Shown: in pieces, positions 1-64,000 of the stretch
How positions within the stretch are numbered: the stretch's first letter is position 1
How the letters are laid out: each line of letters begins with the position of its first letter
Assembly (NCBI RefSeq): GCF_902652985.1
Contig: NC_047024.1
Location: 24,118,001 to 24,182,000, forward strand
DNA from: Pecten maximus
Taxonomy: Eukaryota
Length of the DNA stretch: 64,000 nucleotides
Direction: 5' to 3'
Program-made: the position numbers and the translations under genes
The notes under the pieces: model-generated
What the model saw: only the letters and a program-made list of their open reading frames with translations
What the model was told of the DNA's origin: nothing
Databases searched by the model: none

Positions 1-180
1 TATTATGGTTGAGTGACATAAGAAAGGGAGACAACTTACTTGTAGCGGCCATATTTATTGTAGTTGCCATCAACTACTTTATGAACTATATGAACTAGTC
101 TTTGTAACCATTTATAATCTTTGTAAATCATAATTATGATTTATCATGGGAGAGTGACATAAAGGGGAAGGACAACTTAC

Positions 181-245
181 TTGTAGCGGCCATATCCATT
201 GTAGTCGTTATAACCATTCATGTTCCTTGGTGTTACACCTGGCAT
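181..245 (-). CDS. First coding exon of an unidentified gene that continues beyond the left edge (MPGVTPRNMNGYNDYNGYGRY...)
   Basis: Minus-strand exon 265-181 is bounded by ttttgtag| and |gtaagt. All three frames contain stops except the one starting at ATG 245 (ACAATG context, in-frame TAG just upstream). Protein not recognised. Confidence 0.6.
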
Positions 246-2882
246 TGTCTGCCAGCCACCCTAACCTACAAAACGTAAAAATAGCTTTTCATGTTTCCTT
301 CCAGAACACAATGATTCATTTAAATAAATACAAAACGTGAAATGTGATGAACAAACAAATAAATCATAGTTTAAAATCACACAAATGACAATTGCTCCAC
401 ATCACAAACCTCTCGCTATAGCCCACCTACAAAACAAACTTGTATTTAAAAATGCAATCTAAATTTCGTAAGGATACAACAGTGAGTTGTAAGCATGACT
501 CAGGAGTTCAAAAACTGAGTACTGTAGTGTTAAGTCAACATACAATCTGAATTAATCCCAGAATGTCCCAACTGTCTTGGATGTCTCTTAACACACAAAC
601 GCATTGATCACTTAATTAATGGTAAGTAAATTCATACTCCAGTACCGAGTCCTACACTTATCTGAGACAATTAATACCAAATTGGCATTTACACATAATT
701 ATGTTGACTGCAACGAATGCCACTTTATAATAAATTGGTTTCCAAAAACATATATTGAAAAATATTTTCCTAAACAAATACTCTTAATATATTATTTAAT
801 ATGCAGTTAAATGTCGAGTACTTCCTGATTGGTAAAAATTGCTCCACGACTACACTTTTTAAACTTATCTTTACTTATATATATATATATATATATACTA
901 ATATCTTGAGCATTTCAAATGTACTACAATGTACTAATATATAAATAATGGATCCAATGTGTTCACAGGAATACAGTCCCTACTGTGATCGTTATGCCAA
1001 CATTCCAGGTGTGTTTGCAGTACGTGTTATTCAGGTAGATATATATATATAAATACAAAAAACCCAGTGTAAGCTCCCAGTAAAGTTGCAGGATAGGTTA
1101 AGTTCATAAAATGGTATATATATTTCAGGTAGGTACTGGGTAAAAGAAGAAATTGCATGACAGAGACGCTTATGTACACGGAATACACTGGGTACAGTAA
1201 AAATCAATAATGTGTATTTTGGCGACGGATTCAGGAAGTTAAAATCAAAGTGGGTACATTAAAGACATGCACAACGCCTTACAATTACATATCACTGCAC
1301 GATTTAATAAAGAATTGTCAATAGAATCGATATAACCGGGAACAAAAAATCCCCCACAAATCCAATACAGTTGTGTCGTCAATGTTATTCTGTGTCTAGG
1401 TGATTGACAGGTGTTAATATTGTATACATATCAATCAGAGAATTCTATATGCCAAAGACAAGAATTCAGTTCTATATGCCCCACCTGCTCTGCTTTAATG
1501 TAAGTTTTAAACAAACTCAAAAATTCACTAGAATTTATGTATTTTGTCCCCAAAAAAGTCACATTAAATAAATAAGTGAATATGTTGAATGTATGCAATA
1601 ATAATTGATGCAATTGCAAAACCTAAAATGCAAATTTAGAGAAATCATTAATTCTCAAAACAAAATTCACCTAAACTAAATATGTTTTTCACCCAAAAAT
1701 ATCACTTCCTCCACATAACCTCAGAAGTAATAAGAAAACCTTATGAAGCACATGTACAGGGGCCAGCTTCCCTGCAATCGCACCCGATTATTTTTATGTC
1801 ACTGGATCGAAGAGTATTTAATCCTGGATCATATTCTCCAAATGATCCTTTCGTGATAAAGTGCACTAGATATGATTTAACTATGTCAAGTATGTTAAGT
1901 TAGGACTATTATTTTCGAGCAACAGATCTAATTGCAAAACTTCATAAAATGAGGACTGATCAGCCACCAGAAAATAAAATTGACGAAAGATAATACCAAA
2001 AAAGATTTGTTTTGTAAACCTTCAAATATTATTCTAAACTTGCATGATTTTTTTTATAAGGTAAGCTTTACCTGTAAAAAGTACAGGTAATTATGCTGTA
2101 CATACAAGTAAATAAAATCAATATTTAGTCAGTTGTGTTGTTGTAATTGCCAATAAAAAATATGTGTCAGTAATAATGCTGTTCACATATATGTATTAAT
2201 TAATTATTAACCAAATCAATTAGCATATATTATAATAACAAGTTGCCTTATCCCATCTCAAGATTGTGGTAAAGTATACCTACCAATATGTACCATTAAT
2301 AGTTGACCAGTATTTCAATGGACTTACACTGCCACATCAGACTCATATATAATTTCTGTATATAAATGATTCATGGAGTTTAAATTTTCTCAAAAATATT
2401 TAAGGTGCAGCTGAGTTTCATTAGATTTGCCCAGACTTATCAATAGAGACATTATTTTGTGGTATGCCCATGCACTGATCAGCCTCTGACATACTTGAGG
2501 CTGGCTATTAGCCACAGGTGTGTCACACTGTACAGGTAAGACTCCAGGTAATTAACGATATACACCATCAGATAACAAGTGGCTGAGGGGCAGGGTTCAT
2601 CTCTTCTGAGGTCACACTACCAAGGGAGTCACTTTTACATGTGACAGCTCCTTATGGCTTCATTTATACACAACTGAGGTCTACCAAGATCTATTGCCCA
2701 TCAAAAGGTCTTAATGTGTTCCGAGTTAGCTTTATATGTACTCCTCAGCTGGGTTAATCAAGCCAGCACATCATTTTAGATATTACTACCAGTACCAACT
2801 GCAATGTAAGTTATAAGTATAGGATATGGAGTGGAACCTAACAAAGTCAGCCAATACATGATTTGTTTGGGGTGGGGTTGGG

Positions 2883-3424
2883 GAGGTACGGACAAAAGCC
2901 CCCCCGGACATTAGCCCCTAGGACAAAAGCCCCTTCACACTAATCAAAAAGTGGACAAAAGTCCCTTCATAAAAAAAATGATATTTATTTTTTTATGATT
3001 TTTAATTGCTACATATACATATGTCATCAGTGGCTTCGCCAATGTAAACAACCGGTTCCAACAACAACTACTTGAACTGTTACATAAATAATAAGCTGTT
3101 ACACAATATTTGCAGTATATTAGGAAGTCAAAAATTATGTGTAATCAGTGACAATTTGTTCATTGTGGAGAGCTTTCCTGATTTTTTTTTCTTACTTAAT
3201 AACATAAAGTTTGAAAGAATAAATTATGATGTTTAACCACAGACATATAATGCTACACTGACATTGAACTAAGGACCTTCATTTTCCACACAATTATTCT
3301 CCAAATTTCAGAGATAAAAACAACAATATATATATTTAGTTTCTGTTTTTCAAAAGTACAGATTCATATAAAGTATACCAGCTAAATTCATAAAGAAGGG
3401 GCTTTTGTCCAGGGGGGCTAATGT

Positions 3425-3455
<31 letters not shown>

Positions 3456-3545
3456 CTTTCGTCCGGAGGGGCTTTTGTCCTAGGGGCTAATGTCCGGGGG
3501 GGCTAATGTCCGGGGGGGGGGGGGGGGGGCTTTTGTCCTACACTC
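2883..3545. mobile_element. Non-autonomous foldback/MULE-like DNA transposon (MITE)
   Basis: Imperfect terminal inverted repeats (GAGGTACGGACAAAAGCCCC... / ...GGGGCTTTTGTCCTACACTC) are built from GGACAAAAGCCCC and GGACATTAGCCCC subrepeats. A 9-bp TSD GGGGTTGGG lies at 2874-2882 and 3546-3554. Confidence 0.75.
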
Positions 3546-5429
3546 GGGGTTGGGGGTTGTTGTTGTTGTAAATTTTCACCTTTGCACCTGTATTTAGACA
3601 ATGATCATGGCACTTTGTGTGTTCTTGATCTTAAGAACTACTTTTGCCACTCTTTTATAGTTGGATTTTACTTCCTTGTTACCTTAACACCAGACATTAA
3701 ATCACAAATCTGCATGTATATACCTGTCTCACACGTAACAAGCAGTATTATATGTGTATATATATATTAACACTATCATAACTAACACATTATTACATGC
3801 ATAGGGAAGCAATATTGTGTGAAGTGTCCTTTATGATAATGATAATCTATGACAGGTATAAACGTTAAGGTCAATTAAACTGGGGAATGGAAGAAACTGA
3901 ATAAGAAACATAGATCATTATACAGTTTCAAGCAGATTACAAAAATTAACATGATTTAACACATCCATCTCAATGTATCATCTCAATGTATCATCTAGAT
4001 ATGTTTGGAAATCCTGTTCAATTTATCAAACTTTATCTGTATAAATATATGCATCAAATTTGATATTTAATAATTGAGTATATGCAGTAAATTTGATATT
4101 TAAAAATAAAGATTTTCATTTCCATCTTAGAGACAAGTTTTAGTATTTCATAACAATACTAGCGAATTACCCTAATTAGCACTGACAGAAAGTAGGTCAA
4201 AGGACAAACAATAGTCATGTCCTGTTTAACTCCAATGTATTTTTGTATGTACTTCATCACAAACCAATGAAATATAGGCCGATATCTCCCCCTGTTTTTT
4301 AAATCGCATATTGTCATGCTTGACTAAGCATGGAGTATGCTCACCTTTTATTTATTGTATATAAACATACGTTGACTTAAGGTTGAATTTTACAACCACA
4401 CACAAGTCTTCCATTCTATCTCTTATATATCATAAACAGTTAAAAAAAAACTCACAATATGAGCACAAGCTATATAGCTGGAGGTGCATATGGACTAAAT
4501 TCTTGAAGTTCTTTAAGCTATTTTGTTTTAAGGAAATACAAATATTTCTTATCTAGGAACACAAATACTCTTATTTTAATGTTCATTTACATAAAAAACA
4601 AATTATCATGTACACTAAATATTCCTTACACCTGACCAGATTAACATATATATGTATTGTATTGGTATACTACATGACTGCGTACCTCGTAATATATATA
4701 TATATATTATACAAGAACTGTTCTATGTATACATCTATATGGAGTAGTTCATCTAAGAATTTCAAATCTTGTAGCATTGCATGAATAAATTATCATCTGA
4801 TATTCATTGGATACCTGTGTAATTATAAACGGAGCTTGAAAGTAATTTATAACCTGCACAAAATTTCCTTATATAGTGAACATTTATCAGTAGGGTATCT
4901 ATAGCAGACATGCAAACATTTAATTCAATCTAAAAATTAAATGAAAACATTGAAATTAAATCTTGTTGACATTAAATCAACTTGTAAACCTACATAAATT
5001 GAAATTTCCAAAAGCTTAATTAATAAATATTGATATTAGAAGTGTTTGAAGAATTCAAAGAGAGCTAGGCTCCAGAGATTTTATGGGTACCCTGGAAGAT
5101 CACAAACAAATATTATGTATACCGTACTTGGTGTAGAATTTCACAAAATTTTAGGATTTGAGAATTCTAAACTTATCCTGTGCATCCAAATTATAATATT
5201 TCCAAGTCAACTACCATTTGATAAATGTGATAATAAACACTACATTGTGACTTATACAAAGCGATGACATGACATTATTTTATGTCCAAAAGATAGGGAA
5301 ATAAATCTGTGGGCCTATAGCTATCTGGTAGTTTATTTTTTGTTGTATAGTTACAATAGTTTTATTTTACCAAAGTACAAAATCAAATTGTGAACATGAC
5401 TAAGTTGAGTGAGATATTGTAGATTTGTA

Positions 5430-5975
5430 TTGTTTAATATTGAATTTTTCAACAGCTACGGTCATTAAAGGATGGTATCCCCAGTGTGGAAGATGCGCGA
5501 GGTGAATGTGTTGGTGTTACGAGAGATTGAGATATGTATTTGTTTGTCTCCTTGTCTAATATGATAGTGAATAGCATAGGACTGCATGACAATGTTACAC
5601 CATATGTAAACTTTATATATTTTACAACAATTGCGAAACAATTTATATAAACTTATATTAATCATGCTTGTTGGCCCGGATGGAAGCACGCGAAGGGTCT
5701 TACTGTGGGAGGAAACCGGAGTACCCGGGGAAAACCCACATGGTCAGGCAGGTAACCCCATACCTTTTCACGTCCAATTGGGGAATCGAACCACGGCCGC
5801 CTACATGAAAGACAAGTGTGTTACCACTGTGCCACCGACCATCCTATGCATGGTTAATAGTGTGACCTCACTGAAGTATACTGACAAAGACACCCAACAG
5901 GACACCCCAAACGGTCAAATTATACTGACAATGGGCGAACCAGTCATCCCACTCCCACAAATGCACTAGTGCTTA
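5430..5975 (-). mobile_element. Degenerate SINE copy (same family as 9961-10469), interrupted by a second SINE
   Basis: 5853-5955 is the reverse complement of about 10200-10300, and about 5445-5480 matches the reverse complement of the 10410-10445 tail. Confidence 0.65.
5606..5844 (-). mobile_element. tRNA-derived SINE with V-domain-like core
   Basis: Minus strand shows A box TGGCACAGTGG, B box GGTTCGATTCC and core GTGGGTTTTCCCCGGGTACTCCGGTTTCCTCCCAC. A second copy is at 19558-19785. Confidence 0.75.
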
Positions 5976-7371
5976 GCAGAATTCAGAGCCTTCCTCAGAG
6001 ACAAATGCTGAAGTGAAGACCAAAATCATGAATGGAGAACATGGATCAATTTTTTCTGCTCTATTTCCAAGTCAAAATTATAGATTTGAAAATATACACC
6101 ATTTTGAGGTGTGAAGAAAGCAGATAACAGTGTGGGTGGTTTAAGTTATTTCAGTTATGTATAAAACATTGTTCTTAATTATATCAATTAGACTGTCATT
6201 AGAAGACACCATCACTTCTATGTTTTTTTCAGCTATAAGATATTACTTGAAAAAAGTTTTGATATGAAACATGTAGACACTGTTTTATATATCTATATCA
6301 ACTCATAAACTTAAACTACTTTCCATACATCAGTCCATGATTATCGAAAATGTACACTAGTAAGTGACTTTAAAGCAAAGACATAATCTGTAACTCGTGT
6401 CCAATCGGATAAAGCAACTGATAGAGCTATGTGTAAATGCAGCTCTATTTAACTTGTAAACATTCACATATTATAATATAAGGAGTCGTCATATCTGTAT
6501 CAATGGTTGATGTTTATTCATTGATTAAACTAATTCATTAGTCATGTTATCGATTAGATATATGTACACCTGGAAGGTTTTCTGTATTCATTGATGATGC
6601 TGAATTATCTGTTACTGAACCAATAAATATATACTTTTTATGAGAAAATGTGCAATTCTATTCATTCTTTATTATACCATTATTTTTCCATGTATAGCTT
6701 ATATAATCGAATGTTTGAGCTTCAATTAAATGCTTTTTTTTTTTGATAAAATAATTTAACTGGTAAACGACAACTATCAGAGCATGAATTATGGTAGTAA
6801 TAGTATTGCTGAATGAATGGAATGTACCTGGTAGTGCATGACTTCTTATATATTGTTAAATACCTTACAATATATATATGTCAGCTATGCAGTGCCAGGA
6901 AAAAAAATGTGCATGCATTTCGGCAGGTATGACGGTAGTCACAGACTGCATGTAAATGTGTAAATACGGGACCAACCAAAGCCCTGGGGGTATAGCAGTT
7001 TATATGTAACCTGTCAGTTAATCACCATGGTCCACACCCTAACACGATAATTCGTTCATGACGGACACACCTGTGTAAAATTGTATGAAATTTAAGAACA
7101 CACGTGTGTTTTTTATTCACTGCCAGCTGAATACGACAAGGAGAATATACACACAATGTAATCATTTGGCTTGTTAATATTAAGATCCTTCACTCGCACG
7201 ACAGAAACATTTATCAACATCGCTCTACCTTCGTAATTATTATAATAAACTTGACGGCCTTGGTAAAACTTCGCCAAACATGGCGGAAAACGTCGGGTTG
7301 CTCCCCAAAACATATGCATTTGACAGAACGAAAATGAATATTACAGGCAGTCAAACAAGAAATTTACTTAC

Positions 7372-7500
7372 CTAGAAATTATTTATCCTGTCAGTGGGCA
7401 GAAATGATCCAGAGATATGACTTTAGCGGTGTCAACTCCGATAACACACGATAAACGCAATCGTGTGTTCTTCTGTTGGGAGTGGTTGTATACAGCTGTT
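7372..7500 (-). other. Probable non-coding 5' UTR exon of the leftward gene
   Basis: Strong donor AG|gtaagt at 7372/7371 on the minus strand, beside a CpG-richer promoter-like region. The 5' boundary is approximate. Confidence 0.35.
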
Positions 7501-7659
7501 ACGAAATCAAACACCCCCTCAATTTTTGTAATAATAATTATCGAAGTTTAGTATATGGGCAACCAATGCTACCAATTCTTAATGGGATATTTACAAACAA
7601 CTTAATTATGATTTATAAGTCTTGTTTGTATTATCTAAGCGTCAATATACATTGAAATA

Positions 7660-7800
7660 GGCGACGGGCCAGAGGCACACCTATGTAAACTAAACTGTCG
7701 GAACAGCCACTTCGCTTTGCATTTGATCACATGACGTCTAAAATGGCGGACGATGCGAGCAGAATGTAAACATTGCATCAGATGTCCCACGTGTTTCACA
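7660..7800. promoter_or_regulatory. Promoter-like CpG-richer patch with E-box/CRE-like TCACATGACGT and YY1-like AAAATGGCGG
   Basis: Motifs at about 7727-7750; local CpG enrichment in an otherwise AT-rich background. Confidence 0.3.
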
Positions 7801-8980
7801 CAGAGACCGAATTTATCTTACTTTTTCAATTTATATGATTGTTACCGAAAACTTAAAATTGATGACAGAGACATGCATGTACATATTGATTATGGTATGT
7901 ATGTATGAACTGAAGAGGCACACTTGCAGGGATCTGTGTTTATGCCATTATGGTGATATATATGAGCAAAATAAGACATATTTCATGTATCCAATCAACG
8001 GGAAAATAAAAAAAAAGTCACCCTCACTCCTTCACTTGTGGTCTTACAACATAAATATAACTAGCATATATCGTGTGGTATTTTTTCAACATTACTTTTG
8101 AAAAATGATAATGAAACAAAATAAACAAGCAAGCAAAACCTTAAAACCATATTATAGTGGGTTTATTTATTTATTTTTTCACAAAGTAATCAGTGATCAA
8201 AACCATTGATTTGCATATTTGGACATAGGCCTACATGATCTATAATAAATGCCCTAACTTGACCGTATATACGTTAGTATTATAGCAAAAAACAATGCAA
8301 GCGGAATTTGCCTATTTGGAACAATGACATTGTTTAATATGACAGTTTCTTTATTCTTTATATCAAAGACATAATATTCAAGCGTTATATGACGTCAGCC
8401 GAAGACGTTCCATGCATGATGGGACCACTGATGATCGTTTTTATAGTGCCGTCACACTGAAATGTCATACCAGTAACGGCCGTATAGTGGCATATATAAC
8501 TCGGGCATAGCATTAAAAAGTAGTTTGGCAATTGAGTGGAAACACATTTCTCTAATTTTGCAGGAAATCAGTCGCTTCTGCCCACATAACTCATTCAGCA
8601 GTCTGCAGAATGTTCCGACACTATCTCCACTTATTTGCAAATGCAATGGATCAAGGTTGGTGTTTCTTTCTTCTCTTTTAATAGATATGAATTTATTATG
8701 TCAAACCAAATGACGGTTGACGCTCAGCGGAACAGACATAGAAGTTTGTTGTTAATGTCCTTAATAATATGTATATCATAACATTCACCAAAAAATCAAA
8801 GCGCACATGTATAATACTTTTTTTGTACCATCTAATTAAAATTGGACTTGTAATTTACGTTCCTCTACGATACATTGCACTTGTTAGATCTTGCATTGCA
8901 GTGTATGGTAGAGGAATGGAAATTACAAGTCTACTTTTAATTAGATAGCTGTATAATATAGCATGTACAACAACACACTT

Positions 8981-9772
8981 GTGTATTGGTACGACAACAC
9001 ATCTGTGTATTGGTATGACAACACATCTGTGTATTGGTATAACAACACATCTGTGTATTGGTACGACAACACATCTGTGTATTGGTACGACAACACATAT
9101 GTGTATTGGTACGACACCACATCTGTGTATTGGTACGACAACACATCTGTGTATTGGTACGACAACACATCTGTGTATTGGTACGACAACACATCTGTGT
9201 ATTGGTACGACAACACATCTGTGTATTGGTACGACAACACATCTGTGTATTGGTACGACAACACATCTGTGTATTGGTACGACAACACACCTGTGTATTG
9301 GTACGACAACACACCTGTGTATTGGTACGACAACACATCTGTGTATTGGTACGACAACACATCTGTGTATTGGTACGACAACACATATGTGTATTGGTAC
9401 GACAACACATATGTGTATTGGTACGACAACACATCTGTGTATTGGTACGACAACACATCTGTGTATAGGTACGACAACACACCTGTGTATTGGTACGACA
9501 ACACACCTGTGTATTGGTACGACAACACACCTGTGTATTGGTATGACAACACATCTGTGTATTGGTACGACAACACACCTGTGTATTGGTACGACAACAC
9601 ACCTGTGTATTGGTACGACAACACACCTGTGTATTGGTACGACAACACATATGTGTATTGGTACGACAACACATCTGTGTATTGATACGACAACACATCT
9701 GTGTATTGGTACGACAACACATATGTGTATTGGTACGACAACACATATGTGTATTGGTACGACAACACATCT
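8981..9772. repeat. 24-bp minisatellite, about 33 copies (GTGTATTGGTACGACAACACATCT)
   Basis: Direct tandem repeat with CATCT/CACCT/CATAT variants and no spacers. Confidence 0.97.
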
Positions 9773-9960
9773 GGGTTCCGGGTTCGATCCCTGGAAGAAG
9801 CATTGAAATTAATTTAATGTCTCAAGATCTCAGTTACAGAGTTATCAGTATCCTTTATTTCATATCAACTCGATCCATACACTAGCTCTTATTCTAGATG
9901 ATGTTTATTAAAACTTTAGAAATCTGAAATGTGATCCAAATAAACAAATGATCTCCTAAT

Positions 9961-10469
9961 GGGCTGCCCTGCAGGTAGGGCGTAAGAATTGTACCTGATG
10001 CCCCCATGGCATGATCGGAAGAGGCGACTAAATTTGGGATCTTATCTTTTCTCTTCTTTCTGAACAACTTTCTTCTTCCTAATGTCTCCCTTGACAATGC
10101 CTCACTTTTGGTCTTAAGTTGAGCGTTCGCCCCTGTGAGGAAGGCTTTGCGTTCTGTCCCCTGGCCGAGATATACCAGAGTAATTAAAAATGGTAGTAGG
10201 AGTGGGACGACTGGTTCGCCCGTTGTCAGTATAATGGGACCGGGTGAGGTATATCCTGCTGGGTGTCTTTTGCAGTATGCTTCAGTGAGGTAGCACTATA
10301 AATCGGCAAAAGATCCGGCCTATCACAAGGAGACTTAACACGAACATACCGCAGCCTCCCAAAACACACATACACACTCACCACACGCATGCATATCGCA
10401 AAGACGGGAGGCTGTCCTTTAATGACCTTAGCTGTTAATAGGACGTTAAACAAATAAAACCAAACCAAA
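9961..10469 (+). mobile_element. Apparently full-length SINE-like retroelement
   Basis: 3' tail GCTGTTAATAGGACGTTAAAC(AAACC)n; flanking near-perfect TSD ATCTCCT(A/G)ATGGG at 9951-9963 and 10470-10482; degenerate tRNA-like segment at about 10110-10170; homologous fragment at 5430-5975. Confidence 0.75.
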
Positions 10470-11897
10470 ATCTCCTGATGGGTCTAAATATGTTGTTTGC
10501 TTCATTTACTGCTTCCTGTATATATATCTACCAACACCCTTGCCGATGGGTTGAATTTTGTAATTTGTTCAAATCTTCCTGAAGCGATTTGTAATATTTT
10601 TGTATCATATGCAAACAAAAATGTTTTATATTTTGTATTGACTGGCAAACTATCGATGTAAATGACAAATAAAACTGGCCTTAGTACGCCTCCATGGGGA
10701 TTGCTTTGACTGCCGAATTTTGTTTTGACGCAGTTTCATCAATATAACCATAGCATTTTTTTTAATTATTATTAATCTTCAGTGCGGAATATTGTCGGAA
10801 AAAGTTTTCACGAAATCCATGCACACGTACTAAGACAATCTCCCCACCCTTTTCCAATATTTCAGTACACTTTTCTAGAACCACTATTAGCTGCAGCAAC
10901 GTACGTTGAACGTTTTGAGATGGAGGTTTGTTTATTATTGAAACTGTTTTTCCACATGTGTAACAACGTAACATTGCACTTCAAAGACATTTATATTTAT
11001 TCAGTTAATAATGCGAACAAAGATTTTTTTTCTGAACTTTAAAATGTAATGTTTGTAGATCTATAAACACGTTCGATGATATCAGGACAAATAAACGGAG
11101 TTAAACTGTCGATTGAAAGAAAGAATATACGCTATACAGTGTATACATGTATATATGCATCCTTTTTATTAAAAAATAAATTTAAAAAAAATACACATTT
11201 TACAATTAATGATTATTATAGCACCGTCTTAAAGTTCGGACTTCTCTTTTTGATGTTTTTTTTTCAATTGTTTGTCAACGTCCTATTTACAGTTATCAGT
11301 TTTTATAAATTTTATATATACATGTATTTCTATACTGCGTGTGCTATGTTGTATGCATTTTGTGACGAGAAGTGTATACGCTGTCGCCGGTATAGCATCT
11401 TTAACTAATCAATTTTTCTTATTTTCTTATTTACTCTTTATGTAGTTAGTTTGCTCATGAATGATTTTTCAATAAATTTCACTTTTGAGAATGATTTTGT
11501 ATTTATAAGAAAGAACTCATCAAAATGAACTCAACGTAAGCATATATTGTGATAAACAAATAACAAATAAACGGTATTGATATCCTCATTTTCTTAACAT
11601 TTTTTCAGTAGCAGCAGCAGCAACAAGAATTTCCATAATCAAATTCTTCGTCAGGTCCTGAACTGTAACAGTTAATCAGTAAGAGATCGGACGAGTTATG
11701 TACCCTTGCATCGAGATGATAAAACATACGTGTGACCATGATCTATTGTACACGTGTTTCGATGACGCAAAGCACATCAGGTTCCAAATTGTGACAGCTT
11801 GTCAGTAGAAGATTACGTGTTAAAGGAAGAAAGACAAAAATCAAGCAGGTCAACAACACAAACCAATAGGCCCAGAGCAATTATATAATAAATCAAG

Positions 11898-13903
11898 ATG
11901 AGGCGAGCACACATGGGTAAGAATCAGGATAATCTAGTGAAGTACTTCAAATTCAGACAGGAACTTGAAAGAAGGCGTTTACAATAATGTTCAAATATTT
12001 TGACAGTTTGTTGTAGATATTTATTACAACGATATATCCTTAGTTTACGAGCATTTTTTAATTCTGAATTATTTGTAATAGTTTATGTCACCAAGGTATT
12101 GTGTATTTTAGTTGTTTTTCATGTAATTATCTATCACAGGAAATGAGCAGCCATACAAACCAACAGCACAAATGTTGGAGGCAGAAAACCAAAATATGGA
12201 GGATCAGTTATCAAGCAAAGTGAAGGCTCTTAAGTCCGTAAGTAAAAAGTATTCACCATCATCTTATTCTTAATAAAACATCTAGACTATACACAGATGT
12301 AGTAGAACTAGATTGGGCTGAACACCCTGGTCATGGGTTCGAGTCCTAGTCAGATTGTTAGATTTTTCCTCTCCTGTTACATTTGGTGCCCAACAAAATA
12401 CCCACAGATGTGGTATAGGGTCTCATGTTTGTGTAAATGGGGTGTTTCAGTGTTGAAATAAAACAAACAACCACATGATGAGTTCATATTTAATTCAGGA
12501 TTTAATATATTGTCAACCAGACATGGAGAGATTAAAAAAACCCTGTAACAAATATAAATAAGATTGATTACAATTACGTAATAAACATTCACTACACACT
12601 CATACCTATAGATTAATGGGACATAACTCTTACAATACAGATATTATCATTTAATTCTGTTTGAATGACTTAATACAGTCACTTTGTAAATCAACATAAA
12701 TAGCATAGAAGTTATTGATCAATACTTACATACTTTTTAAATCAAATAAACATTAAATACAATTAATCATAAATATATTTACAAATGTATTGGCATAGGC
12801 ATGCCTGCATATGGCGCATAACCGACCAAAAGTCAGTAGCAATACAGCTCATTTACACACAGCCCACATCTAAAAGTAGTTATACAATTGCCATTTACTA
12901 TTTGGCAGAATACATGATTACACAGACTTTAAAATTCCTTTTACATATTTCAGATAGTTCTTTAAAACATTTGAAAAGTATGTATATAAATATTTCAAAT
13001 GAAATGACGTGTGTTCACGTTTAGCAAATCGCGAAGTAAACAATCATATTCATTTGTTTTTCTCGCAAAAATGATAGAAATGTGCGTTATATATTCAACA
13101 AATATGCAATTTGTAATATTACCATCTAAATTCTTATTATGACTGATTAAGATCAGAAATCTATCGGGATGTACTTGAAGTTCACTATCTATTACCACTA
13201 TTACCATAAAAATTTCATGTTTTATTTTAACAGCTTACAATTGATATGGGAAACGAAGTGAGAGAACAAAACAAGTTTTTATCTGAAATGGTAAGAAATG
13301 TTAAGATACTAAAGATCCAAGTTAATCAGCATTTAAGATATACCAATAGACAGTTTTACATAATATTATACAGGTTATGAAATGGAAAATGGAGTTATCA
13401 AATTTAGTCAACAAAGTTCAGTGCAATTTTCTTATTTCTTATTATCAAATTTATTGTCAGATATTACGGTACTTGACACTAAATACTTGCTAAGAAGTTT
13501 GAACATCACGATAAACAATTCCAACTACCGGGGTATTTGGAAAATCCAAATTAGGTCATCAGGCTGTTTATGGAGATACAGCTATAAGACTTAAATTTCT
13601 TTATTTGTTCAGTTAATCTTAATCTTCTGGTACTAGATAAAATGACAACAAAATATTTGTTTTAGGGAAGAAAAAGAAAGCGTGGAAACTTTTTCTCCAA
13701 TGTATGAGATAATGCTATTACTAATCTTGTTTTATTTTGATGATCAGGACGACGACTTCAATAAGAGCAGCGGATTGTTACAGTCAACGATGGGACGTTT
13801 AAAAGATATCGCAAGTAAAGGTGGTCCAAGGTTGTGGGGGTACATGTTTCTGTTTATTTTGTTTGTGCTGTTCGTGTGCTGGGTCATCATTCGATTCCGG
13901 TGA
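11898..13903 (+). CDS. BET1: BET1 homolog, ER-Golgi Qc-SNARE, 109 aa; join(11898..11916,12140..12237,13234..13290,13748..13903)
   Basis: The spliced product is MRRAHMGNEQPYKPTAQMLEAENQNMEDQLSSKVKALKSLTIDMGNEVREQNKFLSEMDDDFNKSSGLLQSTMGRLKDIASKGGPRLWGYMFLFILFVLFVCWVIIRFR. It has a SNARE coiled coil plus C-terminal TM anchor and closely resembles animal BET1 (MRRA...ENE...SKV..IKSL.I.IG.EVK.QNKLL.EMD). All introns are GT-AG and in phase. Confidence 0.95.
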
Positions 13904-16900
13904 TGTCAGTCTTCATTAGAAGTTCTACAGTTCAGAATGAAACATAACTGATGCGTAAATTCCTCTCATGTTGAGCACCACACAGAAGAGTTTGAGTGGA
14001 GAAAGTCCATAATATTTCTGATTTTCTTTAGTGATAATCTTGTAGTTACCTCCCTTCCCACAATTGTCAACATTTTTGAAATAAATTCCCAATCTTTGTC
14101 ATTGCTTAGTGAATAACGTAAATTGTTTTATTTTTGTGAGAGATTTGTTATTGCAGTATGAATAATTTGTGATGAAACTTGTTTAGGAGTTTAAATTTTC
14201 AGTGAATACTGAATACTGAATTGAATATAATTCCAAAAATTCTTAGCAGACATATTGACTAATTGAACACCAGGCAAAGAACACAGAAGATTAAAATGAT
14301 TTGAAGTTTGTAAATTTTGGATCTATAACTGCTGTTGTGTAACCTGGTTGAAATGATTCGAGTTGCACCAAAATATTCCGATGCAATTGTATAGGATATT
14401 GGTTCTGTAGTAGGAAGTGGCAATCCTGAGGAAGAGCTTAAAATATAGTTTTCTGTCATAGGAAAATTCATTTAACTAAATATTAAATATTTTTCTTTTT
14501 CATACTTTCTGTCAGAATGTTACAAACATTTCCAGTAAATATGTATTTGTACTAACACTTGTTTATGGACAAAATTTTGAAAAATAGAGATAATGACAAG
14601 CAGAGGCATTTGTTTTTAGACAGGCAGCTACCAGGTAGTCCCTTCAGTCTGCACATGCTGAACAATAAGTGGACAAACCATGGCCCCAAGATGTGCCTGT
14701 TTATATTTCAGATTCAGTCAATTCAACCAGTTACACAAAAACAGCCTTTATGAACATGTCATGGGAGACAACTCTTTTTAGTCTTTAAAATAGTTAAGAA
14801 AGAAAAGTCTCTCTTTCTAAAAAGAAAAAATGAAGAAATAAATAAATAAAATACTTTAAAGTTTGTTCTGGTGCCATAAATGTTATTGATTTAATAAGCA
14901 GTATTATGCTTTGTGCTGTTGAAACATGACATGTACATCTATTTTTTATGGTCAGTTATTTTTATTGAGAGTTAAAGCTTTACTATTTAAGGAAAGAGAA
15001 AAGAGGATTTGAATACTAAGTAGTATTGTTCTATGTGATTTTGCATGAAATGTATGATTTAAAGGTTTATCAAAGACTTCAGAGATTATGCATGTAAATA
15101 ATGGGTTAAAAAATCAGCAAATTTAACTACAATGTTGTATTGAAGGCAGAGAAGACTCATTGAAATATGAATATCTCTGAACGGCAAAATCTGATAAAGA
15201 TGGAAACAAAATAAGCTTGATGACATTGTGAACTAATTGTAAACTATTTTCTTAACACATTTTTACTAATTTCAGTACAATCAGCACTTTCATCTGTGTG
15301 TGGTGCTACTATTGTTAACAATGTTTCCTATACTACTGGGATTGGTCATTAATTAGCCCAGTCCTTCTTGTTGAGAGTGACACCAGACTTCCACCTTTTG
15401 TTACCAGATTGATACCTTACTCTTACTAAGTGATAAGGTATGGTTGTAACTTGGAAGGTTTATGGCATACAGGGACTTGAGTAAGGCTGTGTAGGAGTGG
15501 CTGTTTTGTATGGGTGATTGTTGTTGGTTGATTGCCTTAGTAGTGATATCTAAGGATGATGGATTAGAGAATGGATTGATAATGTTTGGATATTTGTATT
15601 TGGTAGTGATAGGTTGATGGAGTTATGTTGATGAGTACAATATATCTAACAGTAAGCCCATGCCTAGCAATAATCTGACCCATAGATACTGCAGTTCAGT
15701 AAAAATGCTTACAAAAATTATTTCGTTTTTTTCCCCAGCTATAAACCATCTCTTGTCCAAATGTTAGGCCCCATTGGCTTTTGTAGACAAAGTAAAAGTT
15801 TGAGATTGGTAGGTGAGTTGAGGGATGGAGGTGGGTGAGTGAAGATGGGGTGTTTGGGATGGGTAGAAGAATGGAGTGATTGAGATGGGTGGGTAAAGAT
15901 GGGTGTTTTCGGTGGAGTAGTTGATTGAGGATGGATGAGAGTGGGTGGGCAGGAATAATTCTTGTGTTCTTGGAAGAGAGGTTGAGGAATGAGGATGGAT
16001 GAGTATTTTATTTTTATGACAGAAGATGTGCATGCTTAAAATTGTGTCTGCAACTGTGTGTGACTTAAAATATGTTGTTAAGTTTTAAATAAAAACACTA
16101 CAGTCATACCTGTTTCTCCTGTTATAATTAATAGGGAAGGTGTCTACATGGCTCAATCTCAGATAATGGCGATGGAAAGTTAAACCATTTTAAAACAGAA
16201 TATTTTGAGGAATAAATAAGGGTTTTGGGGTAAAGGAGAAATAAGAATTTTTACTAATATAGTGATTAAGCGATCACTTTTTGACAACTGAATCAGGAAT
16301 TCTAATCCTGAATCAAAACATGGAAAGAAATTAATGTAAACTCAAGCTTGTTTTCCATTTAACTGCATCGTACAGCAATGCTATTATTCATCAGTGATGT
16401 TACTGGCCTTAAAGTGTTGATACATTGAAGATGATGGATGAAACTCCAAAAAAAGGTCGTGAGTCTACCACGGAGGAGGACGTGAGAGTTGGCAGCCCTG
16501 AGTACATGTATATAATAAGACCCTTGTCACTATTGAAATCATTGAGTTTTGAAAAAAAGTTTACTTTGTTACGAACAACTTAATTTCAGATAGAAATATC
16601 CACACCTTTAACTTTTGTAAATACTGAGGGGAATCTCCTAGGGAAATAAAAGAGTATAGCGATACCTGACTGAAACAGTACTTCTAACTCAAAATCGATA
16701 AAATAATGAGTGGTTTATGATCGTAATATTGATTTACACAGACACAATTGAAACGAAAGTTTGAAATTAAAAGAAGCAAAATATAATTAAGAATTCCTTT
16801 TTATGTGAAATTACACACAAACGTCAATATAATGCTCTAGGTTTGCTGTTTATTACCTAGAAATCTCCGAAACCCAGCCTCAGTACCAACACACATACAT

Positions 16901-17362
16901 ATATATATATATACAATGTATATGTAATAATGAAAATAAAAGTGCCTCCATTTTCAGAAGTAAATACCAATGTCTATCAGAGATTTATACACATGTATAT
17001 CATATGTGATATATAAACATCTCTGTGTCTATGCACTCTGCTAGTGGTTTGCAAATAGTTCTCATTGCAGAAACCATAACCTATTCAGTTCATCTCATAT
17101 CGCTAAAGTGATGAATTCTGCTCGATATATATTCGCCCGCAACAAGAAAACAATTTCAAATTTGCTATTAGTACATCTACATTAAAATTTTAGTACGAGA
17201 GCTCGTGAAACTTTAGATCCGTGTTTCATCTAAATGACGATTTTTGAATTGTCTCCCCTACAGTGAGAGATGACACTTATTTCAAACTCCACACATCCCT
17301 TTTAAATCACAGTGATATGTACAAAGTTAACAACAGAAATAGAACCACTGTATGTGAATATG

Positions 17363-17435
17363 TAGCCCGAGTTTCTTCTGGCCCTGACACCATGTCTGTT
17401 GGACATTGTGTCAGCGCCAGAGGAAACTCGGGCTA
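17363..17435. mobile_element. 73-bp palindromic mini-insertion with 9-bp TSD
   Basis: Imperfect hairpin TAGCCCGAGTTTC...GAAACTCGGGCTA, with GTGAATATG duplicated at 17354-17362 and 17436-17444. Confidence 0.85.
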
Positions 17436-18140
17436 GTGAATATGTATTACACTACGAAAATAAAAGACATCTAAGTGATCCCACTTTGCATATCCCCATG
17501 ACTGGATGTTTATTACAATCAAAGTTTTCGATACACGTATGTATATTTTTGATATTATCAAGTTAGTTTACTTTTAGCTGACTCTAAATAGTCCAATGGA
17601 AGGTAACTGCTTTTAATATGTAATTATGTAATTGAAACGGCCAAGAACGCGCATCGGCACATAGTAATGAACACAGAAACATAAAAAAGACTTCGAAAAG
17701 ATTAAGGATTCGTACTGTGGATTGCCGTCAGTTTATTTTACATCAACCATGCATCAAAGGGAAATCACCAGGTCGATCGATTATAATGAATGCTGAATGT
17801 ATCAACAACACTGATTGGTTGGTAATAAACGTATCGTCCTAAATGGTTGGTCTATAATGAATGTAGCATCTCGCCACTGGTTAAAAATGGATATATCCTC
17901 GCCACCGGTTGGTCTATAATGGATATTTCGTCGCCACTCATTGGTCTTTAATGAATGTATTGTTGACCTAAAATGATTGTGTCCTCGTCGCCTGCCGTTT
18001 GGAATTCGACAAACCTCGGCAGATTCCGGTACCCTATATCTGGTCCATAATTTCGTATCATTGTTGTCACTAGTCGGTCCATTATGGATGTATCGCTGTC
18101 TTTGATTGGTCTGCCATAATTTTTTTGACATCACCGGAAA

Positions 18141-21100
18141 TCACATCCGTCTTGTAATCCAGGCCCTATTGTAGGATATTCGGCTATATACAGATGGTCC
18201 ATCCAAACAATCGAGATTTCCCCATGAAGTTATTCCAACCTGTACCCATCTTCCAGGTTTGATCTCGCACTGCAAAGGACCGCCACTATCACCCTGAAAG
18301 TCAAAGCCAAATGCTTAGCACTATATAACTTTATAGGATTTCTGATCAAAATTATAAAAAAAAATCTAGATTATTTGAGATTTCGATCAGGATGAAAAAT
18401 AATATAAATGGTTGTTATCTGGATGACACTAGCCATGCATTCTATTACGAGTCTCTGGTATAAAACAAGACATAAAAACGTATACTTCGATGGATAAATA
18501 ATTCGAAGATAAATAACTTCTATATATTATTAGATACTTTTTGTTAGTATTTGTACAGTGTAGATTCATATGAAAAGAACAGAAAGTATACGATGGGCCT
18601 TTTGACTTCCCACGATAACTGACTTACGTAGCACGTGGCTCTATCGGGATCCTCTGTACATATCATATCGTCTGTAATCCTGCCTCTAATGCCCTTCTGA
18701 CACTCCTCGTTAGTTATAACGGATACTGCCGTCTGTTGGAGAATGGTGGCGGAACTAGTTTTGTCTGTAAATAATACCAACCACCACCATTTGACTTTAC
18801 ATTTCGTTGGATTAGTTACATTACAAATATAATTTGAGGTATTTCCTATGTTCGACTGTAGACATGTGCTCTTGAAAACCTCCAATGCAATATTTTCAGA
18901 AATATCTTTTGACGAACATTATTGTAAATTGATTAATTAATATTAACTGCACAAAGTTATGAAAAAGAGTAAAAGGAAACAACAACATGAAAAGTCGAAA
19001 AACATTTTGGAATCAAAAGGAACAGCAGCATTGAGAATCAAAGGGAACACGAGCAATGCGAGTCAAAAGGAACACGAGCAATGCGAGTCAAAGGGAACAC
19101 GAGCAATGCGAGTCAAAAGGAACACGAGCAATGCGAGTCAAAGGGAACACGAGCAATAAGAGTCAAAGGGAACACGAGCAATAAGAGTCAAAGGGAACAC
19201 GAGCAATAAGAGTCAAAGGGAACACGAGCAATAAGAGTCGAAAGAGAACAACAACGTTGTTAAGAGCCAACGGGAGCTTCAGTGTACAAGTCAAACGGAA
19301 CAACGACCTAGATAGGCAAAATAAGCACATTAATTATCAAAGTGATGAGGTACATATTACTATACGTACCATCTTTATCGCGCATGCCCCATCCTGTGAT
19401 ATAGCATTTCGACTGTGATATATCCATGGATTTCTTTGCTAATTCGATAGGTTGGATGTAGGTTCCAAACTGAACTGGCGTTAGGAGTTTAAGAATGGCA
19501 ACGTCATTGATTAAAGTTGTTCGATTATAATCACGATGCTGAAATACAGTAAAAAGGGTAAAACATATTGATTTTACAACAATCGCAAAATAACTTATCT
19601 TAATCACGCTTGTTGGCCCGGATGGTAGCGCACGAGAGATTTTTCTGTCTGAAGAAACGGGAGTAAATGGAGAAAACTCATGGATGGGCAGGTGGCCCCC
19701 ATGGCCCCCATACCTTTTCACGGGAATCGAACCCCGATCGCCTAGATGAAAGGTATGTGCGTTACAACTGTTCCACCGACCACCCAAATGAGTTTTACGG
19801 GAATAGTAAGGTAATCGAGTAGCTCCAAAAATAATAGCAATAACTGTGAATACAATTTTCAGAATAAAAAATATTTTGTGCAAATTTAGTCTACGAATAT
19901 AATATTATTATTATATGTTTTACATACACTATTGTTAAATAGTGATATTCAGAAGGTTGTGCTACTGATTAAAATACGGAGAATTTGGAATACGCTTTGC
20001 TCAGTGGAAGCATCTCTATGTAGAACCAGTTTACGATACCATGTCAATGTTATGAGATGGCTACGATCATTATACTTACGATACGTATTTTCTTCACTTT
20101 GATTTTCTGTTCATTTCTGTGTGGCTCGGCCTCTTGCCTGTTATAATCCCCCGCAAGTACTCGGAATCTCTGTGCTCTATCGAAAAATTGAAAAAAAAAC
20201 ATGATATATTTCATCTTCTGTCATAAAATAGGATTGGATGTTTGTTCAATAATTCTTACAGTCTCAAGTTTATATCTTGGTGATTTGACAAAAAAGCACA
20301 CGCAAAGAATACAACACGACCACACGCATCATTAGAACATGTCTGGTGTCTAGATCTTTAAATCACCAGACTCATCATAACAACATGTCTAGTGTCTAGA
20401 TTTCTAAACCAATAGACGCATAATAACAACCTGTCTGGTGTCTAGATTTCTAAATCAATAGACAGCATGGGTATGCTGTCATTGTCATTAAGCCTGTGGT
20501 TTTAGTTGCCACATTCTAACGTTTAACTGAAGCAGTGATTCAAACTCAAATTTGGGAAACTAGGACATGTTTTGCACAAAGCACAAAAACCATTAACGAA
20601 GTACAAGGTGAAGAAAGCCCGGCACTCCGGAAGCGTAAGCGTCTTGTTCATGATCTTTATCAGCCATTTTTATGTCTCAGTCATATTTCAATGTGTACCT
20701 AACTTACTGTCGAGGGACTCTAAGGAACAATTCAACGAGATAAGACTTGACTAATAGAATTGAGTATATAATGCCAAGCATTGATTACTGTAAATGTGTA
20801 AGTTTTAGCGGTTATCTTATTTTCGCGCTTTTAGCGGTGGAAGCATCCCGCTAAATTACGATTGCGCTAATTGCACGCTCTATAAACTGTTTATATATCA
20901 AATAACTTTGGTACGCCAATTCAGCAATGCTCTAATCTGTTAAATATGGAAATGCACTAAAATGAGTACGCCAAACAAAGCACGTTTAGGCGCTACTTAC
21001 AACCGGAAACCAGGGTGAAGTCTGATTTGCATATTTGTTACTGTGAAACTTAAAATAAATTATAAAACAATATTCAGAAGAACAGGTCCGAAGTTACATA

Positions 21101-24100
21101 TGCGCATAGAGTACAAAATTCACTATTGGAATTTTCCCCACTCCATGACAGTTGGTAAAATGCAGAAATGAATCAATACTTTTAAGGAAATCGTTTGCTT
21201 TCAAACGTTAGGTGAACGTTACTATACGTATGCTTATGAATGTTATTGAATATAATGAAACAAAGCTTTCTGAACGCAGATAGACACAGAAATCTATTTT
21301 TCAAATGTACAGATTTCGATAGTATATATGTACCCTTTGTCTGATCTTCGATGAAAGTAAATTAATGTATTTTTAAATCATTAGGTTTGCACACCAACGC
21401 TGTCACGAATGTTTTGCCTTATTATATCAAGGCTGCTTAATAGTGGGATTAACGTCTCCAAACGACACCAAGTGTGGTTTTCCTGGCTTGCCTGGGTTGT
21501 CACATGAATACAGTTCCCTGGTAGTTAAGCTTCTGAACTCTGACTCCTATCTGAGAGAGTGTCATGGGCTCGGCTATACCCAGAACAGGACATTAATCCT
21601 CATCAATCAACCCCTATCTGAGTATAATAATAAATCGTTATAATTCCAACTTTTAACTTAACTCTAGAACACATGTCGTGCTATGTTATAACCACCGGTA
21701 CAGTTGAAGGATTCATTTTATATTAAATTCAATTCGACTTTATTGGAACTTTTATAACTACAACTGTATTTTTACATATAAATGAATTTTACCTACACAT
21801 ACCGTCATGAAAACATCGCCCATTGTCGCAATGATCATCCCAAAACGTCGTGTTACGGTAACGCGACTTAAATACAAGGTTGATCTCAGGTCTTTGGTCT
21901 TGATTTCTTTCTTTTATAGTCCTTCCCACAGAAAAGGTATTGCTTTGCCCAATGGACCATGGTTATGTACGTATGGTTATTGAACACATATTCGGACATT
22001 ATGTAAACATGTTCCAAGCGTGCAAAATAAGGTGAAGTAAATCACAAATTATCATTCCATATGCTGCACAAGGCTCGTCGTTTCAAGAAAACAGGGCAAT
22101 GTAACTATTCGGACATCGTTAAATGACGGACTTAAAATATCCAAACACTTAACTGTATATCATAATACGGTACTCATGCACCCCTCATTTCATTTCTCTG
22201 CATACACATACAAAATAACTTGGCTACGCGCATGACTTTTACAGTAATTGACGTCATATGCCGTGCTATATAAAACCAGAAATAAGCATATTTGTGAATA
22301 AATTTTTCATATCACTACTTACTGACAATATTATCTCGAACAGAAAATAATTCGTGAAATAAGATATTGTCATATTTTTATTTCGAACTTGTGTGTGTTA
22401 TATATCTTCGTATGAAGACATATATTACTCTTATCCAATGTGAATTTTCTGTGATGTTAACCTACCGTGGTTTGAAGATGCAGTGCGCCGCAGTGAGCAC
22501 GGTGTCTTCATTGAGCAGTGTTCCTCCACACATAAATCTACCCCTCAACCTGTCTGGTGTCTAGATTTCTACACCAACAGACACATCATAACAACCTGTC
22601 TGGTGTCTAGATTTCTACACCAAAAGACACATCATAACAACCTGTCTGGTGTCTAGAGCATCATAACAACCTGTCTGGTGTCTAGAGCATCATAACAACC
22701 TGTCTGGTGTCTATATTTCTAAACCAACAGACACATCATAACAACCTGTCTGGTGTCTAGATTTCTAAACCAACAGACACATCATAACAACCTGTCTGGT
22801 GTCTAGATTTCTAAACCAACAGACACATCATAACAACCTGTCTGGTGTCTAGAGCATCATAACAACCTGTCTGGTGTCTAGAGCATCATAACAACCTGTC
22901 TGGTGTCTATATTTCTAAACCAACAGACACATCATAACAACCTGTCTGGTGTCTATATTTCTAAACCAACAGACACATCATAACAACCTGTCTGGTGTCT
23001 AGATTTCTAAACCAACAGACACATCATAACAACCTGTCTGGTGTCTAGATTTCTACACCAACAGACACATCATAACAACCTGTCTGGTGTCTAGATTTCT
23101 ACACCAACAGACACATCATAACAACCTGTCTGGTGTCTAGATTTCTAAACCAACAGACACATCATAACAACCTGTCTGGTGTCTAGAGTATCATAACAAC
23201 CTGTCTGGTGTCTAGATTTCTAAACCAACAGACACATCATAACAACCTGTCTGGTGTCTAGATTTCTAAACCAACAGACACATCATAACAACCTGTCTGG
23301 TGTCTAGATTTCTACACCAAAAGACACATCATAACAACCTGTCTGGTGTCTAGAGCATCATAACAACCTGTCTGGTGTCTAGAGCATCATAACAACCTGT
23401 CTGGTGTCTATATTTCTAAACCAACAGACACATCATAACAACCTGTCTGGTGTCTAGAGCATCATAACAACCTGTCTGGTGTCTAGAGCATCATAACAAC
23501 CTGTCTGGTGTCTATATTTCTAAACCAATAGACAGCATGGGTATGCTGTCATTCTATGGTATCGGCGGAAACCTTGATAGGAGGATTATGTCCTTGAGCC
23601 TGTGGTTTTAGTTGCCACATTTTAACGTTTAACTGAAGCAGTGATTCAAACTCAAATTCGGGAAACTAGGACACATTTTGCACAAAACATAAAAACCATT
23701 AACGAAGTGCAAGGTGAAGAAAGCCCTGCATTCCGGAAGCGTAAACGTCCTTATCGGCCATTTTTATGTCTCGGTCATATTTCAATGTCTACCGAACTTA
23801 CTGTCGAGAGACTCTAGGAACAATTCAACGATACAAGGCTTGTCTAATAAAATAGAGTATATAATGCCAACCATTGATTACTGTAAATGTGTAAATTTTA
23901 GCGGTGGAAACATCCCGCTAAATTACGATAGCGCTAATTGCACGCTCTATAAACTGTTTATATATTAAATAACTTTGGTACGCCAATTCAGCAATGCTCT
24001 TATCTGTTGAAATATGGAAATGCACTAAAATTTGAGTACGCCAAATAAAGCACTTTCAGGCGCGTAGCTGCCTATATGCAAGTACGCAGTTGCGTACAAA

Positions 24101-27100
24101 TCAGTTTTCAAAAAAACAAAAACAAAAACAAAACAAAGAAAGAAAAAACTCTGTTATTTATATGACACAAAATATGAATGCTGTCCCTAGGTGATGGTGC
24201 TAGTCAAACCCACTAATTGATATAACTAGTCATTACGTGGTAGGGAACGCAATCAATCGGTCGGTTAAAGTGGGACAAAGAAAAATCGAAGACCTGATTC
24301 TTTGGAAGAAATTTCAGCTCGCCCCGCAGGAACCATCAGCATCAGAAACAAGTCAAAATGATACACCTGATGTAACAAAGCTCCCTGGTGGTTGTCAGAA
24401 TTGCAAAATGCTTACGCTAACAATCAATGCCAAATTTATGCATTTTATATACAAAATTTGCAAGATATATGTATGTATGAGAAGTTGAAGCAAATTCTAA
24501 ATAACACACAAAACTTAGTTTTGATATCCAACGGTTTACACAAAATATGGGAAAAATGAAAATAAATCCAATAATTTCAAAATTAGTTGTCAAATAACAA
24601 AGATGCCATATATATATATACTAATATAGACTTAATTAAAAACTTAATATAGACTTAAAAATGTTTAGATAGGTTTAAAATGAGCTTTGATACAAAAACG
24701 TTAAGTCCTAAACATAGGAAACTTAAATTAAAAGAAAAAAAAAATAGAATAATTCAATAATATTTTTTTGTAACTTTACTCTACTAAATGGTTATTAATT
24801 TGATTCTGGTTTGGCGTCCTCCGCCTCTCTTGTCTTGATAAATCAGTCTATTTGATTGTACCTTCAAAATAGAGCAAATTATTTTCTAAATTATTCTGTT
24901 TATCTCTCCTACCATTCCTTTTCACAATACATATTTATTTTATACAATTCAGATTATCTTTTTTATACTAAACATATTATATTTTTAAATATGTCTCAAG
25001 TACACGTATTTGCTTTTTTGCAGTTAGACGTACATGTAAAACCATTTCAGGTAAAAGTAGATTTCAATTGATTCCATGAGGAAAAGGGACATCTGAAAAG
25101 CTCTTCACACATGTCAGACAATCTAACTACTATATTCAGATACGTGCTGAATGTAAACTATATAGCATTATTAGATCTCCTATCCCTTAAAATGTATTAT
25201 TTTATACAAGATATGTTATCACGATAATATGCCGAAACACAATACAACATAAAATTATAATTTAACTCATTCCATTATAACAATTATACACAACGAGAAA
25301 AACTTCTTTTTTTCAAATATGTGTGTGTGTATTTCGGCACAAATTGCATGAAACTTGTAGAAAAAATAATCTGATACTTTCTCAATTAAGAAAAGTAAAA
25401 TAAGCGCCAATATCATCTATTGTTAAACGTACATGTAGTGAATGAGCGAATAGTGAAAATTGGAGATAATATCTCATTTACATATTTAGATTGCTCATTT
25501 AAATATGATTTAAAATTTGGGCATAGTAACATTTAAATTTTTTCTGGGGTCTGATCTAGCCCACCATCCTCCCTTTGGTGCCATTCCTATAAAGGACTAC
25601 TTACAACCGGAAACCAGGGTGAAGTCTGATTTACATATTTGTTACTGTAAATCTTAAAATAAATTATAAAACATTATTCAAAAGAACAGGTCCGAAGTTA
25701 TATATGCGCATAGAGTACAAAATTCACTATTGGAATTGTCCTCACTACATGACAGTTGGTTAAATGCAGAAATGAATCAATACTTTTAAGTAAATCGTTT
25801 CGCTTTCAAACGTTAGGTGAACGTTACTATACGTATGCTTAGGAATATTATTGAATATAATGAAACATAGCTTTCTGAACGCAGATAGACACAGAAATCT
25901 AATTTTCAAATATACAGATTTTGATATTACATATGTACCCTTTGTCTGATCTTCGATGAAATTAGTAAATTAATGTATTTTTAAATCATTAGGTTTGCAC
26001 ACCAACGCTGTCACGAATGTTTTGCCTTATATATCAAGGCTGCTAAACGGTGGGATTAACGTCTCCTAACGAGACCAAGTGTGGTTTTCCTGGCTTGCAT
26101 GAACACTGTTCAATTCCCTGGTAGTAAAGCTTCTGAACTCTGACCCCTATTTGAGAGAGTGTCCTGGGCTCGGCTATAACCGGAACAATTTTATATATAA
26201 ATGAATTTTACCTACACATACCGTCATGAAAACATCGCCCATTGTCGCAATGATCATCCCAAAGGGTCGTGTTACGGTAAGGCGACTTAAATACAAGGTT
26301 GATCTCAGGTTTTTGGTCTTGATTTCTTTCTTTTACAGCCCTTCCCACAGGAAAGGTATTGTTTTGCCCAATGGACTATGGTTATGTACGTATGGTTATT
26401 GAACACATATTAGGACATTATGTAAACGTGTTCCAAGTGTGCAAAATAAGGTAAAGTCAACACAAAATATCATTCTAAATGCTGTACAAGGCTCGTCGTT
26501 TCAAGAAAACAGGACAACGTAACTATTCGGACATCGTTAAATGACGGACTTAAATTGTCCAAACACTTAACTGTACATCATAATACGGTACTCATGCACC
26601 CCTTATTTCATTTCTCTGCATACACATACAAAATAACTTGGCTACGCGCATGACGTTTACAGTAATTGACGTCATATGCCGTGCAACATAAAAACAGAAA
26701 TAAGCATAAACTAAATAGCATTCTCGTTGTATATTTGTGAATAAATGTTTCATATCACTACTTACTGGCAATCTTGATAATTATCTCAATATTATATTGA
26801 ACAGAAAATAAATTGTGAAATAAGATATTGTCATATTTTTATTTCGAACTTGTGTGTCTCATATCTTCGTATGTAGACATATATTACTCTTATCCAATGT
26901 GAGTTTTCTGTGATGTTAACCTACTGTTGTTTGAAGATGCAGTGCGCCGCAGTGAGTACGGTGTCTTCATTGAGCAGTGTTCCTCCACACATAAATCTAC
27001 CCCTGTACCTGATGGACACTTGCCATGGCCATGCGTTGTCTGTGGCGTTTGTACCTCCAATAATGGCTGCTATATTACCGTTACCATCTTCGGCATCCTC

Positions 27101-27494
27101 CCGTAAATCTTAATCAAGGAAAGAAGAAAATTATGTTTCTATTTCAGTGGTTGTAATTTAAAACTATTTTGTTGTCGAATTCATTTGGTACTAATTTAAC
27201 ATTCAAAGATGCTACTGGCTCGTGTGTCTTTTGTATGATCAAATATGAGTCAATACAAAATGCATATGGTATATACATGCTGTTGATGTATATTGGTATC
27301 AACAAGTTTGCTATGTATAAGGTTTATGCAATTTATGAAATATGAAAATGGGAATATGAAATTTTGTTTGGAAAAAAAAGAGTAAAAAATAACATAAAAT
27401 TTTATCCACATATTTACTTACTTCTTTGACCGGTTCCTGTGCTCACAGCTATGCCAATGATAACAATGGATATTACGAACCACCAGCCGGTCAT
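18141..27494 (-). CDS. Secreted S1A (chymotrypsin-fold) serine protease, 270 aa; complement(join(27422..27494,26925..27108,20080..20176,19370..19538,18628..18764,18141..18293))
   Basis: Signal peptide [19 protein letters not shown], then IIGG, WPWQVS, CGGTL, LTAAHC (His57), NDVAILKL (Asp102), CYITGWG, GDSGGPL (Ser195), GITSWG and PSVYSRI. Splice phases 1,2,0,1,0 all give an open frame. Confidence 0.93.
19041..19245. repeat. 25-bp minisatellite, about 8 copies (AAGGGAACACGAGCAATGCGAGTCA)
   Basis: Direct tandem repeat in protease intron 4. Confidence 0.9.
19558..19785 (-). mobile_element. tRNA-derived V-domain-like SINE, second copy
   Basis: Aligns to 5606-5844 (TTGTTGGCCCGGATGG, CCCCATACCTTTTCACG, GGGAATCGAACC). 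Confidence 0.75.
20326..22545. repeat. Segmental tandem duplication, copy A (partner of about 23490-27005)
   Basis: 20461 aligns with 23531, 20993 with 25597, 21772 with 26190 and 22466-22545 with 26925-27004, with scattered substitutions and indels. Confidence 0.92.
22466..22545 (-). pseudogene. Truncated duplicate of protease exon 2 ([26 protein letters not shown])
   Basis: Near-identical to 26925-27004 with the donor intact; the 5' part is replaced by the minisatellite array. Confidence 0.8.
22546..23534. repeat. Compound minisatellite of 46-bp and 29-bp units
   Basis: CATCATAACAACCTGTCTGGTGTCTAGATTTCTAAACCAACAGACA and the truncated CATCATAACAACCTGTCTGGTGTCTAGAG. Three degenerate copies also occur at 20326-20463. 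Confidence 0.96.
24057..25596. mobile_element. About 1.5-kb segment present only in duplication copy B, probably a DNA-transposon relic
   Basis: Absent from copy A at about 20993; begins CAGGCGCGTAGCTGCC, which looks like a TIR; no matching right end seen. Confidence 0.45.
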
Positions 27495-28699
27495 TTCGTC
27501 TCCTGGTGGTCAGTGTCAAGTGGGAACGGACATTGGTTTCACAGTATACAATAGTCACCACCCGTACGATGATGACGTCAGAAAATTAGAGTTGTTGAGT
27601 GCTATCTAGGCCCAGGGCAGATCGCAGAAATATGGCTAATGACACTTAATGTGTTATAAATATTCATCCTTTATTCAAGTTCCGAGAATACAACGAGGGT
27701 ATGTAAATGGGGAATTGAAACAACACTCTAAAAATATACCACACTGATTTGTTTCATTATGTTATTGACTTTGATGATATCGTTATGAAATCGTTTTTAA
27801 TTGTTTTCTTTTGTGTATGCTTTATGTATATGAAAGATGTTAATATTCGCTGGAATATTCATAGATGCAGTATATGCCGGGTAATGAAAATGCGACGTAC
27901 TTAATGCTTCTTCCTTTTAAGACTCGTAAGTAATGTAAATGATCAAAGTGTTGAAATTATGAAAGGAATAAGAATCCTTTGGTTGATATAACAGAAAATC
28001 AAAACTGTTGATATTAATCACCAATAGATAGAAAATCAATAAAACATGTGATACTTGGTTTTGACTATTAGTTTGTGGGAGAGGGATTGGGCTACAGTGT
28101 CCAAGTAATGAAATTTCAGTGATAGGATATTGTATTGCCTATGTACATTGGAGTAAATTACCCAAGATGATGTTAAATGCCAATCAAATCTTAAAGGTAC
28201 ACACTTTTCTGTGAACAAAACATTTATATTCTTAATCCAGTTTTTTTTTTTTTTTTTGCATGTTTTCAGTCCAGTCTAGAACGCATGATGTTACAAAGTG
28301 ATTGCAAAATGTAAACGCTCAGATTTAAGGATCTTTCATCAAATTAAAATCTAAGATTGCGCCTCAATGCTGAGATAGTGTAGCGATATTTCGCGGGTGT
28401 AGTTTTTGTATTTTGCCATTACTGGTAACATAACCTTCCATAAAGGACCAGATTTTTGGATACCCCGCGTGTGACGTAACGTCTTCTTCTACAGAAGTGT
28501 GAATACAATTATGGATTACACAAAATTCACTAAAATTATATGACACTTAATGCGAATTATAGCATTGCTTATTCTAGGGTTAAATATTCAACTTGGTTGA
28601 CATTGTTAATTTCATTCGGACCTCAATGCTAGCTAGCTAGGCTTTAGCATACAAGGTCAAATACCGTAGCCACCAATGCCATTTCAATGCTATCCGGTA

Positions 28700-29595
28700 C
28701 CTGAGATTAACATAATACTATCAAGAAAAAGAGAGAGAACTGCTTCCTGGTAGGTATAGAAAAGTATCATAATTCATAATGATATCAACCAGTTGTTTTA
28801 TTTATTTTCTAGGTTATTGGTTGCCGCGATTGTATTGTATCCTCGAAAATAGCCAAAAACAATATTCTCACAATTTGATAATTCAGTATGTGGAATTCCT
28901 AACGAGTTCTGTATATTTTAGCAATAAGGGTTTCTGATTCTTAAAGATAGCTGTGAGCAAGGGAACATTTTTCTCAACTCAGTGTTAATTTACATTTCAA
29001 GGTAAAAGTCCTTTATCACGCACGGTAGTTCCCTATTTTGGATTTATGAACACAACACTCATCTATCTGCCTGAATATGTTATATAAAACATGTTAATAC
29101 TAATTCTAGGGACCAAGAAATTACATGATTTTATAAAATAGAACCTTACTTTCGAAGTTGGAAGACAACAGCAAGTAAGTGTTTCTGGATGATGTCAGTT
29201 CCTCACTGTACAGAAGCAAGCACTGAGAGCAGTATCTGAATTTTACTTACTGAACAAAACATCTCAGTTGAGAATCCCTTCCACATTGCCGGGAATCTAC
29301 TGACTAAAATTCGGACAAGGAATTGAGACATCTATGAGCAATATTTCATGACCAACTACAAGCTACAAGCGAAAAATGGCAAGAACGACCAAAATGTCAC
29401 TGAAATATCTAGCTCTAGTCCAGCGCTTCTGTAATAGCATATCAGTGAAATAACATTGCTTATAACTACGTTAGTATATACACTCTTGTATTTTCACGTT
29501 ATTACCCTGTAAGCCATGAACATTGTTCTGTCATATTGACCTCTTGTTACACACTTTGTGTGCCCCGAGTGAATAAAAAATCTTGAAATCTTGAG
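28700..29595 (+). mobile_element. Highly degraded 3' end of a LINE (CR1/L2-like)
   Basis: Broken reading frames with MWNS and LKFG-like remnants, ending in AATAAAAAATCTTGAAATCTTGA, a repeat-type 3' tail. The family call is tentative. Confidence 0.35.
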
Positions 29596-29797
29596 TATAT
29601 TAGTTATTAGTTCTCGTTGAACTTCAACAAAATTAACATCAGCAGGCATGTCAGGAGAAGAAACATGCGAGTTGGAGTTGGGGGTGGTGAGTGTACAGGA
29701 TCGAAAATTGTCAAAATTTATACATGGGAGACAGGAAGACCAACCAAGAATATCAGGTTAAAGGGACATAGTAATATCACTTCTTGTAGGACAAAAC

Positions 29798-29828
<31 letters not shown>

Positions 29829-30648
29829 CAAAAAACTAAACAAAAACAAAAAACGCGAGGTCAACGAAATCCAGTGCCAAGCGTTCAGTCTTTAGCATAG
29901 CTAGATCGAGATTGTGAGATCTTGGCCGTCTACAAGATAATTCTAGTATGTGAGCTTGACCATGGCTGGTCACTTGACAAGTGCCATTGAACTCATGATT
30001 ACTTCAGGGAGGTATCGAACAAGTTTTCTGTCTTAGTCTCTTTGACCATGACGGATATTCTTACTTTCCAAAGGGTGATGACCAGCCATTATATCGCTTC
30101 TGATAACCCACTGACAGTGTATCCGTGGCAGTTTTATATCATGCTCATAGCATGTAAGAGATTTATTTCATATAGTTCCATTTGCTAATATCTTGAAAAT
30201 GACACCATTGTATTTAGATAATTAACACACTGTCAATGGGAAGCCTACATGTGTATCTCATGTCTGTAGTAGAAATATGTCGAGGGAGTGAAAGAATCTC
30301 CTCCTGCGAGACGGCAATAAATGGCATGCAATGGTCGTTTAAATATGGAATAAAAAGATTTTCATATAAAATATCAATATGTTTTTTAATGACCCACGCC
30401 TTCCAATCTTTTATTTTCGAGGTCGGCTTACTTTCAAGTGTTTCTAGCTGCAAGCCGAATGCGGTGTAGGCCTATCTCAAGGAAAATACTCTACTAGCTG
30501 AAGGTCATCGCATCAAATAATGTAATATATTTATAAATATGCATTGTTGAAAGTGAATTAAAAAAAAATAGATACAAATTTTCGAAAAAAAAACCTTCAA
30601 ATGCCAAATTTCAATACATAACTGACGTGTGATCACAGTCTTGGTAAA

Positions 30649-30650
<2 letters not shown>

Positions 30651-30722
<72 letters not shown>
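30651..30722. repeat. (TCAA)n microsatellite
   Basis: About 18 tandem copies. Confidence 0.95.
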
Positions 30723-31534
30723 CTATATTGGCTTAACAGCATGTAGAAAGATTTTACTACCCTTGTGATATACAGGTATTGTACTCTCATCTTTTTTGTT
30801 AATACAGGAATATTATTTAATCTCCTTTTGTAATAATAAAAACAAAAACCAGTCAGTCGTTATGATTGTTGATGTATGATTCTGTTTCTGTGTCCATCAA
30901 CGTCGGTAAGGATGGGAACACTCTATATCAGCCATTTAAAAAAAAAACCTGTTCTGTCACGTGACCATGTGATCGGATATATAAGAGTGTTAGAGAAAGT
31001 CAGGAAAGGCTGTAAATTGCTTGGCATCCAATAATCTTTGAACATATACTGGCCCATCGACCTTGACTCTTCTTAAACGACTTGTCTGACATTTCTTACT
31101 TTCAACACGCTTCACATCTTTGTATATTTAATATATTTTCAATCATTTCTGCTGTCGTACTTATTTTCACTGCAGCGATAAGCAGTGAAATATAAGATTT
31201 TGCAGTGAAAATATAAGTTTTTCTTTTCGTTTTTGACCAATCAGAGCGAATCTTTGTATTCACCTCATTGAAACTTGCCGTTCTTTCCAACCGAAGCGAA
31301 GATATATATATATATGGGCTATTTAACTGTATTTCTGAAATATTCAGACTAGTTTTTGACGTTAGCTATTCACGCACAGATTCTCCGATAACAGCAGAAA
31401 ACGCTTAAATTGCGTTGATCAGTCCTTTCAAAATGGCGCCCTCAAGTTGACGTGGAGTAATGTCACAAAGAGATGTCGTCATCAATTATGTTACTATTAA
31501 TTTTTCGATGTTTTTAGTTCTGTTTTTAGATACA

Positions 31535-31688
31535 TGTATATAAAATGCAATAAAAAGAAAATTGAATGGTTTCCCGTTTAATATAAAATATATTTCACTC
31601 GTATGACAGAATATCGATATTCTGTCATAAAGTACTCGTGAAATATATGTTATTTTAAACGGGGAACCATTCAATATCCTTTATATAC
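31535..31688. repeat. Nested inverted repeat (hairpin), probably the end of a non-autonomous DNA element
   Basis: ATTGAATGGTTTCCCGTTTAA pairs with TTAAACGGGGAACCATTCAAT; the inner 26 bp at 31603-31628 are a perfect palindrome. Confidence 0.7.
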
Positions 31689-33317
31689 AGTGTAACGTCA
31701 GGAAACGTGATGATGGGGAGATGTTGGTTGCATACTGTGAGTGTACATATTTTCTCGGCAATTTCATTTTAGAGCTTTTCCCGTTGAACATCCTACGCTA
31801 AATCATGGTTTCGCTAATTGCTTTGTACTGTGAGTGCACGAATTCGTCATTTCGCTAATTTGTTTAAATGAGGTGACTCTACTAATTTTGAGGGCGACAA
31901 AATATTTATAGACCAATAAAATGCTATTGTCCTTTCTTTGTTATCTTATTTGTCAACGGTTAAGGTTAAAAATACTAGTTTTTACATTTTTCATCAGGCA
32001 TATAAATTATTTCCGTTTTATAAATTTGCAATTGCAGTCACGATGTGCGCAATGCTATATCGTCAATGTAACTCGTATGCCACATATCGATTGAATGTAT
32101 TTTTAATTAACATAAAGATAAAAGGAAATGTCTTTTTTATTTTCATTATCATTTATCTGGTTAACAATAAGTTTACGTGTTAATGACTTGATATTGAAAT
32201 AGTATAATCATATATTATTATTAATACACATATTTGTATGAAACAGCAGTGATATTTATTATTAATTAATCTTATTATAGATTATATTACGAAATAAAAT
32301 GAACTTTACAGGAAATTCACACATTCTAAACATATCAAGTGTTGGTTTTTACTGTTAGAAATATGATGATACATGTATAATAATATGATTATATATTTGC
32401 AACTTAAATTTTAGGAGTTTATGTTTCGAGAGTGTTCTATCAGGTAAGTTACGAATGTTATTTTGTATATAGATATAAGTGAAAATCAATATTTCCAATG
32501 CACTACATGTTTTATTTCCAATCTTGAACAATGCATTAGATTAGAATCCTTTGGTCGTCATCGGAACAGTAACGTTGACATGGAGAACTGAAATGTATTA
32601 AGAAGTATGAATATAATTAAATTGAATCATACATTAAGGACAGTTATTTTATTAGAAATACAGTTACTGTAAATGGCAGTGTTTTTCATAATGATCCAAA
32701 TATTTTATTAGGACTAAATGTTTATGAAAAATATCTGACAATATATGTCATCTCGGTATACTATATACATCAATTGTCTTTTTAAATACTTATACGTAAT
32801 ATGAACATCCCTACACATGATACTAATGGTCAAATTACGATTAACTGGACCATATTCCATATGAAATATTACAGCAAATATAACATTCAGCATTCATCAA
32901 ATATTAAACATCACATTCACCAAATATAAAACGCCACATTCAACAATAAAACAAAAACTTGTATAACCATCGAAACGGATAGCTGCTATATATTTTCATT
33001 TGATGCTGCAACGAAATCAAGATTCTTGCTTCTTTGGAGTAGCTCCTTGCATCCTAACATTTACTTAAACCTCCCATGATCTTGTATGGCGTTTTCCCTA
33101 TCACCAAGGCGTATTTCTAAACGTTTACAGTAATACCTCTTTTGTTTTTAATTCATCGCTATGACTAACCCTTTTTGCACTATTAATGAAAATTCAACAT
33201 ATATATATAGCATGTTGCTATTTCAAATAGAGTTTTCCTGATCTCTCAGTCGTTCCATTTTTACCTCCTTCGTAATATCTGGTATTAAATAAAGATCTAC
33301 CCTGCCTATGTCCTCAA

Positions 33318-33600
33318 TATTCACCATTCCACAACCTTCACCATTCCCCAGCCTTCACCATTCCACAACCTTCACAATTCCACAACATTCAGCATTCCAC
33401 AACACTGGCCATTCAACATTTACCATTCTCAACATTCACCAATCCGCACAATTCACCCTTCCCCAACATTCATCATTCCACAACATTCACCATTTACTTT
33501 TCCTCAACGTTCACCAATCTGCAACATTCACCAATCCACAACATTAACCATTCCACAACATTCACCATATCACAGCACTCACCAGTCATCAACATTCGTC
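33318..33600. repeat. Degenerate low-complexity repeat (about CCATTCCACAACATTCA)
   Basis: Repeated C/A/T-rich units of about 17-18 bp. Confidence 0.75.
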
Positions 33601-33758
33601 ATGGTATCAAACTTTCATACTCTTTCAAGACCCTTCATATGAAATCATAGTTAGTAAGACATTTTCTATTCATAAACTTTTATTATATTATCTAACTTTC
33701 CCGGAACATTTTTTTTCAATGATTTTGATTCTCTCTTAATTAATTTTACCTTGCTGTC

Positions 33759-36700
33759 CTACAGCGTTGCGTATCTTCTGCATGAATGACAGCAGACATT
33801 TCCATAATGGATAGTTGCACACATAGCTTTTCTACTCCCCTTGAACATCGAGTAGACGATTTGGTTGCACTTGCCTGGGGATAAGCTGTCCCCTTCGCAG
33901 GGTTCTGATTCCTCATCCTCTGGATATTCGCCTTTACCCTGGAACGCTGGTAATGTAAACAAAACGTTATTGTTTAATACATTTCATCCATCGGTCTATT
34001 TTGTTTATGTTTTTTATTTACATCATTCATCCCCATTCACTCATTTTCGCATTTAAACACACAGGAAAATATTAATCCGCGGCCAAATCACGCATTAAAG
34101 GATATACAACTTTAAATGTCTTATTTTAAGAAAAAAAAAAAAACAGCTTCATGATGTTAATGGCTAAATACCAAGAATAATGCATTATGTTTAAATTAAC
34201 TTTAAATGTCTTATTTGAAGAAGAAGAAGAAGAAGAAGAAGAAGAAGAAGAAAACCTCAACAGCTTCATGGTGTGAATGGCTAATACCAAGAATAATGCA
34301 TTATGTTTATATGAACCTAATAATTCACAGACAATTTGTATTAAATGAATATCATTTTCCCCCTCTCCATTTAGTTATGTGCGCACACCAAAAAACTAAC
34401 ATTTCAACAGACAGATTGTAAATGATTTCATAAATAGGAATGCTTAGTCAGAAAAATTTGACAAGCATATCAAGTGAGCAATATTCACCTAGTTCCCTTA
34501 GTTTCCTGTTGTCGGCTCCTTCAGCTAAAGCAGTAGAGCAAAAACGGCAACAAGACACCACGTTGTGGGGATTCGAACAGAAAATATGGGGCATTCCTCC
34601 GTGGTCGTAGTATTTATTCATCATCATTTTGCGGCAATTTTCTTCTCCGATACTATCCCTACACTTTTCGTCGCTGTCGACATCGCGTCTCTTACGAAGA
34701 GGAGAATTGTCCATTTTGATGGTGTCTCTTACACCATTTGATGTCAGTTTCCTTCGAAGATAATCTTTCTTACTGCCCTTATATCCAGAACCCTTGTTAC
34801 CATTGTTTATGAACTTATCATAGTAATCATCATCGTTAAAACCATTGAAGTTACCTATGCCAAGTCCATCAAGCACCTTCTTTATATAATCATCACTTTT
34901 CCTGTCTTTGCCACCATAGCGAAATCCATCGAGCAACTTCTTTATATCAATGTCGCCATAATCGCCTTTGCCATTTTTGTTGCCATAATCGCCTTTGCCA
35001 TTTTTGTTGCCATAATCGCCTTTGCCGTTTTTGTTGCCATAATCGCCTTTGCCGTTTTTGTTGCCATAATCGCCTTTGCCGTTTTTGTTGCCATAATCGC
35101 CTTTGCCGTTTTTGTTGCCATAATCGCCTTTGCCGTTTTTGTTGCCATAATCGCCTTTGCCGTTTTTGTTGCCATAATCGCCTTTACCGTCTTTGCCACC
35201 GTAGCCATATCCACCGAACATATCCTTTATATAACCATAGACTTTGTCCCCATAGCCACCGTAGCCAAGCATATCCTTTTTGATATCATAATCGTATTTG
35301 TCATCCTTGTCACCATAATCGCCTTTGCCGTCTTTGCCACCATAGCCAAATCCATTGAGCATATCCTTTACATAATCATCGACTTTACCATCATAGCCAC
35401 CGTAGCCAAGCATATCCTTTCTTGTATCGTAATCGCCTTTGCCGTCTTTGTCAGCATAGTCAAAGCTATCGAACATATCCTTCATGTAATCATCAACTTT
35501 ATCATCATAACCGTCATAGCCAAATCCGCCGAGCATATCTTTTTTGCCGTCATCATATTTACCGTTTTTGCCATTACCTGGAAGGATAAACAAATTGAAA
35601 TCAGTCATCCGAGATATATTGGTTGAGATCGTGTTTTGGATGTACGTATGTATTATGATTGGGAGATATTTGGTGAACACTAGCGATTACTAATAAAATT
35701 CAGGTTAGCGGATCATCTTTTTCGGGTATAAATTGTAGATGATTAAGCTTTATTATGATCTTATGATTACAAAATCAATGAAGTAGTCTAGTTTAATCCA
35801 CAATAAAATGACCAAACCAATGTTGTTAAGGTAATAGAAATAGATTAGCTATTGGATGTCTGTGGTGTGTTATAATCATGTCATGAACGGTATACAACTG
35901 TCATATGTATTATTTTTTCCAAGGCAACAAAAGCTTATATGTAAAATCTCTCATAAAGTTACCAAAGCTTCAAGACCCCACCTTGATATGAATTATTTTG
36001 AAATATTTCATACATTGGTGCATAAAACATTGAACGGCATGAACTATATTAGACAACACCAGTATTATGGATATTATGCTTTCAATAAAAAAGGCCATCA
36101 TATGTGTCATGTTGTAATGTAATCGCTGTGATAGACATACTCACCGCCGTACCCGCCGTACCCGCCATAACCACCGAAGATATTTTCGATTGCCTTATAA
36201 GGGTGTTTCACTAAATGAGACAACGTAAAAAGACGGAAAAGCATCAATAAGTATAACATTACTCTTGAGATTAGTTCATGAATTCATTTTATACATTTTT
36301 TAAATAATAAAATGATTAGATTATAATAATGATAATAATACAAATTACCACATGGCTTGATGCGTTTCATTTGATTAAGTAGTTACGCCGCGTAACAAAT
36401 TCCCAAATGAACCATTCTAAAAAGAGGTAAACCGTTTGGTAAAGATTTCTTTTCATTTATTGTTCCATAGCTCCAAATGTAAATTATCAATAAGCTTGGT
36501 TCCTAAAATGTAATCAATCTACACAGATGCATCATCGGGATATTAAGTGATAATTGTCTGATTCTGTTAATGAAGGTATTGCCTCAATATCATATTTGCA
36601 CTGAGGAAGGGCATACAGAAAAAAAGGAAATTGTCAATGCTTGCAGAGAAATAGTAATTCAGAATATTTTAATTTGATACTTACTCCATTCGTCAATCAA

Positions 36701-38719
36701 GAGATGGTTCCAATCCTTCCCCACTCCGTATTTGCAGAATGTACAACACATTCCAGCATACTTTTTATCTTTACACATAGCCTTTATATCTTTTTTGTAT
36801 ACGTTGTTATGAATATCAACACACTGAGAATATTTCATTGTATCCTTACATTCGACCGTCAGGTACATATACTTTATCTTCAGATCTAAATAAATAAAAT
36901 AAATAGAATAAAAGATACGGCTTCTGTAAAGCATTATGTATTTTCATATGCATATTATGATGGATATTTGTTTTATGGCTAATGGTGTTAATTAGTGATC
37001 ATTCATGCGAGGGCTAAATACGCATGTGAAAAGCGTTCAGAATTATCGCAAAATTAAGGGACTTAAATATTGTTTTCTTTTTCATATCGACATTATAGAA
37101 TTATGAAAAATACCTTAAAGTCTATCTTTTTTTAGTCAGTCATTATGAAATGTTGCTTTTTGTCGAAAAAGTGGAATTTGCAGAAAAAAATCGTTTTCGA
37201 TTATGAAATAATGTTGTGAGAGTGTTAAAACTGCTTGTCCTATTTTTAACAGTTTATCTATTAACTTTCCAATATAGAAAGTGTAACACCACCCATTTCA
37301 AAAGCGAACGATACACTGATAAGTCACAGGGACGATAGATATGATAGGAATAATCTATTCTAAGAATATAAATACAATGTACTTGCTGAGTATGTCATAA
37401 TAAAGTCTTGAACTCGCTAAACTCTGTTTCAGAAAAGCACATCTTTTAGATTATCTTTATTGGTTTAAAAACTTTACAGTCAGGTAATTCTTAACAAATT
37501 TCATCTTTAGGCATATTGACGATAACATATATGGGTGAATTACTACTTACTAATAAGATCATCCTTATTTCCGATGCCATTTTCACAAGCGAGCCGTTGG
37601 ACGCAAAATTGACAACAGTCGTCCATTCCGGAATAGCCGAAACACATGTCGTAAAGTTTTCCTTTGTATTTGTTATTAAGAAGTCCTTCACATTTCTTCT
37701 CCCCTATCCTGTTCCTGCATTCCTTCGGCTTTGGCATCAGGTCATAATCGTAGCCCTGTGTAGCTTTAATGTAAACAAATTAGTTGTGTATGATATTGAA
37801 AAGTACATGCAATCAGTTTTGTCAAACATCAAGGAAAAATCAATTCAATCACTCTTAACTGTTACCACTGATCCATTCGTCACAAAATCGGTAACCACTT
37901 AACAATCACCACTGGTGTTTTCACCATCAAACCGGAAACCCTCCAACAATCATCCCACACCCATTCACTGCCAAACCGTTAACCATCTCGCAGTAACCAA
38001 TGATCCATTCACCACCAAAATGGAGCCCACCAAACAGTCACCACTAATCCATTTACCACCAAATCGGTAATCGCCAAACAACCACCACAAATCAAACCAT
38101 TTCTACCATCAGTATTCAGTAATACCTCCACCTAAAGTTAAGTAAACATTATTCCGTTCACCAGTTAAATAAGTTACTACTAAATTGGTTACCACTAATC
38201 TTGTCCTAGCAAGCCGATTGGAAATACCACAATAATCAATTCATCGCGACTAATTATATAAGGAAGAGCAGTATCTTGGTAAACGAGAAACCCTATTTGG
38301 TTAATTAACAGATAATTGAATGTTCAGTTTGATTTCCGTCTATTTTCCATGATGGAAAGAATGGTTGTACCTTTCTGTCTGAATCTATCCTTAATGATGC
38401 AACGATGATATTAGATAGATGAAATCAATTTAAACCAGACTGTGACTAAAGTAATATACATTTTATTGCTCTCGACGGCAATAAAATATTGAAATAATAT
38501 AATGCCCATGATACTGTCAGAAGAAATAATACAATACAGGATTGAGAAAACCAGACTCAAACAGTTTACATTTTAACAAAAGCTCTAAATGGACAACTAC
38601 AATTAACTAATTAATATTAGAATATAACATTTATGTTTTAAAATATATGAAAAATAAAACTTACCTGTGATGAATCCAAATATAACAACGAGCACAAATA
38701 GCTGCACGGGGACGGCCAT
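33759..38719 (-). CDS. Secreted 603-aa protein with four six-Cys (PLAC-like) modules and a Gly/Asp/Lys/Tyr repeat region; complement(join(38665..38719,37551..37763,36685..36885,36145..36210,34489..35577,33759..33946))
   Basis: Signal peptide MAVPVQLFVLVVIFGFITATQG. All five introns are phase 1 GT-AG and the internal exons are multiples of 3 (213, 201, 66, 1089 nt). There are four C-x8/9-C-x15/18-C-x8-CC-x2-C modules, GKGDYGNKN x8, and LRRK and RKRR basic sites. Confidence 0.88.
34955..35190 (-). repeat. 27-bp coding tandem repeat (GKGDYGNKN) x about 8.7
   Basis: TTGCCATAATCGCCTTTGCCGTTTTTG tandem on the + strand. Confidence 0.95.
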
Positions 38720-41700
38720 TGTGCTGGTGTGTGTCCAAAGTGTATTTGGAAGCACGGCATATTGAATAACAGCTTCTTTAATCAATTAGTGAACACATTC
38801 TGCTTTAGGGTAACCGCGTAGTTGCAAAGAGAGCCCAGTAATGGTTTTATGATTTCACTGGACAGTCCCGCGTCAGTAGGCCAGAATACAATAGGTATGA
38901 TTTGATAACGATCTCATGAATCCCGCCAAAGTTAATGGAATTTTCATAACAACTGCCTGGTATAATTGTCATAATATCTGAAATTGGCTACCAGTGCATA
39001 ATTACTGAGCAATTTTTCGACAATGTAGAAATTCATATTCATACATGTTATTTTTTGGCTTTACTTCACATACAATTTATCACCCTTTTGTTATGTATGA
39101 AGATAATTCTAAGATATTTAGACCGAGTTGGAGGCATCTTTTAAATCATCCATTCCTGCAGATGTTTGTTTGTTTATACCTAATGGTGCTGTTTATATGT
39201 GTGTTTACCATGGACATTTTACACGAAATATTAACCAGGCTTTAAAATATCATTTTTCTCCGTATTATAATTGATGATCTATAGTTAATGGATAATTAGG
39301 AATCTGTTTTTTCTTTTCTTTTTAGACTTCTGTGATATTCTGCTTGTTTAGTTTTAAATAGGACCAACTAAACGACAAAACCATTCGGTTCTGTATATAC
39401 CCACTTTGTTTGACATTCTCCCCTTCTTGCCTGGTTTTTAGAGGTAGACATGGTTAATTAGGTAAATATTTCGGAACAGATTGAGTAGAGATAAAAATAT
39501 TTAACATTTCGACAATTTAGATTGATTTATATATATTTTCGTTCGTTTTTGTATCTGGTGGTCCATCCCTTCCCTGGTAGACTGACAGATAGTATTGTTG
39601 ATTGAGCAGAAAAGACAGGTATCCTTCTGAAACCCCTGGTCTTATTCATTTTTTTTCTCAAGAGTCTGTTTTGTTTTAATTAATGCTTTGCTCTATCTTA
39701 TTGATTTTAAGTTGGAAATACGGGTGCATTCGCAAGTCGAAATTCTCCCTTTTGTTCATCAAATGTTCTGAAATCAATATTCAAAAACTTTGCGTGTTCA
39801 TAAATTTAAGTGATAATTACACATACACTTCATCAAATCCTTTGCCCTTAATTCCATTAGAATTGTTGTTTTAAAAGATAACTTTTTTCTGGTTCGCACA
39901 TTGTATGGATATTTCAAAATATCTTACCTTTTAAGAAGACTTTATAAGGGCTTTTCCAAATATTGAAACACCATAATATATTTTCTGTCGTCAGTTTGGA
40001 CAAACGAAACTGGTGGAAATACTCTGAACAATATACACTTAGTCTGGGTACAGCGCATTCATAACGTAATAATTTTGAAAGTCTGCCTACAAGACAGAGG
40101 AAGAAAAAAATCGTTTGCATTAAATGAGGACTGATGCCTAATATTTGCGATGAGATTTGGGCTCATCGGATGAAAGATTTTATGAAAATGTTAAAAATGA
40201 AAAACTTGTGTGTAAGCATTTCATTCTATAAAAATATTATCACAGTGACTATTTCCTGTCCATTGCACACCTATTTTATGCACTGTTCGGCATATTTGAT
40301 GCAAACCTGTTTTGATGCCATCAGGGTCACGTAATCGATCTAGCTAGATCTTTATGAATCTAAACAAATGAAATATTGCATGTTGGCTTGAAGTAAATCG
40401 AGGCGCAATATCTCCATACGAACATGTTTTTTCTTTCTTTATTTTTTACACAAAAAAAAAAATGTTTCTTAAAATCCTTACTTGTCCAGAATATAAATTT
40501 TGTTAATGAAAATGGCCATTTATAACATTGGGCAATTCTACACGAACCGAGCATATATATTCTGATATTTTTTACAGGTTCCATTCACTACGTTAAAGAG
40601 GCCGACCGGATGATTTAATATCTCCATATGGTGAATCTGACATGATCAAAGACTTCTCCGTGCCATAAAATCGGCGATAGCGTTTCCCAGATGAGATGGC
40701 AATATATAAATATGGTGGTTGACATATATATGACACAAAAACGCTTAATAGAAGGAGGCATGCGGTGTTGCTTCAGTTATTTTACGGGTCACATAATTAT
40801 ACGGTATGGGCGTCACAATCTTTTACATGCAAACTGTTATAGCAAACCCCAAAATAGATTAGAGAATATAGTTTACAATATTATTTTGATGTATAATTTC
40901 TGAAGATATTGGATATCCGAGACCATTTTCTTGTGTTCCCCTAGATTGTTGTAGCTTTGATGTTACCAAAACATTTTTGGCATCCAGAAATAAGAATATG
41001 CAGATGTAGAAATATATTTGCTTTTATAAACAGGAGTGTATACATCACAATATGTGCTTTCCACATACATATTTTATGACATAAATATGATATCATATAA
41101 CTTTTATATCACTTGCAATATAATATTTTAATCATTGTCTCTGTTAAAGCGACAATGTTTCATTTTAATAAGAAGTTCCTTGTCGAGCAGTTTTGTGTAA
41201 CAGGAAGGAAGCACAAGTACGGGTTTTCGCCCTTAAATCGTTACTCCTTCCAGGGCTGCGTTGCTTGGTAAGGTACAGAGAGTAACAGCAAAGTTCAACG
41301 GCAGGTGCGTTATCTCTCTAATTTGCTTACCCTTGCCAAGGCTATAAGGGACATAATTGTGGATAGAAAACAGCAAGACAGTTCAGATGTTTCTTATCAA
41401 AAGAATAAACAAAAAAATGGTAACAACATTATGAACACGAATTTTATTGTAAACATGAATGCATATATCTAAGCTGAATTATTTCATGTTTTATCATCTA
41501 TTGAAGCGCCCTGATACTGTATGAAATTAATATGTATCTTTTGATTCAGTAACATACTGTCGGATTGCGAAATTCATTTAATTAAATACTTAGCTATATT
41601 CAACATTATCCCGTGAACATGTCAAAAAAACAACAACAAAAAACAATGAACAAACCCTCATGACTTGGTTGTGACGTCACATTAAAATGTAATGTCGTTT

Positions 41701-43211
41701 ACCAAAACATTGACAATTAATTTGTCAGTTCAGTTTGTCATTGGCTAATGAAACATAAACAGTATATCCCTTGTTTTGGTTATCACACCAGCAATGTTAC
41801 TCTCATTCTATTCCCACTATTATGTACATATCTATTTTTCGGTGCGTGTTCAAGTTATGTGTAATATGAACGAGAAAATAAATATTATTATCGTTAAATA
41901 ATTTATAACAACTGTATCATTCATAAATAAATTATGTTAAACAAAACAATATTGAAGATCAGACGAACAATACATGCGGTTACGGGAAATTGTTTTTCCA
42001 CTGCGGCCATATCAATAAGTGACACGCCGACACCACTAAAATCCTATAGTTAGGAGCCCTGGGGCGTAACAGGCTTGCCTGTTAGTGTTTACATGACAGT
42101 AGTGACTGATATTGTCGTCATCTACTGTGTCATTAATAAATAAATCAGAAATATATCTTGTGTATTGGAGGTGTTTGGTAGTGTGTCAAACACAACCACG
42201 TGTACACTCACCCTAACCACATACAAACGCCCTCATATCTGCACCCACGCCTGTCCACACACTTACAGTATTTTTTTGCTGTGTATAACACATATTTGAA
42301 GTATTTCGCTTTTCTTTTACTTTCCATGTTATCTAAAATCTTGACAATAAGCCGGTCTTGACAATAAACCATGGGCTATTTGCAGGCAAAAGAGTTTGAG
42401 ACTTCAAACAAAGTCGTTAAAATTTACCAAGTCACAAAACTTTGAAACTGATTAATTAAAGATCAAGCGAATCTTATATGATGAAATGACATTTGGCGAT
42501 TTTTTAAATTGAATAATTATGCCTTTGACTTTACGTTTATCCGCGGATGTTAATAGAGAAGACATGCTTTCGTGTTTGTTTTCAGCTTTGGATGTAGAGT
42601 AGTATAATGGGGGCAACTCTTTGTTGTCACAGTCTCGAAAGTCAGGAAACGAATACTAGACGTGGTTTATTTTCAAGATTTTCAGTTTTCAATGTTACCT
42701 ATAACATCAGAATGACGGTATGTAACTATTTATAACTAAACTAGTACTAACATTCTCAGTGCAGTGTGATATAAAATTATGCTGACATCTTACATTCATA
42801 CATTCCTTACATACCTTACATAAATCACAAACGTAAATAATGTGATTTTAACAGAAACCTAATAAGGATTTACAGTTATTAGGTAGAGTACCAGTACTTT
42901 GAAAATCAGTCATTATGGTAATTTATTATATACTTACAATGTAAGAGAATTTATTCTTATGAGTTCAAGTGTGAAACAATCAAATCATACCAACGAATTA
43001 TGTGTCTGCCTAGAGCAAATTATTATTTCTAAAGAAACAAAAGTAAAAAAAATAATCAAAACAAGCTTCAGTGCCAATAATTAGAACCAAATCAGCATTG
43101 CACTAGCTTTCGTAATTAGAAAGTTATTTTCTGAAATAATTCATAATTTTTCACTATTATTTAGTCCAGACAAATGCTGATAATCTGCATTTCCATTTGT
43201 TGCAATGGACT

Positions 43212-46200
43212 TCAATCACTTGAGAACCCCTTCATCCAGCGTCCCTCGAAATTATTCAGTTTTGCTCTTGTCTTTTTTCTGATGGCGGCTCCTTTAATTC
43301 GAGCAGACGACGCCTTTCTTGATTTTTTCGCAGTGATGCTTGACGATTTTGAAATGGTTTTTATTTTTCTTGGTAGGACCTTTTTTGTGGTTTTTGAAAC
43401 ACGACATTTTCTGGATCTCTTAATTGTGCATCGACGGCACCGTTTCCCACCTCTCAAAAGGACGATGGTGAGATAGCGACAAGATTTGGGTGTGGACACT
43501 GGACACTGAAGCTTCAGACAGGAAGTAACGCGGGTTGACGGGACGATCCTTGTTCGATGAATTTCTGACGGACGTTTGCCTTTGTGTAGGGAGATATTAC
43601 CTTTGGTGGAAGCCATCACCTTCGTGCTAACTTTATGAAGTCTGTTTTTCGATGCAACAGCGGCCCTTCCGGATGCTAGCCCTGTAATGATAGAATATTA
43701 GGTAAGAATAACTAGAAATTGAATTTATTTTTCTTCAATATTGTCCCCAATTAAAAAAAAGCTTTATAAGTGTATCTTCATTTTTTTTTGTCCATTACAA
43801 CAATCTTAAGCAGATAAATCAATCTTTCCTTATTGTATAGTGTAACAGTGTATTGATAGGCCAAACCAGTCTGTCCTATTTCTATTGTCTTCCTTTTCCT
43901 TTCCCTGTCAATTTAAGTTGGTTGGACATAATTCTATTGCAGGTCACGATAAACAAGACAAAACGATATTGTAATACACATACAATGTCAGATATCTGAA
44001 AGACACAGCGCCGACAAGAAACAAGGAAACACCGGCTTCTTGATCATTAAAGTAGACATTAACGGCGTCTAAACATGAAAGTGACTATGTACTACATGAC
44101 GTATCATCATGATAATCCTATTCAGCCAATCACAAAGTGTGTAACATTCCGTCTTCCAAGGACAATGTACAAATGAACAACTACAGGTAAATGGCCATTA
44201 CTGACAGTAAACAATGAGTAGTATGGAATCTGTGCAATATTATTATAAACACGTGGATAATACAAGAAGCAATAAGACATAATTGAAAATGATATAATCT
44301 AATCTATCTTGTAATACTAAGAACAATACCAAATGCATAATTATATAATGCATGGAAGTAATTTGCTTTGACTATAGTTATATATTATAGACATTTACTT
44401 ATCTTTCTTTGAAGCATTGTTAAAAGGTTGTTTATTTGTGTTTGGAAATGTAATGTTTTTCTTCGATGTTTAGACTGCGGATTTACTAAAGTTTGACTCA
44501 TTAAAAACTGTCTCATAGAATATTTGAAAAAGACAATATCTGTCAAATTATTCATTTTAGATGCATCTTTTTTTCGTGACATTATTCCATACTAAAAAAC
44601 AGACAAATGTAATACACTTGCAAACAACTTTGCCTTACAGATTTGTTTCTTATTGGTATTTATGATGTCATGAATACGTAATCAATATGAATAAACATAT
44701 GAACTGAAAATTATCATTTTTTCTACATTAATGCATAGAAACCAGTTTCAATTGATCGCGGTTGTATGTAAATGCTACACTGATGAGAGGGCTGTGCTGC
44801 ATATTTGCTTCGGTCAGCAATGCTGTCTAACGGGAGTATGATATGCAATATTGCCCTACCATAAATGTTATGTTTTCTTTATTGTCCCCGACTGTCATGT
44901 CTAGCACATCCCGCTTGTCAACAACGCCAAACCTTACTGTCGCCATACCACGTCCATGTATCGGTGTCATTAACAATCAGTGTTCAATAGACTCCCAAAC
45001 ATACTATATATAGAAAACATATCGCTAATAGCTGACAAACGCAATGAAGACCTTTGATTTTACCCTGACAGTTTACATTTATCTTAACTAATGAGATTCC
45101 CTGGTTTGATTTTTTGGCTTAATGCACGATAAATCGTGGTGACAACTGTCGATAAAGCTGCCAATTAAATGCGTCCTTCAACGAACTGAATTTCAATAAA
45201 CAAATCGTAGAATGGTAAACTAATAATTTCGTCGATGGCAGAAAAAAGATAACCTGTAATCATGGATATGCTTATACACTGTATTCCAATCAGTCGTGAT
45301 GTATCAACATTTTACATCATAACGTCACTCATCTCAATAATGCTGTTTATTTACACTTATTTGATTGGCACTTATTTCGTTTACTAGCCATGCGTTACTC
45401 TTTTCTACATGACTATTTGACGTCGTGACAATTACATTAGATTCTTCCCATAAAAGGACCATTATGGTTGTGTATATTACCAATAAATGTTCCTCATTTT
45501 TTTGCATTTATTGTCATCTATCAATATTGTCATATTTTTGAAAAGATCGACCTGTGGGAAAGTGGGCGTCAATGATGCGAATCCTACACGATTCTCACCT
45601 CGAAAATAAGTCTAAAAACAATATTGCACGTTTTTTTTATGTGTCAGGAGGTGTGTCATTTCAAGAAAGTAAAATCTAAGTTAGTTTACGATTTCATTTT
45701 TTAAATTAGACCCCAGTTTCATTAATCTTCCTTAAATTAAGAAAAATCAATCCAAAATTCCATTTTTGTTAAAAAAATAATCTACAATTTTCCATAAGAA
45801 AAAATTATTTGTGTTAAGGAAAGCATCCTTATCAAGAAACTTTCCATAAATTATGTAATGTTCTCTCTTGGAATTATTACCCTTGACTAACATTCCCGAT
45901 ATATAAGTTAACCATCACGTTAAAATTCCTTGACACGTTTTCTGTGATTATCTTTCCTACTTTTGCGCTATAAGAGAGAGCCAAATTAATTAATCGATTA
46001 TCAATTATGTTTTGTGCTTGTTTGATGTGTTATTTCACATGCCGCTTAATTATAAATATAAGAAATGCTAGGTAACACAACGAACAAAATTGCATTGATT
46101 TAAAATGATAAGCGTCTCTTTATTAAATGGTTACAGGCTGGTGATGTTGTCAGTTCCTTAATAGAATTGTCTTTTAGATGCGTCATCTTTCTTCTGCTTT

Positions 46201-46599
46201 GAAATAAATTTCAAACTGAATATCACTGATAAAAAACCGATAAATGCATTATGCCCAATAGCTACAGAGGAATAAAACAAGAACACACAATCTTGAGGTA
46301 GGGTAGTTTCTCGGCAACAGCACGCGTTTCCTTAGCCACATGTGGCTCCAGATGTTTTGTCTGTCATAAAACTAAAATTTCTTCACTTAGAAAATATAAC
46401 AGACAATGTAATCTCATGGGATGAAATATGTCGTCCAAAAGGACCGAGTGATATTATATTAATGATAAATTACGATGATATATACATGATTATATAAAAC
46501 CTTACCTTGACAACATGGCTGGTACAGCGCTAACACAATGAAAACTACCATCAGCAGTCGAAAACAACCAGGCATCAATCGGAGATTATCCATCCTCAT
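43212..46599 (-). CDS. Secreted, highly basic six-cysteine protein, 187 aa; complement(join(46506..46599,43212..43681))
   Basis: Exon 1 encodes MRMDNLRLMPGCFRLLMVVFIVLALYQPCCQ and ends G|gtaag. Acceptor ttacag| at 43681 continues in phase into the K/R/S-rich ORF that ends at 43212. Cys spacing is C-x4-C-x7-C-x13-C-x2-C-x7-C. Confidence 0.72.
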
Positions 46600-49500
46600 T
46601 ATTTCTATCAGTCTTTTCACTTAATTCCACACAAATATAAACAATTTCAAATCCTTAATCTTGAATTTGCCATAAAAGTTAAAATAAAATGTTATTGTCA
46701 ATTGTCTTAAAGGTTTACACTGTTGATTGCAAAAGTATTGAAACTGTATTACACCTGCCCGCTTCCGTCATTCAGCGTAAACAGAGCTTCCTTGTTGGCG
46801 GTGTATCAAAGCAATGTTCATCCTTCGACAGTCACCACTGGTGTAGAGCCTTCCCTATGCACAGCTAGAGTATTAGTAGTGGTTGTAGTGCAGCTTGGCG
46901 ATCCGCGACAACGGTAGTGCATTAATCGTCCAAAATTATTACAGTGTAATGACTCGGCGGCAATAAAATACCGTTTTAATGTGCTAACCATTTTCCGTAA
47001 AAGACAACGAGGATATGTGTTTTTCTTGTGTAGACTTCCGGTAATGTTTATTGATAGCTTGATGGATAGATTTGGTTACATACACAGCTACACAGACATC
47101 GTGTTCGTCATGCGGATCCGATTGTTAGTGATACGCAATCGTCACAGTTCTTATCTTGAGTAATTGTCATGAGCCCACCTGTTTCAGATAATGAAAATAT
47201 AGATTTAAGTGTCTTTATTCTTCCATTGTTTAACATTTCGTAAACAACCGCTAGGAAATCTTTATGAAACAAGTATGGCAGGCTACCACTTTGATTGAAA
47301 TGGATCATAACGCAAAATATTTAAAGTAAGTTCAAATGTATTTGAAGTTGGGAAACCATTTTTCAACCTAACGACACAACATTAATAATTCAGCTTTTAT
47401 TCAAAATGTAAGTATTCTATGTCAATTCAATTCGAAAACAGGTGCACGGACGGATAAAGAGTAACACTTCCAACCCAGGGCATAGAATTGGGAGAGGTTT
47501 CGAAACAGTTTTTGCATGCTCGTATAAAAAAAGGGTAGAGCAGACTTTGCTTTCGTCCAGACAGTAATATTATTTAAAAAAAAATGTTTTTTTTCAATTG
47601 AACAAATATTTCCTCTTTAGATGTACCAGCATCATATTAAAAAGGACATATTGATTCATTTAAAGGTGCTAATCAATGGTGCGTATTCGTTGCAATCCTT
47701 AAATATTTGATACTTTGATTTATCGAAAAACAAGAGTTATACCTTTTTGGTTATATTTCAGGTAACTATTGAAAGGAAGAAGACGAGACAAACTGCAGCA
47801 CTGTCATCTTAACAGGCAAATAGTGAAAATAACATACAGATAAGAGAAGAGATTGAATGTAAGTTAGATTTTTGTTTCCCGGCTTCAAAAGGACAGCTCT
47901 CGAAAAACTACAAGAGGAAAATATTCAGTAAAGTAACTTATGCTATTCTTCTGTTATTTAGTGATTTCATTAAAATCATAAAAAATATGATACTTAATAT
48001 CTGTCAAAGCAAACTTATTCGTTGACTCGTACTACAAATGCTTCCAAAAGTTTAAAAAAAAAAAGGACCCGTAGCGTTATCAGACAATAATAATTGCTGT
48101 AATGAATGCATTTTAGCGGTAGTCTTATTAATTCCAGACTTTTTATTTTGTATTTTACTATACGTATAGCAAGGGCTCCAATTATTTTGTATTTTACTAT
48201 AAGTATTCATCGTTGTGCTAATCAGTTTAAATTTAGTTATACGCTTAAATGTGAATCCGCCAAAATAATTAAGTTTACAGTATATGCTTTCCAGAAATCA
48301 ATGCCTGTGAATTTGAAGATTACATACAAATTATGCACCGTATTATGTCTAGCTGTACGCGTGTTGACTAATAAAATAACCCCCCAAAAAACAAAGAAAA
48401 ATATGAAAGAAATGAATGAGCCGAAAGCCCACTTTATACGTTCAATTTCAAATTGAAAGTGTGAACCTGACACCCTGATGAAGTCATTACGAATCTTAAA
48501 AATCTTTCGTCACGTGTAGTATATCAAGTAAATAGTTAGAAAATGAATCCCTACAATCCATTCAAATTTCACGTTCTACCCCGTATATTGATTGTAATAT
48601 TCAACAACTGTTGTGTGAATTAGTGATATGCAATTTTTGATCTAGCTGTATGCACAATTTGATCCTTGTAGTTTCTTCTACATTTTTTTTATAAGTGCAT
48701 ATTCGTCGTTATAAGTCTCAAAGCACAAACATTTACCTTCTACCCCCCCCCCCCCCCCCCCCCCACACCCCCTGTCCAGTTTTAATGGTTAGCATAATTG
48801 TTGCTAAGTGGTGTAAACTATTCTTTAACATCAATTTCTGATGTATTGGAATCTGTGCCTAATTCTCAAATTCTAGCAAATAGTCTAGTTGTTTACCCTA
48901 AATTTTACTGCAGTATACCGACTATCTAAGGATGATCTGGTTTGAATCAAACACTTGATATATTGATATATATATATATACATTTGTATATACCAAATAC
49001 GGATGATGTAGTACAACGTTATACTTACCTACAAGCCTTGACGTAGACGTTAAAAGCAACACGAGGTTGCTCGTTTATCGCGACGAGACCAAAATATATT
49101 CCTGACAATTAATGTTAAACAATCACTGCATTTAAGACGAATCATCCACTTATATAACTTTAAGAAATATCAAGTTTTCAATATGCATTTTGATTTGATT
49201 TTAAGAATTCTCTATGGAGTCTTCCTGACCCAGATATTGCCATTCACAAACGCATTTGATAAGGTGCGGAAATTCGAAATCATTTCATTATAATATAATG
49301 AACACCCTAGTATATATCAGTATTGGCGTCCTTCGCTGTCTGTAAAACGTCATACTTATGCTCGGGTCAGATGACTTCAGATGAAGTCTGTGATCAGTGC
49401 AAATATGAGTACTACGTCATTGTTCACACTATCTATGACAAAGTAAATTGTTATTACCTCTATGTTCTTCTTTAGTTATAGAAAACAAAAATCTTTATTA

Positions 49501-50836
49501 ATATCCTTATCAATCCAGATGTGCTTTTTTGATAACATATTGACAAAATATATCGCTCTTATGATATTGCCAATGAATATTCGTAAAATAAAACAAAACA
49601 ACTATTACAAAAAATATCTATTTATCAAAAAAAAAAAATGTTTATTACATACAAATAACATGTTTATAATTTTTACGTAAAATGCTCATGATAGTCTATC
49701 TTGATTCATATGAATAAATCGTATGCATGATAAAATCGGACCAATATATATGGCAAAGAAATAGTACTATTAAAACTAGAAGTACATATTACATATGCAT
49801 AATACGCACTTTAAATCAATATGTATAACATAATTGTATATAATTGTATTACGATTGATATGAATGCATCATAAAGATAAGACAACATTTTATTATGACA
49901 ATTTGTTCAGCGCCACCGCAATTTGATACTCTTAAGTGAACAAATGAGTATGCTCATCACTGATGTCAAACAATTATATTGTTAAACAGATACTTTAATT
50001 GCGATTGTTTGATACATACATATGTATGATCAATATACTTTCAGAATATTTAATTTTGATTGGCATTTTTGAAAATAAAAGCCGATAATAACACTCGTTA
50101 TCATGAGTATCACAATTTTCATGCTGCGAGCGAAATCACGAATATTTTCACATTTTTTAATCTGTATTTATATTGATACGAGATCTTCTCCCCAAAATCC
50201 CCCAAAATCGTTTAACTGAAATTTTAAAAGACAACTTGGTCATCATCTGCTCAACGCCCATCATACGAGAGTGAATGGTCTGGAAAATGTCATCCGGCTA
50301 AATTGCAAACATTTTGAAATCGATCTTTTATAGAAGTTTAGGGTGAGAGGTAGGATTTTTTTTAGACATTAATACGATCAAGTGATTCAAATTTGTGACG
50401 AATGAAATAACGGATTAAAATAATAAAAAATATATTGGACAGTATCTTTGAAATACGTTATATTTATCACAAAGAGAACATTGTCGTCTGGATAACCTCC
50501 CCTGAAAAGAATAGGAGCGCGTAATATATCACTTTTGTGGTAATTAATCTGACTTAAACTGCTCATGATACAACAGTAATGTAAAACAATATGCCGAAAT
50601 TATTGTTGTAACAATGCTCTTGTGTCGGGAAATGTCTTGTGCTAATCAATAACATACCAAATTGAACTTCTAGTGAGATGTATTTTTGTGCTACATGTAG
50701 TATTAAATCTTAATAAAAGTAATGCAAACTTTTATATGTATGATCAATTTCCAGCATATGTGAGCAATATATAATTATATTCCATTTATTCATGCTATTT
50801 CTGGTAATATTAATTCAGTATCGGTTACGAATATAT

Positions 50837-50922
50837 CATCTTCGCTAGCCAAGGCTTCTGATTACGTTACACTCCACGTTCGTGGAGTGTAACGTAATCA
50901 GAAGCCTTGGCTAGCGAAGATG
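50837..50922. mobile_element. 86-bp perfect-hairpin mini-insertion with 9-bp TSD
   Basis: 42-bp perfect arms around a TT loop; CGAATATAT duplicated at 50828-50836 and 50923-50931. Confidence 0.9.
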
Positions 50923-51545
50923 CGAATATATATACATAGATATTTTACTTAGATATATAACATTGATATAGATTAAGACCATTCACACACCATGAATAGG
51001 ATATGAAATTTTATCATGATATTACTATGAATTTAATCTGAAATACAGTTTCATTGTAAGGACCGTATAAGACACACATGGAATACGTTGGTAAAACAGA
51101 CCTGGGATTTTTTTTGATAATATGATAAATTCTTCATACTTTTAGCGTTAATGAAACCTTTAATGCATGTCGTGAAAAACATAACCATAAGCAAAATAGA
51201 TATAATTGTAGTCTGTTCAAAACAGTTACCATCCCTTGTGATATTAATTCAACGCAAACATGTTTTAAAATTAAGATTGATCATGTAAAAATTGATCCTG
51301 TAAAATAGGTATGAAATAGCAAAGGTAAAAACTTATAAATATATTTGATCTACTTTTAGAAGATGAGATAGGTATGCATTTTGAAGGGAGATAATCCGGA
51401 TTGGTGCTAAAGATCCCGATGTAGAGACGTATGAATCGAGATTGAAAAGTCTAAAGAATTACGTAGACCATATTCAACTTATTCACTGGTGTATTCAGCA
51501 CTTTAGTGACTTGCATGTTTTAGGAGAGATAATTCGCCATCGGGA

Positions 51546-54500
51546 TCATAGCTGGGTTGAGTCAGTCTTGATTGAAGATAGAGATGTATTTGATTCCATG
51601 CTCTTTATGTCACCTGCTCGTTTGACTTTCACATCCATCGTCATCGGGAGGCCTGAAATGAATTAAATAGAAAGTAATTATTACCTAGTCCTAAAACTTA
51701 AATTTAAAATAAATGCATAATATGAATACATTATTTAAAGCAAGAATTATACAGACTATCACTAAAGCGGCCTAAAGTATGAATTATAAAAAAGCGATCC
51801 AGTGCAAGCACTTTTTGGGAAATCTGCTTGATCTTAGGTTCGTTGTTGACAGAAGCATCGTTCTGACCTGAAATATTAACTAAGCAAGCTACTTTCCATG
51901 ATATATTTAATATTTAGCACAGGATGAAGTTTGTGTCAACTATAACTAGTCTATTTATCTATTACACAGTTCTATGTATTTTGTATATAGGACAAATCTT
52001 ATAGTATGTAGTTTGTATAGTCTTAGCCTAAATAAGGCAGTCTTCCCTACGACAAAAATTCAACCATTAAAACAAACAATCAAACAAAAAACAAACAAAA
52101 TCAATCCGATAAACAATACAAAAATTACAATGAAACAAAACAATAAAGTTTATAATGGTTTACAAAATAACAATAGGCTGTTGTTAATTTTAATACAATC
52201 ACAAATGTTACATAATTTACGCTATCATCACCCCGCTAGTGTGAATTCTTCTTTCTATCATTCAAAGTTAAGTATCCATAGCAATCAGAAGAAATTATAT
52301 TATAGTCCGCTTCTATGATTTGAATAAAACATTCAGCCTTATATAAAAGTGATCAATTTTAGGAAAAAATTATGTTATTGTTATTAGTGTGGTAGATTTC
52401 AATATCAATGGTTTTTGTTATGCTTTTCCTGTGACAAGTGTTGCATACGCCGTCGACGATGTATCATCTTTCACTTGATGGGTTATAAAGCTATTCAAAT
52501 GTTCAAATAATGTCATTATGACGTTAACATGCTGTCATAAGTCTAAAATACTTGTCAGTATTCAAAACATGTAAGACGTTGCAATAAACAATGATAAGAT
52601 GTTAGTGATGTTTTATGCAACTATCTCATAATATCATATCTAAACAACCATACTGGGTATTTCTAAAGCGACCAGCCCCCTGCTTAAAATAGTAACAGTG
52701 AGCTTGACCTTGACCCAAAAACCAGGAAACTCGAACTTATCAGAGGTATAGTCCTTTATCAATGTGTTTAATCAAAACCTCTCTCGGAATGAAGCCGCTA
52801 GGGCGCTGACAAACTTTGGCGTTACGTACATATATACATACGTACGGACTGAGAGGTAATATTTCGTCCTCCCAGTTTCTGCGGAAGGGGACTAATAGTA
52901 TATGATTCTTCACAATTGTATCCTACACCTATTTCTATACAAACATATCATTCAATGAAGACTACATAACAATGATATCTTTTTTTGGTATCTGAAGAGT
53001 TAGTTAGGCTATTATAGTATAGATTAACAATTACATGTACTTTGCTCCATTCTTTATGATCAACTACCTACATGTATGTATATATATATATAAATAATTT
53101 GTCCATACACCCACTTTTCAAATTCTATACTTAAGATTCCTATCTAAATCAGTATTTTATTCAATAGTTCCACGACGTATATAATAAAAGTATCTCTGCT
53201 CATTTGGATTGAATATAACAATAATAACACCTTGTTCAAACATCCCAAATATATGCCGATTAACGCATGTAGTATTTACTACAAAAAGTGGGAAATGAAA
53301 CTCCCCGTCCTAAGTATTTGGTTACTACATTAATATTTAATATTCACGGTGAGAGTCATGCTTAATGAGAAAAAGAGAAGTTGTAATATATGGTACATTA
53401 TGAAATGCTTATTTTAATCATCTGACATTTCATATACGAATATCATACCATGAATTAGTGCCATGAATTAAATGTTTGATTTTCATTGTTGATTTTTAAA
53501 TTCGTTTACGGTGTATCGATGCTTAATATTTTTATTTCATGGAATTTAATATACCTGTCACCTGAACAGGGCACTCGCTGATGAGTTATAAAATACTTTA
53601 AAATACAATTATACCTAAGTTTGAGTGAAGTTCAAATTTAGTAGCACTGACCTTTGACTTCTAGCAATAATGCATATATTCGAATTTGTACAAAAAATGC
53701 TTAATGCAAACGTTTGGTGAATACAGTCTCTATATTGGTGATGACAAAACATCAGATCAACAGTTTATTTTTATTAAGGACATAGACCTTTGACCTAACA
53801 AGTCGATATCCGAACATATCTGTGGTCTCATCAATACGAAACTACATATGAGTTTCATCATAATCTATCAGGAAATATAATCACTCGAGCGATGACAAAG
53901 AATGTGACGGAAAACCAAATTTTACCTAACAGCGATCTTACCACCATGACCGATTACACGCCGGATTTCGTCCAATCTATGTCCAGTGTAAATACAGGTT
54001 TAAACAAAATCTGTCAAAGATACAGCTCCTTGAGTGATGACAAATATGATGCACAGACGGTCTTGTAATGTATGTAAGTGTTTGGTTATATATCTTAAAA
54101 CTGAGCTCACATATATTATACATTTTATGAAAGTTCGTCTACAAGTGGAACTAAATTTGTGTATCGAATATCATTGATAGTTAATTTGGGTAAACATGAA
54201 AATAATCGAAACTCACTGCATCACTTAACTAAACTAACTTTTTTTTCTATTTTCTACATTGCATATGACATTCTTTCTGAAGAGTAAAAGGTCATCCTAA
54301 TAACACAACATTCAAAGTTGATCTTTTCGAATATCTTTATTTGATTCTTATTATCACATTTCCTCACTGCTGTCTTTTGTTTTCGGAAGTAATACAACCA
54401 TATATGTACACCTAAACGAGGAGTTGTTTAAATATTGATAATTTGATCTATGTGACATTGAAAGTGGGGTAATGTAATTTCTGTTATCGAACTAAATTTG

Positions 54501-57500
54501 TATATCCTAACATACCACTGGTCAAACATTACCACCTTTCGCATGTTCATTCTTGAGATAAACTGTAGATACTTTAATTATTTGACCTTTGTGGAAATTA
54601 ACGAAGATTAAAATAAAATCCATGAATGTTTCAGACGAAATACTATGACTCTTGATATCTTAGTGTTTTAAGATTTTTACTTTTAATTAATTTCACAAAC
54701 TTAATAGCCTTTTAATTCAGGACGCTACTTATCCATATTCAGAATATTGTAACGGATTGTAATAAAATCGCATCCACTTTTTGGCCCAGGTGATATAACT
54801 CAAAATTGGCCTCATCTATCTCGCGTTGTCAATGTATTAATCATATTCCAAAATTAACTAAACTTTTGGCTTGTTGCCCCAAAAACAACCAAACAAACCT
54901 CTTCGTTATAAAAAAAGACAGTATAGAAACACACTGCATACGTAGTAGAAATGTGCAAATACTGACCTATCATCAAACAAAATAAGACCATCATTTTCGG
55001 GACTTCTCGTCGCAGGCGAGAGAAAACTCATTTAGTGAACAGTTAGAAGGAATGTTTTGCACTGATTTCTAGTATCTAAATTTGAATCAAATTTTCATTA
55101 TTAGTATGATATAAAGCGTCGTTATTCTAAATAATACAGACGTACACATGTAATAAGCTGATGATGTTTGAGTAATACTTGTTATTAATGTGTATATAAA
55201 GCCAAGTTAGTTGATGGTAAGGCAACGAAACATGTTAAAAATTGTAAAACAGAAATATGCCGTGTTCTTCATGACTTACCTCCCTTTTCCCCTGTGTCGC
55301 AGAGGAAAATTGCAATAATTTTCATTTTCAGCCAAAACATATTTAATTATCGAATGTATTTTTAATTATTCACAAAAGAATAATAATGAAAAATATATTC
55401 CAAGCGTTATAGCAGCAGCAAATCGTTTTTGCTAAGGTTTATACCTGTGCCATACAGCATTTTAAGTGATACAGTATATACTAAGATGATCATGTATTTG
55501 TTTTTATGACTATGAGTTAATTTGATTGATAAGGATATTGACGTCAGAGATAAGCTTAATTCTTGAATTGTACATTTTCTCTTCGGTTTTAAAAAAGTAC
55601 CGTCATCGGTATCAAATGAAATCTATATTGCAATATATCAATATTTATAAAAAAAAAAAAAAAAAAAAAAGTATTAAAAGTAATACAGACATAGTTTAAA
55701 TTAGGTTTTGCATCGTATAAAACATTGTAATTATCATTATTCATTATTAGGAGACATATCAAACTCCAGGAAATACTAGTTAACCCCCACATCAGCCCTG
55801 AAACCAAATATTAGAACACTAGTACAAGGAGTGTACTGATGCCTTTCAACACTTACAACAAAAACCTTACATTAGATTTGGTATAAAAAGTCTAAGACAA
55901 AAATGTTTAAAAATAAAACCAGATTGATTGTTTTCCCACAAATTGTTCTTTTTGACTCCGAGAAGTAATACCTAACCCCTACAACAACCCTCGAACCAAT
56001 TATTAGAACCCTAGTACAATTATAAAGGAGTTAACTGATGTCTTTAAACACTTGCACCACAATCTTGACATTTTGAAACCAACGCTGACGCCGACGCCGA
56101 CGCTGACGCCGAGGTAACAACGTAATCTCCCTTTCTCTTCCAGAGTTAAAGACCATCCTTTAAGATATACTTGATAATATAATGAACGAATTTCATGATG
56201 ATTGCATAGTGTTCAACGGCAATTGAATTAAATAGTAATATTTCCTGTTTATACAATGTGTCCGTACCACCGTCGATGTCATTTATATCAAGTAAAATGC
56301 ATTTCAAGCATTTAAAACACAAAATATTATGAAAATGAGCCAATATTTTTTTGCAGAGAATCTTTATGAAACGGTGGGTATTTAAGAGCTTGGTTGCCAC
56401 ATCTACAATATTATACAACTGCTATCTTGCTTACCTGCGATTGTTTTGGAGAAGGCAGTCGTTGAACCCTTGATCATAGACCTAAGTGTGTCTCCTTTCT
56501 CTTCCCAGCCATGGCCGTATGACTCCACTGGATATGCAGGCTCGCCGTGTTTGGGTATGTCCAAACCTGATAAAGATCCACATCAACATTTAAGGAAGAT
56601 ATTTCGGTGATTCGAACAAGAAATGGTTAGTAAACAAATTGTATTCAACTATAATGGGTTCCACTAAGTTTTTCACAAAGCAAATCTTACAAAAGACGAT
56701 CGGTTTCATCAATAGAAAGTTGTATGCTTCCAGCCATTTGTCCCTATCAGCCCCTACGAGTCCTAGACAGACGAAACAGCAGTATGATGTAATTGAAGTA
56801 ATTAATGTATTTACAAATTCTATAAAGAAAAGTATGTTCCAGAAACAGATTGATATGCCTGTTTTCTGATTTCATCCTTTTGATCCAATCATCCCCGCGC
56901 CCTGGACGGACAAAACAGCGGCAGGATGCAATTTGAGTCATAATTGGATCAACACTGTTTAAGTTGTATTCCTTCGCTCACATCTAAAGATGCTTAAATA
57001 AGATACTCAGCCATTAATTAAGAGTATCAATCATGGAATTTTATTTGAGATAAAGTAACAGATATATATCTAATCAGCTAATGATTGACCGCTCACAGGT
57101 TAAGAGGATGGGCCATATGAAAACATTTTCGGTGGAAGTGGCCCCTACATCAGCATTTCATCTTTTCTGACCCGTTACTTCCCTGGTCTTCGATCGCATT
57201 CCAAATGATACTGAACGGCATGCCGTCAACATATTTATCTCTATATTAAAATACAATCTAGTATCTAATATCTTTACAATATGCTAGAAATCGGTTGAAA
57301 TATATTTAGTCTATAATCCACATTTTAAAACAAAGAAAGCAGACTGCAACATCTTTTGAGATAGCAGTCTACGATAAATAAAGTTAGATGGTAAATGTTG
57401 AACCTATATATCTATATTTCGTAGTGGTGCATTACGTCATACGAACCTGTGGTCATTTGTTAGATGATGCGTACACCAGAGACACGGGAATAGGACAATC

Positions 57501-60500
57501 ATTTTACATATTTTGTACACAAAGAATTGCGAACTGTCGTTAAATTTTACCTTTGAATTCATATTCAAATGATACTCTCAGGAGGCCTAGTAATTTCAGG
57601 ATATAAAACATCAACGAGCACAGGATACCGCCCCAAGCAACAATGGCCAATATGCCTACTATCTGCCAGGCAAGGTGCTGGAATCAAACCAAAAAATCAT
57701 TACAAAAGTGCTCTAATATGTCCTCATTTTGTCTATTTTTCCAAAGTAGGTCTATCACAGAAATATGGCAAAACATCAAAGGTCGCACCTTTGTATTTTC
57801 TTGATATGAGCACAACACAATGCAAGATGATACTCAATAAAACTATCAATAGGAAAAGAACAAAGACTTTATATTCCAGATTTATTATCTGCATTAATCT
57901 GAAAAAAAACCCAATTCTTCTGTGATCACTGTTACTTGACAACAGACACAATTATGCCAATCGCAATTATTCTCAAATCCAAAAAAATCTTTAACATCGA
58001 ATGTTTAAAAGTAAAGTTAAAACCTTAGAAAATGTGATGCCACTATACATTTCAATTGACGTCAAACTATATCAATTTATATGACAGTCCACAACATGCA
58101 GTCCAAACAAGACATAAATTCTGACCACAATCACGTCAAAACAACGACTTACCAGTCCTGAGCGTGTGTCCCACTGGTACAGGATGCCGAAGTCTGTTGA
58201 GAAAAATGCTACCGAGATCACTCCCCAGGTGCCTCCACCGAAATGTACTGAAATTAGAAGAAACATCCATTTGCAAAAGAAATGTAGATTTTTTGTGTTT
58301 TTATTCAAATTTGCCCTTCGTAGGATGAAATATGGCATAATTTTCTTCAATAGTAATTGTATTTATAAACAAAGATAAACGCAATAAATCGTCTATGTTG
58401 TCCTGTTCCGCACCTCTCCACATTACCACCTAAATTCATATGATATATCAGTAAATTATGCATTACTTAAATAGCCTAGCTACTTGATTTCACCCTCACC
58501 TGCAGTTGCATCCAAAGGATCATCGACCTTGAACTTGAATAGCACCAACCAAGTAGTAATCATGTACGCCAACCCACCAATAGCACCAACACACAGAGCT
58601 CCGTACGTTTCGATCTGATTGGCTGGTCCGCATACGGCCACCTGACAAAACGAAGGACTAGATGTATACACAAAACGACGCCGATTTGAACAAGAGGTAA
58701 TATTTGTGATCTAATCTGTGAAGGGTCATGCAAATGTGACGAAAATGAAGTCGGTAGAGCGAGAGCTTCTTAAAGCTCTGTGAGGAATGTACACAAACAA
58801 AATGTCTTCAGAAAAATTTGATCTGAAAGAATATTGACATGAAATTAACCTGAATTTGACCTGAAAACATATTTTCCCTGTGTAGTGATATTCCAATATT
58901 TGCCCTCGGCGACTTTTTGCGAGGAATTAATTTATGCGACAGATGCAGCATATATAGTGGTAATATCCGTTTACACCTTACCATTCCTGTCAAGGCTCCG
59001 TTCAGGGTTGTAAGGAAGCTCCATTTTTTGTCTCCGATAGCCGGAAGTTTATTCATTACAAGCGTTACAATCGCCCCAGAGGATCCGGCCATGACGGTGT
59101 TTTTGACAGCAATAGCGACGGCCGCTCCGTCGCCCTCATTAGAGATGGCGCCTTGCGACGACCCGTTAAAAGCGAAGAATCCAAAAAGCAGTATAAATCC
59201 ACCCAAGGCGGACAACTGAAAGTAAACGTAAACCCTAAAATAATCAGAACATCACAATAAAGTACACCGAATGTTGACATTCGTGGGAATGAATTTGTAA
59301 GAGCTATGAGAATAGTATTTTTTTTTAAATAGATCACCAAAAGAAGAAAGTAGTAACCAAATTTGAGTCATTCATATTTAATACTTGGATAACGGTTATT
59401 GTTAGCCAGTGGTGAGTCATACTTATTTGATACTTAGAGGACGGTTATTGGTAGATACTGGAAAGTCGCACTTATTTGATACTTGGAGATCAGTTATTAG
59501 TAGTTAATATATAAAAACTTAAATGTCACTTTGAATTAAGGTAAAATAGACTGATTGTAGAATAAATATACATGTGCCATATTTTAGAAATAATCAAAAA
59601 TTAAGGTAATAATATCTTATCATATGGTAAAGTAATTTAAAAGTATTTGGATTTCAATTACAATTACATAATTATTTCTAATGTCATTGATTAAATTACA
59701 ATTACATGTAATTGAATTTTCCTTAAAAAGTTAAAATGTACACCAATTACATTGGTATTTTGTAATTAATTGCAATTAATTACAAATTACAATTACCCCA
59801 TCCCTGATACTTGAACGTGCTATTGGTAGTTACTGCTGAGCACTTCTTATTTGATAATCTGAGGACTTATTGGTAGTTTCTGCTGAGCAATGCTTATTTG
59901 ATACTTTTAGGACTTATGGGTAGTTACTGATGAGCCATGCTTATTTGATACTTGGAGGAGTTATTGGTTAATGCTGAGCACTGCTTATTTGATAATTTGA
60001 GGACTTATTGTAGTTACTGTTGAGCCATGCTTATTTGATACTTGGAGGAGTTATTGGTTACTACTGAGTACTGCTTATTTGATAATTTGAGGACTTATTG
60101 GTAGTTACTGTTGAGTCATGCTTATTTGACATTTCAAACACATGTCCAACCAATCCAACAGAAAGACTGTACGTGAATGAATACAAAAACAATGCAAGGT
60201 TTCATCCATCTGAAATACCTGTGTACTTTACAACTATTGTGACCACAGTAAGCAATAAACAACAAAGGATATAAAGTGGTCAAGCTGGGTCAACGGGGTG
60301 TGAAATGACCGCTGTAAAACTGGTTTACAAACAATCATTCGATCGCGATAGCGTCAATTACAGGTATCAAACCTTTTGAACTTTGGTCTCTAACGGGCAA
60401 ACAAGATATGACCATCAGTCATTTTTTATCAACTGATTAGTTTATTTGTAGTGATCGCCGTACCGGAACGGAGTGACCCTTGATGTCCAGAGGCGCACCA

Positions 60501-63500
60501 GTATCCTTATCGAATCTTCCTATCCTTGGACCCATTATTTTGGCTCCACAGAAGGCTGCAATTCCACCGAGCATATGCACAACTCCGCTTCCCGCAAAAT
60601 CCTGTCACAAAATAATGATAATAAAAATAATAAAACTAAACAAGAGGCCCAAGGGCCTTAACGGTCATCTGACTCTAAATTAAAGAACATTATACTATTG
60701 TAGTATGTATTCTCTGTAGCAGGTATAGTGGCACTGTTGGCCATGATGGCCATTTTGGAATTTGGATAAACACGAAAAATAGCACTTGATCAAGACTATC
60801 TCAGGATCATTTCTGGTAAGTAAGAGCTGAATCCCACTGGTGAAATTTGAAAAAAAGTTTGAAATAGGTGTTGTTCAGGAAAACCATGATTGCGCAATCA
60901 TGTTACAAAATGGCTGCCGTGGCAGAGGCAAAAAAAATAACAACACTTTGTTGGCTCTGCTTCCTTAACATCCTCACCAATTTCAAGCTCAATCGCACCA
61001 GTGGAACTGGAGAAGAAGTTTAAAATGTGTTTTTCAAGATGGTTGCCATGGCGGCCATCTTGGATTTCTGACTGACCCATAAATAACAACACTTGGCCAG
61101 GATCATCTAAAGATCATTTCTGGGATGTTAGAGCTGAATCCCCTTGGTGGAATTTGAGAAGAAGTTTCAAATAGTTCAGGAAAACCATGATTGCGCAATC
61201 ATGTTACAAAATGGCCACCTTAGCTGCCATGTCAAAGTTTTAACGATGCCGAAAAATAACAACACTTTGGTGACTATCTTTCCTTAACATCCTCACCAGT
61301 TTCCAGCTCAATTGCACCATTGGAACTGGAGAAAAAGTTTAAAATGTGTTTTTCAAGATGGTTGCCATGGCGGCCATCTTGGATTACTGACTGACCTGAA
61401 ATATAACAACACTTGGTCAGGACCATCTCAGGATCATTTTTGGTAAGTAAGAACTGAATCCCATCGGCGGAATTTGAGAAGAAGTTTCAAATAGGTGTTG
61501 TTCAGAAGAACCATGATTGCGCAATCATGTTACAAAATGGCCGACGTGGCTGCCATGTCAAAGTTTTTACAAAGCCAAAAAATAACAACACTTTGGTGAC
61601 TATCTTTCCTTAACATCCTCACCAGTTTCCAGCTCAATTGCACCATTGGAACTGGAGAAAAAGTTTAAAAGGTGTTTTTCAAGATGGTTGCCATGGCGGC
61701 CATCTTGGATTACTGACTGACCTGAAAAATAACAACTCTTGGTCAGCACCATCTCAGGATCATTTTTGGTAAGTAAGAACTGAATCCCATCGGCGGAATT
61801 TGAGAAGAAGTTTCAAATAGGTGTAGTTCAGAAGAACTATGATTGCGCAATCATGTTACAAAATGGCCGAGATGGCTGCCATGTCAAAGTTTTTACAAAG
61901 CCAAAAAATAACAACACTTTGTTGACTCTCCCTCCTTAACATCCTCACCAACTTCCAGCTCAATCGCACCAGTGGAACTGGAGAAGAAGTTTAAAATGTG
62001 TTTTTCAAGATGGTTGCCATGGCGGCCATCTTGGATTTCTGACTGACCTGAAAAATAACAACACTTGGTCAGGACCATCTCAGGATCATTTTTGGTAAGT
62101 AAGAACTGAATCCCACTGGTGGAATTTGAGAAGAAGTTTCAAATAGGTGTTGTTCAGAAGAACCATGATTGCGCAATCATGTTACAAAATGGCCGAGATG
62201 GCTGCCATGTCAAAGTTTTTACGAAGCCGAAAAATAACAACACTTTGTTGGCTCTCCCTCCTTAACATCCTCAACAATTTCCAACTCAATGGCACCAGTG
62301 GAACTGGAGAAGAAGTTTAAAATGTGTTTTTCAAGATGGTTGCCATGGCGGCCATCTTGAATATCTGACCGACCTGAAAAACAACAACACTTGGTCGAGA
62401 TCATCTCAGGATCATTTCAGGCAAGTTTCAGCTCAATAGCACTGGTGGAACTCGAGAAGAAGTTTCAAATGTGTTTTCAAAATGGCGGCTGTGGCGGCCA
62501 TCTTGGATTTCAGACTGACCCGAAAAATAACAACACTTGGTCGGGACCATCCCAGCATCATTTCAGGCAAGTTTCAGTTCAATCCCACTGGTGGAACTTG
62601 AGAAAAAGTTTGAAATGTGAAAAGTTTAAGCACGGCGGACGGCGGACGGCGCACGACGACGGACGAAACATGATGACTATAGGTCATCCTGACCCTTCGG
62701 GTCAGATGACCTAAAAATAATAAAAATAAAAATAATGATGAATAAAAAGATTAATCAATCAACGGATATGTACATTCCTCAATTGCTCACTACATAAACA
62801 TTTTGCTATGCAAATGCCTACATATTGCGACAGGAAAGCAGAACCAGTTTGATACAATTCTGACGATTCTCAAGTTAATGAGAGTGATATGATCCATAAA
62901 GATTATTAAAGCGAACGAAAAAATGAGATGCAAGATGAATCGAATGCCACAAATTCCGAACTTGGAAGCGTTTTTAATTACTGCCGAACACTGCTTATTT
63001 GATAATTTGAGGACTTATCTTAGCTAAAGCTCGTGCCTTTTGTAATCAAAAACAAAAACATTTACTCGAGTGCCATATCCAACAACCACTCGTTGTGTAA
63101 CCTCTGTTTATTTGTGTTTAAACGAATGAGTTTCAGTGAATTATGTTGGTATGGGTGTGTTCAAATGCGTGGATGAATCAGATTTAGGAAATAAGTTGTG
63201 GTTTAAGGTTGATCTTTAAATTCTATTGAAGTGTAAGTGGGTTACTGTACAATTATTTTGAGGTTGAGGAAAATCGTAGGAATCATTAAGTACAGTGCAA
63301 AACTTTTTTCATCCGGTACATTTTGTTTGAATCACACACGTTTCAAAAAGGTTTACAGTGTTTTGAAGCTATTAAGAATACTTTTGAAGCATAGTCTACT
63401 TACATTATATGAGACCTCTATCGTTGTCTCATTGTCGACGGTATACGTAAAGCCCTTCAGTAGCCAGCCCTCACTCGACCACGCCCAGTGAGAAAGTACG

Positions 63501-63513
63501 GGATATATGAAAC
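51546..63513 (-). CDS. amt: Ammonium transporter (Amt/Mep family), 5'-partial; complement(join(63404..63513,60464..60601,58982..59215,58500..58641,58153..58247,57551..57677,56435..56566,51546..51652))
   Basis: Motifs [74 protein letters not shown] and LRVS..E..GLD..KHGE.AY; both pore histidines are present and phases are consistent. The last exon (ending DSTQL*) is less certain. Confidence 0.93.
52690..52880. mobile_element. Helentron/HINE-like fragment
   Basis: TGACCTTGACC core, (TACG/TACA)n microsatellite and a short terminal stem. Similar degenerate TGACCTTTGAC units occur at 53640-54060. Confidence 0.4.
55750..56150. mobile_element. HINE-like fragment with two approximately 195-bp units and a (GACGCC)n tail
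   Basis: ATTAGAAC(A/C)CTAGTACAA...ACTGATG...AACACTT occurs at about 55810 and 56002, followed by GCTGACGCCGACGCCGAC. Confidence 0.45.
59370..60130. repeat. Degenerate approximately 40-bp minisatellite (TGCTTATTTGATA...TTATTGGTAGTTACTG), interrupted by a hAT-like end fragment at about 59505-59806
   Basis: Repeated units on both sides of the insert, which carries AATTAC subrepeats and ends ...AATTACCCCATCCCTG. An orphan unit lies at about 62980-63020. Confidence 0.7.
60638..62718 (+). mobile_element. Helentron-associated non-autonomous element (HINE, pearl-like) with internal tandem satellite
   Basis: Starts AAACAAGAGGCCC...GGTCATCTGAC, has about five units of 300-327 bp (each two subunits of about 160 bp) and a (GGAC/GGCG) microsatellite, and ends in the palindrome AGGTCATCCTGACCCTTCGGGTCAGATGACCT followed by an A-run. 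Confidence 0.8.
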
Positions 63514-64000
63514 CTGAAATTTTATTATCCGAAGTATACATATCAGATTATTAACATACAACAACATTGGCCAACACGTAGTTTTTGACGATTTATGGTA
63601 AAGATAGATAGCACGCGTTATGACGCTACTCACAAAAGGCTTTCAAAACATACAAATTTGTTACTTTTTTATGTACGTGAGAAAAATGAACAGACTGGTT
63701 TGTACAATGGACAAGTGTAGCTCAACACTCGTGTAAGAGTTTGGATGTCCAACATAGAGAGATATACCTGTCAACGGCACAGACCGATATAAGACTCCAT
63801 TATTCTCTTACCCTGGACAGGGATATCCACAATTTTACCCGTGTGAGATTTTCTTATCGCACCCTAGGGTTGAGACAAGCTACACGTGTTCTTTGCACGT
63901 TTTCAACAATTGCATGTCATCACGTCATCAACACCATGACGTCACGACGACACATCTGACGTGATATTGCCATACATTGGCGTTTGCATTAAACAATTTG

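Follow-up and report, generated by a model that had tools for sequence, protein, structure and literature searches.

A spliced Pecten maximus gene for a secreted protein with four six-cysteine modules around a repeat core

LOC117336280 is a real, transcribed and spliced gene of Pecten maximus that encodes a secreted modular protein. It was located at positions 33759-38719 on the minus strand of the analysed window (the whole stretch of 64,000 nucleotides, positions 24,118,001 to 24,182,000 of contig NC_047024.1, assembly GCF_902652985.1) and consists of six coding exons, separated by introns that are all GT..AG and phase 1. The product is the 603-aa RefSeq protein XP_033752652.1 (“uncharacterized protein LOC117336280 [Pecten maximus]”), in which two six-cysteine modules at the N-terminus and two at the C-terminus, each of ~40 aa, enclose a repeat core. 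Since disulfide modules flank a fast-evolving core, the protein looks like an extracellular scaffold. Taking the modules together with the Gly/Asp/Lys/Tyr/Asn core and the candidate convertase sites around module 3, we tentatively read it as a secreted scaffold or matrix component, at somewhat less than an even chance.

Gene structure, transcript and distribution

Exons were searched singly, and the database record XP_033752652.1 was used for full-length comparisons; exon-by-exon translations were identical to this record, including the residues at the junctions. All features given below lie on the minus strand. The coding part of exon 1 (38665..38719) contains the start codon (38717-38719) and a hydrophobic signal peptide MAVPVQLFVLVVIFGFIT, followed by the first base of an Ala codon, and its donor GTAAGT follows 38665. 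Exon 2 (37551..37763) carries module 1, exon 3 (36685..36885) carries module 2, and exon 4 (36145..36210) encodes a conserved KHPYK motif and a GGYGGYGGYG linker. Exon 5 (34489..35577) holds the repeat core, the basic motifs and module 3. Exon 6 (33750..33946, coding part 33759..33946) carries module 4 and the stop codon (33759-33761), after which 9 nt of 3'UTR remain, and exon 7 (32480..32587, 3' end approximate) consists of 3'UTR only, with AATAAA at 32511-32516.

Introns 2-5 were confirmed by assembled RNA contigs from four studies, in which exons 2-6 were joined at the predicted sites. Contigs join 37551 to exon 3, the joint between 36210 and 36685 was present in contigs of three runs, both joints of exon 4 were spanned in two runs, and the joint between 33946 and 34489 was found in all four. 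No contig from the four studies lay over exon 1 or intron 1, which are supported by the RefSeq model and by the similar, conserved N-terminus of the orthologues. The donor leading from exon 6 to exon 7 follows 33750, and loose contig ends mapped uniquely to 32558-32587, with the acceptor tttcag just upstream. The transcript was present in 11 of the 24 listed runs (4 studies) and essentially absent in the other 13, which fits restricted expression. The clean six-exon model drawn by the sequence-only reading is borne out in its coordinates and splice sites, by the RefSeq protein and by spliced contigs at introns 2-5; the transcript also has the seventh, 3'UTR-only exon.

Orthologues with the same architecture were identified in Argopecten, Ylistrum, Mizuhopecten and one further assembly. 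Word-based searches with the module 3 region, the whole Ylistrum orthologue and the repeat core returned scallop orthologues only. In an exhaustive profile search over 1.84 billion proteins, the family turned up nowhere outside scallop orthologues, the gain over the word searches being one Mizuhopecten fragment and the one further assembly; three other matches were rejected as unrelated repeat proteins lacking the Cys pattern. As judged from these database searches, the family is therefore scallop-restricted rather than orphan. The earlier description of the protein as apparently orphan goes too far: although nothing was found beyond scallops among the 1.84 billion proteins, the gene is annotated, and at least three further named scallops and one assembly have orthologues of it. 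Homology searching for a well-characterised family yielded only these uncharacterised orthologues, and the literature, queried with six accessions and locus names, contained no paper naming the gene.

Argopecten has a tandem duplication of the cassette formed by core, module 3 and module 4, and uses the copies in alternative isoforms. The gene upstream of LOC117336280 encodes a polycationic secreted protein, and the pairing of the two genes is conserved.

Six-cysteine modules and their fold class

As the sequence-only reading had described, six invariant cysteines are common to all four modules (C-x8/9-C-x15/18-C-x8-CC-x2-C). The Cys core of module 1 lies at 37603-37719 (C-x8-C-x15-C-x8-CC-x2-C), that of module 2 at 36734-36850 in exon 3, that of module 3 at 34538..34663 (C-x8-C-x18-C-x8-CC-x2-C) and that of module 4, the one with a sub-threshold Pfam PLAC match, at 33780-33899 (C-x9-C-x15-C-x8-CC-x2-C). 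The longest invariant stretch lies in module 3, whose centre, HGGMPHIFC..NPHN..CC, is kept in 5/5 species. Across scallop genera the modules gave a dN/dS of ~0.13-0.15, at saturated dS; this ratio and the conservation across genera argue against a chance pattern, and the modules appear conserved under purifying selection. Elsewhere in the Pecten genome only one weak extra module was found, at C10:23054897-23055022.

PLAC domains form the C-termini of ADAMTS/ADAMTSL proteins, papilin/lacunin, PACE4 and PC5/6. Against the Pfam PLAC profile (PF08686, gathering cut-off 26.4 bits), all matches remained below the cut-off, the best reaching 15.1-18.6 bits (best E 2.9e-4); they came from module 4 copies only, and their alignment was confined to the final 17-19 positions of the profile (13-31 of 31). 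Modules 1-3 gave no Pfam PLAC match when exons singly and full-length orthologues were scanned. Alignment of the module profile to scallop PLAC domains using hhalign gave a probability of 47.9% (E 1.9e-4) over 21 columns, in the C-terminal half only. The modules resemble PLAC in their six Cys, the C-[KR]-D start, an identical second half (C-x8-CC-x2-C) and, in predicted models, the helical fold class, and module 4 occupies the usual C-terminal place of a PLAC domain. In contrast to nine PLAC domains from this genome, with their spacing C-x6-8-C-x8-C-x8-CC-x2-C, loop 1 has 8-9 residues instead of 6-8 and loop 2 has 15-18 instead of 8, so the second loop is, as noted earlier, about twice the PLAC length; the model puts an extra short helix there. 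The modules also differ from PLAC in occurring as four copies, two of them N-terminal, and in having no protease, TSP1 or Kunitz context.

The AlphaFold model of module 1 was all helical (pLDDT 86.7). In a fold search of this model against 48,161 PDB chains, six of the seven chains with Z>=2 were ShKT or CRISP Cys-rich domains, including ShKT toxins, aurelin and the MMP23 toxin domain; Z was only 2.1-2.9 (35-36 residues aligned, rmsd 2.4-3.0) because the domain is tiny. No PLAC structure was among the PDB fold matches of the module. When the model of a genuine scallop PLAC domain was subjected to the same search, 10 of 10 matches were ShKT/CRISP, so the PLAC-like and ShKT-like readings are compatible. 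A comparison of the two AlphaFold models by element order and by PDB chains matched showed one order of elements and shared ShKT/CRISP chains. Foldseek found no match of the module model in the PDB, and a PDB sequence search with the module profile returned nothing even at E<=10. In an ESM feature search with either half of the protein, ShKT clusters ranked top (0.82-0.88, no more than a lead); the ESM Atlas structure neighbours were uninformative owing to the low pLDDT (0.43) of the Atlas's own model.

At the sequence level, no Pfam ShK match (PF01549) was obtained even at E<=10, and hhalign of the module profile against the scallop's own ShK domains gave a probability of 0.4%. ShKT/SXC and the CRISP Cys-rich domain share with the modules the predicted fold, the C-x-D start and the occurrence as repeated extracellular modules, whereas the modules end in CC-x2-C and ShKT ends in C-x3-C-x2-C. 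From these models and profiles, the modules look like a form of the PLAC/ShKT fold class with a lengthened loop. The earlier label “PLAC-like” is supported in part, by the shared ending, the hhalign alignment at about even probability over the C-terminal half and the predicted fold class, but not in the sense of Pfam membership, where module 4 alone gave a match, below threshold. The structural comparison with PLAC and ShK that had been proposed gave weak ShKT/CRISP matches for the module, ShKT/CRISP matches also for genuine PLAC, and no match of the module with Foldseek.

Repeat core, basic motifs and readings of the protein

The core is composed of 25% G, 17% D, 17% K, 12% Y and 9% N, is highly charged and hydrophilic, and carries no folded-domain signature. 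Tandem Repeats Finder identified a 27-bp array (34951..35195; 9.1 copies, 98% identical) that encodes GKGDYGNKN repeats, and larger 114/141-bp units (35146-35523) with the 27-bp array inside them; RNA contigs break within this array. Between species the core varies from 95 to 330 aa and its sequence is not conserved. It is, on this comparison of orthologues, fast-evolving, and it is probably disordered. In the most distant homologue the core is basic and Gly/Asn/Phe/Tyr-rich, not Asp-rich, so its specific chemistry is not conserved.

Just ahead of module 3 lies RKRR (residues 473-476; 34685..34696), a candidate proprotein-convertase site, and RKLR (residues 536-539; 34496..34507) lies between modules 3 and 4. 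The first position carries RKRR, RKRR, RRRR and RERR among the four named scallops, with a minimal RVWR in the further assembly; the second reads RKLR in Pecten and RKRR, RKRR, RERR and RKKR in the other four. Both flanks of module 3 conform to the convertase motif (R-x-[KR]-R / R-x-x-R in an exposed linker), and modules 1 and 2 have no basic sites alongside. Conserved R-x-x-R motifs bracketing module 3 suggest convertase processing. The sequence-only reading had described the GGY linker, the repeat core, LRRK and RKRR, all of which are present; a processing step around module 3 was not part of its interpretation.

In a scaffold or matrix component, the low-complexity core would be the material-forming part, possibly cross-linked at Lys and, by DOPA or quinone chemistry, at Tyr, with Asp and Lys available for charge pairing or Ca binding, and the disulfide-locked modules could act as docking ends for partner proteins. 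A furin-type convertase would cut at R-x-x-R before and after module 3 and detach modules 3 and 4 from an N-terminal fragment of ~52 kDa, a cleavage that would resemble that of the shell protein Pif, split at RMKR. From its composition, a structural or adhesive role, such as the load-bearing or adhesive polymer of the sequence-only reading, is plausible. Among the byssal and shell proteins deposited for scallops (Sbp series, MSP-1), word-based and exhaustive profile searches found neither the module nor sequence similarity, and no passage matching this protein was found in the text of papers on the scallop foot secretome and the Pecten shell proteome.

Basic motifs on both sides of module 3 in 5/5 species could also belong to a polyprotein precursor, from which a convertase would free modules 3 and 4 (~7 kDa each) as soluble ShKT-like peptides, acting as ion-channel modulators, antimicrobials (cf. 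aurelin) or signals, with the core as spacer or pro-region. The long invariant stretch of module 3, the predicted fold with its ShKT-toxin, aurelin and MMP23 matches, and the duplicated, alternatively spliced Argopecten cassette are consistent with such a precursor. We nevertheless consider it unlikely: basic sites are lacking beside modules 1 and 2, a 300-aa repeat core with a conserved Gly/aromatic/Lys bias would be an odd spacer, no ShK match exists at the sequence level, and the genome contains one gene and one weak extra module instead of an expanded family.

Both fates may be combined in a bifunctional, scallop-specific precursor, which appears distinctly unlikely. Its modules would represent a new long-loop PLAC/ShKT branch, of which the C-terminal two would be freed by furin-type cleavage as soluble ShKT-like peptides, and the N-terminal two-module fragment with the core would enter a cross-linked material, where the neighbouring polycationic secreted protein might serve as charge partner of the core.

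A soluble surface-coat or gel protein, protective, lubricating or immune rather than load-bearing, would have a hydrophilic, low-complexity core flanked by six-Cys modules in pairs (ShKT/SXC), which are responsible for non-covalent binding, a layout found in the Tc-MUC proteins of Toxocara (PMC9477421). The highly charged, hydrophilic core would suit such a protein, but it is not Ser/Thr/Pro-rich and hence not a substrate for mucin-type O-glycosylation. Moreover, a Tyr/Lys/Gly bias would fit cross-linked scleroproteins better, and we regard a coat or gel protein of this type as rather improbable. A non-functional locus (chance ORF chain, pseudogene or annotation artefact), to which exon 1 without an RNA contig and the lack of a Pfam domain at threshold might point, is refuted by spliced contigs from four studies, intact frames, orthologues in several genera with the dN/dS given above and the conserved gene pair with the upstream neighbour, and retains a negligible probability.

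Implications and comparison with known systems

Should the structural reading be true, the protein would be a lineage-specific constituent, not described before, of a scallop extracellular material, and the chemistry of GKGDYGNKN and related repeats would be relevant to biomaterials. The modules would provide a natural case of the PLAC/ShKT mini-fold accommodating a doubled loop. Parallel modelling suggests one fold for PLAC and ShKT, and the C-terminal domains of ADAMTS and papilin would then be connected with the superfamily of ShK toxins. For targeted proteomics and in-situ studies in Pecten, Argopecten and Mizuhopecten, the gene offers a clean target.

Among mollusc matrix proteins, Pif has an RMKR cleavage and the Asp/Lys/Arg-rich Pif80, and shematrins and KRMPs are Gly/Tyr-rich; mussel foot proteins and the Tyr/Asp/Lys/Gly eggshell proteins of trematodes are comparable scleroprotein precursors. 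Such matrix and scleroprotein precursors resemble the scallop protein in having a signal peptide, a charged or Gly/Tyr-rich tandem-repeat core and a dibasic processing motif, as well as in rapid repeat evolution and lineage restriction. In contrast, the word-based and profile searches found no sequence similarity to Pif, shematrins, KRMPs, foot or eggshell proteins, and VWA, chitin-binding and EGF domains are absent from the scallop protein.

The Tc-MUC proteins of Toxocara canis carry, besides a signal peptide and a low-complexity region, ShKT modules in pairs (PMC9477421, citing Loukas et al. 2000). In these mucins the core is rich in Ser/Thr and glycosylated, in the scallop protein it is Gly/Asp/Lys/Tyr/Asn-rich; the mucins also belong to another phylum and have no sequence relation to the scallop protein. 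[quoted passage not shown]

Gene structure and transcription

The gene runs along the minus strand at 33759-38719. Its six coding exons, located by sequence reading and exon-wise translation, occupy 38719..38665, 37763..37551, 36885..36685, 36210..36145, 35577..34489 and 33946..33759 (coding part of exon 6), and the introns between them are all GT..AG and all in phase 1. Exons were translated singly, and the full-length form was taken from a database protein recovered when exon 5 (module 3 region) served as query. This 603-aa protein (P0001; RefSeq XP_033752652.1, "uncharacterized protein LOC117336280 [Pecten maximus]") is identical to the exon translations, the five junction residues included, which confirms the six-exon model of the sequence-only reading; the window corresponds to C10:24118001-24182000 of the Pecten maximus genome. 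The gene was thus annotated before, yet is uncharacterised, and a literature search found no paper naming it or its orthologues. Simple repeats in the introns and the 3' flank comprise a 44-bp array in intron 1 (37857-38093; 5.4 copies, 64% matches), (GAA)12 in intron 5 (34217-34252) and, within the 3'UTR intron shortly after exon 6, a CA-rich array of 17/51 bp (33500-33597).

Between 16 and 35% of words sampled from the gene stretch were present in 11 of the 24 listed Pecten maximus runs; the top four contained 31-35%, near the roughly 36% of the stretch that is exonic, and the remaining 13, from six further studies, contained almost none. RNA contigs from four studies were aligned to 33300-39100. 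The joint 33946|34489 was present in all four runs, joints 35575|36143 and 36210|36685 in two or three, and exon 3 was connected to 37551 by contigs of two runs, all with plus-strand CT..AC ends, equivalent to GT..AG of a minus-strand gene. Introns 2-5 of the predicted model were therefore seen in RNA, while exon 1 and intron 1 were without coverage in these contigs. The contigs depart from the stretch at 33750, 9 nt beyond the stop codon, and their loose letters place uniquely at 32558-32587, with a tttcag acceptor before and an AATAAA signal after, so that the mRNA has a seventh exon consisting of 3'UTR only.

Modules, repeat core and distribution

The product is secreted and modular, with constrained end modules and a free-running repeat core, and is restricted to scallops. 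All four six-Cys modules are present as described earlier and align on six invariant cysteines, spaced C-x8/9-C-x15/18-C-x8-CC-x2-C. Judged from substitution rates (dN 0.15-0.28, dS saturated, omega about 0.13-0.15), they are under purifying selection. The core contains a 27-bp unit (GKGDYGNKN; 9.1 copies at 98% identity) nested in older 114/141-bp units, varies from 95 to 330 aa between species and is barely alignable; a word-based search found no significant relative of it outside the LOC117336280 family. In composition it probably resembles mollusc matrix proteins rich in Gly/Tyr and in Asp/Lys, as well as trematode eggshell proteins.

A 12-module profile was built from the window and the orthologue loci. 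In the Pecten genome it recovered only the four modules and one weak extra copy 1.06 Mb off on the same chromosome, plus strand (L007:1501-1626, i.e. C10:23054897-23055022; E 3.3e-4). This fifth module is spaced exactly C-x8-C-x15-C-x8-CC-x2-C, lies within an open frame closing at a stop, like a terminal exon, and has no Pfam match. A 1680-aa open frame was observed 3.5 kb upstream of it. The Cys-pattern scan also flagged 8961-9095 of the window (minus strand), but this is a short tandem repeat translating as CC-x-TNTQM units and hence a false positive.

Against 1.84 billion representative proteins, the profile found the LOC117336280 family, a Mizuhopecten yessoensis fragment carrying modules 3 and 4 (OWF37326.1) and one Logan assembly, the three remaining matches being unrelated repeat proteins. 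The Logan contig is genomic, bears the module 3 and module 4 exons and lacks DNA similarity to the Pecten locus, and so comes from a more distant species. Word-based searches recovered a full-length orthologue of 382 aa from Ylistrum balloti and another of 618 aa from Argopecten irradians. The term orphan accordingly goes too far for what is a scallop-restricted family, and no full-length match to a well-characterised family came up.

Argopecten carries a tandem duplication of the cassette formed by exon 5 (core and module 3) plus exon 6 (module 4), with every cysteine intact (L001:12709-14115 and 16519-18678). Its annotated products of 500 aa and 618 aa use one cassette each, a pattern that resembles mutually exclusive 3' ends; only one cassette is present in Pecten and in Ylistrum. 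The upstream neighbour at 43212-46620, also on the minus strand, encodes a Lys/Arg-rich, secreted-looking protein with a Cys pattern unlike that of modules 1-4. Its last exon is kept immediately upstream of the orthologue, at 61% identity in Argopecten and 75% in Ylistrum, so the two genes form a conserved pair.

Possible function

Furin-type convertases recognise R-x-x-R or R-x-[KR]-R. Before module 3 the four named scallops carry RKRR, RKRR, RRRR and RERR and the Logan assembly a minimal RVWR; after it the five species carry RKLR, RKRR, RKRR, RERR and RKKR, inside a conserved NR-[KE]-x-R-x-L-[AG]. These motifs suit convertase recognition, and cleavage may follow there.

We tentatively favour an extracellular scaffold or matrix protein, in line with the sequence-only reading: the Gly/Asp/Lys/Tyr core would make up a material or become part of one, with the modules docking the protein to partners. 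That it is instead a precursor of free ShKT-like peptides, a view favoured by the basic motifs bracketing module 3 and by how strongly that module is conserved, seems unlikely. Slightly less probable again is a soluble protein of a coat or gel, comparable to the Toxocara mucins, whose layout is similar in combining a low-complexity core with paired ShKT modules (PMC9477421). An artefact is excluded for practical purposes. No link to LOC117336280 emerged from the texts of the papers describing the scallop foot secretome and the Pecten shell proteome. The gene is well suited to targeted proteomics and in-situ work, but nothing so far demonstrates an unusual mechanism.

Fold class of the modules

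Pfam returned nothing but sub-threshold PLAC matches, which score 13-19 bits where the cut-off is 26.4 (best E 2.9e-4); they fall in module 4 copies alone, over the C-terminal half of the profile. The Pecten genome supplied nine genuine PLAC domains and twelve genuine ShK domains for comparison; hhalign gave 48% for module against PLAC (E 1.9e-4, 21 columns), 0.4% for module against ShK and 24% for PLAC against ShK over 32 columns. AlphaFold2 on a 12-row module alignment predicted a four-helix mini-domain (pLDDT 86.7). Foldseek found no match to this model, and an exhaustive VIA-align search over 48,161 PDB chains yielded just seven at Z>=2, of which six belong to ShKT peptides or CRISP Cys-rich domains (Nak1, aurelin, OspTx2a-p2, MMP23 toxin domain, Tpx-1 and ShKT-Ts1; Z 2.1-2.9, 35-36 residues aligned). 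A genuine scallop PLAC domain modelled likewise (pLDDT 92.6) matched ten of the 48,161 chains, all of them ShKT or CRISP (Z 2.6-4.3). Together with the hhalign value for PLAC against ShK, the models suggest that PLAC and ShKT have one common fold. ESM feature neighbours of both protein halves were ShKT clusters (scores 0.82-0.88, lead level only).

The interpretation offered by the sequence-only reading is supported in part. Its description as PLAC-like stands as a resemblance, while formal membership fails on score cut-off and spacing. In our reading the module represents a variant of the PLAC/ShKT fold class with long loops, apparently nearest to PLAC in sequence. Relative to PLAC, loop 1 is longer by 1-2 residues and loop 2, as had been noticed, far longer (by 7-10 residues), with an extra short helix predicted from the longer loop 2. 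On this reading the module adds a new variant to an established fold class; analogues of the architecture exist.
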